From: an uncultured Nitrososphaera sp.
GTDB taxonomy: Archaea > Thermoproteota > Nitrososphaeria > Nitrososphaerales > Nitrososphaeraceae
Assembly: GCA_964556935.1 (NCBI GenBank)
Contig: CAZKXR010000001.1
Location: 79,988-143,987 of the forward strand
Reading direction: 5' to 3'
Length of the DNA stretch: 64,000 nt
The translations under genes and the position numbers were made by a program. Of the stretch, positions 1 to 64,000 are shown in pieces (the first letter of the stretch is position 1; every line of letters begins with the position of its first letter). The notes under the pieces were generated by a model. That model saw only the letters and a program-made list of their open reading frames with translations. It made no database searches and was not told the origin of the DNA.

Positions 1-117
1 TGTGCTGCTGTGGATGCTTTCAAGTGAAACATACGCCCATCCCTTTTGATCACAGTCTTCCTTGTAGTACAGCTCGCCCAGAGAACCCCTAAGAGACTTG
101 GTTATCGCCAGACTCAT
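1..117 (-). CDS. 5' end of an ORF that runs off the window (39 codons, MSLAITKSLRGSLGELYYKEDCDQKGWAYVSLESIHSST...); product unknown
   Basis: Hand translation of the reverse strand from the ATG (complement of 115-117) stays open to position 1. No family recognised. Absent from the ORF track because there is no stop in the window. Confidence 0.25.
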   Translation of the reverse strand, partial: MSLAITKSLRGSLGELYYKEDCDQKGWAYVSLESIHSST

Positions 118-157
118 GCAAGGTTATGCATGGCCACCGTTGCAAAAGTTTTACGAT

Positions 158-164
158 GTTTATA
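158..164 (+). promoter_or_regulatory. TATA-box-like element (TTTATAT) upstream of the 191..745 gene
   Basis: The AT-rich heptamer ends about 27 nt before ATG 191. This spacing fits an archaeal TATA box with a leaderless or short-leader mRNA. Confidence 0.35.
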
Positions 165-190
165 TTCACAGGCTCTGATCACCAAAAGTG

Positions 191-745
191 ATGGAAGAAA
201 AGCACGGCATAGTGACTCCTTATTCTCTTGTTATGCTGCTGGTCCCCATTGCTGGGCTTGTTGCAGTGCTTGTCTATGGGAATGTTCTGGCCTTAAACTA
301 CGTCCATGTGATGACCGGGGCGACCTGGACCGGCATCGACCTTTTCATGGGGCTTGTCATGAGCCGTGTGTTAAAGAGCCTTGAGCCGCAGGCCAGAACG
401 CAGGTGATCAAGAAACTGGTACCGCTGATGCTATTTCTCATGCCCTCCCTTGCGTCGGTGTCCATAACATCCGGCATCAATCTGGCAGACAGGATGGGCA
501 TGCTGACGCTGCAGTCGCCGACGATAATTGCTGCAGTCGTCATCGTGATAATACTGTCAGTACAGGGCTTTGGAATATTGATGCCCACAGAACTCAGGAT
601 CTTTTTGGAGCTCAGAAAGAAAGAGCCTGACAGGGACAGGATAATACGGTGGGGGATGAGAAACGTAAAGCTGGCCGGAAGCCAAGGCGCATTTCAGGTA
701 GCGCTGATATTTGTCATGGCAAATCTCGCGCTGGGTTTTGTCTAA
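191..745 (+). CDS. Polytopic membrane protein, function unknown
   Basis: ORF track 188..745 starts with GTG followed immediately by ATG 191. It has four to five long hydrophobic segments (LVMLLVPIAGLVAVLVYGNVLAL, LVPLMLFLMPSLASV, IIAAVVIVIILSV, FQVALIFVMANLALGFV). Confidence 0.55.
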   Translation: MEEKHGIVTPYSLVMLLVPIAGLVAVLVYGNVLALNYVHVMTGATWTGIDLFMGLVMSRVLKSLEPQARTQVIKKLVPLMLFLMPSLASVSITSGINLADRMGMLTLQSPTIIAAVVIVIILSVQGFGILMPTELRIFLELRKKEPDRDRIIRWGMRNVKLAGSQGAFQVALIFVMANLALGFV

Positions 746-856
746 CGTTTGATGGCTTGGCTTCCTTTGCGGCTGCTGATCTATTGCCGCAGCTATTGGG
801 CATTCTCTATAGTCATCCGCCTTGACACACTGTAATACCATCTGCAAAAAGTGTTG

Positions 857-1177
857 TTAAGGAGCATCCGGCATTCTTTGCTGTTTTCGCCGGAATTCTT
901 GAGGCATTTCCTTGCATATGTGGTATCCTCTTCCAAGCCGCTCGTTGCATTTCGGACAGAGCCTTGGAGGAGCTGCCTTTTTGGGTCCTTCTTGCAGGTT
1001 GCCTCTCATCACTTCATCTTTTTGCCTGAAAAGCGCGTTCAGCTCAGCCTGCAATCTGGGAATTTCACGCTTGGCCTTTTTGTTACGCATCCGTAGCCGG
1101 ACCTGGTCAATCTTGCGGTTCAGGTCCCGTATCTTTTTCTTTTTGACGTGGCGGATTGGGCTGGCCAATAACGACAA
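857..1177 (-). CDS. Small basic coiled-coil protein with a C-terminal CPKC...HIC motif, function unknown
   Basis: The 106-aa ORF is Lys/Arg-rich and helical. It competes with two overlapping plus-strand ORFs that look like low-complexity shadow frames. Confidence 0.35.
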   Translation of the reverse strand: MSLLASPIRHVKKKKIRDLNRKIDQVRLRMRNKKAKREIPRLQAELNALFRQKDEVMRGNLQEGPKKAAPPRLCPKCNERLGRGYHICKEMPQEFRRKQQRMPDAP

Positions 1178-1321
1178 ACTGTGGTTGTTGCCCTAGCAAT
1201 ATAATGGTTCTAAGCAGATCTCGCATCTAATCATGCATCAAAATGATGAGGAAAGGCGGGGATTTCTATCATCATAGATGGGTAAGCAGTATCATGTCAA
1301 AATTACGATGGTCATTGCAAC

Positions 1322-1765
1322 ATGAAGTATAATACCAAAGTAAGTGGTATGTCTTGTATGGCGCGTACCTCTCTTGATATTGCCAAGTCCCTGTATGCAT
1401 CAGTTAGAAGACAAGACATCGAATCTGTCTTGAACTTATTTGCAGATGACGCGCTGATTCATGGGCCTACCACATCAACAAAGATTCTGTCATGGGGAGG
1501 TAGCTATAATGGAAAAGAGGGTGTTAGACAATTCTTTAAACTACTGGAAGAAGGACTTGATATCGAGCAGCTCGACATAATAGATTTCATAGCAGAACGA
1601 GAAAAGGTTGCAGTTCTTGGTTACATCACCGGTAGAACGAGAGCTTCGCACAAGTCGTTTGAGACACACTTTGTACACATCTTCAAGATGGACTTGGCTA
1701 AGGAAAAGATAGTTGAATTCAGAGTCTTCAATGATTCTGCTTCGTTAGCCAAAGCGATACTATAA
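1322..1765 (+). CDS. SnoaL/NTF2-like fold protein
   Basis: Size and pattern (..AKSLYASVRRQDIESVLNLFADDALIHGP.. / ..EKIVEFRVFND) are typical of SnoaL-like polyketide-cyclase/NTF2 domains. The true start may be the internal ATG at 1358 (MARTSL). Confidence 0.55.
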   Translation: MKYNTKVSGMSCMARTSLDIAKSLYASVRRQDIESVLNLFADDALIHGPTTSTKILSWGGSYNGKEGVRQFFKLLEEGLDIEQLDIIDFIAEREKVAVLGYITGRTRASHKSFETHFVHIFKMDLAKEKIVEFRVFNDSASLAKAIL

Positions 1766-1811
1766 CTCATACAACAAGAAATGGCAGATAAACAACAACC
1801 AGAATTCTTCA

Positions 1812-2027
1812 ATGAACCATTCCCTTAAGATAAGAGACGAAGCGAAAGAGAGGATCAGAAGAGCCATTGGAATGATGGAAGCACATTATCAAAAGCTGCC
1901 AAATGCTCATAGCTTGAGAGAGATAATGAAGGTTGAAGTTGATGTTGGCAGGCTTTTACAAATTTTTATAGAAGGTGAAGCTAGCAGGCAATCAATTGGG
2001 AAGAATAACAAGAGGCATCATCGATAA
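1812..2027 (+). CDS. Hypothetical helical protein (71 aa); overlaps the next ORF by 53 nt
   Basis: ORF in the low-GC islet with no recognisable family. See the frameshift finding. Confidence 0.3.
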   Translation: MNHSLKIRDEAKERIRRAIGMMEAHYQKLPNAHSLREIMKVEVDVGRLLQIFIEGEASRQSIGKNNKRHHR

Positions 2028-2901
2028 GAAGAAGATACCCAAGACCGCGGAAGCACTGTATAATGGCTTCAATTCTGACGGACTCTATTTTACGTTAGGT
2101 GCTATGCGCAAAATTATTGATTTTATTGATGAGCTGTATCCGAGCTCTACCTCAGAGCAGAAAATGAAAATGATACAGACGTTGAAACTTGAAATCACAA
2201 TGAAGTTCTGTCACTTGGCCGAGAATACAGCAGCATATGCATTAGCTTTCAAGAGCTCGTATAGCGATTCCAAAGAAGAATTGAGGGGCATTTTTGACAA
2301 ACTGTCTGGTTATGGCATAGGAGAAATTGTTAATTTCTATGACACCCTTTCCAAAAGAAGAATCGATTATTTTGCAAAATTCATCGGTTACCCTCATTTT
2401 GATTTGCAGGAAAGTGCAACAAGAAAAATCCTAAGATCATCTTGCAGAACCGTAAAATCAGAGCTGAAAGAAGTAGCAAAATTATACAAGCAATTCCGAT
2501 TGTTGTATAATGCATACAAGCACGGCTATAGGGTACTTGTCGGAAAAGACCAATATGGTTTAGACGGAAAAAGTGGTGATAAAGTGAATATTTCCATCAT
2601 TAGACGCCAGAAGGATCCATCGCCGAATTCGCAAGGTCTAACTGTCATGTTTCCTAGTAGAGTAAAGCGATTGGAAATGGAGAAACAGGAAAGCCACACA
2701 ATATACTCTAAGCTAATGAAGAATAAGGAGCAACAAAATCTTGGAAAGATCGTGGCAATAGATTTGGACGCCAAACAGATAGTAAAGATGGATTATGACC
2801 TCCGAAAGGTTATCGCTGCTATTAAGGCAACAAATTCTGCAAATCGGATAGAGATAAGAAGGATAGGCATTGGGAAGAAACTATCAATAGAAACGTACTA
2901 G
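1975..2901 (+). CDS. Hypothetical protein (308 aa from GTG 1975; first ATG at 2104)
   Basis: Long uninterrupted ORF in low-GC DNA with no competing frame. No family recognised by eye. Confidence 0.55.
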   Translation: MKLAGNQLGRITRGIIDKKKIPKTAEALYNGFNSDGLYFTLGAMRKIIDFIDELYPSSTSEQKMKMIQTLKLEITMKFCHLAENTAAYALAFKSSYSDSKEELRGIFDKLSGYGIGEIVNFYDTLSKRRIDYFAKFIGYPHFDLQESATRKILRSSCRTVKSELKEVAKLYKQFRLLYNAYKHGYRVLVGKDQYGLDGKSGDKVNISIIRRQKDPSPNSQGLTVMFPSRVKRLEMEKQESHTIYSKLMKNKEQQNLGKIVAIDLDAKQIVKMDYDLRKVIAAIKATNSANRIEIRRIGIGKKLSIETY

Positions 2902-3143
2902 TATTACAATTCACTCTCGGGTTCGTAAGCTTCCTGATATTTCCATCCGACGTCACTTTCCTTTGCAACGACATCTGTCACCAAGTTGATATTGATTGGA
3001 GCGGAGTCACAAGATGTACTATCCTTTAGTGATTTCAATTCATCAGCCAAAGCCTCTTCTTGTCAGAATTCAGACCAATTTTCTTTTCATATTTTTCAAT
3101 TTTACCTACAGATTTTCCCGCACAAAGAGAAGGATCCCTATTT

Positions 3144-4697
3144 TTACTGCGGCTCTATCGTAGCCGGCGGCTTGCTTGACACGGCGTAGGTGACCCATGT
3201 CGCGCCTTCCACCTCGTTGGTGATCCGGTTGCTCATCCTTTCAATGACCTCGTAGGGCAAGCGCGTCCAGTCGGCAGTCATGGCGTCCACCGACTCGACC
3301 ACCCGTATCATGACGATGTGGCCATAAACACGCTCGTCGCCCAACACTCCAACTGCCCTGTCGTCACCGACGGCGGCATAGGCCTGCCATACTTTATCGT
3401 AATAGCCAGCAACTTTCAATTCGTCTTCAACAATCCTGCTTGCATGCTTGGCTATCCTTGTCTTTTCCGGCGTTACCTCGCCAATTATCCGTACAGCCAG
3501 ACCCGGTCCGGGGAACGGGTGCCTTTTCAGCAGTTCATCGGGAACTCCAAGCAGCCTGGCCACCTTCCTTACTTCGTCCTTGTACAGATACCGCAAGGGT
3601 TCGATAACCTTCAGGTGCAGCCACTTTGGCAGGCCACCCACGTTGTGGTGGGTCTTGATTACAGCCGCCGGACCCTTGGACACGCCGCTCTCAATAACAT
3701 CGGGGTAAAGCGTGCCCTGCGCAAGCCACTGAAACGGCCCGTGCTTTTTTGCAACAGAAACAAACTCGTTGGCAAATTCCTCGCCGATTATCTTGCGCTT
3801 TTTCTCCGGGTCAGTAACGCCCTTTAGTTTGCGCAGGAACCGCTTTTCAGCATCAACGTAGATAAGGTCGATGTCAAGGTGCTCCTTGAACAGCCTTACC
3901 ACTTCTGCTTCCTCGTCCTGCCGCAAAAGCCCGGTGTTGACAAAAACGCATTGCAGCTGGTCGCCGATGGCCTTGTGCAGTAATGCGGCAACCGTTGTGG
4001 AGTCGATGCCGCCGCTCACTGCCGCCAGCACGCGCTTTTTGCCCACCATTTCGCGGATTTCCTTGACAGTGGTATCGATAAAGCTCTGCATGTCCCATTC
4101 CGGCTTGGCTCCTGCTATTTCCTGGGCAAAGTTCTTCAGGATCTGCACGCCGCGCTCTGTATGCACGACTTCAGGATGGAACTGGATCCCGTACATCTTT
4201 TTGTCCTTGTTGCCTATGGCTGCGGACTGCGAGTTCTCGGTGTGCGCCAGCACCTGAAAGCCGTCTGGGACCTTGTCGGCAGCGTCGCCGTGGCTCATCC
4301 AGCAGTTGATGCCGCTTCCAAGGCTCTTGAACAGGTCAGCATTGTCGTCGATAACCAGGCCAGCGCGGCCGTACTCCCGGCTTGCGGCCCGCTTGACTTT
4401 GCCGCCAAAGTTGTCCACCAGCACCTGGTGGCCGTAGCAGATTCCAAGGATTGGCTTGCCCATGCCAAATATCCGCTTGTCTGGCTTGGGCGCGTCCTTG
4501 GCGTAGACGCTTGCCGGCCCGCCGGAGAATATTATGCCCTTTGGGTTCATCTCCTTCAGCACCTTGGCCGGCGTGTTGTAGGGCAAAAGCTCACAGTAGA
4601 CATTTGCCTCACGGATACGGCGGCATATCAGGTGGCTGTACTGCGATCCAAAGTCCAGAACCACTATCTCGTCTAATTTTCTGTCCTGCTTGTCCAT
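3144..4697 (-). CDS. guaA: GMP synthase (glutamine-hydrolysing), fused GATase + ATP-pyrophosphatase
   Basis: GATase part: VLDFGSQYSHLI, GICYGHQ, FHPE. PP-loop: SGGIDSTT. The C-terminal dimerisation motif ends in PPATIEPQ, as in GuaA. Confidence 0.95.
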   Translation of the reverse strand: MDKQDRKLDEIVVLDFGSQYSHLICRRIREANVYCELLPYNTPAKVLKEMNPKGIIFSGGPASVYAKDAPKPDKRIFGMGKPILGICYGHQVLVDNFGGKVKRAASREYGRAGLVIDDNADLFKSLGSGINCWMSHGDAADKVPDGFQVLAHTENSQSAAIGNKDKKMYGIQFHPEVVHTERGVQILKNFAQEIAGAKPEWDMQSFIDTTVKEIREMVGKKRVLAAVSGGIDSTTVAALLHKAIGDQLQCVFVNTGLLRQDEEAEVVRLFKEHLDIDLIYVDAEKRFLRKLKGVTDPEKKRKIIGEEFANEFVSVAKKHGPFQWLAQGTLYPDVIESGVSKGPAAVIKTHHNVGGLPKWLHLKVIEPLRYLYKDEVRKVARLLGVPDELLKRHPFPGPGLAVRIIGEVTPEKTRIAKHASRIVEDELKVAGYYDKVWQAYAAVGDDRAVGVLGDERVYGHIVMIRVVESVDAMTADWTRLPYEVIERMSNRITNEVEGATWVTYAVSSKPPATIEPQ

Positions 4698-4698
4698 G

Positions 4699-5316
4699 TT
4701 AGCTTCCTGCCTTTTCCAGCATCCTGGTAAATACCCAAGCCGACGTGTTGAATATCTCTGACAGCCTCTCCTTTTCTCGGTAGTTGTTTATCACTATTCT
4801 TTTGATGAGGCCGCTTTCATCTTCCACCCTGTAGTTGAGGGTGTCTGGTTCCTTGAGGGCTCCCTGTCCCACCCTTTCGGCATCCTTGGTCTTCATGCCC
4901 TCTAGAATCCTGTTTAGGAAAAACGACCGGAACGGCGGCGTGTTTATGTTAAGCGCGATTTCTGGCACCGGAACGATGACGACGGCGCCCGGCGTCACCT
5001 CGGCGTTGGCAAGCACAAAATCGTCCTTGGCGCGCTTGAGCGGCCTGACTTCCTTGCCTACTTCAAAGCTTGACTGCTTGGCCGGCGGCGGGGGAGCGGT
5101 GGCCATCGCCTGCTTTGCCGGCGCTATCTGGGCCCGCGGCTGTTCCGTGGCAAGGGTGGCCGCGGCCTTGAAACTGCCCTGCTTTAACAGACTATCGACA
5201 ACTGCAAGAGTACTTCTCAGCCTGTCCAGCTCTTCCTGTTTGTCTGCAATCTGCTTCATGAGCCACTCGCGGATCTCGGCAGCGCGCCTGATATCGTCTT
5301 CAGAATAGCTGGACAT
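4699..5316 (-). CDS. Hypothetical protein (N-terminal coiled coil, Ala/Pro-rich linker, C-terminal globular domain)
   Basis: 205-aa ORF whose stop lies 1 nt from the guaA start, so it is likely co-transcribed. No family recognised. Confidence 0.6.
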   Translation of the reverse strand: MSSYSEDDIRRAAEIREWLMKQIADKQEELDRLRSTLAVVDSLLKQGSFKAAATLATEQPRAQIAPAKQAMATAPPPPAKQSSFEVGKEVRPLKRAKDDFVLANAEVTPGAVVIVPVPEIALNINTPPFRSFFLNRILEGMKTKDAERVGQGALKEPDTLNYRVEDESGLIKRIVINNYREKERLSEIFNTSAWVFTRMLEKAGS

Positions 5317-5638
5317 TAGCAGACCAGATTGATCGCAAATGGTATAATATCTTTTAGGGCGCGATTACCGTGGAGATAAAGAATTACGAAGGAAAGATGG
5401 TAACCTACTGAAGATGATTTTCTTCTGCAACAATTCCATTACTATCATGCAGAACTGGTAAGAGACTTGCAGCGACTATGACAAACTGTGGTGGCTATGC
5501 TGCAGTCTATCTACATACCGATGCCACAGCACGGAGAAGAAAAGAGTTAAGACGATAAGGTAAAATAGTTTAAAACCCTGCCGGATTTTACTGCCACCCA
5601 AAAAACCGCCAGGCAGGAAGACAAAAATCAAGGTTGTG

Positions 5639-6274
5639 ATGTGGACTGTTCGAGCTTTTGGCGTAGCGATTATCGCGGTTTTCGTCAACATGTTATACGA
5701 AGATGTGTATAAAGAACCGTTGCTGAAGTTATCATTTTCCATCTATGATATCGAAAACGATCATTCTGTGACAGAACTTGGTCTTGAAAATAAGGGTCAG
5801 TCTCCTGCAACAAATTTGCGGGTAACCATCGATTCCAACAACAAAATACTGTATTTCGAAGCAAAGTCTGATGAAGAAATCAGCTCACGTCAAATAGACT
5901 CCATTGAGGACAGGTTAATAATGACAATGCCGCGGCTGACCAAGGAAGCATTCTTGAGCACTATTCTTACTAACGATTTCAAGGCATCAGATGTTTCTTA
6001 CAGTATTGATATCACCCACGACAGCGATTCCATACACATAAACCAAAAAGATATCCTGGTGGATTTCAAGGCCAATGATCTCAGCATGGAAGCGATGGCT
6101 CTGGAAAAGGAAACCTTTCATTACGAATATGACCAGGAGAAAATAAAATTATCCAAATTTCTAACTAAAGATTCGACAAGCCTTTTTCTAATAATAGCTG
6201 CGGCATATGCAGTAATTCACATCTCCCTGGAAGCGACCATGAAACTCAGGAAATCTAAGGGACAATATTACTAA
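5639..6274 (+). CDS. Membrane-anchored hypothetical protein (N- and C-terminal TM helices around a beta-rich domain)
   Basis: ORF track 5636 is a GTG directly followed by ATG 5639. Hydrophobic segments: N-terminal AFGVAIIAVFV and C-terminal LFLIIAAAYAVIHISL. Lies in a low-GC islet. Confidence 0.5.
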   Translation: MWTVRAFGVAIIAVFVNMLYEDVYKEPLLKLSFSIYDIENDHSVTELGLENKGQSPATNLRVTIDSNNKILYFEAKSDEEISSRQIDSIEDRLIMTMPRLTKEAFLSTILTNDFKASDVSYSIDITHDSDSIHINQKDILVDFKANDLSMEAMALEKETFHYEYDQEKIKLSKFLTKDSTSLFLIIAAAYAVIHISLEATMKLRKSKGQYY

Positions 6275-6316
6275 CATAGTTATGAGCTCAGAACGGTAAC
6301 GCAATCTGTTTTATCG

Positions 6317-6469
6317 TTACCGCTTTCTCTTGTTTATCTTGAGGAGTATTATCACGGCCACGCCCCACAGCATGATTGCGGGAATGTTCTGCTGCAGAAA
6401 CCAGGCCACGCCGCCGGCAGCAGCAAAGACCATGCCCAGTATGGCGGTGGCCTGCCTTTTGCCGACCAT
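6317..6469 (-). CDS. Unlisted 50-aa small membrane protein (MVGKRQATAILGMVFAAAGGVAWFLQQNIPAIMLWGVAVIILLKINKRKR)
   Basis: Hand-translated and below the ORF-track size cut-off. The ATG begins 2 nt after the mptE-like stop. It has two hydrophobic helices and a basic tail. Confidence 0.35.
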   Translation of the reverse strand: MVGKRQATAILGMVFAAAGGVAWFLQQNIPAIMLWGVAVIILLKINKRKR

Positions 6470-6471
6470 GC

Positions 6472-7188
6472 CTAGTAGGGCTCAAAACCCTTGATGGGCT
6501 TTTTGGCAGTGTCATACAACTTTGAACGCGAATGCTTTGCCAGCATCTCCAAAAGGTGCTTGCCAGACTGCATCTTGCGCTTCTTGAGCTCCGGGTCCTT
6601 GACCTCTTCTTTTGAATACCGGCCAATGACGTTTCCAAAGTCCATGCCAACAAGCACGATGCTTTTGGCCCCGAATTCCTCGGCCAAAAACACGCATCTA
6701 TCGCCGTCGGTAAAGCCGCCAAAATTGTAAACGTTTTGGACTGGCATCACCTGCGTTGTGCCAACCAGCTTCTTGAATTTGGGGACCAGTTTTCTGAGCG
6801 CTTCGGTGTTGTCGCCGTGCGCGTGCACCACCATTATGGCGCCCATCTTCTCTGCCTTCTGCAGCGCTGCTGGACTTCCGTCAAGGTCCGTGACTACGAT
6901 GTCTGGCCTGATCTTGTTTTCAAGCAGCGCCTGCACAGTGCCGTCGGCTGCTATCTTGACAAAACTCTTGTTCTTTTTGATAAGTGCAATTTTTTCATCC
7001 AGACTGGGGCCGGCGCCTATCACAAAGACGTCCTTGCCGGCCAACTTCTTTTGCAGAACCTTGGCATCAAGCGCCTTTCTCTTTATCATGCCGGAAAGCA
7101 TGTTTGCCGCTTCCTGGTCCTTTTCTGTGCTGTAGCCAAATTCTGCACGAATCCCCTGATAGTAAGGGAACCAGTCGACGAATTTCAC
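6472..7188 (-). CDS. mptE: 6-hydroxymethyl-7,8-dihydropterin pyrophosphokinase, archaeal MptE-like (DUF115)
   Basis: Motifs VFVIGAGPSLD, VVTDLDG and VVHAHGDN fit the MptE/DUF115 pattern. Size 238 aa. Confidence 0.65.
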   Translation of the reverse strand: MKFVDWFPYYQGIRAEFGYSTEKDQEAANMLSGMIKRKALDAKVLQKKLAGKDVFVIGAGPSLDEKIALIKKNKSFVKIAADGTVQALLENKIRPDIVVTDLDGSPAALQKAEKMGAIMVVHAHGDNTEALRKLVPKFKKLVGTTQVMPVQNVYNFGGFTDGDRCVFLAEEFGAKSIVLVGMDFGNVIGRYSKEEVKDPELKKRKMQSGKHLLEMLAKHSRSKLYDTAKKPIKGFEPY

Positions 7189-7339
7189 AAAAATTGTGCG
7201 TGAACTTTGGTATTAATATCTTCTGTGCCTGCCATGCAGGAATCGCTGAAAACCGTCAGGTTGCACTGGAAACAAGTTCGTTCTGCCTGCTAACGTTAAT
7301 AACGGTATCCAGTGCCACTAGACAGGACGCCTAAGACCA

Positions 7340-9694
7340 ATGGAACCCAAGATACAGAGCAAGTCATGGAACCACGAGATTGAAAAAGAGATCCTGAGCA
7401 GGTGGGAGCAGGAGGACATTTACCGCTTTACAATAACAGACAAACCTGCCTTTGTCATCGACACGCCGCCTCCCTATCCTTCAGGCAGGCCCTGGCACAT
7501 CGGCGCTGCGGCGCACTATGCCCAGATAGACATGATTGCCCGGACTGCACGGATGACTGGAAGAAACGTGCTTTTCCCCATAGGGATAGACAGAAACGGC
7601 CTTCCAGTAGAGATCTACACCGAAAAAAAGTACAAGGTCCGGATGCGGCAGATGGACCGGCAAAAGTTCCTTGACCTCTGCAGAGGCGCTCTTGACGATC
7701 TGGAAGCCGAGATGCTCCAGATAATGAAGAACATGGGGCTGTCAGGCAATTTCAAGGAATACTACCGTACCGATTCTGATGAATACCGTGCGCTGACCCA
7801 GAGCACGTTCATAGAACTCTGGAACCGGGGGCTGGTCTACCTGGCAAACAGGCCTAACAATTACTGCCCGGACTGCGGGACGACCATCGCGGATGCCGAG
7901 ATCATATACAACGATCTGCCAACCAAGCTGGTGTACATGAAGTTCAAGGTAAGCGGAAGCGACGATCAGATCATCATCGCCTCTACCAGGCCAGAACTGC
8001 TGTGCTCCTGCCAGGCAGTCATCGTCAATCCCGAAGACGAGCGTTACCTTGACTATCAGAACCGAAAGGTCGTTCTGCCTTTATTTAACAGGGAGGTTCC
8101 TGTCAGGTTCCACCATTCCGCCAAGACGGAATTTGGGTCCGGCGCCGTGATGGTCTGCAGCTACGGCGATCAAAACGACGTGCAGGTCTTCAGGGAGCTG
8201 GGGCTGAAGGAAATAGTGGCCCTCAACGAGAACGGCTTTACCACGGAGGCTGCCGGCCCGTACGCCGGCCTGCGCGTGAATCAGGCAAGGACAAAGGTAA
8301 TCGAGGACCTGAAGGCTGCGGGCCTTGTCGAGAAAGAAGAGAACATAATGCACAGGACGCCGCTTTGCGAGCGGAGCAAGACTCCCATAGAGATAATTCC
8401 GTTGCACGACTATTACGTCAAGCAGCTGGATTTCATCCCGCAGCTGCAGGAGATGTCTAGGAACCTGAAATTCCATCCAGAGATGCACAGGCAGATCCTG
8501 CTCAACTGGCTTGATTCCATAGCCATAGACTGGCCGGTCTCCCGCCGCCGTTTCTACGGGACCGAGATCCCGATATGGTACTGCAATTCGTGCAAGTCGC
8601 CGCTGCTGCCAAAGCCGGGAAAATACTACAGACCGTGGAAGGAAAATCCGCCGTTTTCAAGCTGCCCCAAGTGCGGCGGCACGGAATTCACCGGCGAGGA
8701 CAGGACGTTTGACACCTGGATGGATTCAAGCATTAGCCCGCTTTTTGTAACTAAGTTCTGCAGCAATGAAGAATTGCACAACTACACGTATCCTGCAGCC
8801 GTCAGACCGCAGGCCAAGGACATCATCCGAACGTGGCTGCACTACACCATGCTCAGATGCGTGCAACTGACCGGCAAGCTGCCCTGGTCTGAAGCGTGGA
8901 TTATGGGGTACGGCGTTGATGAAAAAGGAGAAAAGATGAGCAAGAGCAAGGGAAATGTCATCGACCCCTTCCCGGTCATACAGCAGTATGGCGCCGACAC
9001 ATTCCGGTTCTGGTCTGCAAGCGAGGCCAACCTTGGCTACGATTTCAGATGCTCAGAGCAGAGGATAGCCGGTGCACAGAAATTCATGTCCAAGCTGTGG
9101 AATGTAGGCCGCTTCCTTTCGTCTTTCGACGTGGTCAGCGACAGGCCGGCAGAGCTTGAAGCCTCCGACAGGTGGATACTTGCCGAGCTGGCCAAGCTGG
9201 TCGAGGAGTGCCAGCGCGGCTACGATGAATACAATTTCTTTGTCCCTGCAAACGCTGTCCGTGACTTTACATGGAATCTTTTTGCCGCTCACTACGTGGA
9301 GATGGTCAAGGGCCGCGCCTACAGCCAGGAAAGTCCGGGCCATGATTCTGCACTTTATACGTTGCACAAATGCTTCAAGACAGTACTGTTGCTGCTGGCG
9401 CCCATAACACCTTTCATAGCCGAGGAGCTCTGGACCAAGATGTATTCAAATAAAACCATCCATCACCAGGAATTGCCGCATTTCAATCAGCAGCCGGAAG
9501 CAGACGGCGAGATGACCAAGTTCACGACGCCCATAACCGAATTCAACTCGCTTGTCTGGAACAAAAAGAAGGAGACCGTGTCAAAGGAGACCGGCAAGCC
9601 GCTTTCACTAAAGGACCCTATAGACATCCCGGTCCCAGACCAGCTGACGCCATTCAGAAAAGACCTTGAAGAGATGCACAATCTCCAGAAATGA
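7340..9694 (+). CDS. valS: Valine--tRNA ligase (class I aaRS)
   Basis: IDTPPPYPSG..HIG (HIGH-like), GIDRNGLP, CPDCG zinc knuckle, KMSKSKGN. The N-terminal pattern and the 784-aa length match archaeal ValRS better than LeuRS or IleRS. Confidence 0.8.
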   Translation: MEPKIQSKSWNHEIEKEILSRWEQEDIYRFTITDKPAFVIDTPPPYPSGRPWHIGAAAHYAQIDMIARTARMTGRNVLFPIGIDRNGLPVEIYTEKKYKVRMRQMDRQKFLDLCRGALDDLEAEMLQIMKNMGLSGNFKEYYRTDSDEYRALTQSTFIELWNRGLVYLANRPNNYCPDCGTTIADAEIIYNDLPTKLVYMKFKVSGSDDQIIIASTRPELLCSCQAVIVNPEDERYLDYQNRKVVLPLFNREVPVRFHHSAKTEFGSGAVMVCSYGDQNDVQVFRELGLKEIVALNENGFTTEAAGPYAGLRVNQARTKVIEDLKAAGLVEKEENIMHRTPLCERSKTPIEIIPLHDYYVKQLDFIPQLQEMSRNLKFHPEMHRQILLNWLDSIAIDWPVSRRRFYGTEIPIWYCNSCKSPLLPKPGKYYRPWKENPPFSSCPKCGGTEFTGEDRTFDTWMDSSISPLFVTKFCSNEELHNYTYPAAVRPQAKDIIRTWLHYTMLRCVQLTGKLPWSEAWIMGYGVDEKGEKMSKSKGNVIDPFPVIQQYGADTFRFWSASEANLGYDFRCSEQRIAGAQKFMSKLWNVGRFLSSFDVVSDRPAELEASDRWILAELAKLVEECQRGYDEYNFFVPANAVRDFTWNLFAAHYVEMVKGRAYSQESPGHDSALYTLHKCFKTVLLLLAPITPFIAEELWTKMYSNKTIHHQELPHFNQQPEADGEMTKFTTPITEFNSLVWNKKKETVSKETGKPLSLKDPIDIPVPDQLTPFRKDLEEMHNLQK

Positions 9695-10716
9695 AGGCCG
9701 TTGTATTTCACCAGCACGGACCTGTTGACGTCCTGCAGTACCAGGATGTCTCAGACCCGGTACCCGGCAAGGACGGCATTATAGTCGACGTCGACTACTG
9801 CGGCGTTAACCATCTTGACATCTGGACAAGGCAGGGCATAACAGGCAAGAAGATAAGGCTGCCGCACATCTGTGGCTGCGACATTGTCGGTACTGTTAGT
9901 AAGAGCGCGGCCGGCTTTGAAGCTGGCGAGCCGGTGATGGTATATCCTGGCATCAGCTGCCATCAATGCTCGCATTGCAAAAGCGGGCGTGAAAACCTGT
10001 GCAGCAAGTTTGCCATCCTGGGCGGCCTAAGCGACTACGACGGCGGCTACGCGCAGCACGTGGCAGTGCCGGCGGCAAACCTGATAAGGTTATCGGGTTT
10101 GGAAAGCAAGACGGCTGCAACACTGGCTGTTTCGTACCTGACATCGTGGAACATGCTCAGGACCAACGGAGCCGGCAAGGGCCGGTCCCTTCTTGTTTAC
10201 GGAGCTGCAAGCGGCGTGGGGATGGCAACGATTCAGCTGGCAAGGGCCCTTGGCATGTCTGTGATTACCACGGCAGCCGGCAGCCAAAAGACAGAATTCG
10301 GCAGAAAACTTGGGGCCTACCACGTCATTGACCGGCTGCAAACCAGGGACATCGCCGGCGAGGTCATGAAACTGACCGAAAACCGAGGCGTGGATATCGT
10401 CATAGACCATGTAGGTGCAGCTACATGGCAGACCAGCATCGCGTCCGTCAGGACCGGAGGAAGAATGGCGGTCTGCGGCATGACGTCAGGCAACGAAGCC
10501 ACCGTGCCAGTACGAATGTTTTACAGCAAGCAGATAACGATGACCGGTGCGCTTTTGGGCTCCAAATTGCAGCTGCTAGAACTCGTTGATTTTGTTAAAG
10601 CAAACAAAATTCAGCCGGTCATAGATTCCATCTACGCGCTTAAAGAAGCAAAAGAAGCGCAGACAAGGATGGAGCAGGACCTGCACGCCGGCAAGATACT
10701 GCTCAAATGCAGCTAG
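9691..10716 (+). CDS. Zinc-type medium-chain dehydrogenase/reductase (alcohol dehydrogenase / quinone or enoyl reductase family)
   Basis: GVNHLDIW..G, structural-zinc-like CHQCSHCKSGRENLC, Rossmann motif VYGAASGVG. The start overlaps the valS stop by 4 nt (ATGA). Confidence 0.85.
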   Translation: MKAVVFHQHGPVDVLQYQDVSDPVPGKDGIIVDVDYCGVNHLDIWTRQGITGKKIRLPHICGCDIVGTVSKSAAGFEAGEPVMVYPGISCHQCSHCKSGRENLCSKFAILGGLSDYDGGYAQHVAVPAANLIRLSGLESKTAATLAVSYLTSWNMLRTNGAGKGRSLLVYGAASGVGMATIQLARALGMSVITTAAGSQKTEFGRKLGAYHVIDRLQTRDIAGEVMKLTENRGVDIVIDHVGAATWQTSIASVRTGGRMAVCGMTSGNEATVPVRMFYSKQITMTGALLGSKLQLLELVDFVKANKIQPVIDSIYALKEAKEAQTRMEQDLHAGKILLKCS

Positions 10717-11084
10717 AACTTGCCGTTCAAAAGCTCCAGCGTGTCTTCGGCTATGTCCATCGCCGTATGCGAGTCAATGTTGGGCTCAAGGGCCAGAACT
10801 AGCGTATGCCCGTCAAGGTAAAATGTGAGGATCGAAAGCTTTTCACGTTCGACGTATGCAAAGCGTGCCCGGCCCATGGTGGTATCAAACCTCTGCCGCA
10901 TGGTCTTGCGCAGCGCAGTCTGGGCCAGGTAAAGCTCGTCGTTGGCCTGGTCGGTTATCGAATCGATGCCCTTGCGCATGCCTCCGGCAATCAGCGCACC
11001 AATATCATCTATTACGCCGGCGTATCTGATGTCATCATTTAGATCAAGGACGCGTTCACATAGTTTCGCAAAATCCATATCCAT
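10713..11084 (-). CDS. Small roadblock/LC7-like (DUF6659-like) protein; paralogue of 41906..42283
   Basis: The ORF track extends to 11213 and would overlap the upstream gene by 92 nt. The internal ATG at 11084 (MDMDFAKLCERVLDL...) leaves a 37-nt spacer. The family call is by eye only. Confidence 0.5.
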   Translation of the reverse strand: MDMDFAKLCERVLDLNDDIRYAGVIDDIGALIAGGMRKGIDSITDQANDELYLAQTALRKTMRQRFDTTMGRARFAYVEREKLSILTFYLDGHTLVLALEPNIDSHTAMDIAEDTLELLNGKF

Positions 11085-11121
11085 ACCTGACAAGTGCTGT
11101 CTTTTTACTATTTTGATGTGC

Positions 11122-11991
11122 TTACCTGACTGCCTTGATGAACAGCTCAAGGGCCCTTCCATCAAGCGGGTCCAAAAACGCAAGCAGCATCTGTTGCACG
11201 CCTGCCTTTTCATACTCTATTACTTTTTCTGCGATAGCATCCGGCCTACCAACCAAGCCGCGGTTTATGTCATAAGCAGGTCCGCGTTCTCTTGCAAACT
11301 GCTTCACCTTTTCCTGCAGTTCAGAATCCGAGTCTGCTATCACAACGTCCAGCTCAAGCGATCTGACTATGTCTCTGCCTGTCGTTTTGCTGAATACGGA
11401 ATTCAGATCATGGAACTGTTCCGGACTAAGGTAAGAGGACTCCCATACGTCGGCGTGTTTGGCCGCGATTTCCAGCATTCGGGGACCTTTGGCCGCAACG
11501 GTAACGGGTATGCGATATGATTTCTGCAGACCTGCACAGTCAACCTTGAAGTACTTCCCCCTGAAATAGACGGAGGATTTTGTCCATAAATCCCGAAGCA
11601 CCTGCAGACCTTCTTCTAGAATTGCTGTCCTCTGCAAATTGTCAGGGTAGTCTATGTCGTATGGCTGCCACCATGCAGATGCGTACCGTGGAATGGCGCC
11701 AGCGCCGGTGCGGAATTCCAGCCTGCCGGCCGATATCTGCTGCAGCGTCGTTGCCTGCTTTGCCAGCAGTGCAATGCTTCTGTATTGCGGCAGGACATAT
11801 GTTATCACCGGACCAAGGTGGATTGCATCGGTTTTTTCTGCAAGCCCTGAAAGGACCACCCAGCAATCAAGGTCTATGTCTGTGAGCGACTCGCCGTAGT
11901 AAAAGCCGTCGTATCCAAGCTTTTCAGCAAGAATGCAGGTGTCCCTTATCCTTGCATAGTCTGTACCCCATACCTCAAGGCAGTACTTCAC
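11122..11991 (-). CDS. Luciferase-like monooxygenase (LLM) family, probably F420-dependent oxidoreductase
   Basis: TIM-barrel LLM pattern (AEKLGYDGFYYGE, LGPVITYV, GRLEFRTGAGA); 289 aa. Confidence 0.8.
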   Translation of the reverse strand: MKYCLEVWGTDYARIRDTCILAEKLGYDGFYYGESLTDIDLDCWVVLSGLAEKTDAIHLGPVITYVLPQYRSIALLAKQATTLQQISAGRLEFRTGAGAIPRYASAWWQPYDIDYPDNLQRTAILEEGLQVLRDLWTKSSVYFRGKYFKVDCAGLQKSYRIPVTVAAKGPRMLEIAAKHADVWESSYLSPEQFHDLNSVFSKTTGRDIVRSLELDVVIADSDSELQEKVKQFARERGPAYDINRGLVGRPDAIAEKVIEYEKAGVQQMLLAFLDPLDGRALELFIKAVR

Positions 11992-12074
11992 GTGGCGTTT
12001 GTCGCAAAGGCAGGATTACTAGTTTGCGCAGATAAAGTTCTGCGAATAAATTACAGAGCAGCTGTACAAGACCG

Positions 12075-12923
12075 TTGGCTGCCATTGGCAGGGTAAGGGT
12101 TGGAGGAAAATCCTCCGCAAAGGTAATGGGCATAATCAACGCCAGCCCTGAATCGTTTTACAAGGGCTCGATAAGGACAACCCCCGGCGATATTGCCAAG
12201 ACTGCAATGGAGATGCAGCAGAGCGGCGCACAGATAATCGACATAGGCGCCATGTCCACCGCCCCGTACCTTGAAACCATGATACCTGTTGAAGAGGAGA
12301 TTCGCCGGCTGAGAGGGGCCATAAAAGCAGTAAAGGAAAGCTGCAGCCTGCCTGTCTCGGTGGACACGCCCAGATCTGAAGTGGCACAGGATGCCATCAA
12401 GGCAGGAGCCGATGCTATTAACGATGTAACGGGGTTAAAGTACGACGGCAAGATGGCCAGGCTGGCAGCAGAGGCCAGCATCCCGGTAATTGTCGGAGCA
12501 TACAGTCAATCGACTGTCACCGGTAGAATTGAAGGCACGTTTTCAGCGTTGGAAGAAAGCCTGTCAATAGCAGAACAGGCAGGCATCAAGCAAGACAACA
12601 TAATAGTTGATCCATCAATAGGGTTTTTCAGGCAGGAAGGCAAGAACCCGTTTTTCACGATGATGACGGACATGCCCTGGTACACCCGTGATATCGAGGT
12701 GTTGTCAAACTTGGGAAAACTCAAGACGCTGGGAAGGCCTATCTGCGTATCGGTTTCAAGAAAGTCGTTCATCGGTCACCTGCTGAACCTGCAGCCGGAG
12801 GACCGGCTTGTACCTTCGGTGGTATGCGAGGCAATGGCTGTCATCGACGGCGCCAGCATCATCAGGACGCACAATGTCAAGGAAACCGTGCAGGCTCTTG
12901 CCATGCTCGGGCTGATCTGCTGA
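12075..12923 (+). CDS. folP: Dihydropteroate synthase (pterin-binding domain)
   Basis: IMGIINASPESFY, IIDIGAMST and INDVTG motifs. TTG start at 12075; the alternative ATG 12126 would remove the N-terminus. Confidence 0.85.
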   Translation: MAAIGRVRVGGKSSAKVMGIINASPESFYKGSIRTTPGDIAKTAMEMQQSGAQIIDIGAMSTAPYLETMIPVEEEIRRLRGAIKAVKESCSLPVSVDTPRSEVAQDAIKAGADAINDVTGLKYDGKMARLAAEASIPVIVGAYSQSTVTGRIEGTFSALEESLSIAEQAGIKQDNIIVDPSIGFFRQEGKNPFFTMMTDMPWYTRDIEVLSNLGKLKTLGRPICVSVSRKSFIGHLLNLQPEDRLVPSVVCEAMAVIDGASIIRTHNVKETVQALAMLGLIC

Positions 12924-12973
12924 TCTTGCAAACGCTTATAATCCTACAAATGGACTAGACAGCAAGGTAATAT

Positions 12974-14407
12974 TTGGACTTTAGAGAAGGTCTGACATTT
13001 GACGATGTTCTTCTCGTTCCCAAACGGTCTCCTATAGTATCCAGATTGCAGACAGATGTCCGTACCCGACTGTCAAGAAAGATCAATCTCAATATCCCGC
13101 TGATCAGCGCGAACATGGACACTGTGACAGAATCGCAGATGGCCATAGCCATTGCAAGGGAAGGGGGGATCGGTATCGTACACAGGTTCATGACCATCGA
13201 AGACCAGGTGGACCAGGTTCTAAAGGTGAAGCGGTCCGAATCCGTGGTAATCGAACAACCCTACGCTGTCAGGCCTGACGTGACAGTCCATGAACTGAGA
13301 AAGAAGATGGCCGAATACGGCGTTTCCGGCATGCTGGTGGAAGACGACGGCAAGCTGGTCGGCATCATTACAAGACGTGATATCACTTTTGAAAAGAATC
13401 TAAAGCGCAAGGTCTCAGACCTGATGACAAGGGACGTTATCACAGCCAAGGCTGGCACAACCATTGAACAGGCCAAGGAGATCCTGCACAAAAACAGGAT
13501 AGAAAAGCTCCCGCTGGTAGACGACAAGAAACGCATTGCAGGACTTATCACCAGCAAAGACATTCTTATGATGGAGCAGTACCCGCAGGCATCAAAAGAC
13601 AAGAAAGGCCGGCTTTTGGTAGGTGCAGCGGTAGGCGTTAAAGGTGATTATCTTGAACGCACAGAGGCCCTGCTTGCTGCTGGCGCCGACGCGATAGTGG
13701 TAGACATTGCTCACGGCCACAGCGAAAATGCCATCAACACAGTCCGGATGATCAAAAAAGCGTTCCCGGACTGCGAGCTCATTGCAGGAAACGTGGCAAC
13801 CGGTGATGGTGCGCTGGATCTCATACGGGCCGGCGTTGACGCCGTCAAGGTAGGTGTAGGCTCCGGCTCGATCTGCATCACTAGGGTGATCACTGGCTCC
13901 GGCGTTCCGCAGCTGACCGCTGTTATTGACGCCGTCAAGGTATCCAAGGAGTACGACATCCCGGTAATTTCAGACGGCGGCATCAGGACTTCTGGCGATC
14001 TAACCAAGGCACTGGCGGCCGGCGCGTCTTCGGTCATGGTTGGAAGCCTTTTTGGCGGTACGGATGAAAGCCCAGGCAAGACTCTTGTCAAGAACGGCAA
14101 AAAGTACAAAATGTACCGTGGAATGGCTTCGTTCTATGCCTCGCTTGGAAGAAAATACCGGGAGGAGGGACCAGAGGTAATAGACTCTGACGACCTGAAC
14201 GACTACGTACCCGAAGGTGTGGAGGCCATGGTTCCGTACAAAGGAAGCGTGGTAGAGATAGCAAGGCAGCTTGTAGGCGGCCTTCGTTCCGGGCTAAGCT
14301 ACTGCGGCGCAAAGACTATTTCGGAGATGCAGCGCAACGCCGAATTTGTCCGAATAACGTCGGCAGGTTACATAGAAAGTCAGCCACACGACGTAGACGT
14401 TATGTGA
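12974..14407 (+). CDS. guaB: IMP dehydrogenase with CBS pair
   Basis: [10 protein letters not shown], catalytic loop [22 protein letters not shown] start, with no in-frame ATG upstream of the conserved N-terminus. Confidence 0.95.
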
Positions 14408-14469
14408 AACTGATTTCAAAGCTCGGCTGCTTAATTACAACATGGTTTATCTAAGGCCTTGACGGCGTC

Positions 14470-14928
14470 ATGGTATTGGGATCGCCGAAGACCTTTTACG
14501 CGACTCTGGGTGCTGGGGCTGTGTTCATTGTTGTAGGAATAGCCGCTGCCATATACTCCAGCGTGCCTGTAGACGTATCGCTTGACGGCACACTAAGACC
14601 GGGATTGACCGATGTGCTTTCGCCGGACATGAATACTGGAAACACTGCGTCGGTTATGATTAACGGATCTGTTTTCGATGTAACAATCGAAGATCCAGAC
14701 AGGCAAGTCATCAAGTCAGAAAAGGGCCTGTCAACATTCAGCTACGAGCTTACAGCTCAAAAGTCCGGGGAACACAGGATAACAATCACCAATACCGGCA
14801 GCGAGGAACTTGAAATAAAAGGTCACGCCCAGACCAAGGGAAGCCCGCTTGGCTTCAGCGGTCCGATGTTGCTCTTGATCACCGGCGTCATAGTAATCGG
14901 TATGAGCCTGCGGTTCAAGAGCAGATAA
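14470..14928 (+). CDS. Membrane-anchored hypothetical protein (TM - beta-sandwich-like domain - TM)
   Basis: N-terminal GAVFIVVGIAAAIY and C-terminal MLLLITGVIVIGMSL hydrophobic helices. No family recognised. Confidence 0.5.
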   Translation: MVLGSPKTFYATLGAGAVFIVVGIAAAIYSSVPVDVSLDGTLRPGLTDVLSPDMNTGNTASVMINGSVFDVTIEDPDRQVIKSEKGLSTFSYELTAQKSGEHRITITNTGSEELEIKGHAQTKGSPLGFSGPMLLLITGVIVIGMSLRFKSR

Positions 14929-14931
14929 CGA

Positions 14932-15765
14932 TCAGTGAAATTCTGCTTTCCTGTAAGAACCCAGAACTCTCAGGTAAGATGTCTTGGTTTTGATGGCCTT
15001 GATAACCTGCTTGACTACCTCGTCGTTGGTATGGCCTTCAAAATCGACGTAAAAGTTGTACTCCCATGGTTTTTCCTTGGTCGGCCGAGATTCTATCTTT
15101 GTCAGGTTCAGGTTGCGAGTGGCAAATTCTCCCAGTATGCCAAACAGGGCGCCAGGCTTGTGTTTGATTGAAAATATGATGGATGTTTTGTATCCTGCGT
15201 TTTTGTCGATGGGCTTCTTTTCGACGGCCGGAGAAAGGACCAGGAACCTCGTATAGTTGTTCTTTCTATCTTCTATTCCCTCGTCTAGGATCTGCATGTC
15301 GTACAGTTCGCCGGCCCTCTTGCTTGCGATGGCCGCTGCATCTGTCAATTTCTTTTCCTTTATCATCTTTACAGCACCAGCAGTGTCGTACGCGGCCAAC
15401 GGTTCCAGCTTTTTCTTTTGCAGATAATTCCTGCACTGTCCAAGAGCCTGCGGGTGGGAATACACGGATCTTATGTTGCCTAACTTTACGTCCTTGTTTG
15501 CTATCAGGCAATGCCTCACACGCTGGTAGACTTCGCCGATAACCTTCATCTTTGTCTGCAGCAAAAGGTCGTATATCTCGCCCACACTGCCTTCGATGGA
15601 ATTCTCCACCGGAACAACTGCAAAGCTCACCTTTCCTTTTTCAGCGGCCTCAAAAACATCGTGGAAGGACTTGCGTGGAACCGTTGTGGCAGACGGGAAG
15701 TACTGCAGGACTGCCATCTCGCCGTAGGCTCCGCGCTCACCCTGGAAGGCAACCCTGGCTGCCAT
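14932..15765 (-). CDS. pheA: Prephenate dehydratase with C-terminal ACT domain
   Basis: VAFQGERGAYGE and VVPVENSIEGSV, with ACT-like ending TKIESRP. The ORF track reaches 15822, but ATG 15765 (MAARVAFQGE) avoids a 50-nt overlap with csl4. Confidence 0.9.
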   Translation of the reverse strand: MAARVAFQGERGAYGEMAVLQYFPSATTVPRKSFHDVFEAAEKGKVSFAVVPVENSIEGSVGEIYDLLLQTKMKVIGEVYQRVRHCLIANKDVKLGNIRSVYSHPQALGQCRNYLQKKKLEPLAAYDTAGAVKMIKEKKLTDAAAIASKRAGELYDMQILDEGIEDRKNNYTRFLVLSPAVEKKPIDKNAGYKTSIIFSIKHKPGALFGILGEFATRNLNLTKIESRPTKEKPWEYNFYVDFEGHTNDEVVKQVIKAIKTKTSYLRVLGSYRKAEFH

Positions 15766-15772
15766 CCTAGAC

Positions 15773-16360
15773 CTACTTTCCTGATCTGTGTATGAGCCGG
15801 ATCGTCTCTTTGCCGTAATCATTGGTCAGTTTGCGCGGTTCGTAAGCGCCGCACTCGATGCACTTGATGGAATCGTTTATCCTGACGGTATCGCCGCCAC
15901 ACTGGAAGCAAAGCGCATACAGTACGCCAAATTCCTTTTCAGCCACGGTCAGGTGCACGGTGGAATTCAAAAGGCTCACCACCCTTCCGCGAACAATGTC
16001 GCCAGCCCTGAAGACGGGTCTGTCTCTTCTGTCGCGGCCTCCACCTAGCCTTATTGAGGCGATGGCCGAATAGCCGGAATAGGACTTTTTGTTGTTAATG
16101 TACAGGATCTTGACTGAGATCATGCTGCTGAAAAGCATGTCTATGAAGCCCACTACTATGTCGCCGACCTTGGGCAGCATGGGTGAGTTCTTTTGTTCTA
16201 TCTTTACTGTACGTCGCTTGAAATCGTAAACCTTGGTTCCTACAGCCGCGGATCTTACCGTCCCGTCTGCAGCAACGTATGTATTCTTGCCGCCTTCAAA
16301 TTCTTCAATGGAGGCAAGCTGTTCTCCTGGTAATATCGGCTGATCATCTGTCTTGCTCAA
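15773..16360 (-). CDS. csl4: Exosome complex RNA-binding subunit Csl4
   Basis: N-terminal domain, S1-like core (GDIVVGFI, GDIVRGRV) and C-terminal zinc ribbon CFQCGG...CIECG. Confidence 0.8.
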   Translation of the reverse strand: MSKTDDQPILPGEQLASIEEFEGGKNTYVAADGTVRSAAVGTKVYDFKRRTVKIEQKNSPMLPKVGDIVVGFIDMLFSSMISVKILYINNKKSYSGYSAIASIRLGGGRDRRDRPVFRAGDIVRGRVVSLLNSTVHLTVAEKEFGVLYALCFQCGGDTVRINDSIKCIECGAYEPRKLTNDYGKETIRLIHRSGK

Positions 16361-16516
16361 TTCGGATTGAACATCGCGTCGGCAAGTTATAACTGTTTAT
16401 GGAATTGAAAAATGCAAAATTTGAAATTAATGGCTGCAAAATGTGCGTGTTTCTTAAGGCTCGGCAAGAGCGAAAGATAATAAAGGTATAAAGACCAGTT
16501 AGTTGAAGGTGTTAAT

Positions 16517-18685
16517 GTGAGCCAGAATACATTATCCCTAAAGGTGCTTGAAGCGTACACAAGGGACGTCGGTAGAGGAGTAGCAAGGATCGACTACGAC
16601 TCGATGGACTCTCTGGGCGCATCAACTGGTGATGTTATTGAAATAAGAGGCAAACGCAGAACCGTTGCCAAGTGTTTACCGCTTTACCCGTCTGACGAAG
16701 GCAAGGGAATCATCCGGGTTGACGGTCTTGTAAGAAACAATGCCGGCATAGCGATAGGCGATACCGTTACCGTCAAAAAGATAAAGGCAGTTCCAGCTGA
16801 AAAGATCATAGTTGCGCCGCTAGAAGCTATTCCTCCAATCGATGAGCGCTACCTTGCCGATGCGCTGGAAAGCGTGCCACTGATCAAAGGCGACAACGTC
16901 ATGGTTCCGTACTTTGGCGGCAGACTCACGTTCCAGGTCATTGGTGTCACGCCGGCGGCAGATGCTGTCCTAGTTACCCAGAAGACGATATTCCACATCG
17001 CCGAGAAGGGCGAGACCATGAGGGGTGTTCCACAGGTCACCTACGAGGATATCGGCGGCCTCAAGGAAGAGATCCAGAAGGTCCGCGAGATGATAGAGCT
17101 GCCGCTGAGGCACCCTGAAATATTTGAAAAGCTGGGCATCGAGGCTCCAAAAGGCGTACTGCTGTACGGTCCTCCTGGAACCGGCAAGACCCTGCTGGCA
17201 AAGGCTGTTGCAAACGAAAGCAACGCGCACTTTATCAGCATATCCGGCCCGGAGATCATGAGCAAGTTCTACGGTGAATCAGAGGCACGCTTGAGGGAGA
17301 TATTCAAGGAGGCAAAGGAAAAGGCTCCATCCATCATATTCATCGACGAAATAGACTCCATCGCACCAAAGAGAGAAGAGGTGACCGGCGAGGTCGAAAG
17401 AAGAGTCGTATCACAGCTGCTCTCGCTTATGGACGGCCTTGAAGCAAGAGGCAAGGTCATTGTCATTGCTGCGACCAACAGGCCAAACGCCATAGACCCG
17501 GCGCTAAGACGTCCAGGCAGGTTTGACAGGGAGATTGAAATCAAAGTCCCAGACAAGCGCGGCAGGCTGGAGATACTTCAGATTCACACCCGCAACATGC
17601 CCCTTGACACGGACGTGGACCAGGACAAAATAGCAGCCGTGACGCACGGCTTTGTAGGAGCAGACTTGGAATACCTCTGCAAGGAAGCTGCAATGAAATG
17701 CCTGCGCAGACTGCTGCCGGAGCTCAACTTGGAAGACGAAAAGCTTTCTCCGGATGTCCTGAACAGGCTGATCGTCACCATGGGAGACTTTGAAAACGCA
17801 GTCAAGGAAGTCATGCCTTCTGCCATGAGAGAAGTCTACCTAGAATCACCGGACATACCCTGGTCTGCCATCGGCGGACTGGAAGAAGTCAAGCGCGAAT
17901 TGCAGGAGGCTGTTGAATGGCCGTTGCGTTACCCAGAGCTATATGCAAAGCTTGGACACACAATGCCCAAGGGCATACTGATGCACGGCCCGTCAGGAAC
18001 CGGCAAGACCATGCTGGCAAAGGCTGTGGCCACAGAATCAGAAGCCAACTTTATCAGTGTCAGAGGCCCGGAGCTTCTCAGCAAATGGGTCGGCGAATCC
18101 GAGCGTGGCATCAGGGAGATATTCCGGCGCGCAAGACAGGCGGCACCATGCGTGGTGTTCTTTGATGAAATTGATTCCATCGCTCCAACCAGGGGCATGG
18201 GCGGCGACAGCATGGTTACCGAGCGCGTAGTATCGCAGTTGCTTACAGAGCTGGATGGAATTCAGGCCCTTTCCGGCGTCGTTGTCATCGCTGCAACAAA
18301 CAGAGCCGATATCATCGACCCCGCACTGCTACGTCCAGGCAGGTTTGACAAGATAGTGTTCGTACCAATGCCTGACAAGGCCACCAGACAAAAGATTCTG
18401 GAGATTCATGTCAAGAACAAACCAATCAGTCCGGACATCGATGTCCTCAAGATAGCAGAACTGACGGACGGCTTCAGCGGCGCAGACACCAGCTCGGTGG
18501 TGAACACTGCCGTGTCGCTGGTACTGCACGAGTACCTAGCGAAGTATCCGACTCCAGAAGAGGCTTCCAAGCATGCATCAGAAGCGCACGTAATGATGCG
18601 TCACTTCGAAGAGGCTGTCAAGAAGATAAAGACACAGCGTGAAGGCAAGCCCGGAGAAAAAGTCACAGTACAGTACTACAGGTAA
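16517..18685 (+). CDS. cdc48: CDC48/VCP-type AAA+ ATPase (two AAA domains)
   Basis: The N-domain is followed by two Walker A motifs ([16 protein letters not shown]), DEID/DEID Walker B motifs and second-region-of-homology arginines. GTG start (ATG 16515 is out of frame). Confidence 0.95.
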
Positions 18686-18701
18686 GTACTGCTGGCCCAC
18701 A

Positions 18702-18730
18702 CTTTTTCATTTTTGTCGAAAAAAATTTTC
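18702..18730 (+). terminator. Oligo-T tracts downstream of cdc48
   Basis: CTTTTTCATTTTTG...AAAAAAATTTTC lies 17-45 nt after the stop. Archaeal termination typically occurs at T-runs. Confidence 0.35.
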
Positions 18731-18999
18731 ATCGTATTTAGTCTCCGAAATATATCACGTTATCAGCCACTAAAAGTTGTGTCAAATAGATACAAAAAAG
18801 AGGAAATTTTGACCTCGTCAGGTATATACTTTGCAGCCTAGATGCGAAATCTTTCCAAGATGACTAGGGAAATAATATTAGGTACGGACTTCAAAGATTG
18901 TGGGGCAGCACTTGTGGATATCCAATGTTCTCAGCAATCTCCAGGGTCGTTCGCGCCACGAATTGCTGAACACTTCAAAAATGCATTCCGGTGAATTAG

Positions 19000-19734
19000 T
19001 TGGCTAAACCATCCATACTTATTAGTCACAGTAATAAATTTGAACGCACACTGCGACTTCTTGTCCAATTCCTTCATGAGCTTGGAATCGAGCCGGTGGT
19101 GGTAGAGGACCAACCTAATCAGAGTATGAACCCTGATGAAAAAGTACAATTTTACCTCGGAGGAGTGGATGCTGTATTAATTTTTGCAACTCCTGACGAT
19201 GAAGTTCAAAATGCCGATGGAAACTATATGCAAGTGCGACCTAATGTTATCGACGAATACTCACGCGCAAAATCAGATCCGACCAAAGCTCATAAGATAA
19301 TATTCATGAAGGAAAGAAAGGTCAGACTTAATTCAAACATCAACCCTGCGTATATCTCATTTGAAGTGGAGAAGATCGACGATTCATTGCAGGCGTTAGC
19401 ACAGTTGCTTCGTGAGTTGAAATCAATGGGGCTCCTGACGGTAGTTGGTAGGGACATGCAAAGCAATTTAGAATTCTCTACTGACAAGAAAACCTATAGC
19501 AGAATCGAATCAATTATTATTTCAGGTCGGGTTAATCCTGTGATCGATTCTCCAATTTCTTTGCAACTTTTCTCTCCTAGCAAACTTGAATCGTTCCAAT
19601 TACCTCAAATTCAAAATGATGGAACTTTCAGCAGTCGCTTCGTTCTCAGGAGTGATGCTGTCTTAGGCACTTATACTATACAAGCTACTTATCTTGGGAA
19701 GAGTCATGATGCCCGAATCGAGGTGACAACATGA
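19000..19734 (+). CDS. TIR-like (CAP12/Pycsar-effector-type 'predicted nucleotide-binding' domain) protein with a C-terminal Ig-like beta-sandwich
   Basis: The N-terminal 120 aa read KPSILISHSNK..FLHELGIEPVVVEDQPN..EKV..AVLIFATPDDE..VRPNVIDEY..IIFMKE..ISFE. They align by eye along the TIR-like family consensus (VFIvHG..fLe.lGlepiiL.eqpn..EKf..AvvLlTpDD..R.NVifE.G..yi.f). The C-terminus (GRVNP..DGTFSSRF..GTYTIQATYLG..IEV) looks Ig-like. TTG start immediately after an in-frame stop. Confidence 0.6.
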   Translation: MAKPSILISHSNKFERTLRLLVQFLHELGIEPVVVEDQPNQSMNPDEKVQFYLGGVDAVLIFATPDDEVQNADGNYMQVRPNVIDEYSRAKSDPTKAHKIIFMKERKVRLNSNINPAYISFEVEKIDDSLQALAQLLRELKSMGLLTVVGRDMQSNLEFSTDKKTYSRIESIIISGRVNPVIDSPISLQLFSPSKLESFQLPQIQNDGTFSSRFVLRSDAVLGTYTIQATYLGKSHDARIEVTT

Positions 19735-21170
19735 ATCCAAAAGCGAATATCCATGTTGGCAACATACTTATTCATCTACCTGATGGAACTATTGATTTCA
19801 TAGACGGAAAGCTTACCAATGGACGTGTAATTCGAGGCACCACAAAACCTGTATTCGCAAGTATCGTTTTCGAGGTTGCAACAAAAATAGATGGAGATGG
19901 ATCATTGGTTCTTCATCTGCCGCGCTGGCTAATCGATGCCAGAAAGAAAAACGATGACGATGATTTCATAGTATTTGTGGACGGCAAACAAGTGGAAGCA
20001 CAAGAAACAGCAAGAAGTGAAGAATTAAGGATAATAGAGATAAAAGTTCCCGCTGGGTCAAATACCGTAGAGCTTATAGGTACAAGATCCGCGCGGAAAA
20101 AGCCAACAGAGGAGCCAGAAGTGGAACTGGATAAGGAATTGATTGGTCCTCTATCGCAATTCATGATTACTGTGATAGATTCATTAGCCAAGAGGGACGC
20201 CAGTGACAGGGAGTCTGTTGTGGTCTTTGTAAAAACAGATGATGGTAAACAAGAGTTGGAGCTCAGGCTATATGAGAAAGATAGGAATAGTGGGCTATTT
20301 ACGGGCATGCTTAGACTAACTCCAAATCTCCGGCTCTTCCCGGGGGACCTCGAAGTAAAGCCCGGCACGCTCATTATGATAAGTTATGAAGGACAACAAT
20401 ATGACAAAACAGGGAATCTAAGGAATGTGACTGTTACCAGAGTGAGCGAGATACGGACCTTCAATCCAGAGTTCCTATTCGATAAGGATCATTATTCTAT
20501 CGGCGATCACGTATCGATTAAGATATCAGATCCAGATCGCGATATCCATTCGACAATAAGAGATACGATCGAAGTCAGGATATCTTCTACTTCAGATAAG
20601 AAGGGCTTAATCCTAAAACTTGTGGAGACTGGCTTATCCACAGGGGTTTTCGAGGGCACTTTCCGTCTCCTGTCAACCACTAATCCCTCTTTGAATTCGC
20701 TTAAAGTAGCAGATGGTGATCAACTTATAGTTCATTATTCTGATCCATATCCTGCTGACTACCAGGACACCACTTTGGGAAGAGAATTCATTTTTTCTAC
20801 AAATGTTGGTATTCAGAAACCTACGCCGTGGGAAGTAATTCTTTCTACTCCTCGTATAGTCGATGCTCGGGGGTTAGAACTCAACCACTTATCGCAAGGA
20901 CAGCTTATCATGGTTGAATCTCAAATAGAGAATGTAAAACATAGAGAAATGAAATTCGTATTGCTCTTGGAAGTTCGTGATTCTGAGGACCACACAGTAC
21001 ACATTTCTTGGACTGAGGGATCTATTACTGCTTCTGGTTTTACTAATGTAGGATTGTCCTGGACGCCACAAAGTACTGGTAGATTCGCCATTAGAACTGT
21101 AGTTCTAACTAGCATATCTAATCCTGTTGCGCTTTCACCTGTGCAAATAATTGATGTTAACGTGCAGTAG
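19731..21170 (+). CDS. Beta-sandwich repeat protein without signal peptide; paralogue of secreted protein 48182..49396
   Basis: The start overlaps the upstream stop by 4 nt (ATGA). It has two repeats with a D-P-D-x-D...E-T-G-x-S-T-G-x-F-x-G signature. The C-terminal domain shares EVRDSED..W..G..GLxWTP..G.. with the 48182 protein. Confidence 0.6.
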   Translation: MNPKANIHVGNILIHLPDGTIDFIDGKLTNGRVIRGTTKPVFASIVFEVATKIDGDGSLVLHLPRWLIDARKKNDDDDFIVFVDGKQVEAQETARSEELRIIEIKVPAGSNTVELIGTRSARKKPTEEPEVELDKELIGPLSQFMITVIDSLAKRDASDRESVVVFVKTDDGKQELELRLYEKDRNSGLFTGMLRLTPNLRLFPGDLEVKPGTLIMISYEGQQYDKTGNLRNVTVTRVSEIRTFNPEFLFDKDHYSIGDHVSIKISDPDRDIHSTIRDTIEVRISSTSDKKGLILKLVETGLSTGVFEGTFRLLSTTNPSLNSLKVADGDQLIVHYSDPYPADYQDTTLGREFIFSTNVGIQKPTPWEVILSTPRIVDARGLELNHLSQGQLIMVESQIENVKHREMKFVLLLEVRDSEDHTVHISWTEGSITASGFTNVGLSWTPQSTGRFAIRTVVLTSISNPVALSPVQIIDVNVQ

Positions 21171-21292
21171 TACGCGGATACGGTTGGCACTAAAAATTTT
21201 CGCGCGTTGTCATAAAGTGACGCCGCGCAACAATTTTGCGGGGTAATGTTTTTAAACTGTCGGTTTTATGATAACAACATCCAAAAAAATTG

Positions 21293-22639
21293 ATGGAAAA
21301 TTCCCAAGTCCAACTCGTACAAAAATCAGTACCGCCGCTGAATCGTTTTGTAACAGCGCTTGACATCAATAATCTAGTCGCACAGTATGGCACGCCACTC
21401 TATCTTGTTGACGAGGACACCCTGCACGCCAAAGCAAGAGAGCTCCACAGAGCCTACTCTAAATTCAGGGGGCCAGTCAAGGTGGCGTACTCTATCAAGG
21501 CGAACTTTACGCCCGCGATAATCCGCGCGTTCATGAAGGACGGACTGACGTTCGACCTGACTTCGCTTGGCGAGCTTCACTTTGTCAAGCAGTGCAAGGC
21601 TGATCCAGAGAACATCATCTACACCAGCGTCACCGAAGAGCCGGATGAATATCTGGAAGTCCTTCGCAGTGGAGTCCGAAGAATAGTCGTCAGCTCGCAC
21701 AAGGGCATGATGAATCTTGCCATGGCTGCAGGAAAGCTAGGTGTCAGGCCGATGACCATGATTCGAGTCAACCCCGAAGTCGGCGTCAAGGCCGAGGTCC
21801 GCGCGTCGTACAAGAACGGCAAATTCGGAGTTCCCTTCAATGGCGGAACCATCGATAGCGCGACCAAGATGGTCAAGCACATGATGGAAAGCGACCTTCT
21901 GAAATTTGAGGGATTTCACTTCCATCTGGGTTCACAGATCACGGACTTCTCCTGCTATACGCATGCGCTGGACAAGATGGATGCCTTCATGACCAAGATG
22001 AAGAAGGAGCATCCAAACTTCCATGTCAATACGTTTGACATTGGCGGCGGAACGCCGGTATTCTACAACGACCCAGTACCGACGCCGGCAGAAATGGCCA
22101 AGAACCACGTGGACAGGCTGGATCAGCTTGCAGAGAATCATGGCACTTTCACGCTGATGATCGAGTCAGGCCGCTTCCTTGTCGCTGAATCGTCCATCTT
22201 GGTATCAAGGATTGTAAATACTAAGGAGTACAACGAGCACAAGATAGTGATCGTGGATGCCGGCTACCACATTTTGCTTGACGCTGCACTACTCAAGCAG
22301 GAATACCCACAGGAGATAATCCCTGTCATCGACGGCAACGACAGAACCACAAGCCTGGCAGCACCAACCACGGTCAAAAACACACACCTTGCTGGAAGGC
22401 TTTGCGACACATACGACGTATTTCCGGTCTCCAAGGCTTCAGACCTCAACGGAGCGGATGTTGGCAAGTACGTCTCGTTCTACAACGTCGGCGCCTACTC
22501 TGTGGTGTTCAACATGCCCTTCCACTGCCAGACCAAGCCACCCATAGTCATGAAGGAAAGCGACGGCAAGTTCCGGCTGGTCAGAAAAGGCACGACCTAT
22601 CAGCAGCTTTACACAGAAGAAGGCGGAGATCTGGCCTAG
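21293..22639 (+). CDS. lysA: Fold-III PLP decarboxylase (Orn/DAP/Arg family), probably diaminopimelate decarboxylase
   Basis: YSIKANF (PLP lysine), FHFHLGSQI, DIGGG, CDTYD. ORF track 21290 is a TTG directly before ATG 21293. Substrate assignment is by family habit only. Confidence 0.65.
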   Translation: MENSQVQLVQKSVPPLNRFVTALDINNLVAQYGTPLYLVDEDTLHAKARELHRAYSKFRGPVKVAYSIKANFTPAIIRAFMKDGLTFDLTSLGELHFVKQCKADPENIIYTSVTEEPDEYLEVLRSGVRRIVVSSHKGMMNLAMAAGKLGVRPMTMIRVNPEVGVKAEVRASYKNGKFGVPFNGGTIDSATKMVKHMMESDLLKFEGFHFHLGSQITDFSCYTHALDKMDAFMTKMKKEHPNFHVNTFDIGGGTPVFYNDPVPTPAEMAKNHVDRLDQLAENHGTFTLMIESGRFLVAESSILVSRIVNTKEYNEHKIVIVDAGYHILLDAALLKQEYPQEIIPVIDGNDRTTSLAAPTTVKNTHLAGRLCDTYDVFPVSKASDLNGADVGKYVSFYNVGAYSVVFNMPFHCQTKPPIVMKESDGKFRLVRKGTTYQQLYTEEGGDLA

Positions 22640-22646
22640 TTTTTTT
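22640..22646 (+). terminator. T7 tract immediately after the lysA-like stop
   Basis: TAG is followed directly by TTTTTTT. Confidence 0.4.
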
Positions 22647-23041
22647 ACAGATCTCTTGACAACCTTTTAAGACCGTAGAACTATTCTGGTCGTTGCGTGC
22701 AGCTATGGCTGGATCCCAATAAGGTTTCGTTTCAAGATGCTATGATAAGGACTTGGCCTGCGAACGACTTGCAGCATAGGAACTTCAAAATTATGGCCTG
22801 ACAAACGGCGATGGAATCCACACCCGTTTTCGAAGTAGAGGTCTTAAACATGCGGAGCCGGCCAACGAAAATCATGTCGGAGAGAAGTGTAACCCAAAGC
22901 TCGAGGCCGCAGTATGGTTTGATAATTCCGGCAAAAAGGCAGTCATTGCCAGCCTTAGGATAAGGGAAGCCGCGCAGCTTGGTCTGGAACTGTTGTCTAT
23001 AAAAGATAAATCAAGATTAACAACCAGGTACTAGCGTACAT

Positions 23042-24370
23042 ATGACACGAAAGGCCATCATCATCGGTGCTGCGGGAAGGGACTTCCATAACTTCAATAT
23101 GTTCTTCAGGGAAAACCCGGGCTACCAGGTCGCTGCTTTCACGGCGGCCCAGATACCGTACATCGAAAACAGAGTTTATCCGGCTGAGCTGGCAGGCAGC
23201 ATGTACCCTGATGGGATACCGATTCACAGCGAGGAAAAACTCGAAGAGCTTATCAAACAGCATGATGTCGATGAAGTCTTTTTCTCGTACAGCGACATCT
23301 CGTACGAGAATCTGATGCACCTTGCTTCCCGGGCAATAGCCGCCGGCGCAGCATTCTGCCTGCTTGGCACGAAAGACACGCAGCTTGTATCCCGCAAGCC
23401 GGTTGTCGCCGTGCTGGCTACCAGGACCGGCGCAGGCAAAAGCACCATAGCAAGGATGGTGACTAAGGCCGCGCAGGAGGCAGGGCTAAAGCCGGCTGTA
23501 GTCAGGCATCCCATGCCGTACGGCGATCTCAGGGTTGCGGTACAGCACTTCAAAAGCTACGAGGACTTTAAGAAATATAACATAACAGTCGAGGAGGAAG
23601 AGGAATACTCTGACCACATCGGAAGGGGAATCGATGTCTTTGCCGGCGTCGACTACAAGCAGATACTTGAACAGGCAGAAAAGATCTGCGATGTAATAAT
23701 ATGGGATGGAGGCAACAATGACTTTTCGTTTTACAGGGCAGACTGTACCATCGTCGTGGCCGACCCGCTTAGAGCCGGGCATGAAACAGGCTACCACCCA
23801 AGCGAGGTAAATGTACGGCTGGCCGACGCCGTGGTGATAAACAAGGCCAACGCCGCGACTGCAGAGATGATAGAAAAGATCATGAAATCTTGCAGCAGGA
23901 TCAATCCTGAAGCCAAGATCTTTAAGGTGAACTCCGAGGTGACCGTTGACCGCCCAGATCTTGTCAGGAACAAGGCAGTGCTTGTTGTAGAAGACGGACC
24001 GTCAATCACACATGGCGAGCTTGGAGAGGGCGCCGGTGGTTTTGCCGCCAGGATGCTCAACTGCCGGCAGGTTGACCCACGGCCAAACGCGGTGGGAACA
24101 ATCAAGCAGGCATACGAAAAGTATCCGTGGATGGGTGCAGTCATGCCGGCCCTTGGCTACAGCACCGAACAGCTTGCAGAACTTGAGGCTAGCATAAACG
24201 CAACCAACTGCGATGCTGTGCTCCTGGGGACGCCGGCAGACCTGAGAAAAAGGATCAGTATCCGCAAACCCGCGGCAAAGGTTACGTTTGAAGGCAGGGA
24301 TGCCGGAGAACCGGCTTTCTCCTTGTATTTGAAAGAAATGTTTGGCAGGCTTAAAGGCGCCAGGGCCTAA
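23042..24370 (+). CDS. COG2403-type P-loop protein (cyclic 2,3-diphosphoglycerate synthetase-like)
   Basis: N-terminus KAIIIGAAGRDFHNFN and P-loop ATRTGAGKST; 442 aa. This matches my recollection of the cDPG-synthetase family. Confidence 0.6.
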   Translation: MTRKAIIIGAAGRDFHNFNMFFRENPGYQVAAFTAAQIPYIENRVYPAELAGSMYPDGIPIHSEEKLEELIKQHDVDEVFFSYSDISYENLMHLASRAIAAGAAFCLLGTKDTQLVSRKPVVAVLATRTGAGKSTIARMVTKAAQEAGLKPAVVRHPMPYGDLRVAVQHFKSYEDFKKYNITVEEEEEYSDHIGRGIDVFAGVDYKQILEQAEKICDVIIWDGGNNDFSFYRADCTIVVADPLRAGHETGYHPSEVNVRLADAVVINKANAATAEMIEKIMKSCSRINPEAKIFKVNSEVTVDRPDLVRNKAVLVVEDGPSITHGELGEGAGGFAARMLNCRQVDPRPNAVGTIKQAYEKYPWMGAVMPALGYSTEQLAELEASINATNCDAVLLGTPADLRKRISIRKPAAKVTFEGRDAGEPAFSLYLKEMFGRLKGARA

Positions 24371-24400
24371 CAATTTTAGCCCGGAAAGAGGCCATAAAGC

Positions 24401-24691
24401 ATGATGGAAGTAAATGGCAAGAGCCGCGCGCACATACTGGTCAGCGGCAAAGTGCAAGGAGTCTACTTTCGGCAGAACACACTGATTGTTGCTACCGAGC
24501 ACGGCGTCATGGGCTGGGTGCGGAATCTTCCGGACGGGCGAGTCGAAGCGATACTAGAAGGTGAGCAAGAAAACGTCAGCAAGGTGATTAAATGGTGCCA
24601 CAGAGGACCGCCGGAGGCACGCGTTGACGACCTGAACGTCAAATATGAAAAGTACATTGGCGAATTCAGGGACTTTACAATCACCGACTAG
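24401..24691 (+). CDS. acyP: Acylphosphatase
   Basis: VSGKVQGVYFR and GWVRNLPDGRVE signatures; 96 aa. Confidence 0.9.
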   Translation: MMEVNGKSRAHILVSGKVQGVYFRQNTLIVATEHGVMGWVRNLPDGRVEAILEGEQENVSKVIKWCHRGPPEARVDDLNVKYEKYIGEFRDFTITD

Positions 24692-25032
24692 CGGATCTTC
24701 TCATAGGCTTCTGCTATCATCTTCTTTATGTCTTCAGCTTCCTGCTGCGTCCTTATTATGGCTCTGGTTGGAGGGCTTGCCCTGCTGGATCTTATTTCAA
24801 TTGCCAGATGATCCACCGCAGGCTCGATGTCAAGAAAAGTGCGGAACGTCAGTGTCTTGGCGTAAACCACCCGATGCAGCCGCACTTCCTCTATCACGTT
24901 GGTACCAAGCGACGTGGCAAATTTCCGGAGATCCAGCATCACAGACTTGACAGGCTCATCCAGCTTCTCAAGGTGCGTTTCGAATTGGATCTTGCCGCCG
25001 GAAGGAAACAGGCCGAATTTCTCCATGCCCAA
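24688..25032 (-). CDS. Hypothetical protein (possibly DUF5655-like)
   Basis: 114-aa ORF, convergent with and overlapping acyP by 4 nt. Only a weak pattern resemblance. Confidence 0.45.
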   Translation of the reverse strand: MGMEKFGLFPSGGKIQFETHLEKLDEPVKSVMLDLRKFATSLGTNVIEEVRLHRVVYAKTLTFRTFLDIEPAVDHLAIEIRSSRASPPTRAIIRTQQEAEDIKKMIAEAYEKIR

Positions 25033-25051
25033 AATATCGGACGGCCAGTTA

Positions 25052-25864
25052 TTATATTCTGATCTTGATGCCGTTTCGCTTCAGGTATTTTTTGACCTTG
25101 TCGACGGTGGATTTTTCATAATGGAATATGGACGCAGCCAGCGCCGCGTCAACATCGGCCTTGGCGAATACTTCAAGCATGTGGCGCGGGCTGCCGCAGC
25201 CGCCTGATGCGATAACCGGTACGCTGGCTGATTTGCAGATGGCCCGGGTAAGCTCTATGTCGTAGCCGTTCTCGGTCCCGTCGGCATCGATGCTGGTCAG
25301 AAGGATCTCTCCGGCGCCGCGCGTTTCTACTTCCTGGGCCCACTTGGTTGCGTCAAGGCCGGTGCCTTGCTTGCCGCCGTAGATCATCACTTCAAACCAG
25401 TATCTGTGGCCCTTTTTGTCTTTGAAGGTCTTTTTACCGTCGCAGCCATCATCGCAATACCGCCTTTTTACATCGATGGCAACCACCACGCATTGCTTGC
25501 CAAAAATCTCCATGAGCTGGGTTATCAGCTCCGGGTTTTTGACGGCCGCCGTGTTGATGGATACCTTGTCTGCCCCGGAAAGCAGGATGTCCCTGGCGTC
25601 TTCCAGCTTGCGTATGCCGCCTCCCACGGTAAACGGGATGTCTATAACGCTTGCCACCTTCCTGACCACGTTCTTCATGGTGTCGCGGCCTTCCTGGGAA
25701 GCCGTTATGTCCAAGAACACGAGCTCGTCAGCGCCCTGCTCACTGTACTTTTTTGCCAGCTCCGCCGGGTCGCCGGCATCCTTTACATCGGCAAAATGTA
25801 CCCCCTTGACTACCCTGCCGCTGTCAACGTCCAGACAGGGGATTATGCGCTTTGCCAGCGTCAT
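25052..25864 (-). CDS. hisF: Imidazole glycerol phosphate synthase, cyclase subunit
   Basis: [23 protein letters not shown] and GGGIR motifs. Confidence 0.95.
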
Positions 25865-26571
25865 GCTACGGCCTTCACCCTCTCAACGCTAACCTTGCCG
25901 TCATACATGGCCTTGCCCAGGATTACGGCAGAGCAGCCCACGCTTTTTACTCTTATGGCATCCTCAACGCTGGATATGCCACCACTGGCGATTATGCCGA
26001 CCCTGTCGCTGAATGCAGCGGCCTCTGCTAAAGTCGCGATGTCTGGCCCCTGCAGCGTGCCGTCGCGTTCTATGCTGGTGAGCAAAAACTCGTCAATTCC
26101 CATGGCATTGAACTGCGCCATGGCGTCGGCCACCTTGACGCCGGACGACTCTGTCCAACCCTTCACCATGACCTTTCCTTCAACCTGATCGATGGATATC
26201 ACGATTCTGCCGGGGTATTTTTTGGCCAGCTTTCTGACAGATTCCGGGTCGCTGTAGGCCATAGTGCCAATGACTACTCTGGCCGCTTTTTCAAGAGCCT
26301 CTTTTGCAGATTCGGCAGACCGGATGCCGCCGGCCACCTGCACGGGGATTTTTATTGCATCGGTAATCCTGGCAATGACATCGGCGTTGTTGCTTCCAGT
26401 CTGAATTGCGGCATCAAGATCCACGACATGAAGCAGGTCCGCGCCGGCCACCTCCCATTTCTTTGCCACCTCTACAGGATCTCTGCTGTAGACAACCTTG
26501 TTGGCCGGGTCTCCCTTAACTAGCCGGACGACGCTGCCGCCCATTATGTCAACTGCTGGTATGACTTTCAT
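25861..26571 (-). CDS. hisA: ProFAR isomerase
   Basis: [21 protein letters not shown] from the internal ATG at 26571, which overlaps the hisH stop (ATGA). The 70-codon 5' extension in the ORF track lies inside hisH and is Arg/Gly-rich junk. Confidence 0.9.
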
Positions 26572-27191
26572 TTCTTTGACTTTCTGGCCTCTTTGCACAT
26601 CTGGATAAAGTTCTTGATCATGGTAGAGCCTACTTCGCCGGACTTTTCCGGATGGAACTGCACGCCCACTAGGTTGTCCCTTTCCACGACTGCGGGGATG
26701 CTGACGCCGTAGTCCGATGTGGCTGCCACCAAATCCTTGCTGGCAGGGGCAGCCCTGTATGAATGCACAAAGTAAACCCATGAACCATCTTTGACGCCCT
26801 TGAGAAACTTGCTTTCAGCTTTTATCTTCAGGTTGTTCCATCCCATGTGCGGGATCTTGACCTTGCCTTTGGGAAGCATGACCACGTCTCCATCAAGTAT
26901 TTTCAGGCCGGGCAGCTTGCCTTCCTCGCTTCTGTTGAAAAGCATCTCCATGCCAAGGCAGATTCCCATGATGGGCATTCCGTGGTTCATGGCCTCTGAA
27001 AGCTTGCCTGCCTCCTTTTCGATGGATCTGATGGCAGGATCAAAATTTCCGACACCGGGCAGCACCAACCCGTCGTATTTGTCCAGATCTTTCATGTCAT
27101 GGATTATCTCAGCCTTGGCGCCGTTTCTCTGCAATGCTGCCTTTAGACTGAACAGGTTGCCTGCCCCGTAGTCGAATATGGCTATCTTCAT
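26568..27191 (-). CDS. hisH: Imidazole glycerol phosphate synthase, glutamine amidotransferase subunit
   Basis: IAIFDYGAGNL, GICLGMEML (catalytic Cys), FHPEKSG. Confidence 0.95.
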   Translation of the reverse strand: MKIAIFDYGAGNLFSLKAALQRNGAKAEIIHDMKDLDKYDGLVLPGVGNFDPAIRSIEKEAGKLSEAMNHGMPIMGICLGMEMLFNRSEEGKLPGLKILDGDVVMLPKGKVKIPHMGWNNLKIKAESKFLKGVKDGSWVYFVHSYRAAPASKDLVAATSDYGVSIPAVVERDNLVGVQFHPEKSGEVGSTMIKNFIQMCKEARKSKK

Positions 27192-27785
27192 CTACATCGC
27201 ACCTTTGGTGCTTGGAACCCCTTTTCTCTTGCTGTCTGTGCCTGATGCCGCTCTCAGCGCGACGGCAAAGGCCTTGAGGGCTGCCTCTACCTTGTGGTGA
27301 TCGTTATCCCCGTACTCCACTATCACATGGGTGCATGCATTGAGGTTCTGCATCAGTGACCTGACAAAATGTTCAAGGTCCTCCCTTGGAAGGCCCTCTA
27401 TGCTGTCGCGGACAAGCTTAAGCTCTGTCTTGTGGAACTGCCGCTTGACCAGGTCTATTGCTGAATACGCCAGCGATTCGTCCATCGGAACCATGGCTGA
27501 GCCAAACCTTGTAATCCTTGATCTGTCGCCCAAAGCCTTGTCGATCGTTTGCGAGAGCGCAATTGCCACATCCTCTACAAGGTGGTGCAGTATCCCGTCG
27601 CTGGACTTGCCAGTAAGGGTAATGTCCATCATGGAATGCTTGCCTATGGAAGTTACAAGATGATCTATAAACGGAATACCTGTGTTGACAGCCGTGTTGC
27701 CGCTGCCGTCAATGTCGACCTCTACGGTGACCGCTGTCTCTTTTGTAACCCTCTCTAGCTTCGCGGTCCTTTTCACTGCTGCCAA
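27192..27785 (-). CDS. hisB: Imidazoleglycerol-phosphate dehydratase
   Basis: RVTKET, IDHLV..., HHLVEDVAIAL and DNDHHKVEA metal-binding histidine motifs. Confidence 0.95.
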   Translation of the reverse strand: MAAVKRTAKLERVTKETAVTVEVDIDGSGNTAVNTGIPFIDHLVTSIGKHSMMDITLTGKSSDGILHHLVEDVAIALSQTIDKALGDRSRITRFGSAMVPMDESLAYSAIDLVKRQFHKTELKLVRDSIEGLPREDLEHFVRSLMQNLNACTHVIVEYGDNDHHKVEAALKAFAVALRAASGTDSKRKGVPSTKGAM

Positions 27786-27795
27786 GTGTACAGGT

Positions 27796-28731
27796 TTAGG
27801 TTGCCAATACTTTATTTATTATTGTCGGCAGGCAGTCGACGCTTCTTGAAACAGCATCGGCGCCATGCTCCCTGAGAAGCCTGAGGGTCTTGGCAGGCTG
27901 AGAGCTAAAACCGTATATGCCGACAAAGGCTATTTTCGCTCCTGTCTCTTTCTCTGCTCTGCGGGCCATGAGCATATCCTCCTCTGAATCGCCGGCATAC
28001 ACTGCGGTTGCGGCCTTCATGACGCTCATCGCTCTTTTAACCGAATAGGGGTTGGGTTTGGCATACTCTCTTTTCTCGTCCTCAAGAAATACGCAGGCAT
28101 CCATGTTGAAATAGTTCATCACTGGCTTGAGGGAGTACTCCGCGGCCAGCCTGCTTCTGCCGGAAACGATAGCAAGGTTGCCATCGAATTTATCGTGCAG
28201 AACCTTCAGGGTTTTTTTGCTTACCACAAGCCTGTCTTTTTTGATGAAGGGCTTGGCGGCTGTGCAGTATTTTGGATCAAGGCCGTTCTGCTTCCTAAAC
28301 AGTTCGGGGCCGTAGAATAATTCGTCAAACACCCTGCCGATGTAGCTGTACTTTACCGGTGCAGGATACACCAGCGTCTCCTTGTGCCTGGCGATATCAT
28401 AGCCGGACAGGAACTTTTCTACCGAGGAAATGCCTGTCTCATCCGCGTTCTCTGCTACCTGCAGCAGAAACTTTCTTGCCTCCATCATGGTCTTTTGCGG
28501 GTTGGCAAGCATGGCAAGGGCTATGGCATAGCTGGTATCTGTATCGTTGTTAAAGCCGCCGGTCTGCCTGAATCTCAGGATGAGGCTATCAGTTACAAGG
28601 TTGCCGTACTTTTTGCCTGCTACGTGGCTGAGGACGAATTCCACGGTCTTTTTGATGGCATCGTTGTACGACTTTCTGATATCCACAAGCACGCCGTCGA
28701 TGTCAAAAAGCGCACAGTCAAAACCGTCCAT
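27796..28731 (-). CDS. HAD-superfamily hydrolase with a large cap domain, embedded in the his operon
   Basis: All four HAD motifs are visible: I LFDIDGVLVD, II AIVSGRS, III KPNP, IV GDSEEDM. A 1-nt overlap with the hisC stop shows translational coupling. Confidence 0.75.
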   Translation of the reverse strand: MDGFDCALFDIDGVLVDIRKSYNDAIKKTVEFVLSHVAGKKYGNLVTDSLILRFRQTGGFNNDTDTSYAIALAMLANPQKTMMEARKFLLQVAENADETGISSVEKFLSGYDIARHKETLVYPAPVKYSYIGRVFDELFYGPELFRKQNGLDPKYCTAAKPFIKKDRLVVSKKTLKVLHDKFDGNLAIVSGRSRLAAEYSLKPVMNYFNMDACVFLEDEKREYAKPNPYSVKRAMSVMKAATAVYAGDSEEDMLMARRAEKETGAKIAFVGIYGFSSQPAKTLRLLREHGADAVSRSVDCLPTIINKVLAT

Positions 28732-29801
28732 CAGTTCATGGCAGCCTCTTCGATGCAGCGTAAGAACCTGTCGTTCATTTCTCTTGTGCCTATGGTGACC
28801 CTCATGCAGCCGGGATGGCCGTTTACCCTGTCAAGAAGCTTGACAACTATACCTGCCTGCTTCAATGCCCTGCAGACGGCCCTGTACTTGCTTCCTGTTT
28901 CTATGAATATGAAATTGGCGTCCGACTTGAAGGCCCTTATGCCCTTTATCTCGGCAAGCCTGTCAGACATCCTCTTGCGCTCGCTTCTGACTTCTTCAAT
29001 CGTCTTTCTGACGCTATCAGCTTTCTGAAGTACACTGGCAGCGATGGTAAGCGAAAGCGTGCTAACGGGGTAAGGCGACTGGATGGTTGACCTGAACAAC
29101 CTGGCCAGCCTTTCGTTGGTTACCATGTATCCGACACGCGCGCCGGCAAGGCCAAAGGCCTTTGACAGTGTCCGCAGCACGATCACGCTGTCCTGCTTTG
29201 TGGCGCTGGCTGCCAGCGAGTAATCTGCAAAATCTGAGTAGGCTTCGTCAACAAGTACAAGTTTGCCTTGCAGCGAGTCGATGACCTGCATGACCATCTT
29301 TTTGTCGAATTGTTTGCCCGTCGGGTTGTTGGGCGAGCATATGTATGCGATGTCTGACTTGGCCGCGCTTTTCAGGAAGGCCGCAACGTCCAGATCAAAA
29401 TTTCCGTCCAACGGGACCGTGGTTACCTTGATGCCGTGAAGCTCGCATCTGTTTATGAAATACGAGAAGGTCGGCGTGAATACCGTGGCACGGCAGCCTC
29501 TCCCAAGGGTCGTAAGTAAAAGCTCGATTATCTGATCGGATCCACTTCCAATGCCGATGAACTTTTCCTTGACACCAGCATAACCTGCAAGCTCAGAATA
29601 AAGGCAATCCAGCTGGTCAAGCGGGTACTCTCTTAGGTCTGCCTTTCTTGCAGATTCGGTGGCTACAGAATTGATAAACTCCCTGTCAAGCGCGAAATTC
29701 TCATTTGAATCAAGCTTTAAGGCATCCTCAATCTTGGCGGGTCTGACGTAGTGCTCAAGCCCAGAGATCCTCTCGATCTCCTTTGATATCCTGCCCTTCA
29801 T
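28731..29801 (-). CDS. hisC: Histidinol-phosphate aminotransferase
   Basis: Class II aminotransferase pattern: SPNNPTG, DEAY and LSKAFGLAGARVGY (PLP lysine). Confidence 0.9.
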   Translation of the reverse strand: MKGRISKEIERISGLEHYVRPAKIEDALKLDSNENFALDREFINSVATESARKADLREYPLDQLDCLYSELAGYAGVKEKFIGIGSGSDQIIELLLTTLGRGCRATVFTPTFSYFINRCELHGIKVTTVPLDGNFDLDVAAFLKSAAKSDIAYICSPNNPTGKQFDKKMVMQVIDSLQGKLVLVDEAYSDFADYSLAASATKQDSVIVLRTLSKAFGLAGARVGYMVTNERLARLFRSTIQSPYPVSTLSLTIAASVLQKADSVRKTIEEVRSERKRMSDRLAEIKGIRAFKSDANFIFIETGSKYRAVCRALKQAGIVVKLLDRVNGHPGCMRVTIGTREMNDRFLRCIEEAAMN

Positions 29802-31078
29802 CTGCTCTTCCTCGCTCTTACAGCTTCATAGTGGTTGGGCAGCCCCTCTGCACCGGTCATTTCCTTTATGGCCCTGTCGACCTTTGCCAGCCCTGACTTT
29901 GAAGCCTTGACCCTGTTGACTATTTTGACAAAGTCAAGAACCGAAAGCGAGGCACGGGACTTGCCAAACCCCATGGTCGGAAGGACATGGTTGGAACCTA
30001 GGCAGTAGTCGCTTGCAGACGATGGCGTCTCCTGTCCTACCAGGACAAGCCCGGCCGATTCGATTTTTTTTGCTATCTGGTCTGGCTTTTTGCAAATGAT
30101 CTCCAGGTGTTCTGGCGCAAATTCATTGATAAATTCTATACACGCGTCATCGTCCTTGCAGACTGCGATGAATCCGTTGTCCTGCAGGCTCTTTCTTACG
30201 ATGTCTGACCTGGCAATTTTTTCTGTCATGGAATTCAGCACAGATTTGACCTGCATTGCCAGTTTTTCAGACGTCGTGACCAGCCCGCAGACCGTGTCTG
30301 GGCTGTGTTCTGCCTGGGAGATGAGGTCCACTGCAACAATGGCCGGGTCGGCAGACAGGTCGGCGTACACCAACAGCTCTGTTGGCCCGGCAACCATGTC
30401 CGTTGACAGGCGGCTGGATGCTGCCAGCTTGGCTGCAGTGACAAACATGCCACCGGGGCCCACTATCTTGCTGACCGGGCTGATGGACTGGGTTCCAAAC
30501 GTTAGTGCGGCTATGCCATGCGCTCCGCCGGCCTTGTAGAATTCATCAACACCGCAAATATCGGCGGCAACCAGCGTAAGAGGATCCACATTTCCTTCCT
30601 TGGTCGGCGGAGAGATTGCCACGATGCGCTTGACGCCAGCAACCTTTGCCGGAACGGCGCACATTACCACGGTGCTTGGGTATCGTGCCCTGCCGCCGGG
30701 TATGTAGCAGCCGACGCTTGCCACCGGCTGCACCATGCGGTTTATAATGACACCTTCAGACTTGATGGAGATGTTGCGAAGCCGTTTCAGGACTGCCAGC
30801 TCGCTTTTTTCAAGCCTTGATTTCATCAGCTTCAGGGCCTTGATCTGGTCCTTTGTAACCCTGCTGTAGGCGTCCTGGATCTCCTTGTCTGTAACCTTCA
30901 GCGCATCCAGCCTTACCCCGTCGAACTTGGCTGTATAGTCAAGGACAGCCTGGTCGCCGTACTTTGCAACATCGCCCATGATCTCCTTGGTCTGCTGAAT
31001 AAGGGCTTCAGAAATCTCGTTGGTCTTGCGAAGCCGCGCTGCCTCTGCTTGCGGGTTTACAACACCGATGATATTCAT
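29798..31078 (-). CDS. hisD: Histidinol dehydrogenase
   Basis: GGRARYPSTV, AGPTE, SQAEH and NHVLPT motifs. 4-nt overlap with hisC. Confidence 0.95.
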   Translation of the reverse strand: MNIIGVVNPQAEAARLRKTNEISEALIQQTKEIMGDVAKYGDQAVLDYTAKFDGVRLDALKVTDKEIQDAYSRVTKDQIKALKLMKSRLEKSELAVLKRLRNISIKSEGVIINRMVQPVASVGCYIPGGRARYPSTVVMCAVPAKVAGVKRIVAISPPTKEGNVDPLTLVAADICGVDEFYKAGGAHGIAALTFGTQSISPVSKIVGPGGMFVTAAKLAASSRLSTDMVAGPTELLVYADLSADPAIVAVDLISQAEHSPDTVCGLVTTSEKLAMQVKSVLNSMTEKIARSDIVRKSLQDNGFIAVCKDDDACIEFINEFAPEHLEIICKKPDQIAKKIESAGLVLVGQETPSSASDYCLGSNHVLPTMGFGKSRASLSVLDFVKIVNRVKASKSGLAKVDRAIKEMTGAEGLPNHYEAVRARKSR

Positions 31079-32055
31079 TACGAGTATCCGTCCAAGTTTA
31101 TCTCTTCAAGGGGAAGTATCTGCCTTGGCTCAAGAACCACTAGACCCTGCGCCAGCTTCCTCATCTTGGGGACAATCCTGATGAATTCGTTCTTGTCTAT
31201 GATGGTGTTGACGCTGAACCAGCCTTCCTCGCTGAGCGGGCTTACCGTTGGCCTCTTGAGGGCCGGCAACGTCTGCAAAAGCTTGTCAAGGTTCTCCTTC
31301 TTGACGTTTACAAATATGTGCAATTTCTTGCGGCCTTCCACAACGCCTTTGAGCAGCGCGACCATGTCTGCTATTTTCTCGCGCTTGGCGGCGTTTTTCA
31401 ATGCCTTCTTGTTTGCCACCAGCACGGCGGTGGATTCAGCCACTATGTCGATGATCTTCAGGTTATTCTGGACAAGCGTTGTCCCTGTCTCGGTAATGTC
31501 GAATATCGCGTCCACGTCCTCTGGCGGCTTGGCCTCGGTGGCTCCAAAGGAAAGGAATATCTGGACATTCTTGTTGCTGCCAACCCTCAGCCAGGGGGTT
31601 ATTATCATCGGGTCCGCATCTCCGAAGTGCTTCTTGTAGGATTTGCTGGCCTTGATGTGAGCCGATGTCGTGGTGAGGTATTCGGAGGAAAACCGGAGAG
31701 TCTTGCCTTTCTGCGCAAAATCCGAGATAAGCTCGTCTAAATTGTTGTATGGAAAGCTGCTGGGGATCGCTATCACTTGCTTGACCCGTCCGATCTCCAG
31801 GTCCAGCAATACTTCGATGTCGGCCTTGGCTTCCAGTATCCAGTCGCGACCTGTAATGCCCACATCGTAGAACCCCTCCTGCACGTAGGTGGGGATCTCT
31901 TGCGGTCTGAGGATCTTGACATCAATCTCGGGGTCCGAAAGCCTGACCCTGTATGTGCGGCCTCGCCCGCTGACTGTCTGCCAGGCCTGCTCAAGCACCT
32001 TGAATGTGACTTCCTCTATGCTACCCTTTGGAATCGCAAATTTCACCGTGGACAT
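31078..32055 (-). CDS. hisG: ATP phosphoribosyltransferase (long form)
   Basis: KFAIPKGS, DVGITGRD and TGTTL motifs. The stop overlaps the hisD start by 1 nt. Confidence 0.9.
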   Translation of the reverse strand: MSTVKFAIPKGSIEEVTFKVLEQAWQTVSGRGRTYRVRLSDPEIDVKILRPQEIPTYVQEGFYDVGITGRDWILEAKADIEVLLDLEIGRVKQVIAIPSSFPYNNLDELISDFAQKGKTLRFSSEYLTTTSAHIKASKSYKKHFGDADPMIITPWLRVGSNKNVQIFLSFGATEAKPPEDVDAIFDITETGTTLVQNNLKIIDIVAESTAVLVANKKALKNAAKREKIADMVALLKGVVEGRKKLHIFVNVKKENLDKLLQTLPALKRPTVSPLSEEGWFSVNTIIDKNEFIRIVPKMRKLAQGLVVLEPRQILPLEEINLDGYS

Positions 32056-32099
32056 GAATAATTGTGCAAGGGCTCCTTACTGGATATATACCTTATATC

Positions 32100-33338
32100 C
32101 TATTTGCGCAGAGAGTCAAGTATCTGCTTTGCACGGTCGATGGTGACCGGTCCGTCGGCAACCTTCCTGGCAACGACATCAATCTCCTCGCCCTTTGCAC
32201 CGGCCATGACCGCGATGTTCCTTGCATGAAGCCGCATGTGACCTTTCTGTATTCCTTCAGATGCCAGCGCCCTTATTGCAGCAAGGTTCTGCGCAAGGCC
32301 TGCTGCCGCCATGACCATGGCAAGCTCCTTGGCACTCTTTATACCAAGTATCTTCAGTGCAGTCTTGGCGGTGGGGTGCACCGCAGTCACTCCGCCTACT
32401 ATGCCTACTGCCAGCGGCAGTTCGATCTCGCCGGCAAGATGGCCGCCTTTTGTGCGCCACCATCTGGTAAGGGAGCGGTACGCTCCATCCTTTGCGGCGT
32501 ACGCGTGCGCAGAGGCCTCGATGGCTCTGAAATCCTGACCAGTTGCAAGGGCTACAGCATCGATGCCGTTCATGACGCCCTTGTTGTGCGTGACTGCTCG
32601 GTAGACATCTGAATATGCCAGGGCGTAGGCGTACAGTATGCGCTTGACGATCTCGCTTCCGCCCAGCTCATCCTTGTCAAAGACCGCGCGGCATCTCACC
32701 ATCCTTTTTGTCGCATAATTCGACAGTATCTTGAGGACTACTTCTCCGCCCGTGATCTCGGCTATTTTTGGCGCTATGGCCTCACACATGGTGTTTATGG
32801 CATTGGCGCCCATGGCGTCCTTGGTGTCGGCCGTCAATTCCACAACCAGCATCCTGCCCATCCTGTTGGGGCTGCCATCGCGTAGCTCTCGCGCCTGCAG
32901 ACCAACGGCGGCAACGGACCTGCTCTTGGAGTTGGCTATCTCCAGCAACTCCTTTTTGCAGGCAAGCACCTTTCTTTTGGCCGCCGCCACGTTGGACAGG
33001 GACACAACCTGGACCTGCCCTGTCATGTAGGACTCGTCTGCATCTGCGGTAAAGCCACCTTGAAGCCTGGCTATCTTGGCAGCCTTGCTTGCGGCAGCGA
33101 CTACAGACGGCTCCTCTATGGCCATGGGAACAAGCCGCTCCGTGCCGTTGATGATGAAATTGGTTGCAATGCCCAGCGGGATGGACGTGATTCCAACCGC
33201 GTTTTCTACCATCCGGTTGGCGTCATCAAACGTAAGCGGGTTGCCCAGCGCGGCAACCTCTTCATCAGACAGGCCAGCCTCTTTTTTTAGATAATAAAGG
33301 CGTTCGTCCCTGTCCATTTCGTGAAATTTCTTGGGCAT
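32100..33338 (-). CDS. hmgA: HMG-CoA reductase (class I, archaeal)
   Basis: ENAVGITSIPLG, EPSVVAAAS, DAMGAN and GGV..H motifs; 412 aa. Confidence 0.95.
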   Translation of the reverse strand: MPKKFHEMDRDERLYYLKKEAGLSDEEVAALGNPLTFDDANRMVENAVGITSIPLGIATNFIINGTERLVPMAIEEPSVVAAASKAAKIARLQGGFTADADESYMTGQVQVVSLSNVAAAKRKVLACKKELLEIANSKSRSVAAVGLQARELRDGSPNRMGRMLVVELTADTKDAMGANAINTMCEAIAPKIAEITGGEVVLKILSNYATKRMVRCRAVFDKDELGGSEIVKRILYAYALAYSDVYRAVTHNKGVMNGIDAVALATGQDFRAIEASAHAYAAKDGAYRSLTRWWRTKGGHLAGEIELPLAVGIVGGVTAVHPTAKTALKILGIKSAKELAMVMAAAGLAQNLAAIRALASEGIQKGHMRLHARNIAVMAGAKGEEIDVVARKVADGPVTIDRAKQILDSLRK

Positions 33339-33353
33339 TGCCAGCAGCCTAGG

Positions 33354-34472
33354 CTACGGACTTGACACCCTTAAAATCTTGTCATCGCCGGGTTCCGCTA
33401 TCGCCCTGCCGTCGCGGTTGCTTGTGAGGACGTACAGCGTTCCGTCCGGCGCCTCTGTCACATCGCGCAGCCTGCCAAAGCTGGTAAGGATGTTGCTTTC
33501 AGTCTCTGATTCTAGGTCTACAAGTCGGAGCTGCTTGGCTTTCAGGGCCGTCAGCAGTATGTCACCTTCGTACCCAAGCCTGTCAGAGGACGCAAAAGTC
33601 ATGCCTGCCGGGGCTATGGCCGGGTTAAAGCACACGATCGGCTTTTCAAACTGGGTTGCATCGCATTCCTCGACGGGCCAGCCGTAGTTCTGGCCGGGCC
33701 TGATAAGGTTGATCTCGTCATTGCCGGATTCGCCATGCTCACTGACGTAAAGATCACCCGTTACGGGATGCCACGCCATCCCCTGGATGTTGCGGTGGCC
33801 ATACGAGTATACAAGGGATCCGGGGAACGGATTGTCTTCGGGAATGCTGCCATCCGGATTAACCCGCAGTATCTTGCCTGCCAGTGACTTCGCATTCTGT
33901 GCCAGCTCCGGTTGCCTTGCATCGCCGGTGCTGATGTACAGCTTGCCGTCAGGCCCGAACTTGATGCGGCCACCGTCGTTTCTGTCTGCAGCCGGTATGC
34001 CGTCTACGATGACCTTAGAATCAATGATCTTGTTGTCCTTCTCCGTAAGCATCAGAACCTTGTTGTAAACACCAGTTCCATCGGAGTATGTGTGATAAAC
34101 ATACAGAAGATGGTTGTTGCCAAAATCCGGGTGCAGGGCAAGACCAAGCAGCCCTGACTCGCCACGCTGTTCAATGTTGATGTAGGCAACAGGATCGGCA
34201 AGCAACGTACCGCTGGAATCAATGACTCTTATCCTGCCGACGCGCTCGGTGAAGAATATCCTTCCATCCTGTGCTATGTCGATGGCCCAGGGAACCTCCA
34301 GATTGTCGGCTACAATTTTGATTCCCGAACTGATACCCGCGCTGTCGCCTCCCACGCTGTCCGGCTCAGGGATAGGGATGCTCGTGCCAGACGGGGTGTA
34401 AAAATAGGTAACTACAGCAGCGATGACAACAGCCGCTATGGCTACCAGGGACAGCTTGCGTTCCTTATCCAT
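33354..34472 (-). CDS. PQQ-dependent (soluble glucose/sorbosone dehydrogenase-type) sugar dehydrogenase with N-terminal membrane anchor
   Basis: GLLGLALHPDF..LYVYHT, GGRIKFGPDGKLY, HRN.QG..W and LRV beta-propeller motifs. The start is set at ATG 34472 (MDKERKLSLVAIAAVVIAAVV); the longer ORF-track start overlaps the divergent gene. Confidence 0.8.
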   Translation of the reverse strand: MDKERKLSLVAIAAVVIAAVVTYFYTPSGTSIPIPEPDSVGGDSAGISSGIKIVADNLEVPWAIDIAQDGRIFFTERVGRIRVIDSSGTLLADPVAYINIEQRGESGLLGLALHPDFGNNHLLYVYHTYSDGTGVYNKVLMLTEKDNKIIDSKVIVDGIPAADRNDGGRIKFGPDGKLYISTGDARQPELAQNAKSLAGKILRVNPDGSIPEDNPFPGSLVYSYGHRNIQGMAWHPVTGDLYVSEHGESGNDEINLIRPGQNYGWPVEECDATQFEKPIVCFNPAIAPAGMTFASSDRLGYEGDILLTALKAKQLRLVDLESETESNILTSFGRLRDVTEAPDGTLYVLTSNRDGRAIAEPGDDKILRVSSP

Positions 34473-34524
34473 CGACAGAGGTTGGAAATACGAAGGCTTA
34501 AAATGTAATCCCCTGAATCTGAAT

Positions 34525-35628
34525 ATGGTAATGAAAGTTTCAGAGATAATGGTTACAAATGTAGCCACTCTAACAGAAGAGGATACGATAGCCAAGGCAT
34601 TCAACCTGATGGGAGACAAATCCATCAACCAGGTGCCCGTGGTTGATGAACAAGGCAGCTATGTGGGGATGATATCTGCCAAGCATCTTTTAGGCTCAAG
34701 CGCTCAGCCTTCCTCAAAACTGAAAGGTTTTGTGGTCAATACGTCAACCTTGGATCCTGCTGATGACATTGAAAAGGCCGCCCAGCTTGTGATTGGAACC
34801 GGCAACCGCGCTCTTCCGGTGGTGGAGAATGGCAGACTCGTCGGCCTGGTAAGCGAGACGGACATAGTCCAGACGGCCGATTTCGGACACGCCACGGTCG
34901 ATGAAGTGATGTCCGGCGCCATAGTGATAGAAGACGATACTCTGCTGGCAGATGCACTTACCAAGATGCGTCGTTACAACATTTCTCGCCTGCCCGTGAT
35001 CGACAAGAAAGGGATTCTCCGCGGCACGCTGAACATTCTTGATGCCGCTCGGGTGATATCTGCCCCCAAGGAGCGGACCAGCAAGTCAGCCGCTATAAGC
35101 GGCGCAACTACCAAGGTCAAGGGCAACGTCAAGGTAAAGGATCTCATGCGCCGGCCTGTCTCTGTTGAACGCGGCACCAAGCTCAACGATCTGGTCAGCA
35201 ACTTCAAGAACAAGGAAGAGGTCATTGTTGTCGGCGACGGCAGGCCCATGGGAATTGTAACTCCGAAGGATGCCCTGGAAATGATATTGCCAAAGAAAGA
35301 CGAGCCGGTTATTCACATGGCACACCTTGACAATGAGGATGATCGTAGAGATATAGAGGAACATCTGGCACGATTTTTGAAAAAGATCCAAGGCAAGCTT
35401 GGCAACGTGCTATCCGTGGTGGTGTATGCCGACAAACACAAGACAAGAAAATACTCCATCCGGACGCGTCTTATCACTGCAAAAGGCGTGATAAACGCCA
35501 GGGCAGTTGGCTACGATCCAATCAGCGCCGTCAAGGAGCTAATAGCCCGACTCGACCGCCAGATCAAGGCAGAGCATACACAGAAAGTAAAGGGCAGAAA
35601 ACAGAGAGAATCTGCAAGAAAGATGTAG
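34525..35628 (+). CDS. Four-CBS-domain protein with a C-terminal HPF/RaiA (S30AE)-like domain
   Basis: Four CBS repeats (IMVTNVATL.., FVVNTSTL.., VMSGAIVIE.., LMRRPVSVE..). The C-terminal 90 aa (35308-35577) align by eye with E. coli HPF. The start is set at ATG 34525 (MVMKV); the ORF-track start overlaps the divergent gene. Confidence 0.75.
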   Translation: MVMKVSEIMVTNVATLTEEDTIAKAFNLMGDKSINQVPVVDEQGSYVGMISAKHLLGSSAQPSSKLKGFVVNTSTLDPADDIEKAAQLVIGTGNRALPVVENGRLVGLVSETDIVQTADFGHATVDEVMSGAIVIEDDTLLADALTKMRRYNISRLPVIDKKGILRGTLNILDAARVISAPKERTSKSAAISGATTKVKGNVKVKDLMRRPVSVERGTKLNDLVSNFKNKEEVIVVGDGRPMGIVTPKDALEMILPKKDEPVIHMAHLDNEDDRRDIEEHLARFLKKIQGKLGNVLSVVVYADKHKTRKYSIRTRLITAKGVINARAVGYDPISAVKELIARLDRQIKAEHTQKVKGRKQRESARKM

Positions 35629-35629
35629 G

Positions 35630-35753
35630 CGCAGATGAGGAGATTCGAACTCCTGATCGCCCGAAGGCGAATCGGCTCTCCGGCCTGAAACCGACTCAAG
35701 GCCGACGCATTATTTTGTCCCCACATCGGGGGAGACCACTCTGCCACATCTGC
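35630..35753 (-). tRNA. tRNA-Ser (anticodon UGA) with two introns
   Basis: Hand fold: acceptor GCAGATG/CATCTGC, D stem GCA/TGC, anticodon stem TCGGC/GCCGA with loop CU-UGA-G. Long variable arm TCGCC-TTCG-GGCGA, T arm AGGAG-TTCGAAT-CTCCT, discriminator G. The 124-nt length exceeds a mature type II tRNA by about 38 nt. Confidence 0.8.
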
Positions 35754-35858
35754 GCAAGCTCATTTCTTTGTCAACCTACTATTATATGTTAACAGCACTT
35801 CTGATTGTCAAAATTTTGGAACTTGGACGCCTTCGATTTTTATACCTGAAACGAGTTA

Positions 35859-36143
35859 GTGACTGTGTTGGACAAAGGCGGTAAACAGCAGCTAAAATCC
35901 ATTTCGGTACTGATCCCGCTGGAAAGGGTGGAGGCTAGTCTCTCCGAGATTGGCTTTGTCCTTCAAACAACCGCAACGGTGGTTGCGGACGGCAAGTTCT
36001 GGACCAAGATGCTGTACGCCAGGGGGAACGAGACCATTAGCGTTTCTGAAGAGATCGGAGATGCATATCCCAAAGATCCTATCATCACCATATGCGGGTC
36101 TAGGGAAACCATAACCCATGTTGTCAAGGGTGTTGGTGGATAA
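35859..36143 (+). CDS. Hypothetical small protein
   Basis: 94-aa ORF (GTG start; alternatives at GTG 35865 and TTG 35868). TTTTTATAC lies at about 35836-35844 upstream. The stop overlaps the next start (TAATG). Confidence 0.4.
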   Translation: MTVLDKGGKQQLKSISVLIPLERVEASLSEIGFVLQTTATVVADGKFWTKMLYARGNETISVSEEIGDAYPKDPIITICGSRETITHVVKGVGG

Positions 36144-36694
36144 TGCCGCTGTACGAGTGCAACGAAAACCAGTTCGTGGAGAACATCCGGCGGCTTTTGG
36201 AGGCAGGCGAAAAGTTCCTTGTCAACCGCCGCGTAACGGTTCACGACGATGCAAAATACGGGCCAGCAACACTGCCAGATGAAGAATTCAAGCGCTATGA
36301 GATGCTCTGCACAAGAAAGTCTGTAAACTCGACCGTTTATTCCAAGATCCCGTTCATAGACAGCTTCCATGGCAGCAGAATGTATGACACCGACGAGAAT
36401 CTGCACTCTGCAACTGCGCTCAAGTTTCCGCGCATGTCCATCCCGTACTACAAGGTAGAATATTCTGTGAACGTCTGGGGCGGCACCTACTTCTTTACTT
36501 TCGACGTGTTGTTTGATCCGGAAGTGGTGATGGAGCGGCGCAGCGGAAGAAAGCTGGGCCGGGGCGCGCTAGTTCACGTGCTGAAGTACAATCCGCCACA
36601 AGAGCGTATACTCACAATAAACCTGCCCAAGGAAGTCATGGTTTTTGATGTCAAACACATGGTGCGTGTAGTCGATCATTCATCCAACTTTTGA
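36143..36694 (+). CDS. Hypothetical protein
   Basis: 183-aa ORF coupled to the preceding ORF. No family recognised. Confidence 0.5.
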   Translation: MPLYECNENQFVENIRRLLEAGEKFLVNRRVTVHDDAKYGPATLPDEEFKRYEMLCTRKSVNSTVYSKIPFIDSFHGSRMYDTDENLHSATALKFPRMSIPYYKVEYSVNVWGGTYFFTFDVLFDPEVVMERRSGRKLGRGALVHVLKYNPPQERILTINLPKEVMVFDVKHMVRVVDHSSNF

Positions 36695-37276
36695 TGACAT
36701 CCACCTGAAGAACGGTTCAAGTGAGCTGGCAAATGGAAGTGACCGCGAGCCCTTTACGTTAAAACCAAGAAGCAGCATTCTTGCCGCAAGTCTTCCTTGC
36801 AGCGAACGCGGCAGCTGCTCCTCTCTAAAGGGACCAAATATTTCAAAGTAATAATCCTGCTTGTAGTGCGCTACGTGCTGGGCAAAGCAGTCCGACAGTA
36901 TGGCGGGGTCCCCGGCCACCCGTTTGTTTAGCTCTGTCTGATCCATGCCTGCACTGTCAACTATTATCTGCAGGGATCTTTTGGTATAGTTCTCTCTGGT
37001 AAATGCGGAGTTCAACCTGTTGGGCGTCACCGCATACATCCTGATGTCCTTGGCAGCCTGCTCCACAGTCCTTCTGGCCAAGTCCTTTGCTTCCTTTATC
37101 TCCGCATCCCCATGAACGCCATGGTCTTTGCCAAAAATGTAAAACGCAGCGACGGTCTCTTCTCTTTTTATGTATGGAAAGTCAACCTCGCCGGCCAGAA
37201 AGCGCGTTATCCTGCTTGAAATATCGGAAGGCATGAAAATGCCCATGTACGAGTCTACAAGGACCGGCAACGGCAA
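36680..37276 (-). CDS. Hypothetical protein
   Basis: 198-aa ORF, convergent with 36143..36694 (15-nt overlap). No family recognised. Confidence 0.5.
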   Translation of the reverse strand: MPLPVLVDSYMGIFMPSDISSRITRFLAGEVDFPYIKREETVAAFYIFGKDHGVHGDAEIKEAKDLARRTVEQAAKDIRMYAVTPNRLNSAFTRENYTKRSLQIIVDSAGMDQTELNKRVAGDPAILSDCFAQHVAHYKQDYYFEIFGPFREEQLPRSLQGRLAARMLLLGFNVKGSRSLPFASSLEPFFRWMSSKVG

Positions 37277-37334
37277 TCAAATAGCAAGGGCTTGATTTAA
37301 TCTTAAAGACAATAAAAGAAAGGAAAAAAGGGAT

Positions 37335-37871
37335 TTAGTGAGCGTGCGGTGGTGCCTGTGAGCTTTTTGCCAGCGCCTCGTTGAAGGTGCCTGCAGCCTT
37401 CTCGTGGAATTCGAGATTGGACTGGTCGACCTTGACCGCCTGCGGCGGACATACCGAAACGCATGCCATGCACCAGATGCAGTCGTGCTCCCTGATCGGG
37501 TCTGCCTTGTCGGTGTAGTCCTTGCGTTCTTCCTTCACAGAGCTACCGGTTCCAGCGTATGTTTGGTTGTGTGCTTCAGCTCCCGGAACGTCATGCTCTG
37601 TCCTGTACCACTGGTACACCTGGACCGGACATGCCTCAATGCATGCACCGTCAGCAACACATGAGTCCCAGTCGATGGCAACCATTGTGCCACTTACGCC
37701 CAACGGGACTAACTCTTCGCCTCTTGCCTCGTATGCATGCTTGACTTCTTCATTCTCGGCGGCTTCGGCTACCTTGCCGGGCCCCCATCTAAAGTGGTAG
37801 TGCTCGCCATCTGCATGCACGATCTTACCGATCACTTGATGATTCCTTGGAAAGTCTGGATCTATCGGCAT
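37335..37871 (-). CDS. Dicluster ferredoxin ([3Fe-4S] + [4Fe-4S] type) with a long His-rich N-terminal extension
   Basis: [12 protein letters not shown] (C-x2-D-x2-C-x3-CP, with Asp at the second position, suggests a 3Fe cluster) and [12 protein letters not shown]. The N-terminal HADGEHYH resembles the zinc-site extension of Sulfolobus-type ferredoxins. Confidence 0.8.
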
Positions 37872-38014
37872 TTTCTATTCTGGGTGTAAAGAGATGTAAA
37901 TATTATATAAACTGTTTGACAGGCAATTATCGTACAATATATAGCCGAAAGTTGGCCTCAATCCAGACGGCAGTTAAGAACGAATGCCGCCGCTGTTATG
38001 ACAGATCCGATGAT

Positions 38015-39193
38015 CTAAGCCATCTTCTCGAAGAGCACTTTTAGCCTTCGATCCTCAAGTTTTGCGCGGGTAAGCTTCATACCTGCCGTTGCTATGGGCA
38101 GCGGAACAATGTTGACGATCCGGCCTGCAGCGGTCTTGACGCCTACGGAAAGCTGGTCGCCAATTCGCTCGATGTCAAAGTCGTCTTTTTCTGAAAATGG
38201 CACTTGGACTGTCATGTGTATTGAAGTGCCTTCCGATTCGAATTTGTACGGCTGGCCACGGTAAAAAACCTGTGCAGGATCATCATCTCCAAAGAGCTTG
38301 TCTCCATGACGCGATAGCATGTCTATGCCGCGCAGCTCCGTGGGAAAGAGCTGTATCTCCCTTATAGGAAGCGGGTAAAAGTTGGCCTTGGCCTCCTCGA
38401 CCTTTGACTGCTGGAAGCTGGCCCATCGCGCATAATATTCGTCTGAAGAGGGGATCATTATCTTGTTTATCACTGCCATGTCGACATTTATGCCGTACAG
38501 GCTTGCCGACATGAGTGCCCGCTTGGCATTTTCAATGCTAAACGTATCCGGGTTGGCCACAAGACGTATGCTGGTGACATCGCTGTTCTTTATTATATCC
38601 GCAAGGCTGTCAAGCCTGTCCAAAAGCTCCACCTCGCTGGTTATGACGTCCCTGCTGGGAGCCGGAATCTTTGCAAGAGGCTGAAAGACCTTGGCAAAGC
38701 CGCTGAACAGGCCCGCAAGGCCGGAGAGCTTGCGCCCTATACTTCCAACAAGCTTGGGAAAGTAAAGGTACCGCAAGGCCTCGCCGGATGCTGGCATGTC
38801 CAATACGATGGCATCAAACACCTTGGTCTGCCAGACTTCTTCGATCTTGAGAAGCGAGAATAGCTGCGTCATTCCAGGCAGCATCGCAACTTCATAGGCA
38901 AGAGTCTCGTCGATGCCTTTTGCCGAGAACACCGATGCCATGTACGATAGTATGACGTTGTACTGCCGGCTCATCTCGGCCACCGGGTCTATCTGCAGGG
39001 CCTGAAGATTTGTCAGGACCTGCTTTTGTTCATGGCTGATGTCTGGAATCATAAGGGCGTCGCTTAAAGTATGGGCCGGATCGGCGGATATGACCAAAGT
39101 CTTGTAGCCGCGTTCTGCAAGCTTGATGGCCGTGGCACACGATGTCACCGTCTTGCCAGTGCCGCCTTTGCCGGTGTACACTATTAATCGCAA
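38015..39193 (-). CDS. ArsA/GET3-family ATPase with a C-terminal HSP20/alpha-crystallin-like domain
   Basis: Deviant Walker A motif GKGGTGKT near the N-terminus, and a C-terminal beta-sandwich (IHMTVQVPF..DFDIERIGDQLSV..LKVLFEK). TTG start. Confidence 0.8.
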   Translation of the reverse strand: MRLIVYTGKGGTGKTVTSCATAIKLAERGYKTLVISADPAHTLSDALMIPDISHEQKQVLTNLQALQIDPVAEMSRQYNVILSYMASVFSAKGIDETLAYEVAMLPGMTQLFSLLKIEEVWQTKVFDAIVLDMPASGEALRYLYFPKLVGSIGRKLSGLAGLFSGFAKVFQPLAKIPAPSRDVITSEVELLDRLDSLADIIKNSDVTSIRLVANPDTFSIENAKRALMSASLYGINVDMAVINKIMIPSSDEYYARWASFQQSKVEEAKANFYPLPIREIQLFPTELRGIDMLSRHGDKLFGDDDPAQVFYRGQPYKFESEGTSIHMTVQVPFSEKDDFDIERIGDQLSVGVKTAAGRIVNIVPLPIATAGMKLTRAKLEDRRLKVLFEKMA

Positions 39194-39220
39194 AGCAACA
39201 AAATTGTGGCTTGTTGGGAT

Positions 39221-39250
39221 AAAAGGATTTAGAAAATAAAAAGGAAAAAG
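39221..39250 (-). terminator. Oligo-T tracts downstream of amt (also holds the AT-rich putative promoter of the ArsA-like gene)
   Basis: The minus strand reads CCTTTTTCCTTTTTATTTTCT directly after the amt stop. Confidence 0.35.
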
Positions 39251-39259
39251 GACGGGAGC

Positions 39260-40486
39260 CTAACTGACGTAGGCCCGTTCTGCGTGCTGGGTGATGTCCA
39301 GACCGATGTCTTCTTCTTCTTCCTTGACCTTCAGGCCTATGGTCTTGTCTATGATCTTCATGATCACCACGGTTCCGGCAAATCCCATCACTGCGGCTAC
39401 GCCAACACCCAAGGCCTGGATGGCAAACTGCATGGGGTTTCCATACAGCAAGCCGTTTGGACCAGCCGGGTTGACTATCTGGGTTGCAAGGATACCTATG
39501 GCCAGAGATCCCACGATGCCTGTGACACCGTGCACAGAGCTGACGTCCAAGGCGTCGTCGATGTGCAAGTGCTCCTTCAGAAGAAGGATCGCGTAGTACG
39601 AGGCAAAGCCAAGGACGATACCCAGGAAGAACGAGCTCTGGGCGTCTATGAAACCTGCCGCTGGTGTTACACCGGCAAGTCCTGCAATCGCGCCGTTGAT
39701 GACCGCTGTGGTGGAAGGCTTGCCAGATCTCTTCCATGAGAGGAAGATCCAGACCATTGCCGAAGTGGCTGAACCGATGTGCGTGACAAGCAATGTGTTG
39801 GCGGCAAGTGCTCCTGACGCCAGCGCGCTGCCTGCATTAAAGCCAAACCAGCCTATCCACAGCAGCGCCGCTCCTATTACTGCAAGCGGAATGTTGTGTG
39901 GAACCATGATGTCTGGTCCAAAGTTCTTTCTGCGCCCCAGCACCAGTGCTGCTGCAAGCGAACCCAGACCTGCGCTGGTGTGGATGACTATACCACCTGC
40001 AAAGTCAAACACGCCCATCTGGGCCAGCCAGCCTCTTCCCCAGACCCAGTGTGCAAGCGGGAAGTAGACCAGCAGGCTCCATGCGATTATGAACACAAAG
40101 AATGAACTCCACTTGAGCCTTTCTGCAAATGCGCCTGTCATGAGCAACGGAGTAATGACTGCAAACATCATCTGGTACGAGCCAAAAGTCACACCCGGTA
40201 TGGTAGGTGCATAATCCAGTGTGTCGTTGAACGGAACGTTGTTGAAGAATACCCAGTCAAGTCCGCCAATGAAGCCGCCCTGTGAGGGGGCAAACACAAG
40301 CGAGAACCCGAGGACAAACCAAAGCGTAGAGAGTATTGCCAGTCCGGAAAAAGTCTGCATTATGATGGACAGCGAGTTTTTACTTCGTATCAGACCTGCT
40401 TCAAAAAAACCAAGCGCCGGCGTCATCAGCATGACGAGGCCTGTAGAGATAAGCATCCATGTTGTATCTCCAGTATCGATCGGCAT
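39260..40486 (-). CDS. amt: Ammonium transporter (Amt/MEP/Rh family)
   Basis: DTTWMLISTGLVMLMTPALGFFEAG, FAVITPLLMTGAFAER, DFAGGIVIHTSAG and VHGVTGIVGS signatures; 408 aa, about 11 TM helices. Confidence 0.95.
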   Translation of the reverse strand: MPIDTGDTTWMLISTGLVMLMTPALGFFEAGLIRSKNSLSIIMQTFSGLAILSTLWFVLGFSLVFAPSQGGFIGGLDWVFFNNVPFNDTLDYAPTIPGVTFGSYQMMFAVITPLLMTGAFAERLKWSSFFVFIIAWSLLVYFPLAHWVWGRGWLAQMGVFDFAGGIVIHTSAGLGSLAAALVLGRRKNFGPDIMVPHNIPLAVIGAALLWIGWFGFNAGSALASGALAANTLLVTHIGSATSAMVWIFLSWKRSGKPSTTAVINGAIAGLAGVTPAAGFIDAQSSFFLGIVLGFASYYAILLLKEHLHIDDALDVSSVHGVTGIVGSLAIGILATQIVNPAGPNGLLYGNPMQFAIQALGVGVAAVMGFAGTVVIMKIIDKTIGLKVKEEEEDIGLDITQHAERAYVS

Positions 40487-40513
40487 TTCCAGCCCTTATC
40501 TGCGAGAGATTTG

Positions 40514-40522
40514 ATATAAAAA
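40514..40522 (-). promoter_or_regulatory. TATA box (TTTTTATAT on the minus strand) upstream of amt
   Basis: The element ends 27 nt before the amt ATG, which implies a near-leaderless transcript. Confidence 0.4.
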
Positions 40523-40616
40523 GGCATCGAATCCATGATATTATCATAATATATTATTTTTATGACATACTCGGTAAAATTGCGATTATTTTAACGCCGT
40601 GATCCACGGCCCGCAA

Positions 40617-41726
40617 TTATGGATTTTTGAGAGCGGCATGGAGCGTAGAGGCAATTCTATGAATGCCCTCCTCATCGACACCGGGGTGGACCGGCAGAGA
40701 CAGGACATGTTTTGAGCTCCAATCCGTTTCTGGCAGTTTTGTTTCCGGTGCCATCATGCGATAATAAGGCGTCTGGTGAACCGGCGGGTCATAGTAAACG
40801 GCCGTGCCAATGCCATTGGCCTGCATCGTACTTTTGGCCATGTCCCTTGCCGCATTCTCGATGGCCACGGTGTATAGGTACCAGTTGAACTTGCTGTCCC
40901 GTCCTTCTTGCGGGGTCCTGACAAGCTTGCCGCAATCCCTGAGCAAATCCGACATCATGTTTGCGTTGCTTCTCCTTATATCAAGCAGGCCGGCAAGCTT
41001 TCCCATCTGTACTTTGGCTATGGCCGCGCACAGCTCTGGCAGCCTCATGTTCAGGCCAAAGATTCGCGTGTCGTAGCCTTCTACCATCCCGTGATTCCGG
41101 ATCATCCTCAGCTTGTCTGCAAGGCTATCGTCATTGGTTGCTATCGCGCCGCCCTCGCCGGCGGTGATTACCTTGCTTGCGTACATGCTGTAGCAACCCA
41201 TGATCCCAAAGGTGCCAGTCTGTTTCCCCTTGTACGTCGAGCCAATGGACTGGCAGGCGTCTTCGATGACTGAAAGAGAATGCTTCCCGGCCACTTCCAG
41301 CAGCTCGTCCATGCCGCAGGGGTGGCCATACAGATGGACTGGTATCACTGCCCTTGATCCGGATGTAATTTTGCGTTCAAGATCTGCCACATCGATCGTG
41401 TAATCGTCTCTTTTTATGTCGACAAATACTGGCCTAGCGCCAGCTGCAACGACGGCGTTGGCGGTGGCCACAAAGGTAAAGGACGGCAGAAGAACCTCGT
41501 CTCCCTGACCTATGCCGGCGGCAAGGAGTGCTGCATGAAGCGCGGCCGTGCCGGAACTAACGGCGACAACATGCCTGACTTGAAGAAAATCGCGCAGCAG
41601 AGATTCAAGATCCTGAACGCGTCTTCCGCCTTTAAGCGACGCATTTGTAAGCGCACCTTCTTCAAGCACGCTTAATACCTCGCGTACTTCCTGGTCGTCA
41701 ATCAAAGGCTTGTTTATAGGAATCAT
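40617..41726 (-). CDS. DegT/DnrJ/EryC1/StrS-family PLP aminotransferase (sugar aminotransferase)
   Basis: SGTAALH, PSFTFVATANA, IEDACQS and SMYASKVITAGEGG (PLP lysine) motifs. Confidence 0.9.
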   Translation of the reverse strand: MIPINKPLIDDQEVREVLSVLEEGALTNASLKGGRRVQDLESLLRDFLQVRHVVAVSSGTAALHAALLAAGIGQGDEVLLPSFTFVATANAVVAAGARPVFVDIKRDDYTIDVADLERKITSGSRAVIPVHLYGHPCGMDELLEVAGKHSLSVIEDACQSIGSTYKGKQTGTFGIMGCYSMYASKVITAGEGGAIATNDDSLADKLRMIRNHGMVEGYDTRIFGLNMRLPELCAAIAKVQMGKLAGLLDIRRSNANMMSDLLRDCGKLVRTPQEGRDSKFNWYLYTVAIENAARDMAKSTMQANGIGTAVYYDPPVHQTPYYRMMAPETKLPETDWSSKHVLSLPVHPGVDEEGIHRIASTLHAALKNP

Positions 41727-41870
41727 GTCGGTCCCTGCAGACTAAAGGATACGTTGATAGCTAGCATTAAGTTTCTTTGTTTTTGCGGGCTGTCAGGCCT
41801 TCGGTTGGCCGTACAAAGGAGTTAATAAGATCAGCGACTGGGGTATGCGAGAATGCTTCAGGTAGCACCA

Positions 41871-41882
41871 TTATATTAATAA
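41871..41882 (+). promoter_or_regulatory. TATA-like element TTATATTAATAA upstream of GTG 41906
   Basis: It lies 24-35 nt upstream of the start proposed from comparison with the paralogue. Confidence 0.35.
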
Positions 41883-41905
41883 CATCGTTCCACGTTCCTT
41901 GTCGA

Positions 41906-42283
41906 GTGCCTAACTATCGGGACTTGTGCAATGAAATATTGCAGCTCGATAGGGTGTCCTTTGTTGGTGTCATTACCATGGGTGGCAAGATTCTATTTTC
42001 TGATTACAAAGAGAGCAAACCCATGTATAAAAAATCGGAGGCAGAAAGCGCGCTCATGAAAGCGGCCATAAGGATGGGCTCAAGAAAAGAGTTCCTAGAA
42101 AAGCTAGGAGATGTAAACTATTCACTTACGGAGTACAGTTTGGCAAAACAGTTCACCATCCCGCTAGAGAAAGACGTCCGTACCTTGCTTTTTGTTTCAG
42201 AGTACAACGGCAGCAACGGCTCGAATGACAAAATAACCATTGACAGCATAATGGATATTCTAATGAAGCACGGTGTGAGATGA
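41906..42283 (+). CDS. Small roadblock/LC7-like (DUF6659-like) protein; paralogue of 10713..11084
   Basis: The ORF track starts at 41777, but that extension has no ATG. GTG 41906 gives (M)PNYRDLCNEILQLDRVSFVGVITMGGKI..., colinear with MDMDFAKLCERVLDLNDDIRYAGVIDDIGAL... of the other copy (125 vs 124 aa). Confidence 0.45.
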   Translation: MPNYRDLCNEILQLDRVSFVGVITMGGKILFSDYKESKPMYKKSEAESALMKAAIRMGSRKEFLEKLGDVNYSLTEYSLAKQFTIPLEKDVRTLLFVSEYNGSNGSNDKITIDSIMDILMKHGVR

Positions 42284-42284
42284 T

Positions 42285-43073
42285 CTATGGTCTGGACAAA
42301 ATCTCTTTTTTGATCTCAGACTTGATGGAATCAAAAATGATGTCGGCTGATTTGCCAAACATTCCCCTTATGGATTCTTCAAAAGCTTCCGGCTGAGAGA
42401 TGATGTTCCCGTCTGCTGCATAATTCCCGGCAGTCTTGAGAATCAGCTTCGACGTCTCATTTGGAAAGAACCTGTTCAGGGCATTTTTCACAACTTCAAT
42501 GCCTTTTTCAGGAGTCCAGACAAACCGTTCAAAGTCGGGGTAAATGATGCGCTGATGCGAATTCAACAGACCAAGTATGTAGCTCAGTGGCAACCTTTCG
42601 ATGCACCCCATCGTGTAACAGCACACGGCTTCAATTCCAGAAAGGTTATCGAAATTTTTTGCCACCAACTTCTCGTATTCTACGATCTTCTTTTGGTTAA
42701 CCCCTCTTTCAAAGAAAGCATCCGGAAGCATGCCCATAACCAGAAAACCCTTGAAACTGCCGTTTTCCTTGATCTTGGAAAGAAGGCTGTACCATTCATC
42801 TAGCATTGGGCGGCCATAAAAATTCATTTTTTTCGGTAAGTAGAACGTATTTTTGTCGATCAAGGTCAGGGCTTTGGATTCCAAGAATCTCTTGCTTTTC
42901 GGATCTACGCCGGCTATCTTGCTTGCAACCTGGCTTGGGTTAGATTCTACCACATAAACGACGGCATAACCTTCAGAAAGATACTTGCTTATTTGTTCGT
43001 AAAGCTGATGGTAACCAGAATTAGGTGCAACACCCTCCAAGATGTACATAGAGTGAAAATGTTGCACATTCAA
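42285..43073 (-). CDS. MEDS-domain-like protein with a C-terminal helical module
   Basis: HFHSMYILEG, YLSEGYAVVYV, LTLIDKNTFY, VEYEKLV and AVCCY..H follow the MEDS (methanogen/methylotroph DcmR sensory) domain pattern as I remember it. Confidence 0.5.
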   Translation of the reverse strand: MNVQHFHSMYILEGVAPNSGYHQLYEQISKYLSEGYAVVYVVESNPSQVASKIAGVDPKSKRFLESKALTLIDKNTFYLPKKMNFYGRPMLDEWYSLLSKIKENGSFKGFLVMGMLPDAFFERGVNQKKIVEYEKLVAKNFDNLSGIEAVCCYTMGCIERLPLSYILGLLNSHQRIIYPDFERFVWTPEKGIEVVKNALNRFFPNETSKLILKTAGNYAADGNIISQPEAFEESIRGMFGKSADIIFDSIKSEIKKEILSRP

Positions 43074-43359
43074 TAAACAATCCTGACATTTTTATAAAGT
43101 TGATGCCACATGGTGCAAAGACGCGTATTACAGTAGAGGCGACGGCTTAAGGATAGCGCAGTGTTTATACTATCATGCCATGCACGTTCTGTAATTTACA
43201 ATAATTGTGTTTCAGTGAAATCGTTTTTATTTACCGATTATACAAGATTGGTTAGTATTGGTATTTGTAACCATAAAATGCCGATAGTTGTCAAATCGAG
43301 CTATTATTTCTGTCCCTTTTATGATACTAGTTGGAGACTTTATCTAGCATCAAAAATTG

Positions 43360-43367
43360 TTTAAATA
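43360..43367 (+). promoter_or_regulatory. TATA box TTTAAATA upstream of ATG 43393
   Basis: It lies 26-33 nt upstream of the first ATG (MSHVSD). The ORF-track start 43357 (TTG) would place the TATA box inside the gene. Confidence 0.4.
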
Positions 43368-43392
43368 CGTCCTAAACAATTGCGGTTCTGCC

Positions 43393-43875
43393 ATGTCACA
43401 CGTTTCTGACAGCAATGGAGGGCCATCGGATTTCGCGTCCTGTATGCTGCAGGCACTGGATCTGGTGGGAAATGAATCGAGGGAAGTGATCCTAAGCTAC
43501 ATAGAGAACAGATATGGTGTGGAACGTGACTCTATTGCAGAACACAAAGATGAATTTTACAACTATCTTCGTGAGACTCTGGATTCTAGCGCGGAAATTA
43601 TTATTTCCAAGATCAATCAGGCACTGGAACAAAACAACTGTGCACAAAAAGGAGCGCAGCAGAGCAAAAGAATATCGTCGGATATCCGATTTCTGATCTG
43701 CAATTCTTGCTTCTGGTGCGCCTCACAGCTATCCTCCCAGTTTGAGCAGACATGTCCTTCCTGCGGTCAGTGCATAACCGAATCCACGTCCATTTCAGTC
43801 AACGAATTGTACAAATTCGATTATCATCCAGAACATGGTATTATTGAATTCAAAAGAAATGGAATAGCCGAATAA
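43393..43875 (+). CDS. Hypothetical protein: N-terminal helical module shared with 42285..43073, plus a C-terminal zinc ribbon
   Basis: CNSCFWC...CPSCGQC four-Cys ribbon. The N-terminal LQALDLVGNESREVILSYIENRYGV..EFYNYLRETLDSSAEIIISKINQAL parallels the MEDS protein tail. Confidence 0.5.
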   Translation: MSHVSDSNGGPSDFASCMLQALDLVGNESREVILSYIENRYGVERDSIAEHKDEFYNYLRETLDSSAEIIISKINQALEQNNCAQKGAQQSKRISSDIRFLICNSCFWCASQLSSQFEQTCPSCGQCITESTSISVNELYKFDYHPEHGIIEFKRNGIAE

Positions 43876-44001
43876 TCGAATGTCAATTATTAATCGCCAT
43901 TTATAGCAGCAAAGGCATTGCTGAGTGCATTTCAGAATTTTACGATGCTGCAAAGATTCGATCTTGTGTAGCAAATCTTGCTCCTTTTAGCAAAGTTATG
44001 G

Positions 44002-44076
44002 TGGATGGGGAGAGATTCGAACTCTCGACCACCTGTGTGTGAGACAGGTATCCTAACCAGGCTAGACTACCCATCC
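44002..44076 (-). tRNA. tRNA-Val (anticodon CAC), 75 nt, genomically followed by CCA (43999-44001)
   Basis: Hand fold: GGATGGG|TA|GTCT|AGCCTGGTTA|GGAT|A|CCTGT|CTCACAC|ACAGG|TGGTC|GAGAG|TTCGAAT|CTCTC|CCCATCC|A. Confidence 0.85.
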
Positions 44077-44118
44077 ACCTGACACTTGTTTTCTAAAAGA
44101 TTGATTATATATTTTCAG

Positions 44119-45267
44119 CTACTGGTTGTAGTTGACCAGGTACGGGTCAGGCTGGTAAAATGACCCGTATTTTGAGGCCATGCCTTCCAGGGTCTTGACC
44201 ACTTCTCCGACGCCGAATTCCTGCACGGTGGCAAACAGCTCTTTTTTCAGACCCATGCCAAGTTTCAGGGCCTTCTCCAGATCCTCCTTGCTACACACGT
44301 CATTTGAGATTAGCCAGGCCGCATTGTTGGCCGCCACCGCAACCAGCTTGATGGGGTTGTATTTAGCAGCCTCTTCTTCTGTAAGGTTGATTCTCTCGTA
44401 TTTCTCGCCCTTGTATTCGTAAAAGCCCTTGCCAGTCTTCTGGCCCAGGTTCTTTTCATCGAAAAGCTGCTTGACCGCCGGGTGGGGGTTGACGACCTTG
44501 GCATCGCGGGAGTGCATTTCGATGGTGGCCTTGTGGATGACATCCATGCCCGTATAGTCAGCCAGCTCGAATATCCCCATCGGAAATGACATCCTGAACT
44601 TGACGGCAGAGTCGATCTGAGTCATGGTAGCGCCGTCCCTGTCCTTGCAGTACACGGCCTCATGGACAAGCGGTATAAAGATGCGGTTGACTATGAAACC
44701 GGCGACGTCCTTTCGGCACAGCACTGGCTGCTTGCCTACCTTCTTGATGAAGTCTAGTGCCAGGTTGGTGATGGATTCATCCGTCTTGCCGCCGGGAATG
44801 ACCTCTACTAGGGGCATGAGCTGCGGCGGGTTGAAAAAGTGGATGCCCACAAAACGTTCCGGCCTGTTGGTAAGGGCGGCCATCTCCGTTATGGGAAGGG
44901 TGCTGGTGTTGGATGCAAATACCGTCTTTTTCTCTGCAAAGCTTTCAACGTCGGCGTAAACCTTCTTCTTCAGGTTCATGTCCTCTGGAACAGCCTCGAT
45001 GAGCAGATCCGCGTCCTTGAGGGCCTGCTTGAGGTCCACCACCGGCGTGATGCGGGCAAAGATCTCGTCAGCCTCAGCCTGTGATATCTTTTGCTTCTCG
45101 ACAAGCTTTCCAAGGGACCACTTGATCTTGTCCATTGCCTTGTCAAGAAAAGATTGCTCGATATCGCGCAGCGTCACGGTATATCCGGCCATGGCAGAGA
45201 CCTGCGCAATGCCATGCCCCATTATGCCTGAGCCCAGAACGGTTATCTTGTTAACTGTGAATGACAT
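44119..45267 (-). CDS. 3-hydroxyacyl-CoA (3-hydroxybutyryl-CoA) dehydrogenase
   Basis: NAD motif ITVLGSGIMGHGIAQ, with SNTS, HFFNP and FIVNR motifs; 382 aa. Confidence 0.9.
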   Translation of the reverse strand: MSFTVNKITVLGSGIMGHGIAQVSAMAGYTVTLRDIEQSFLDKAMDKIKWSLGKLVEKQKISQAEADEIFARITPVVDLKQALKDADLLIEAVPEDMNLKKKVYADVESFAEKKTVFASNTSTLPITEMAALTNRPERFVGIHFFNPPQLMPLVEVIPGGKTDESITNLALDFIKKVGKQPVLCRKDVAGFIVNRIFIPLVHEAVYCKDRDGATMTQIDSAVKFRMSFPMGIFELADYTGMDVIHKATIEMHSRDAKVVNPHPAVKQLFDEKNLGQKTGKGFYEYKGEKYERINLTEEEAAKYNPIKLVAVAANNAAWLISNDVCSKEDLEKALKLGMGLKKELFATVQEFGVGEVVKTLEGMASKYGSFYQPDPYLVNYNQ

Positions 45268-45343
45268 TTTCCTTGATCCGGCGCCGGGTAATTTTTAATG
45301 TTGCTACAAAACAAAATGAATAGTAAGGCTGTTACAGGACCCG

Positions 45344-47104
45344 CTATGCGGCCATTACAAGCATGGCAACGTAAGTAGCAAAGGTTATGCCGATAAAGAC
45401 CTTTGTTATGTTCATGGACCTGTCAAGGGCTTTTGAATAGTCTTCAAACTGCTGCTTGCCCATCACCTTGACTGATGACTGGGAGCTGCAGACCTCAAAT
45501 TCTGCCCTTGCCGCGCGGGATAAAGCTTTCTGGCCCATGGCTCTAAAGACAGCGGCAATTCTCTCATGGTTGCTGGCAGTTCCAAGGGCAAAATATCCCT
45601 CGCGGGTTCTCTTGCCGGAAGTTGAATGCGTGTCGGAGCTGCAGACCTCAAGCATCGTCACTTCCCTGGATGCGGCGATTATCTTGTCCCTCAGCGTGTT
45701 TTCCATGTTGTTTGAATCGGCCCATCCTATGGCGTACTTCCGTCCTCCTACGCTTACGGCCATGACTGCAAGACCCGCCTGGCCAAGTTCTGCCGCCGGC
45801 CCAAATTCGTTTGACGACAGGTCTTGAAGGTTTGCATAGCCTACCTCAAATTCCTGCTGCGGTCGGCGCTTCAACTCTTCAAGACATTCTTTTGCTGCAG
45901 CCATCAGGTCGCCCTCATCTTCACTACTTATGTGGCCGCCCATGGCATTGTGGCAGTCTACAACCAAAATATCGCCAAATCCAAGGCTTGAAGCAAGGGA
46001 TTCCAGCTGGGCACGTATGCTCTGGGGGACGTCTTCCATACCCTTTGGGGCAAGCGAGAGCATGATCATTGCAGACTTGTCAAAGGCCAGCCCGGTGACA
46101 GTGGCGTTGCCCTTCTTTATCTGGACTGGTTCTGCGCATCTGTCGCCCTTGACTTGTATAGAGAGCCTTTGAAGGCCGGATACGTACCTGTCCACTTCAC
46201 GCTGGGATGGGATGTTAAGCGAGTGATCCGAGACGCTGTGCATCACCAGCGCCTGTTTGGAAAAGGAATCGTACAGCACGTAGGGAAGGTTGCTTCCTCC
46301 CACCATGCTAAAGGGGCCAGGATGGACGTCTGGCAGCACCACCGTGCACAGCTGCTTTTCTGAAGAAAAGCGGATTATCTTCGTGCCTACTGCTGATTCG
46401 TAGGCCCTGCCTTCAAAGAATTCTTCAATCTTGTCCACCTTGTTCTCGGTCCATGCATCTAAAAATGCCTGCAGCAGTTTGAAAGTGCTGGCCACGGCTG
46501 GCCTGCCGGCCTTGTCAGCAATGATGGTCCAGACTATGCCCAGTATGACAAAGGCAGATCCAAAGGCAAGTGCCATAGGACTTGCAATAACACTGTAAAA
46601 TGATGGCGGCAGGAAGGCGAAAAGAAAGATCACCGGCTGGATGAAAGCGATGGCAACCGCCCTTGAAAGACTTGAACCAAACACCGATACGTAGATACCT
46701 ATCCTCAGGCCGGCAGCAAGCATCATGCCGGCGATGATGTAATCGGTAGTGATGGCCGGCTTGGAAAACACGGCGTTGGCTGCGATTCCCATGATGACTG
46801 TGAGAGCCCAGAGCAGGTTGGCAAAGGACGAAACATGAATAACCTTTGACAGCTTGACCGCCGTGCCTCGCAAAGTCAGGTGGTCAAGCAACGTGGTTCC
46901 AAAAAGCACGCCCAGACCGAGGGGCAGGTACACCGCCAGCTCAGAAATGCTGCTTTGAAGGTGAAAGATGTGTGAGACTGCCACCACCATAGTGGCGCAG
47001 GCCAGAGTCATCGCATACGATGACTTGAGCGAACCCGGAGTTAGCCTAGTAAAAGACCATCTTCTGTGTATGTTGGAAACGTCGTCTTGTTCTGCGGCCA
47101 GCAT
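45344..47104 (-). CDS. Large archaeal membrane protein (DUF2070-like)
   Basis: The N-terminal half has about 7 TM helices, followed by a soluble domain and a C-terminal TM; 586 aa. Family assignment is from memory of the architecture only. Confidence 0.55.
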   Translation of the reverse strand: MLAAEQDDVSNIHRRWSFTRLTPGSLKSSYAMTLACATMVVAVSHIFHLQSSISELAVYLPLGLGVLFGTTLLDHLTLRGTAVKLSKVIHVSSFANLLWALTVIMGIAANAVFSKPAITTDYIIAGMMLAAGLRIGIYVSVFGSSLSRAVAIAFIQPVIFLFAFLPPSFYSVIASPMALAFGSAFVILGIVWTIIADKAGRPAVASTFKLLQAFLDAWTENKVDKIEEFFEGRAYESAVGTKIIRFSSEKQLCTVVLPDVHPGPFSMVGGSNLPYVLYDSFSKQALVMHSVSDHSLNIPSQREVDRYVSGLQRLSIQVKGDRCAEPVQIKKGNATVTGLAFDKSAMIMLSLAPKGMEDVPQSIRAQLESLASSLGFGDILVVDCHNAMGGHISSEDEGDLMAAAKECLEELKRRPQQEFEVGYANLQDLSSNEFGPAAELGQAGLAVMAVSVGGRKYAIGWADSNNMENTLRDKIIAASREVTMLEVCSSDTHSTSGKRTREGYFALGTASNHERIAAVFRAMGQKALSRAARAEFEVCSSQSSVKVMGKQQFEDYSKALDRSMNITKVFIGITFATYVAMLVMAA

Positions 47105-47110
47105 CAGCGA

Positions 47111-47284
47111 TCAGACAGGGAAGACAATCCTGATGATAACCGAGATTCCTATCATCGCACCGGCAATGGCCAGCACGATCTGGGGCCTGATCTTGATGCC
47201 CCTAGTCTCGTCTTCAAAGAATCTAAGCAGACCAGCGCTTGAAGCCGGCAGCGGGGCATTCTTCTTCTTACTGCTCATAATCAT
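47111..47284 (-). CDS. secG: Preprotein translocase subunit Sec61beta (archaeal SecG), 57 aa, not in the ORF track
   Basis: Hand translation gives MIMSSKKKNAPLPASSAGLLRFFEDETRGIKIRPQIVLAIAGAMIGISVIIRIVFPV. The SAGLLRFF..E....IKI.P motif plus a C-terminal tail anchor match archaeal Sec61beta. Confidence 0.75.
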   Translation of the reverse strand: MIMSSKKKNAPLPASSAGLLRFFEDETRGIKIRPQIVLAIAGAMIGISVIIRIVFPV

Positions 47285-47318
47285 GGTAGGTTAGTTGCAA
47301 TCTTTTAAATACATTCCG

Positions 47319-47714
47319 CTATTGCTTCCCGGTCAGCAGCCTCAGTTTTTCAAGAATCCTCAGATATCCTTCTATTAATTCGGCCTTTTGCTTCTGGATG
47401 GCGATATCCTTCTCGGCCTTTATCTCTGCGACAAGGCTGGTGATTTTGTCTTCTATGGTGGTAGCTGCCGTGGCAAGATCCGGCTTGATGGCTGGAGCGC
47501 TTTCTGGTTTTGGCTCCTGCACGGCTAAGACGGTCTCGCTGCCGCAGTTGACGCAGGTAACCTTGTCGCCGAATTTTATCTGCACTCCGCCGCACTTTGA
47601 GCAGGCCTCGTTGATAAGTGAGCCGCCCTTTACAAGCAGTGAAGCGGCAGACCTGATCCTTGCCTCTGGACGGTCGGAGACCTGCTCTTCGGTCATCAGC
47701 ATATCAATTATCAC
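47319..47714 (-). CDS. Zinc-ribbon protein of the UPF0148 / autoantigen p27-like family
   Basis: AASLLVKGGSLINEACSKCGGVQIKFGDKVTCVNCG followed by a coiled-coil tail. Confidence 0.5.
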   Translation of the reverse strand: MIIDMLMTEEQVSDRPEARIRSAASLLVKGGSLINEACSKCGGVQIKFGDKVTCVNCGSETVLAVQEPKPESAPAIKPDLATAATTIEDKITSLVAEIKAEKDIAIQKQKAELIEGYLRILEKLRLLTGKQ

Positions 47715-47784
47715 GCCTTGTAAAATCCTTTATGTGCGCAGGAATAAGGCTTAATAATAGGCCCTGTGAAAATCGAGGTACCTG

Positions 47785-48093
47785 ATGGCGGTTATCTGCA
47801 AAAAATGCGGCCTCCCAGACGACCTGTGCGCCTGCGGAGAGCTGGACAAGGAAGAAGCACGAATCGTTGTCCGCCTGGAAACAAGACGCTTTTCCAAGAC
47901 AACCACCTTGATTGAAGGAATAAACCCAAAGCAGAGCGATATGCACAAGATAGTCAAGGAACTAAAGAGTACCTTTGCCTGCGGCGGCACTGCCAAGGAC
48001 GGCTTTATCATGCTGCAGGGAGACCATAGAGACGATGTGCGCGATTACCTGGTAAAGATGGGATTCAACAAGGCAGCTATTGAGGTACAGTAG
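47785..48093 (+). CDS. sui1: Translation initiation factor aSUI1 (eIF1 homologue)
   Basis: N-terminal CKKCG..CAC zinc knuckle plus the SUI1 fold: IVVRLETRRF.K..T.IEG and LK...ACGGT.KDG.I.LQGDHR. Confidence 0.9.
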   Translation: MAVICKKCGLPDDLCACGELDKEEARIVVRLETRRFSKTTTLIEGINPKQSDMHKIVKELKSTFACGGTAKDGFIMLQGDHRDDVRDYLVKMGFNKAAIEVQ

Positions 48094-48181
48094 CAACTGC
48101 AATTGTCGTAGCTAACATCATTACCTGATTTCTGGTAATTCATATTCAAGACCATCAATCCGATGAAACAATCAGACCCGG

Positions 48182-49396
48182 CTAATCTACCGTTACTTGG
48201 GATGTCACCACTGCAGAAAGGATACCAGGGCTATCGACGATACGATCAAGGACAAGCACTCTTACCTCATACTCACCGGCTGCCTCCGGCGTCCAGAACA
48301 GACCGATTCCAGTGACGGCGTCTGGATTCAATGTCCCTGCCTGCCATTGCAGGTATATTGTCCTGTCTTCAGAATCCCTTACTTCCATGATTGCCACAAA
48401 AGGTAGCGCTCTGGCCCTGTTGTTCTCAATCTCTGTGGACAGAGCCACCTGCTGGCCGGCCTCTATCTGGGTCAGCTCATTGCCAGTAAAGTCCCTGACC
48501 TTTGGTTGTGACGGCGTCGTCGCATCCAGACCTGCTATTTCTCCGACAATAAACGTGTAATGGAACTCTTTGTCGGGGTTGTCGGTCTCCTCAAGCCTCG
48601 CAGCGTAGTCTGCCGGGAATTCATCGGTGTAAACTATGGTGACCGTATCTCCGTCGCGGACCATCACTGCCCCTCCCCGCGCTTCGTCTGCAAGCTGAAA
48701 CGACAGCCGGAATTCGCCGCTGTTCTCGCCGGTTTCCAAGGCAGAATAGGTCTGGCCCACAGCATCGCTGTCGGAGAACACCCTGATGCCGGTCAGCGAG
48801 TCGGCAATGTCCGGGTCCAAGTTGGCGTCAGGATCAACTATGGTTACCGTTACGCGATCGTTTACGTCGTACGATTCCTTGTCCTGAGTGAATTGCGGAT
48901 CCCAGCTTTTGACCTCGACGGTCGTTGATAATACCTCCGAGCGGCCTTCTGCGTTTCTGTTGTCTTCGTACCTGATCATTAGCAGATCGCCGGGAAGCAC
49001 GCCAATCCTGGGATCGGAGCCTCCCCGTACTGGGATTGGTTGGCCGTCATCGCCACCTTCTATGGGGACCAGCTGTATTTCAAACTTAAATACGCCGGTG
49101 TTGGGGCCGGTCTCCTCAAGGTCCGGGCTTGCCTGCCCCGCTTCACTCCTGTCGGTCCTGAATACAACCATGCCGTCGCCTGTATCGTCGCCCTCAAACT
49201 CGTCGGTTCTTTGTGGATTTATGTTAAGGTCAAAGTCCGCTATCTGGATTCTAATCTTGGCACCTGGACCGATGGCATCCGCCGTTGTTCCGATGACATT
49301 GGACGTACTGGCAGAAGCGTAGCTGCCGTTTGCAAGAACCAGACTGACAATCGTGCATGCGGCCAAAAACAAGCAGAGCGCGTGTCTCACGCTCAT
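48182..49396 (-). CDS. Secreted/surface beta-sandwich repeat protein; paralogue of 19731..21170
   Basis: N-terminal signal/anchor MSVRHALCLFLAACTIVSLVLANGSYASAS. Two D-x-D..ETG.N(S/T)G.F repeats and the shared C-terminal EVRDSED domain. Confidence 0.65.
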   Translation of the reverse strand: MSVRHALCLFLAACTIVSLVLANGSYASASTSNVIGTTADAIGPGAKIRIQIADFDLNINPQRTDEFEGDDTGDGMVVFRTDRSEAGQASPDLEETGPNTGVFKFEIQLVPIEGGDDGQPIPVRGGSDPRIGVLPGDLLMIRYEDNRNAEGRSEVLSTTVEVKSWDPQFTQDKESYDVNDRVTVTIVDPDANLDPDIADSLTGIRVFSDSDAVGQTYSALETGENSGEFRLSFQLADEARGGAVMVRDGDTVTIVYTDEFPADYAARLEETDNPDKEFHYTFIVGEIAGLDATTPSQPKVRDFTGNELTQIEAGQQVALSTEIENNRARALPFVAIMEVRDSEDRTIYLQWQAGTLNPDAVTGIGLFWTPEAAGEYEVRVLVLDRIVDSPGILSAVVTSQVTVD

Positions 49397-49478
49397 CTAT
49401 GCAATATATGCATTTTTTAACTAATAGAGTTTTGCTCTGCTCACCGCGCTTGCATTGCTGCGCGGCAGTCAGGCCATC

Positions 49479-49943
49479 TTACATGTGATACCTGATGCCG
49501 CACTTTTCGTAGTACTGCTGGTGGTATTCTTCGGCCTTCCAGAATGTAGAGGCAGGAACTATTTCTGTTACTATCTTCTTTTTGAACAGCCCGGAGTCCT
49601 GCAACTTTTCCTTCATCGACTTTGCAGCTGCCTCCTGTTCGGGGGTGTGGAAGAAAACTGCAGACCTGTACTGCTTTCCGATGTCCGGACCCTGCCGGTT
49701 TAGAGTGGTGGGGTCATGGTTGCTCCAGAACATCTTGAGAATCTCCTCATAGGATATGGAAGCAGGGTCGTACTCCACCTGTACCACTTCTGCATGCCCA
49801 GTCCTGTCGGTGCATACATCTTCATAGGTGGGGTTCTCAAGCCAGCCGCCCATGTACCCGACTTCAGTTGACTTGACGCCCTTTATCTTGCGGAAAACAT
49901 CTTCAGAGCACCAGAAACAGCCCATTCCGAAAGTTGCTTTCAT
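49479..49943 (-). CDS. msrA: Peptide methionine (S)-sulfoxide reductase
   Basis: Active-site GMGCFWC, with [21 protein letters not shown] motifs. Confidence 0.95.
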
Positions 49944-50032
49944 GCCACAAGTAGCACCGTTTGAAGAATTAAGCGTTTTTCCAATTCATTTCCATATTCA
50001 ACATCTTTTTTCCACAACTTACATCAATTGGA

Positions 50033-50869
50033 TTACTTGATGCTGCACCGGGAAATGGATCTGATGCTGCGCGCAAGCAGAAATGGCGCAACCGCAAGGG
50101 CCGGGATGCTTGCCAGTATGAAAACAGTCTGGAACGAGGCAAGCGCGCTGGTGCTTGCGCCGGCTCCCGCTACGCCAAGGCCAAGGACGGTTGAGAAAAT
50201 GCTTCCTGCGCAGGTCGGGCATCCAACAAAAAGGCCGGTAGTTACGCCGATCCCGCCGACCATGGACGTCCGTGTTTGGACAGTTTTGCTTAGCCGGTAA
50301 GCGTAAACGCTCAGGGCAACGTTAAAGCCGACCATTATAGAGACCACGACTGCCAGAATCACGTTGACGGGTATGACCAGTAGAAGGAAGTGGTCCGTGA
50401 AATATACCGTGAACATGGGCATGTACCCCGGCGCGGCGCAGCAGGGTATCATCTCAAATGAAGGGACCACGATCCCGCGTTCAACAAAGGAGACATCGGG
50501 CCTGTAAACGAGTATCTGGGATAAAAACGCGAAAAATATTCCGTAGCCTATGCTTGCTGCCACCATGATCTTCCAATACTTCCTGTCGGAAAATGCAGCG
50601 GTGATAAACGACATCAGCCTGTCGGTGTTGGCCGTGCGGATCCTTTCTGCACGAAAGATGGTGTACGCGCCATGAACAGCAGCGGCCATCGAGGCAGCTG
50701 TTATTGCAAGCACCGCATATGCTAGGTTTGTCAGCTGGGATGCTTCAAGTGGCACGCCGGACGGCGCCGAAAGGCGCGAGTAAATGATGAACGCAACGGC
50801 TATGGCGACCAAGCCTACGAGAAAGATCCTAAAACCACTCTCCCGAAGAGTCTGCCACTCTGCGTTCAT
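50033..50869 (-). CDS. Polytopic membrane protein with intramembrane PCC and GCPTCAG cysteine motifs
   Basis: About 7 hydrophobic helices. Cysteines sit in IPCCAAPG and FVGCPTCAGSIF inside hydrophobic stretches. It lies 90 nt upstream of msrA on the same strand. Confidence 0.6.
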   Translation of the reverse strand: MNAEWQTLRESGFRIFLVGLVAIAVAFIIYSRLSAPSGVPLEASQLTNLAYAVLAITAASMAAAVHGAYTIFRAERIRTANTDRLMSFITAAFSDRKYWKIMVAASIGYGIFFAFLSQILVYRPDVSFVERGIVVPSFEMIPCCAAPGYMPMFTVYFTDHFLLLVIPVNVILAVVVSIMVGFNVALSVYAYRLSKTVQTRTSMVGGIGVTTGLFVGCPTCAGSIFSTVLGLGVAGAGASTSALASFQTVFILASIPALAVAPFLLARSIRSISRCSIK

Positions 50870-50952
50870 ACCTGATATAGCCTGCCTTACAGCAAATTAA
50901 ATCCTACTTTTCCCTGTAAATACTTAATTTGTTGTGTTACCAATAGTAGCGC

Positions 50953-51384
50953 ATGAGCGGAAACGCCTCCCAGGAGGACGATGAATACGTTCTGGCCAAG
51001 ATCAGCTATGTTGGATTTGCTGACCAGATGGGGCTTGAGGGCGTCGTCATACTGAAGTCCGAGGACGAACGGGAATTTCCGATGCGGGCCTTTTCCGGAG
51101 AAGTGGCAAGGCATATCTCGCGGTTCAGGGAGGGGGACAAGGGCAGCATACCCACCATCTATAACCTTGTTGAGGAAATATCCGTCATGCAGGATCTTTT
51201 GCTTACAGAGATCCGGGTTTACCAGAGCGGCACCGTCCTGCGAGCCAACCTCTACTTCAAAAGCAGGAAGGGCGAGATCATCCTCCGGAACTACCGGGCC
51301 TCTGACTCGATAGCTCTTGCCGCCTTTTACGACATCCCGATCAAGGTTCGCAAGAGCCTGTTTGAAGAGGCAATAGAGCACTAG
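50953..51384 (+). CDS. Bifunctional nuclease (BFN/DUF151) family protein
   Basis: VVILKSEDEREFPM, IPTIYNLV, YRASDSIALAAFYDIPIKV follow the BFN domain pattern. Confidence 0.65.
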   Translation: MSGNASQEDDEYVLAKISYVGFADQMGLEGVVILKSEDEREFPMRAFSGEVARHISRFREGDKGSIPTIYNLVEEISVMQDLLLTEIRVYQSGTVLRANLYFKSRKGEIILRNYRASDSIALAAFYDIPIKVRKSLFEEAIEH

Positions 51385-52478
51385 GTTACGATGTCGCGCA
51401 GCTTTCGCTGGGCCGCGGCGTTTTTGATCTCCATGGCAATTCTGCGGCCAACGCCCATCGTGTGGCCGTAGTAGTACTTTGTGTACGGGCTTGTCGTGGC
51501 CATTATGGGGTTTCCAGGAACCCGCAGCGATACATCGTATACGATGAATTCTAGGTCTGTCGTAACCGCGCTTTGAAGCGAGATGGGGCCTATTATGCCC
51601 GGCGGGTATTCTTTTCTGACCGCGACGGTGAATTTGTCGCCCATTTCAAACACCTTCTCAAGGAGCGACTCGCGGATGCTTGCCGGCGTGTGCCCGACTT
51701 CGATGTTCTGCGTCTGGACATCCATCTCCATCTGCTGCCTGGCTGGCATCGAAACAAAGTCATGAAGGTTGGTCTGAAGCCTCCTCTCGATTCCAAGGAA
51801 TTCCGTCTCGCCGGTAAGCGGCGAGTGAAAGAAGTTCAGGTTAAAGTATGTCCCAAGCACGTATTCCTCGATGACGGCAGATTCCAGATCCTGCTCGCTT
51901 ACAAGGCCTTCCTCGATCTTTTGCTGGGATTTTTTCTTGTAATCCTCAAATGAGGTCACGATGAAAAACGCCCTCTCTAGCTTGCGTTTGGCCTCCTGCA
52001 CTTTAACCATGGCCGGACCGTCTATGTCTGATGGCTTTCTGTAGATCTTGGGGTGCCTTATGCCGGCCTTTTCAAGCAGGTAGTACTGATTCCTTGCCGC
52101 GGTTCGTTCTTCTGCACGCAAAAGGGATCTGTTGCCAAATACCGGAACCTTGAAGTTGTTCTCGATATTGTCGTAGCCAAGGTACGCCGTAAAAGCGCGG
52201 TGGGCCACCATGACGCAGTTAAGCTCGCGCAGGCGTTCCTGGTTCTCGCGGTTTAAAACGTCTGAGAATTTGTCAAGCAGGATTATCTCGTCAGCAAGCC
52301 TTTTGAACCGCCGGTAGGGGAGGTCTCTTCCCTTTTGGCAGATGCAGACCGTCTTCATGTTCTCGTCTTTAGCGCCGTCCATGACCTCCAGCGCCGAGTG
52401 GCTGCCTATGGTGCCTATGGTTATGTTCTTTGCATCGTACTGGTCTACAATGCCGGCTATTTGCTGAAGGCCTATCAA
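51381..52478 (-). CDS. purP: 5-formaminoimidazole-4-carboxamide ribonucleotide (FAICAR) synthetase PurP (ATP-grasp)
   Basis: ITIGTIGSHSALEVMDGAKDE..., CQKGR, VPVFGNR.LLR.EER and EEYVLGT.FN.NFF.SPL are colinear with methanogen PurP. Confidence 0.85.
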   Translation of the reverse strand: MIGLQQIAGIVDQYDAKNITIGTIGSHSALEVMDGAKDENMKTVCICQKGRDLPYRRFKRLADEIILLDKFSDVLNRENQERLRELNCVMVAHRAFTAYLGYDNIENNFKVPVFGNRSLLRAEERTAARNQYYLLEKAGIRHPKIYRKPSDIDGPAMVKVQEAKRKLERAFFIVTSFEDYKKKSQQKIEEGLVSEQDLESAVIEEYVLGTYFNLNFFHSPLTGETEFLGIERRLQTNLHDFVSMPARQQMEMDVQTQNIEVGHTPASIRESLLEKVFEMGDKFTVAVRKEYPPGIIGPISLQSAVTTDLEFIVYDVSLRVPGNPIMATTSPYTKYYYGHTMGVGRRIAMEIKNAAAQRKLRDIVT

Positions 52479-52511
52479 CGCCTACAAAGTCAGAGGATTG
52501 TAATAAAAAGC

Positions 52512-52835
52512 CTACTTTTTGGTTCCCTTGCTCAGCTCTAATTCTATAGCTGCCTTAAGCTCCTCGTCGTTCTTGTTGGTGTAGTCTATGCCAAGGGACT
52601 CGGCGATCTCTTCAAGCTTTTCTCTGCCTACCCTGTTCTGGCTCTTCATCTGCTGCAGTTCGCGCTTGGCCTCGATCTTGGCCTTTTCGTATTCGGCTGA
52701 TGCCTTGCCAAAGGATCTGGCAATCTCGGGGATTTTTTTCACACCAAAAAAGATGACTACCACTGCGATTACGATGAAAATCCATTCCATACCTGAAGGG
52801 ATCTGCATTATCAGGTCAAGTAGTCCTGCGGACAT
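52512..52835 (-). CDS. tatA: Twin-arginine translocase subunit TatA/E
   Basis: A single TM followed by an amphipathic helix: WIFIVIAVVVIFFGVKKIPEIARSFGKA. Confidence 0.8.
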   Translation of the reverse strand: MSAGLLDLIMQIPSGMEWIFIVIAVVVIFFGVKKIPEIARSFGKASAEYEKAKIEAKRELQQMKSQNRVGREKLEEIAESLGIDYTNKNDEELKAAIELELSKGTKK

Positions 52836-52869
52836 CTATACCGGATAACAGCCGCTTGGAATTTAAGTG

Positions 52870-53676
52870 TTAGGTATTGGCCTTGGCCGTGCTCTCTATC
52901 CTTTTGGCCCTTCTCTCGACGGCCACCATGCCTACAAGGTACAGAGCGATCATGGGCCCGGCGACAAACCACATGGTGACGCCACTTCCATCAGGGGTTA
53001 TGATGGCCCCGAAGATCACAAGGACGATGACAGCATACCTAAAGTTGTTCCTCCAGAACTTGGGGGACATGGTATCGGTCAGCGACACGGCATACATCAT
53101 TATCGGAAGCTCAAACGCTATCCCAAAGCCAAGGAAGAACTGCATCACAAATGAGATAAAGTCGCTTATATTGATGAGGGGGAGGACGCCGACGGCCTCG
53201 CCGTACTGGTAAAGGAAGTTCAGGGTAAACGGGACAGCCGCGAAATACGCAAAGGCAACACCGGCCACAAAAAGTATGACGGCTGGAACCGTTATCCTTG
53301 AGATGCTTTTCCTGCTACGCGGGCTTATGGCCGGCGAGATGAACAAAGCAATCTCTCTGACTATGACCGGCATCGAGGCTATCAGGCCGATAAGGGCAGA
53401 GACGTAGATCTGTGCAAAGAACGCCTGGCCGGGAGCTGTCTGGACAAGGGTCACGCTGGGAGGCAAAAGAGTCTGCTGCATGTACAACGTTATTCTGGCC
53501 GAGAGGTTGTGTATCGGGTCAGGAAACGGGTAGGCCAGCATGATCCCGTTGTAGTCCATGGGCCGCAGGTCAAAGGACATGGCAAAGACGGTAATCACTA
53601 TTATGGAGATGACTATCCGAACCACGCGCATGCGTAGCTCTTCTAGGTGCTCGCCGATGGTCATCTCCGTGGCCAT
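52870..53676 (-). CDS. tatC: Twin-arginine translocase subunit TatC
   Basis: HLEELRMR.., six TM helices, and FLLGFGIAFELPI-type motifs. Confidence 0.9.
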   Translation of the reverse strand: MATEMTIGEHLEELRMRVVRIVISIIVITVFAMSFDLRPMDYNGIMLAYPFPDPIHNLSARITLYMQQTLLPPSVTLVQTAPGQAFFAQIYVSALIGLIASMPVIVREIALFISPAISPRSRKSISRITVPAVILFVAGVAFAYFAAVPFTLNFLYQYGEAVGVLPLINISDFISFVMQFFLGFGIAFELPIMMYAVSLTDTMSPKFWRNNFRYAVIVLVIFGAIITPDGSGVTMWFVAGPMIALYLVGMVAVERRAKRIESTAKANT

Positions 53677-53710
53677 TGAATATATACAATAAACGCCTGC
53701 GAAATATAAT

Positions 53711-54172
53711 TTAGTCGGGGCCGGGGATTGGAAGCGCTTTGCCGGCGGGAAGCTTCCAGGACTCCTTGTCTACGTCGTCCTTCGTTGCCTTTTCAAACTC
53801 CAGCGTGAGCTCGACGGGGGCATTGAACTTGAGGCTTAGCTCGTTGGCAAGCACGCCGACAGATCTTGCATCCGCAAATTCCTTGGAGCCCTGCAGGAAG
53901 CCTCTGTTTTGTCTGTATAGCAGCTGGCCTCCAAACTTGCCCTGCAAAAATGCGGCCAGATCTTGCACGGTCTTTTGTGGCACGTCGTTAAAGTAAAAAC
54001 AGATGCCGTGCACGGGCTCCTTGTCAAAGGGGGTGCCGTACCTGTACCAGAAAACACCGAAATGCTCGTACTCGCCCTGCATGCACTTGATGTCCCAGTG
54101 GTTTGCCTTTTCAGCGGGGTAGTCCGCCGAGAGGACATCAGTGATTACAAGACGCCAGTACCTGACGCGCAT
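53711..54172 (-). CDS. Hypothetical protein
   Basis: 153-aa ORF with no competing frame of similar quality. No family recognised. Confidence 0.5.
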   Translation of the reverse strand: MRVRYWRLVITDVLSADYPAEKANHWDIKCMQGEYEHFGVFWYRYGTPFDKEPVHGICFYFNDVPQKTVQDLAAFLQGKFGGQLLYRQNRGFLQGSKEFADARSVGVLANELSLKFNAPVELTLEFEKATKDDVDKESWKLPAGKALPIPGPD

Positions 54173-54252
54173 GGCTGTCGTGTAGAATATGGCATTATAA
54201 TAACGTTAGATCGGGTAAAAAAAATAAATGAACCCTGCCTGCCATTCGTTGT

Positions 54253-54753
54253 ATGCCAGCTACAAAATACTCACTTTCCACCGACAGGAACAAGCTTTTC
54301 GAGGAAATGGAACGGCAGTTTGAAAGCAAGGACATACAGTATTTCAAGGGCCTGCTGACCCATGAAGACAGCGTGGTCAGAACACGGGCCATCTGCATCT
54401 TGGCCGAGATTGCCGGTGAAAGTGCTATCGAGCCTATCAGCAACATTCTCAAACTTGACAAAAACGATCTTGTAAGGCATGAGGCTGCCTTCTCCCTTGG
54501 CCAGCTGGGTCTTAACAGCGGCATTCCGGCCCTTGCCGAGGCAGTCAAGAAGGATTCAAGCTTCTTCGTCCGCCACGAGGCCGCGGTGGCCCTGGGCGTC
54601 ATCGGGTCCGAGGATGCAAGGGAGACGCTGAACCAGGCCCTGAACGACGAAAGCGAAGAAGTTCGCGATTCAGCAGTGGTCGCGCTTGCCAACCTTGATT
54701 ATATCAAGGCGGTAAATAGAATAAACGACTTTACGAGAATGACCGGCGGCTAA
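54253..54753 (+). CDS. HEAT-repeat (PBS-lyase-like) protein
   Basis: Repeated D..VR..A...L(G/A)..G units (VVRTRAICILAEIAG, LVRHEAAFSLGQLG, FVRHEAAVALGVIG, EVRDSAVVALANL). Confidence 0.7.
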   Translation: MPATKYSLSTDRNKLFEEMERQFESKDIQYFKGLLTHEDSVVRTRAICILAEIAGESAIEPISNILKLDKNDLVRHEAAFSLGQLGLNSGIPALAEAVKKDSSFFVRHEAAVALGVIGSEDARETLNQALNDESEEVRDSAVVALANLDYIKAVNRINDFTRMTGG

Positions 54754-54789
54754 ACAGTATAATACGGGATATGGAGGTACAGAAATACC

Positions 54790-55095
54790 ATGTCCAAGGG
54801 AGTCTGGCTCGATAACATCTCCGGCAGCTGGCGCGATGTCAGATGCCCCTGCGGAAGCACATTTCATTTCCGCGGCAAGATAGACGATCTCTTTGCATGG
54901 GAACGAATACATCTGCGCCACATGGCCTCCGACTACGACAATCATGAGATGCTGTCCTTCTACCCAAAGGACATGGTGATAATCTACCACTCTACTTCTG
55001 GCTACGTGATTGAAAGACGGAAACACAAAAAAGAAGAGATAGGCGAGGTCAACCAGGCTCGCATGTACGGGCAGGTTAAACTGGCCGGCGTCTAG
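54790..55095 (+). CDS. Hypothetical small protein
   Basis: 101-aa ORF. No family recognised. Confidence 0.4.
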   Translation: MSKGVWLDNISGSWRDVRCPCGSTFHFRGKIDDLFAWERIHLRHMASDYDNHEMLSFYPKDMVIIYHSTSGYVIERRKHKKEEIGEVNQARMYGQVKLAGV

Positions 55096-55461
55096 TTACT
55101 TTTCCATCGGTTCCCACAGAGCAAAGGTGTTGTTTTCCGTATCCGTACACACGGCAAACCACCCGTAGGTTGGAACTTCTGTCTTGGGGACCATGACTTT
55201 TCCTCCAAGCCTTTCTACTTTCTTGGAATAGTCATCAACCGAGTTGACACCGATGTAATTCGTTATGGTGTGCTGCGGATGCTGTCTTTTCATCATGCCG
55301 CCTCCTATGGTCTCTTTGCCATTCTCGTCGGTGGTACGAAACATCCAGTATTCCATCTGTCCGGGAATCTTTTCTATCTTCCATCCAAAAAGATCGCCGT
55401 AGAATTTCTTTGCGCGTTCTACGTCGTCCGTTGGTATCTCAAAATGAACTATTGTCGCCAT
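55096..55461 (-). CDS. VOC/glyoxalase-bleomycin-resistance family protein
   Basis: HFEIPTDD..RAKKFY..FGW and the beta-alpha-beta-beta-beta pattern; 121 aa. Confidence 0.8.
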   Translation of the reverse strand: MATIVHFEIPTDDVERAKKFYGDLFGWKIEKIPGQMEYWMFRTTDENGKETIGGGMMKRQHPQHTITNYIGVNSVDDYSKKVERLGGKVMVPKTEVPTYGWFAVCTDTENNTFALWEPMEK

Positions 55462-55548
55462 ACATCATTACCTCTTGCTAGTAGATATAAAAAAGTAATA
55501 TATTAATAGGTAGGTGAATCGCAGGTAATCAGGTAAAGGCGCGGTAAG

Positions 55549-55944
55549 TTGTCCATCGATTTTGCCAATGCAATGCAGCAGCTGAAGCGCTGTCCCATCG
55601 ATTTTACATTTCAGGTGATCGGCAAGAAATTCGCTGTGCTCATACTGCGCAACATGATGCATATTGGCCATGTACGGTTTAACGAATTTCTGACGATTGA
55701 AGGCATCAACCCCAAGACGCTTTCACAGAGGCTTAAGGAGATGCAGAAAACCGGCCTTGTAGAACGCAAGGTGTACCCCGGCACACCAGTCAAGGTAGAG
55801 TACCATCTTACAGATAGGGGCTTGGCGTTAAAACCTCTTCTCGATCAGATGATAGCCTTTTCAATACAGCATTATCCAAAAGAAGTTTGCATGGACGGAA
55901 AACCCAAGACGCTGGAGGATCTGTACGGCAAGCCTAGGAATTGA
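55549..55944 (+). CDS. HxlR-family winged-helix transcriptional regulator
   Basis: CPIDFTFQVIGKKFAVLILRNM...RFNEF...I..KTLSQRLKEM...GLVERKVY...PVKVEY.LT..G. TTG start at 55549, or ATG 55573. Confidence 0.8.
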   Translation: MSIDFANAMQQLKRCPIDFTFQVIGKKFAVLILRNMMHIGHVRFNEFLTIEGINPKTLSQRLKEMQKTGLVERKVYPGTPVKVEYHLTDRGLALKPLLDQMIAFSIQHYPKEVCMDGKPKTLEDLYGKPRN

Positions 55945-56255
55945 GGCTGCCGGCGCAATCGCATCGATCCGAATAACGCATCTACGCTCAGTGTCTGTAT
56001 AATCCAACTTTCTAGTGCCGTGTTTGAATGGCCTCGTATAGCCCCTGATGGTGTGTTCTCGTACTCGAAGAGTCTGATTCTGATCTTTTTGTTGAACTTG
56101 CCGCTGACTAGATGGCATTCGTGGCCTTGCTTATTGCAATGGTCTGTGTTTTCATGTTTTACCTAAATCAAGAGAACAGCCTTTCGGCGGAAGGGAATTG
56201 CATGTCTGATTTCAACATACAACTTTATTTACGATGACTATGCAATTGTAATTAA

Positions 56256-57443
56256 ATGGGATCAATGGAACTTGCAGTCAGGATAAACGGAGTCCTTCCT
56301 GATGTAGCGGCTGGACCCGGTGAGGCGAATACTTCAGTTTCAATATACGCGTCTGATTTCCATCTACTCGTGGATGCAGGAAACGGCGTTTCTGCCAGTC
56401 TTAAAGCCGGCCAACCGCAATTGGGCAGGCCGATGCCGGACGCTATCCTGATCACGCATGCTGAAAATGAACACATAAGCGATTTGCCATCGTTGGTTTC
56501 TCAGTTAAACGTCAGGATATTTTGCACGACTGATTGCATGAATCAGGTAATCAACAAGCTACCGTCTCTTGCTGACAAGCAAGCCATGTTTACAGCCATC
56601 CAGCCGGGCCAGACTTTTGAAGCAGGTCCGTTTTCAGTGACTCCCGTGGCCGCGGAAAACTCGGGTGATGAGCCGGGTTACCCAGGCTCTGTCATCTATG
56701 TCGTCAGAATTGGGGATAGGAAGATAATTGCAGGCTGGGACTTTCTTACGCTGCTCAATGCCGAGCAGAATCTGATGTGGAATCCTGATCTGTTGTTGCT
56801 GGGAACAGAGACCTACAACGAGCATCCGTCCACCGGCATGATCTCTGTCTCTGAAGCATACGATATCGTCCGGCGATGGAACGCCAAGGACTGCTACGTG
56901 CTTCATTACAGCGGCGAAAAGGACGTGGAGGATAAACGGAACCAGTGGCACAGGGGCCCTGTCGGACCGCTGGCTCCAGACGAGCTTCAGAAAGTCATTA
57001 ACGATCATCTGCTTGTTACCGGACAAGAAGGCAAGTTTGCAATCACGGTCGCCCGGCAGGGTATGGTGTGGACGCCGGCTGCAAAGGTGGAGGAGGAAGG
57101 ACCGGTTGGAAAGAAGATCGAAATCGAGGCTCTGGAAAAGTACGTGTTCAGCCTTGAAAAGCTGCCCGATGGCAAGGTGGCTCTGTCCATCGAAGACAGC
57201 GTAAACCGGCTGACTTCAGAGTTCATCAACCCGCGGCTGGGAGGCGACGGCAAGTCGCTAAACACCGATGCAATCAAAAGCATGATGATGAAAGGCCCGG
57301 AACTTCATCTCAGCGTGTCAGAATCTTCAGTAAGGATGGACGTCATGAAGGGTAAGAAGCCCACGTTTGCCAGGGATATCCCAGTCAGCGAGCAGGATGC
57401 ACGGAAGCTGGTTAGATACCTTCAGGAGAACTTTACCGCCTAA
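56256..57443 (+). CDS. Metallo-beta-lactamase-fold-like protein with a degenerate metal motif and an extra C-terminal domain
   Basis: LLVDAGNG...AILITHAENEHISD occupies the position of the MBL HxHxDH motif but reads H-A-E-N-E-H. The roughly 130-aa C-terminal extension is unrecognised. Confidence 0.45.
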   Translation: MGSMELAVRINGVLPDVAAGPGEANTSVSIYASDFHLLVDAGNGVSASLKAGQPQLGRPMPDAILITHAENEHISDLPSLVSQLNVRIFCTTDCMNQVINKLPSLADKQAMFTAIQPGQTFEAGPFSVTPVAAENSGDEPGYPGSVIYVVRIGDRKIIAGWDFLTLLNAEQNLMWNPDLLLLGTETYNEHPSTGMISVSEAYDIVRRWNAKDCYVLHYSGEKDVEDKRNQWHRGPVGPLAPDELQKVINDHLLVTGQEGKFAITVARQGMVWTPAAKVEEEGPVGKKIEIEALEKYVFSLEKLPDGKVALSIEDSVNRLTSEFINPRLGGDGKSLNTDAIKSMMMKGPELHLSVSESSVRMDVMKGKKPTFARDIPVSEQDARKLVRYLQENFTA

Positions 57444-57451
57444 ATGCGCGG

Positions 57452-58303
57452 CTAATCGCTCAAGAATCTGTGTAGTATCTGACAGGCCAGAGCTGGTTTC
57501 TCGGCAAAGGGGGCGTGTCCTGCATCGTTTATTACCACACTTTCTGCGTTTTTTAATTCTCTTTTGAATGTCTGGTAGTAATCAAGCGGTATCAGCCTGT
57601 CCTCGCTTCCCCACATTATAAGGACCGGAATGCCGCCATCGTTAATTTTCCGGAGCCTGTCAGTTCCGAGCCGGGTTTTCGTGCTGTTGTAGAAAGCCGA
57701 CCGGAAGGCATGCTTTGCATTTGGCTGGCTGATCCTGTAGATGAATCCATTAACCAAAACCTCTGGGATCCTGACCGGGTTTGCCACCAGTTGCTCAAAT
57801 ACACTTCTTACCGATTGCTTTGATGGATTCATTGCCGCATCCAGGTACTGCTCAAGCAGGGGTGTCGGACCGTCAAGCATTCCAGACGAGTCTACCAGCA
57901 CCAGTCTGCCGACAAGAGGCCTGTTCTCTATGGCCAATTCAGCAGCTATGTATCCGCCAAGTGAATGGCCCACTATGCATGTCCTGCCGTCGTCTATTCG
58001 GGTTTCATGCATGAACCTGATGATAACCTTCGCAAAATTCTCTATGGTGTAGTCCATATTGGCAGGCCTGTCGCTTCCTCCAAATCCCGGCAGGTCGACG
58101 GCAACCGTATGCAGGCCTGACAATGACAACGCGTCGGGTATGTCAAGCCACCTGTCAGAAGAAGAGCCCAGGCCATGGATAAACAGTACGTGTCTTTTAT
58201 CGGAAATGGAATGGCTTTTTGTATTGTCATCTCTAACCGCGTTGTCGGCTGACTCTAGATACCTTATTTTCAGGCCATCCACGTTGACAAAGGCTTCTCT
58301 CAA
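57452..58303 (-). CDS. Alpha/beta-fold hydrolase
   Basis: HVLFIHGLGSS, nucleophile elbow GHSLGG, and C-terminal GH in DAGHAPF. Confidence 0.85.
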   Translation of the reverse strand: MREAFVNVDGLKIRYLESADNAVRDDNTKSHSISDKRHVLFIHGLGSSSDRWLDIPDALSLSGLHTVAVDLPGFGGSDRPANMDYTIENFAKVIIRFMHETRIDDGRTCIVGHSLGGYIAAELAIENRPLVGRLVLVDSSGMLDGPTPLLEQYLDAAMNPSKQSVRSVFEQLVANPVRIPEVLVNGFIYRISQPNAKHAFRSAFYNSTKTRLGTDRLRKINDGGIPVLIMWGSEDRLIPLDYYQTFKRELKNAESVVINDAGHAPFAEKPALACQILHRFLSD

Positions 58304-58360
58304 CGCGCCTTTCTTGTTTGATACTAAACATTAATCTTCTTAATTATCCTCTTTTTCTTG

Positions 58361-58888
58361 ATGAAGATCGGGATAATATCAGACACGCATGACGACGTTG
58401 ACAATGTAAGAGAAGCGATCAGGATATTCGATGAAAGAAACGTCGAGCTTGTCATTCATGCCGGTGATTACATCTTTCCCGGCGTGGTAAAAGAGTTCAA
58501 GGCTCTCAAAGGCGCAAAACTGGTAGGAGTGTTGGGAAACAATGACGGGGAGCGGACCGGCCTGCTGCACAGCTTTCTTGAGATCGGCGGCCAGCTTTTG
58601 GGCGAGCTTGGAGAGCTGGAAATCGACGACATAAAACTTGGAATCTATCACGGGACCAGTGAAGAGATAAAGCAAATGCTTGCCAGCAGCAAAAAGTACG
58701 ATATCCTTGTATGCGGCCACACGCACAAAAAAGAGCCAAAAGAAAACAGAGGCAGGATAGGCCAAGGAACATTCGTCCTGAATCCGGGCTCTGCACACAG
58801 AAGGGTTGAGAACGTTCCGGTATTCGAGCAGGCCGGAATCATGATTCTCGACACGCAAACAAAGGAGTACGACTATATGCAGCTTTGA
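58361..58888 (+). CDS. MJ0936/YfcE-type metallophosphoesterase
   Basis: ISDTHDD, HAGD, GNND and GHTH motifs. ORF track 58358 is a TTG just before ATG 58361. Confidence 0.85.
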   Translation: MKIGIISDTHDDVDNVREAIRIFDERNVELVIHAGDYIFPGVVKEFKALKGAKLVGVLGNNDGERTGLLHSFLEIGGQLLGELGELEIDDIKLGIYHGTSEEIKQMLASSKKYDILVCGHTHKKEPKENRGRIGQGTFVLNPGSAHRRVENVPVFEQAGIMILDTQTKEYDYMQL

Positions 58889-58920
58889 GCCTTCTGTGGT
58901 CTTGAGCTTTTGCAGCATTG

Positions 58921-61900
58921 TTACTTTACATGGACGCTGACCAGATCTTTGCGCACAAAGCGCGTATTTAGGATAGGGCACATTCCTGAGGCCGTGACTA
59001 TTACGTTGTAGCTTCCGGAATTCTTGGTCTCTCTGAACTGCCCTACAAGAACACCGGTTCCCGCGCCGATTGAGGGAACTGTTGGCGACACGATGCCCGG
59101 AACAGTAACTACTGGCAGCGGCGTCACGACAGATACGTCTGGAACGGTAACAGCAGTGCCCGAGAACAAATTTCCAAGCCCGATCCGCCTCAACGTGTCA
59201 GAAGACGTGCTCTTGAGGTTTACTGTGCTACTGGCAGTCGCAAATATGTCGGTTTCTTTTAGCATCTTGTTGCGCAAAGCCGCCAGCTTGGCCATGTCCT
59301 GCGGCATTTTGTCGCCCCGGCTTGACACGACTATCTTCTGCAGTTGAGAGGCGTACTTCGCCATTAAATCCGGTATGCCTGTTGCTAGGGTCTTGACATT
59401 GCAAGTTGCCGCAAACCCTTTGATAGGCATTTTGCCGTTGTAGACCTGGGCGGCAATCGTTATGGGGACGCCCCTAACCGCATGCTTGGGGAAAAGGGAA
59501 GCTGCTAACTTGAGCGGCGACTTGACAAATCCGCCAACGGTGTAACGAACGTGTGTATTTTCATGTGTCTTTACTTCCACGAACCATTGCCCGGGTATTG
59601 GCTCTTGGAGTTTAAAGATAACATAACCCTCGCCTTCTATGCGCCGAAGGTAGCCGTAATCGGAATTTAACAGCCGTCCACGAGGATCGCGCAGCCGCAC
59701 ATTGACTTCATTGGGTTTGCTTGGTTCGCCAGAAACAAATTTCAGCTTGGAGTCGGCCCATGAGACGGTAAAGGTCACCTCGCTGGCATACGCGTCTACA
59801 AAGGCCGGCAGACGGCTGCTGGAAGCCGTGGCCGAATCGTTAACAATTATGCTGTCGCCGCTGACCTGCCCTCTTATGTAATTGTATATCTCAAAAAGGT
59901 CGTCGATGGTTGGCATGTAGTAGTATCGGCCGCTGGTGGTACTGGCAATCTGTTCTAGCAGAGTCTGGTCCGATGCAGGACCCATGGCGCAGGTATAAAC
60001 CGGCAGGTTTGGAGGAAGCAAGGCTACTGCGTCCAGCGCAGAGGGTTTTGATGGGTTTGCAGGGTCACAACCCTTGTTATCATAACCGTCTGACAGTAAC
60101 ACGACGGCTTTGGCTCCAGCAACGGTGGCCGTGTTCAGCAGATCCCGGGCTTTCAGTATGCCATCGCCCATGTATGTGCAGCCTCCAAATCCCATGCCAT
60201 CGATCTCACCTTTAGCAGCATCGCGGACAGGCTGGCCTGTTATGGTTTGTACAGCTGGAGACGCGCCTGTCGGATATTCTACCGCCCCGGTGCTGCCGAA
60301 ACTTACAACTCCGACCTGATCATCCACGCTCATCATGTCTACGAACTGCTTGCTGCTGATTCTGGTGACATTTTCGTAACCAAAAGTCACCATGCTTCCA
60401 GAACGGTCTATTGCTGGCACGACGCTGACCGGAGTTGCGGATGGAACCTCTGCATTGTCTATAACAAGTGCAAAATCCTGCCAGGGAGTGGCGTCAAAGG
60501 GAGGCCTTGCATTCATGCTTAGACCTGAAGCTATAACCCGCACCTGATAGACTCCATTTGGATTCTGGATGTAAACGCATTCTGTATTGTTGCGATCGTC
60601 AAAAGCACCACCAGTTGCAGAAAACCCGTTGTTAAACACATTTCCTCTGTAGACGTTGCCGGTGGAATCCTCTGTCACTTCGAGATCAAGGTCGTTTACC
60701 AGAGCAGGGTTAGCGTTGGCGGCCCCCGGCGCATCCGTCCACACAAGTGTAATCCGCATTGGACGCGCTGTATCCACCGGAGATACTCTTATCTGATATT
60801 CCTGACCGTTTGCAGTAAAAGCGTGCCGCTGGTCAGAAATGATCTTGGGCCCCCTGTTGGTGGCAGGGGCCTGCAGCATGATGTTTTCAAGGTTCACTCT
60901 GCCCCAGCCCTGGTCGTTGTTGGGTATGTTTGCAATCGGGATCTGATTTCCAGCTGCATCAACGCGGCGGGTAGATCCGCCGGCAATATCCACTGCCCCG
61001 TTGACGAGCAGTGCCTTGAGCAGAGCGGCGCTGGGGTTTGCTCCCCCGGTTCTGTTACGCCACCATTCAAACAACAAGGCGCACATGCCCGCAACATGAG
61101 GGGCAGCCATGGAAGTACCGCTATTATCATAATGATTGCTATGCGCTGTTCCACCGGTATCTGTGTAGGCAGTTCTTGGTTGCTGTATTCCCGGCGTTCC
61201 GGGGTTTGAATCAACGGTGGGCCCGGGTCGAACTGAAATTATGTTTGCACCGGGAGCCACGATGTTGGGCAGTATGCGCCCGTCCACAGCGGGGCCGCGG
61301 CTGGAGCTCTGCCTCAATCCCCTGATGTCATCAAGGTCCCCTTCGCCGGGCCGGAAGTTCAAGGAATTGCCCACCACGATGGCGTTCTTGGCCTCTGATG
61401 GCTCGCCAATGGTTGAGTTGTTGGGACCAGAATTTCCTGCGGCAAAAACAATTGCTAGGTTTTCGAGAGTCGCCGTGCCAGTGTTTGGGTCACGCACCAG
61501 CTGATCAAGGGTCCTGCACAGGGCAGTGTACCCCTGATTGAACAGGGCGACTCCCGCGTTGGCCGTCCCCCAACTGTTGTTCATGACGTTGGAATTGTTT
61601 GTGACGGCGCCTTGCACCCATGCATTCAGGTTGATGGCGACGCCGCCAGCTATGGCGTTTATGCTGCCGAAATTCGCGTTTGGAGCCATTCCTTGGCCAA
61701 GAACAAAACCCTGCGGATCAGCGTCCCCGCTTGTCCCGTTACCTGCCGCGATGCCGGCGACATGGGTTCCATGCCCGTTGCGGTCCACGGTAATGGCGCC
61801 GCCTGTCTGGTCAAGGAAAAAGGCCATTCTCCCTGCCAGGTCTGCCTGCATGGTGGCATTGTTATGGGTATCAATGCCGCTGTCGCAGATAGCAATGGTA

Positions 61901-62754
61901 ACGCCGTTTCCGTTCACGCCGAGACCTGTCAGCGTGTTTGCGTAACCAGTGTTAGGCCCGGTATTGGGCGCAGCATTTCCGTCCAAATCACCTGCAGCTA
62001 TCTGGCAAGAACGTTCATCAAGGAGTATTGATTCGGGATGGAAGTCAAGCCACCGGACATCTTGAAGACTTGCGATCTTGCTCAGTCTGCTTGCATCAAG
62101 TTCAGCAATAATTGAAACAAACCTGCCGGAAGCATTATCATCTTTTGAAACGATCTTCCCTTTTGACTCCTCTATCTGTTTGTAGAGCAAGGCTGTGTCA
62201 CCGCTGCCAAGAAAACCTATGTTCACGCGCACATTACCACGCATCTTTAAAAGACGGGAGGAGACCTTGTACGCTGGCTGGAAAAGGCCCGTCCATGCAA
62301 CAAAAGGCATCTTTTTAAGCTTGTTTACGTCTTCAGCGCTTCCAACAACGAAAAGCCCGTAGCTTGAGATTTTTTCAACGACATCTAGGCCCTGAGACTC
62401 AATTTCATGTATCCACTCTTCGGTGGGCGGTCCGATCAGCTGCACAAGGTGATGTCGCCACACTTTCTCACTCGATTTCGGCACCTGTAACTCCTTGGGT
62501 ATCTCGGGGAGTTTTTCTTCAATGTTGATCTTGTAAGGACCGACGACAAGTATGTTGGTGTCGGGCAGTAATTTGATGCGAAATCCCTTCTTTTCCAGCT
62601 TTGCAAATTGTTGCTTGCTTCCTCTCACCAGCACACCGGAAGGAAACTCGTACTCAACTGCACATCCTGCATTACGAGCCTCACTGCTCTCTGCAATCAC
62701 GCTGTCTTTGGTTCTGACCACACCTTTTTGCGCAATCAATGCCTTGAAGGCCAT
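58921..62754 (-). CDS. 1277-aa subtilisin-like (S8) serine protease fused to a von Willebrand A domain and several beta-sandwich domains; no signal peptide
   Basis: Catalytic triad motifs: ICDSGID (D291), HGTHVAG (H328), GTSMAAPHVAG (S548), oxyanion AAGNSG. A post-catalytic beta-sandwich follows (RITLVWTDAPG). The vWA domain has MIDAS DRSGS (783-787) and VVLLSDG. The N-terminus MAFKALIAQKGVVRTKDS is hydrophilic. Confidence 0.85.
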   Translation of the reverse strand: MAFKALIAQKGVVRTKDSVIAESSEARNAGCAVEYEFPSGVLVRGSKQQFAKLEKKGFRIKLLPDTNILVVGPYKINIEEKLPEIPKELQVPKSSEKVWRHHLVQLIGPPTEEWIHEIESQGLDVVEKISSYGLFVVGSAEDVNKLKKMPFVAWTGLFQPAYKVSSRLLKMRGNVRVNIGFLGSGDTALLYKQIEESKGKIVSKDDNASGRFVSIIAELDASRLSKIASLQDVRWLDFHPESILLDERSCQIAAGDLDGNAAPNTGPNTGYANTLTGLGVNGNGVTIAICDSGIDTHNNATMQADLAGRMAFFLDQTGGAITVDRNGHGTHVAGIAAGNGTSGDADPQGFVLGQGMAPNANFGSINAIAGGVAINLNAWVQGAVTNNSNVMNNSWGTANAGVALFNQGYTALCRTLDQLVRDPNTGTATLENLAIVFAAGNSGPNNSTIGEPSEAKNAIVVGNSLNFRPGEGDLDDIRGLRQSSSRGPAVDGRILPNIVAPGANIISVRPGPTVDSNPGTPGIQQPRTAYTDTGGTAHSNHYDNSGTSMAAPHVAGMCALLFEWWRNRTGGANPSAALLKALLVNGAVDIAGGSTRRVDAAGNQIPIANIPNNDQGWGRVNLENIMLQAPATNRGPKIISDQRHAFTANGQEYQIRVSPVDTARPMRITLVWTDAPGAANANPALVNDLDLEVTEDSTGNVYRGNVFNNGFSATGGAFDDRNNTECVYIQNPNGVYQVRVIASGLSMNARPPFDATPWQDFALVIDNAEVPSATPVSVVPAIDRSGSMVTFGYENVTRISSKQFVDMMSVDDQVGVVSFGSTGAVEYPTGASPAVQTITGQPVRDAAKGEIDGMGFGGCTYMGDGILKARDLLNTATVAGAKAVVLLSDGYDNKGCDPANPSKPSALDAVALLPPNLPVYTCAMGPASDQTLLEQIASTTSGRYYYMPTIDDLFEIYNYIRGQVSGDSIIVNDSATASSSRLPAFVDAYASEVTFTVSWADSKLKFVSGEPSKPNEVNVRLRDPRGRLLNSDYGYLRRIEGEGYVIFKLQEPIPGQWFVEVKTHENTHVRYTVGGFVKSPLKLAASLFPKHAVRGVPITIAAQVYNGKMPIKGFAATCNVKTLATGIPDLMAKYASQLQKIVVSSRGDKMPQDMAKLAALRNKMLKETDIFATASSTVNLKSTSSDTLRRIGLGNLFSGTAVTVPDVSVVTPLPVVTVPGIVSPTVPSIGAGTGVLVGQFRETKNSGSYNVIVTASGMCPILNTRFVRKDLVSVHVK

Positions 62755-62936
62755 TTTCTCAACAGAGAAACGTAGAACAACAGGTAGTTAATAAAGGACA
62801 TAAGCTTGGGAAACCAACCAGAAAGCACACACCGCCTTCACCATTTTTCATTCTCTGGTCATGGATGATTACTGATATTTTGATGCAGTTCATGAGGACT
62901 TGAAACCTTATTAGTTATTGATTGTGTTCTGGAAAC

Positions 62937-64000
62937 GTGGATTTCATAGACCTTGAGAAGAAGAGAAATGAGCATTCCCTTGGTGGCGGCAAGGAAAAAC
63001 AAGAAGAGCAGAGGAGAAAGGGAAAGCTTACAGCCTTCGAGAGAATGAAATCCTTGTTTGATACCGGAACCTTTGTTGAGCTTGACCCCTTTGTGACCCA
63101 TGAATGCCACGATTTTGGGATGGAAAACAAAAAGATTCTCGGGGACGGCGTCGTCACAGGATACGGGATGATAGACGGACGTCTGGCATATTTCTTTTCA
63201 CATGATTTTACAGTTCTTGGAGGCTCGCTAGGCTGGGGGTTTGCCTCCAAAGTATGCAAGATAATGGATCTTGCCATGAAACAGGGGGTTCCCGTAATAG
63301 GAATAAACGATTCAGGAGGAGCACGCATCCAAGAAGGAGTCATGAGCCTTGCAGGCTACGCAGAGATCTTTCACAGGAATGTCAAAGCCTCAGGAGTCGT
63401 TCCCCAGATATCTTTGATAATGGGGCCATGCGCCGGAGGCGCCGTTTATTCGCCGGCCATTACTGATTTTATAATCATGACAAAATCTGCATTCATGTTT
63501 GTTACGGGCCCGGAGGTGGTCAAGGAAGTCACGAAGGAGAATGTAAGCTTCAACGAGCTGGGGGGCGCCGATATTCACAACGAGAAAAGCGGGGTTGCAC
63601 ATTTTCTGGCCGAAGATGAGCAGGAGTGCTTTGCCATCCTCCGAAAGTTAGTTTCTTTTCTCCCTTCCAACAATCTTGAGGATCCTCCTCGGGTGGCCCC
63701 AAAGGACGATCCCAGCCGGCAGGATCAGGAGCTGGATTCAATCCTTCCCTCAAGTCCAAACAAGCCATATAACATGGAGGCCGTGATAAGGAAGATTGTA
63801 GACAACGGAGATTTTCTTGAGGTTCACAAGTACTGGGCCAAGAACATCATAGTGGGATTTGCAAGACTCGACGGTAACCCTGTAGGCATCGTGGCAAACA
63901 ATCCCGAGGTTCTTGCGGGGGTTCTTGATATCGATTCCTGTGACAAGGCAACCCGGTTTACAAGGTTCTGTGATTGCTTCAACATTCCTCTGGTTGCCCT
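62937..64000 (+). CDS. pccB: Acetyl-/propionyl-CoA carboxylase carboxyltransferase (beta) subunit; 3' end lies outside the window
   Basis: Hand-translated and absent from the ORF track because there is no stop: (M)DFIDLEKKRNEHSLGGGKEKQEEQRRKGKLTAFERMKSLFDTGTFVELD...GINDSGGARIQEG...GPCAGGAVYSPA...VTGPEVVK. GTG 62937 is the first plausible start after TGA 62919-62921 (TTG 62922 is an alternative). Confidence 0.85.
   Translation, partial: MDFIDLEKKRNEHSLGGGKEKQEEQRRKGKLTAFERMKSLFDTGTFVELDPFVTHECHDFGMENKKILGDGVVTGYGMIDGRLAYFFSHDFTVLGGSLGWGFASKVCKIMDLAMKQGVPVIGINDSGGARIQEGVMSLAGYAEIFHRNVKASGVVPQISLIMGPCAGGAVYSPAITDFIIMTKSAFMFVTGPEVVKEVTKENVSFNELGGADIHNEKSGVAHFLAEDEQECFAILRKLVSFLPSNNLEDPPRVAPKDDPSRQDQELDSILPSSPNKPYNMEAVIRKIVDNGDFLEVHKYWAKNIIVGFARLDGNPVGIVANNPEVLAGVLDIDSCDKATRFTRFCDCFNIPLVA

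What the first reader, a model, noticed from the sequence alone, without database searches (positions are those of the whole stretch)
18686..21290. Low-GC two-gene cassette: a TIR-like effector-type domain fused to an Ig-like domain, coupled to a signal-less beta-sandwich repeat protein (candidate novel conflict/defence module)
A block of about 2.6 kb sits between the housekeeping genes cdc48 and the lysA-like decarboxylase. Its GC is clearly lower (hand-counted lines 35-45% versus about 55% in cdc48). A 315-nt AT-rich spacer flanks it upstream.

Gene 1 (19000..19734) has an N-terminal domain of about 120 aa. By eye it follows the 'predicted nucleotide-binding protein containing TIR-like domain' family, which serves as the CAP12 effector in CBASS and as the TIR effector in Pycsar. 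The matching segments are ILISHSNK, FLHELGIEPVVVEDQPN, AVLIFATPDDE, VRPNVIDEY (R80/N82/E86, retaining the R-x-N-V-x-x-E motif with the candidate catalytic Glu at 19255-19257) and IIFMKE...YISFE. This domain is fused to an Ig-like C-terminal domain instead of a TM or a SAVED-type sensor.

Gene 2 (19731..21170) overlaps gene 1 by ATGA. It belongs to the same family as the secreted protein at 48182..49396 but lacks any signal peptide and has a different N-terminal domain of about 130 aa. No cyclase, SAVED or other known signal-generating partner is present. If this is a defence system, its sensor logic (an intracellularised surface-protein-like beta-sandwich array) would be undescribed.
Basis: partly seen in the sequence, partly recalled or inferred. 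Interest (0 to 1): 0.8.

Follow-up and report, generated by a model that had tools for sequence, protein, structure and literature searches.

The report
Inserted TIR plus intracellular S-layer-like pair
A soil ammonia-oxidising archaeon has acquired a rare two-gene cassette that pairs a predicted NAD-destroying TIR enzyme with a signal-less copy of cell-surface (S-layer) protein domains; it is most likely an untested kind of antiviral module.

Summary
Window 18731-21191 is a 2,461-bp insertion of foreign composition: GC 0.416 against 0.507, and GC3 0.37 against a median of 0.62. It is flanked by a perfect 10-bp direct repeat. The site is empty in a roughly 94%-identical Nitrososphaera genome and holds no ORF in 62 of 64 relatives.

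Gene 1 (19000-19734) is a Cap12/PycTIR-type TIR domain. It scores above the Pfam PF10137 cut-off, is modelled at pLDDT 94-98, and its best fold match is TIR-STING. R80, N82 and E86 align to the SfSTING active-site residues R78, N80 and E84. The TIR is fused to an MG2-type Ig domain.

Gene 2 (19731-21170, ATGA overlap) is four beta-sandwich domains. The last two are homologous to domains D9-D10 of the Nitrosopumilus maritimus S-layer protein (E 3.5e-26). It has no signal peptide, and its Lys+Arg content is higher than in its secreted relatives.

The pair, including its overlapping stop and start codons, recurs in only two other lineages among about 1.8 billion representative proteins, each time with different neighbours. 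No cyclase, SAVED, STING or Thoeris effector is present.

Best reading: a horizontally acquired conflict or defence module, with a TIR NADase effector and an intracellular surface-protein-like sensor or scaffold. NADase activity and a defence function are inferred, not shown.

The parts
16517..18685 (+). Left flank: cdc48-type AAA ATPase (native gene)
   Evidence: 722-aa ORF. Pfam CDC48_N/CDC48_2/AAA. 88-100% protein identity in the relatives with a full-length match.
18721..18730 (.). Left copy of the 10-bp direct repeat AAAAATTTTC at the insertion border
   Evidence: Both alignment blocks against the empty site of L003 overlap on L003 9903-9912, which reads AAAAATTTTC and is a single copy there.
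18731..21191 (+). Inserted block of 2,461 bp with foreign composition
   Evidence: Absent from L003, which is 95.4-95.6% nt identical in the 16000-23000 flanks. GC 0.416 against 0.507. No tRNA gene, integrase or terminal inverted repeats, and no Rfam hit.
18731..18999 (+). Non-coding leader carried in with the insert (presumed own promoter), with an SD-like GGTGA at 18990-18994
   Evidence: Sequence read. Only a 50-aa ORF lies here. The promoter role is inferred.
19000..19734 (+). Gene 1: TIR-Ig protein, 244 aa
19000..19449 (+). Gene 1 TIR domain (residues 1-150), Cap12/PycTIR type
   Evidence: PF10137 E 9.9e-12, above the cut-off. pLDDT 94-98. Foldseek hits SfSTING 7un8 at E 3e-5. Profile hits 9lmq at 2.5e-7 and 7un8 at 9.8e-7.
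19237..19257 (+). Active-site motif R80-P-N82-V-I-D-E86 in helix alpha-C (E86 codon at 19255-19257)
   Evidence: N82 and E86 are invariant and R80 is at least 90% conserved among 70 homologs. The motif aligns to SfSTING pRdNvvfE, where R78 and N80 bind substrate and E84 is catalytic (PMC9402430).
19465..19731 (+). Gene 1 C-terminal MG2-type Ig-like domain (residues ~156-244)
   Evidence: Pfam MG2 at 25 bits, below the cut-off. Its sequence relatives are MG2 repeats scoring 50-143 bits in mostly secreted proteins. Foldseek matches Ig constant domains. pLDDT is only 52-74.
19722..19734 (+). Coupling junction: SD-like GGTGA (19722-19726) and the ATGA stop/start overlap
   Evidence: Overlapping stop and start are also seen in L083 (ATGA). 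In L085 the stop overlaps a candidate GTG start (GTGAGTGA) that I picked by eye. The gene as called in L085 starts 59 nt upstream and also overlaps.
19731..21170 (+). Gene 2: signal-less protein of four beta-sandwich domains, 479 aa
19791..20084 (+). Gene 2 domain D1 (residues ~21-118), found only in pair-linked proteins and in a secreted, membrane-anchored family
   Evidence: 39-40% identical to the two orthologs and absent from the paralog. P0161 carries the same domain behind a signal peptide, followed by a PEPE linker and a C-terminal TM segment.
20112..20453 (+). Gene 2 domain D2 (residues ~128-241)
   Evidence: AF2 model. Partial match to the NCBIfam Kustd1514 S-layer glycoprotein over residues 146-342.
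20463..21167 (+). Gene 2 domains D3-D4 (residues ~245-479), homologous to the membrane-proximal end (D9-D10) of the N. maritimus S-layer protein
   Evidence: phmmer: residues 262-478 match 8c8k residues 1517-1733, E 3.5e-26. Foldseek hits 8c8m/8c8k at about 1e-14, TM 0.70 on the 253-residue chain. Domain roles come from PMC11153153.
21192..21201 (.). Right copy of the 10-bp direct repeat AAAAATTTTC
21290..22639 (+). Right flank: Orn/DAP/Arg decarboxylase-family gene (native)
   Evidence: Pfam Orn_DAP_Arg_deC. 71-98% identical in 80 relatives.
48182..49396 (-). Native secreted paralog of gene 2 domains D2-D4. Not part of the cassette; used for comparison.
   Evidence: 31% identity, E 8e-48. Signal peptide. 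GC 0.547.

Best explanation
A horizontally acquired, two-gene conflict module, most likely antiviral and of the abortive-infection or dormancy type.

Gene 1 is the effector. It is a Cap12/PycTIR-type TIR domain predicted to hydrolyse NAD+, and it is tethered to an MG2/Ig-like domain.

Gene 2 is translated in tandem with it. It is a cytoplasmic array of four beta-sandwich domains recruited from thaumarchaeal cell-surface proteins, with S-layer D9-D10-like domains at its C-terminus. I propose that it acts as the sensor and/or scaffold.

Proposed steps:
1. The two proteins form a complex through Ig-Ig contacts, which keeps the TIR domains apart.
2. An infection-associated ligand binds the array. 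The most natural candidate is a virus protein that evolved to bind the base of the host S-layer.
3. Binding drives higher-order assembly.
4. TIR-TIR contacts complete the active site in trans, as in TIR-STING filaments.
5. NAD+ is depleted.

Shown here: the insertion, its foreign composition, the domain identities, the conserved active-site residues, co-conservation of the pair with overlapping stop and start, the absence of export signals, and the absence of any cyclase, SAVED, STING or Thoeris partner.

Inferred: NADase activity, the complex, the trigger, and the defence phenotype.
For: - Insertion. The empty site in L003 is 95.4-95.6% nt identical in the 16000-23000 flanks. A 10-bp direct repeat brackets 2,461 bp. 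Of 64 relatives with both flanking genes, 62 have a gap of 540 bp or less with no credible ORF (two of these gaps hold only spurious, low-complexity open frames).
- Foreign composition. GC is 0.416 against 0.507, and GC3 is the lowest of 53 ORFs. The two other host contigs have GC 0.38-0.39 with no dip at the pair.
- TIR identity. Pfam PF10137 scores above its cut-off. The AF2 model has pLDDT 94-98. The best folds are TIR-STING. The TIR-only profile hits Cap12, AbTIR, PycTIR and SARM1.
- Active site. R80, N82 and E86 align to SfSTING R78, N80 and E84, and N113 aligns to D110, the residue supplied in trans.
- The pair is the conserved unit. P0010 with its downstream gene shows 47% and 34% identity to genes 1 and 2. 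P0012 with P0159 shows 38% and 31%. All matches are full length, all have overlapping stop and start, the neighbours are unrelated, and no third gene is shared.
- Gene 2 is surface-derived but intracellular. It matches NmSLP at 3.5e-26 in sequence and about 1e-14 in fold. No N-terminal hydrophobic segment or TM was found by a Kyte-Doolittle window scan in any of the six pair proteins, and no upstream start is possible because the ORF begins at the first start after a stop. Lys+Arg is 10.6-11.3%, against 7.2% in the secreted paralog, 1.6% in P0160 and 3.9% in NmSLP.
- Conflict context of the TIR subclade. The TIR is fused to interchangeable domains such as HEAT repeats and helical N-domains. 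It matches the PADLOC candidate PDC-S35. The close relative P0016 sits beside a phage-type integrase and an NB-ARC/AAA_16 ATPase.
- Precedents. An Ig-like domain serves as an intracellular phage sensor that triggers effector oligomerisation (bacterial Schlafen, as reviewed in PMC13434031). NAD+-depleting defence works in archaea.
Against: - There are no experimental data, and no PADLOC model matches gene 2.
- The window cassette is not in a defence island. It sits alone between housekeeping genes.
- The neighbours in L083 and L085 are mostly unknowns with only weak defence-like hits.
- The family is extremely rare: three lineages. Selection for a broadly useful defence function is therefore not evident.
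- The Ig domain of gene 1 is modelled with low confidence (pLDDT 52-74).
- No complex could be predicted with the tools available.
- F7, which is at least 90% conserved in the family and aligns to SfSTING F6, is Leu in gene 1.
- PF10137-like folds also occur in nucleotide and nucleoside hydrolases that are not immune proteins (mentions MilB).
Confidence: 0.55

Rival explanations
1. A selfish toxin-antitoxin or addiction pair. The TIR NADase is a toxin held in check stoichiometrically by the beta-sandwich protein. The module persists by post-segregational killing and does not sense viruses.
For: Two tightly overlapping genes are inherited as a unit and moved horizontally. The insertion stands alone, outside any defence island. 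The distribution is sporadic.
Against: A 479-aa, four-domain antitoxin built from surface-protein domains would be unusually large and elaborate. There is no DNA-binding or autoregulatory domain. The boundary with abortive-infection systems is fuzzy, so this reading partly overlaps the best explanation.
Confidence: 0.15
2. A non-immune role in cell-envelope biology. A cytoplasmic S-layer-like protein acts as chaperone, assembly factor or regulator for surface proteins, and the TIR-like domain acts as a nucleotide or nucleotide-sugar hydrolase or binder.
For: All three non-TIR domain types come from envelope protein families. The genome has a secreted paralog. TIR-like folds include non-immune glycosylhydrolases.
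Against: The cassette is missing from every one of 80 related loci, including a near-identical genome. It therefore cannot serve a housekeeping envelope function. Its composition marks it as foreign. The full NADase-type residue set is conserved.
Confidence: 0.12
3. A Thoeris-like signalling pair. The TIR protein makes an ADPR-derived signal on infection, and gene 2 is a new effector that binds it.
For: Two-gene TIR operons with unknown partners are now being assigned to Thoeris, and PF10137 was among the Pfams used to find them (10.64898/2025.12.03.692087).
Against: Gene 2 has no recognisable effector or nucleotide-binding domain such as SIR2, SLOG, Macro, a TM segment or a nuclease. It is all beta-sandwich. 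The TIR is nearest to the effector-type Cap12 and PycTIR rather than to ThsB.
Confidence: 0.06
4. An exported surface module. Both proteins leave the cell by an unrecognised route, and the TIR acts outside the cell or as a delivered toxin.
For: Every non-TIR domain has secreted relatives.
Against: No Sec/Tat-like hydrophobic N-terminus or TM segment was found by a Kyte-Doolittle window scan in any of the six proteins across three lineages. The secreted relatives score clearly on the same scan. The ORF cannot be extended upstream. Lys+Arg content is higher than in the secreted relatives. NAD+ is an intracellular substrate.
Confidence: 0.05

Closest known systems
CBASS Cap12 effectors (TIR-STING, e.g. 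SfSTING PDB 7UN8; TIR-SAVED)
   Same: The TIR subtype is the same: Pfam PF10137, the best fold match and the best profile match. The R-x-N-x-x-x-E active-site motif is the same, and a conserved residue sits at the position of the trans-acting D110. The likely logic is also the same: NADase switched on by ligand-driven oligomerisation.
   Different: There is no CD-NTase cyclase and no STING or SAVED nucleotide sensor. An MG2/Ig domain takes the sensor's place, and a separate beta-sandwich protein is the conserved partner. The host is an archaeon.
Pycsar PycTIR effector (PDB 8JSJ)
   Same: The Pfam family is the same. A profile match is detectable at E 1.5e-3.
   Different: There is no pyrimidine cyclase gene and no cNMP-binding domain.
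PADLOC candidate system PDC-S35 (single-gene TIR proteins)
   Same: This is the best PADLOC hit, at E 2.1e-8. Many of the closest TIR relatives are PDC-S35-like proteins of 250-290 aa with a C-terminal TIR.
   Different: Only the TIR part of the profile is matched (positions 135-254 of 264). The N-terminal helical domain is absent. Here the TIR is N-terminal, is fused to an Ig domain and has an obligate partner gene.
Nitrosopumilus maritimus S-layer protein NmSLP (Nmar_1547; PDB 8C8K-8C8R)
   Same: Gene 2 residues 262-478 are homologous to NmSLP residues 1517-1733, which cover part of D9 and all of D10, the membrane-proximal base and flexible C-terminal domain.
   Different: Gene 2 is 479 aa against 1,734 aa and has four domains against ten. 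It has no signal peptide. Lys+Arg is 11% against 3.9%. It has a different N-terminal domain. It is encoded in an operon with a TIR enzyme on an inserted cassette.
Bacterial Schlafen-type defence proteins with a C-terminal Ig-like phage-sensor domain
   Same: An intracellular Ig-like domain is attached to a toxic effector. Binding of a phage structural-assembly protein induces oligomerisation and activation (as described in the review PMC13434031).
   Different: The effector there is a tRNase, not a TIR. It is a single polypeptide with no S-layer-derived partner. This is an analogy only, and no homology was tested.
Plant TIR-NLRs with integrated decoy domains (from my own knowledge, not tested here)
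   Same: The concept is shared: a TIR NADase coupled to a copy of a host protein that pathogens target.
   Different: There is no NB-ARC or LRR here, and the decoy role of gene 2 is purely hypothetical.

Membership tests
Pfam PF10137 CAP12/PycTIR-type TIR domain | Profile score above the curated gathering threshold | tested here: met
   45.4 bits against 24.7, E 9.9e-12, residues 6-115 on profile positions 2-110 of 119. 65 of 70 aligned homologs also match.
Pfam PF10137 CAP12/PycTIR-type TIR domain | TIR (flavodoxin-like) fold closest to solved Cap12 TIR | tested here: met
   The AF2 model has pLDDT 94-98 over residues 1-145. Foldseek ranks 1-6 are TIR-STING 7un8/9lmq/9lmr, E 3e-5 to 4e-4.
Pfam PF10137 CAP12/PycTIR-type TIR domain | Catalytic Glu in helix alpha-C, with the R-x-N substrate-binding residues | tested here: met
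   N82 and E86 are invariant and R80 is at least 90% conserved. Helix 81-92 contains E86. The profile aligns pRqNvidE to SfSTING pRdNvvfE, where the residues are R78, N80 and catalytic E84.
Pfam PF10137 CAP12/PycTIR-type TIR domain | NAD+ glycohydrolase activity | not testable with these tools
   Needs biochemistry.
CBASS | CD-NTase cyclase in the operon | tested here: not met
   The insert holds only two genes. The flanks are cdc48 and a decarboxylase. No cyclase lies next to the pair in L083 or L085.
CBASS | Effector carries a cyclic-nucleotide sensor (STING or SAVED) | tested here: not met
   The C-terminal domain is MG2/Ig-like.
Pycsar | Pyrimidine cyclase gene plus a cNMP-binding effector | tested here: not met
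   As for CBASS.
Thoeris | Partner effector with a SIR2, SLOG, Macro, TM or other known signal-binding domain | tested here: not met
   Gene 2 has no PADLOC hit and only weak Ig-type Pfam hits. The model is all beta-sandwich.
PADLOC PDC-S35 | Full-length match to the single-gene profile | tested here: not met
   Only profile positions 135-254 of 264 (the TIR part) are matched by residues 21-144.
Thaumarchaeal S-layer protein (NmSLP family) | Sequence and structure homology to NmSLP Ig-like domains | tested here: met
   E 3.5e-26 over residues 262-478. Foldseek 1e-14.
Thaumarchaeal S-layer protein (NmSLP family) | Signal peptide and export | tested here: not met
   The highest Kyte-Doolittle 15-residue mean in the first 50 residues is 1.09, against 2.79 for the secreted paralog. 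No upstream extension of the ORF is possible. This is a home-made hydropathy scan, not a dedicated signal-peptide predictor.
Thaumarchaeal S-layer protein (NmSLP family) | Strongly acidic, Lys/Arg-poor composition and about 10 Ig domains | tested here: not met
   Lys+Arg is 11.3% against 3.9% for NmSLP. Gene 2 has four domains and 479 aa.
Integrated mobile element (provirus, casposon, IS) | Integrase or transposase, tRNA target or terminal inverted repeats | tested here: not met
   No such ORF and no terminal inverted repeats were found, and no Rfam family matches. Only a 10-bp flanking direct repeat is present.

The most novel reading that the evidence does not exclude
Gene 2 is an intracellular 'integrated decoy' of the host S-layer. 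It is a cytoplasmic copy of the membrane-proximal S-layer domains, and it captures newly made viral receptor-binding or egress proteins that evolved to grip the S-layer. It converts that capture into clustering of the Ig-tethered TIR NADase. This would be decoy-type, effector-triggered immunity in archaea, built from a surface-protein mimic. It would also point directly to the viral proteins that recognise the thaumarchaeal S-layer.
Probability: 0.2. Interest if true: 0.85.

Novelty: new variant of a known kind. Interest (0 to 1): 0.6.

Why it matters
Ammonia-oxidising archaea drive soil nitrification, yet their antiviral repertoire is barely charted.

Here a validated immune-effector domain, the Cap12/PycTIR-type TIR, appears without any of its known signal-generating partners. 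Instead it is locked to a cytoplasmic protein built from S-layer and other surface-protein domains. If the pair is a defence system, it shows a new way of wiring a TIR NADase to a sensor. It may also be a decoy of the very structure that viruses must recognise.

The clean presence/absence polymorphism between near-identical genomes is useful in itself. So is the small size of the module, 2.2 kb of coding sequence. Together they make the hypothesis directly testable by heterologous expression and pull-downs.

Tried and rejected
- Single-sequence phmmer of gene 1 against PDB gave only noise.
- The first family profile (A1) was contaminated by the HEAT-repeat tails of some homologs and hit PP2A and designed repeat proteins. 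A 26-sequence trimmed profile (A2) still missed Cap12. Only a profile of short TIR-only homologs (A8) gave clean Cap12, PycTIR and SARM1 hits with a usable alignment.
- The word-indexed homolog search found only the protein itself for gene 1. The full HMMER scan of representatives was needed to find P0010 and P0012.
- A metagenome scan with the gene 1 alignment returned one TIR-only protein, not the pair.
- Viral-contig scans with both families found nothing. tblastn against phage and plasmid records found nothing relevant.
- No RNA family, tRNA gene, inverted terminal repeat or integrase lies at the borders.
- No remnant of the L083 or L085 neighbour genes exists in the window, and no third gene is shared.
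- The gene 1 Ig domain has no detectable sequence similarity to the gene 2 domains.
- The viral structure library gave only generic Ig-array matches with low TM scores.
The gene 2 model therefore rests on a shallow 12-sequence alignment.
- Rejected: that gene 2 is a recent duplicate of the native paralog. Identity is only 31% and GC is 0.42 against 0.547.
- Rejected: that the junction is a general insertion hotspot. Only L012 carries other cargo there.

Full report
**Observation**

Gene 1 is 19000..19734 (+, TTG start, 244 aa). Gene 2 is 19731..21170 (+, 479 aa) and overlaps gene 1 by ATGA.

GC falls to 0.39-0.44 across 18650-21350, against 0.50-0.57 on either side. The block has the lowest GC of any equally sized stretch in the 64-kb window: 0.412-0.416 against a median of 0.515. 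At third codon positions the two genes are the two most deviant of 53 ORFs, at 0.376 and 0.369 against a median of 0.616 with sd 0.083.

Two details needed correcting. The related secreted protein at 48182..49396 is on the minus strand. The foreign block is narrower than the stated range.

**It is an insertion**

I used the flanking decarboxylase to fetch 80 orthologous loci from Nitrososphaeraceae genomes.

- None of the 80 encodes gene 1 or gene 2.
- In 62 of the 64 relatives that carry both flanking genes, cdc48 and the decarboxylase are 96-540 bp apart with no credible ORF between them.
- One relative, L012, has an unrelated 231-aa ORF there.
- Only the contigs of the window's own population carry the cassette: L001, L002, L088 and L089.

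The closest genome, Nitrososphaera sp. bin14 (L003), is 93-96% identical at the DNA level for about 10 kb on each side. It aligns to window ..18730 and to 21192.., and the two blocks overlap on one 10-bp stretch, AAAAATTTTC. The window has that 10-mer at both ends of a 2,461-bp insert (18721-18730 and 21192-21201), whereas the empty site has it once. This is the signature of a target-site duplication or of microhomology-mediated integration. The motif is short and A/T-rich, so I do not over-read it.

There is no integrase, tRNA gene, terminal inverted repeat or Rfam match. The insert brings 269 bp of its own upstream non-coding DNA. GGTGA motifs lie 5 nt and 4 nt ahead of the two start codons.

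**Gene 1**

Residues 6-115 match Pfam PF10137 (CAP12/Pycsar effector TIR domain) at 45.4 bits, against a curated cut-off of 24.7. PADLOC's best hits are the TIR part of the candidate system PDC-S35, and weakly a TIR effector and SpbK.

An AlphaFold2 model built on 70 homologs gives pLDDT 94-98 for residues 1-145. Its six best matches among solved structures are bacterial TIR-STING (Cap12) chains.

A TIR-only family profile hits Cap12 (2.5e-7 and 9.8e-7), AbTIR, PycTIR (1.5e-3), SpbK and SARM1. The printed alignment gives three correspondences with SfSTING:

| Family motif | SfSTING sequence |
|---|---|
| pRqNvidE | pRdNvvfE |
| FiShs | FIGSS |
| lpSNinp | lpTDldg |

According to the SfSTING filament paper, F6 stacks the nicotinamide, S10, R78 and N80 hold the substrate, E84 in helix alpha-C is catalytic, and D110 reaches in from the dimer mate (PMC9402430). 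Gene 1 has L7, S11, R80, N82, E86 and N113 at these places. N82 and E86 are invariant among 70 homologs, and R80 and N113 are at least 90% conserved.

The C-terminal residues ~156-244 form an Ig-like sandwich, modelled at pLDDT 52-74. Pfam MG2 scores only 25 bits, below the cut-off. However, the sequence relatives of this domain are MG2 repeats scoring 50-143 bits. These occur in long proteins that mostly carry signal peptides, some with subtilase or SLH domains.

The TTG start is supported by the Pfam alignment, by the homologs, by the model and by the NCBI and Logan gene calls. JGI truncated the protein to 202 aa.

**Gene 2**

The model (pLDDT 80.6) shows four beta-sandwich domains: D1 21-118, D2 128-241, D3 245-340 and D4 366-479.

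Residues 262-478 match residues 1517-1733 of the 1,734-aa chain in PDB 8c8k at E 3.5e-26. That entry is the Nitrosopumilus maritimus S-layer protein NmSLP. Foldseek ranks the NmSLP entries first at about 1e-14, ahead of the macroglobulin-domain arrays of complement and alpha-2-macroglobulin.

In NmSLP this segment is the end of domain 9, which forms the membrane-proximal base of the lattice, together with domain 10. Domain 10 is flexible and unresolved, and the authors suggest that it anchors the S-layer to the envelope (PMC11153153).

D1 is absent from the native paralog. It recurs in P0161, a 256-aa protein with a signal peptide, a PEPE linker and a C-terminal membrane anchor.

Every non-TIR domain of the cassette therefore belongs to a family that is otherwise extracellular. 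Yet a Kyte-Doolittle window scan finds no N-terminal hydrophobic segment or membrane segment in gene 1, gene 2 or their four orthologous partners, while the secreted relatives score clearly on the same scan. The gene 2 ORF cannot be extended upstream.

Composition has shifted as well. Lys+Arg is 10.6-11.3% in the three pair-linked proteins. It is 7.2% in the secreted paralog, 1.6% in the S-layer-like P0160 and 3.9% in NmSLP.

**The pair is the unit**

A full HMMER scan of 1.84 billion representative proteins found 442 relatives of gene 1. Only two of these, P0010 (47% identity) and P0012 (38%), share the full TIR-Ig architecture.

Both are followed immediately by a gene 2 ortholog: 34% identity over residues 1-430 and 31% over 18-478, with D1 included. 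In all three cases the stop of the first gene overlaps the start of the second. This is ATGA twice. In L085 the called gene overlaps by 59 nt, and a candidate GTG start gives GTGAGTGA.

The surrounding genes differ completely and no third gene is shared. Those two contigs have GC 0.38-0.39 with no dip at the pair. That fits transfer into the 51%-GC Nitrososphaera genome from a lower-GC donor. The NmSLP-type domains suggest another member of the Nitrososphaerota, but I could not establish the taxonomy.

Metagenome, viral-contig, phage and plasmid searches added no further instance.

**Context of the TIR subclade**

The nearest TIR relatives carry the domain at either end of proteins with interchangeable partners, including HEAT repeats and helical N-domains.

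- P0016 (43% identical in the TIR) lies next to a phage-type integrase and an NB-ARC/AAA_16 ATPase.
- P0020 (TIR-HEAT) is a lone gene among purine-biosynthesis genes.

This modular, patchy pattern is typical of conflict systems, but it is not proof.

**Mechanism**

I commit to a conflict or defence module at confidence 0.55.

The TIR is an effector-type NADase whose active site, as in SfSTING, is likely completed in trans on oligomerisation. The Ig domain docks it to the gene 2 array. A ligand that appears during infection binds the array and drives assembly and NAD+ depletion.

The domain identities, the residues, the insertion and the co-conservation are shown. The activity, the complex and the trigger are inferred.

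Two precedents exist. One is an intracellular Ig-like phage sensor that activates an effector by oligomerisation (bacterial Schlafen, as described in the review PMC13434031). The other is NAD+-depleting immunity working in archaea (10.1101/2024.09.12.612678).

The rivals, each with its evidence in the structured fields, are:

- a plain toxin-antitoxin or addiction pair (0.15);
- a non-immune envelope-related role (0.12), which is hard to square with absence from every relative;
- Thoeris-like signalling with gene 2 as effector (0.06);
- an exported module (0.05).

**Comparison and novelty**

At domain level, gene 1 is a member of PF10137. The cassette is not CBASS, Pycsar, Thoeris or full-length PDC-S35, because their defining partners or domains were looked for and are absent. 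Gene 2 is homologous to NmSLP but fails the features that define an S-layer protein.

An effector plus a variable sensor is a known design. I therefore rate this a new variant of a known kind, not a categorically new one. The unusual element is the sensor or scaffold: an internalised surface-protein array encoded as an obligate partner.

I found no description of it in the searchable literature.

The most novel reading that the evidence does not exclude is an S-layer decoy that traps viral S-layer-binding proteins inside the cell. I give it a probability of about 0.2.

**Verdict**

Interest is 0.6. The finding is solid, clean and testable, with a surprising partner protein. It is tempered by extreme rarity (three lineages) and by the complete lack of functional evidence.

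Noticed in passing
window 48182-49396 (-): A native (GC 0.547) secreted 404-aa protein with a signal peptide. It shares domains D2-D4 with gene 2 and therefore the D9-D10-like end of the N. maritimus S-layer protein. It may be a small pseudoperiplasmic or S-layer-associated protein.
   Followed up: partly
window 1322-2901, 5636-6274 and 41777-43875: Other ORFs with low GC (0.39-0.44) and low GC3. They include a SnoaL_2 protein (1322-1765), a MEDS-domain protein (42285-43073, minus strand) and four ORFs without Pfam hits. They may be further accessory or acquired genes.
   Followed up: partly
window 22683-22966: About 284 bp in the intergenic region downstream of the decarboxylase gene have no counterpart in the closest genome. 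L003 has only 7 bp there. This is a second small indel near the cassette.
   Followed up: no
L012 8898-10000: A different Nitrososphaera MAG (SMAG_U4506) has a 1.1-kb gap at the same cdc48-decarboxylase junction. The gap holds an unrelated 231-aa ORF with a hydrophobic N-terminus and normal GC. The junction has therefore accepted cargo at least twice.
   Followed up: partly
window 19000-19125: The JGI gene call for gene 1 starts at M43 and gives 202 aa, which removes strand beta-A and helix alpha-A of the TIR fold. That call gets only 'faint' Pfam hits. NCBI and Logan calls use the TTG start and give 244 aa. This is an annotation artefact that hides the domain.
   Followed up: yes
L090 2610-8985 (also L091, L092): The TIR relative P0016 has a TIR plus an unknown C-terminal domain. 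It sits beside a phage-type integrase, a Peptidase_M49 gene and an NB-ARC/AAA_16 STAND-like ATPase. This looks like a mobile defence islet.
   Followed up: no
window 58921-62754 (-): A large 1,277-aa protein with subtilase (Peptidase_S8) and VWA domains. A similar S8 protein of 1,408 aa lies two genes downstream of the S-layer-like P0160 in L087.
   Followed up: no
P0004 (835 aa) and P0005 (585 aa), hits: Relatives of gene 2 combine the same S-layer-type repeats with a C-terminal cupredoxin or plastocyanin-like end. JGI names P0005 'plastocyanin'. This suggests the repeat family is widely reused in thaumarchaeal envelope proteins.
   Followed up: no
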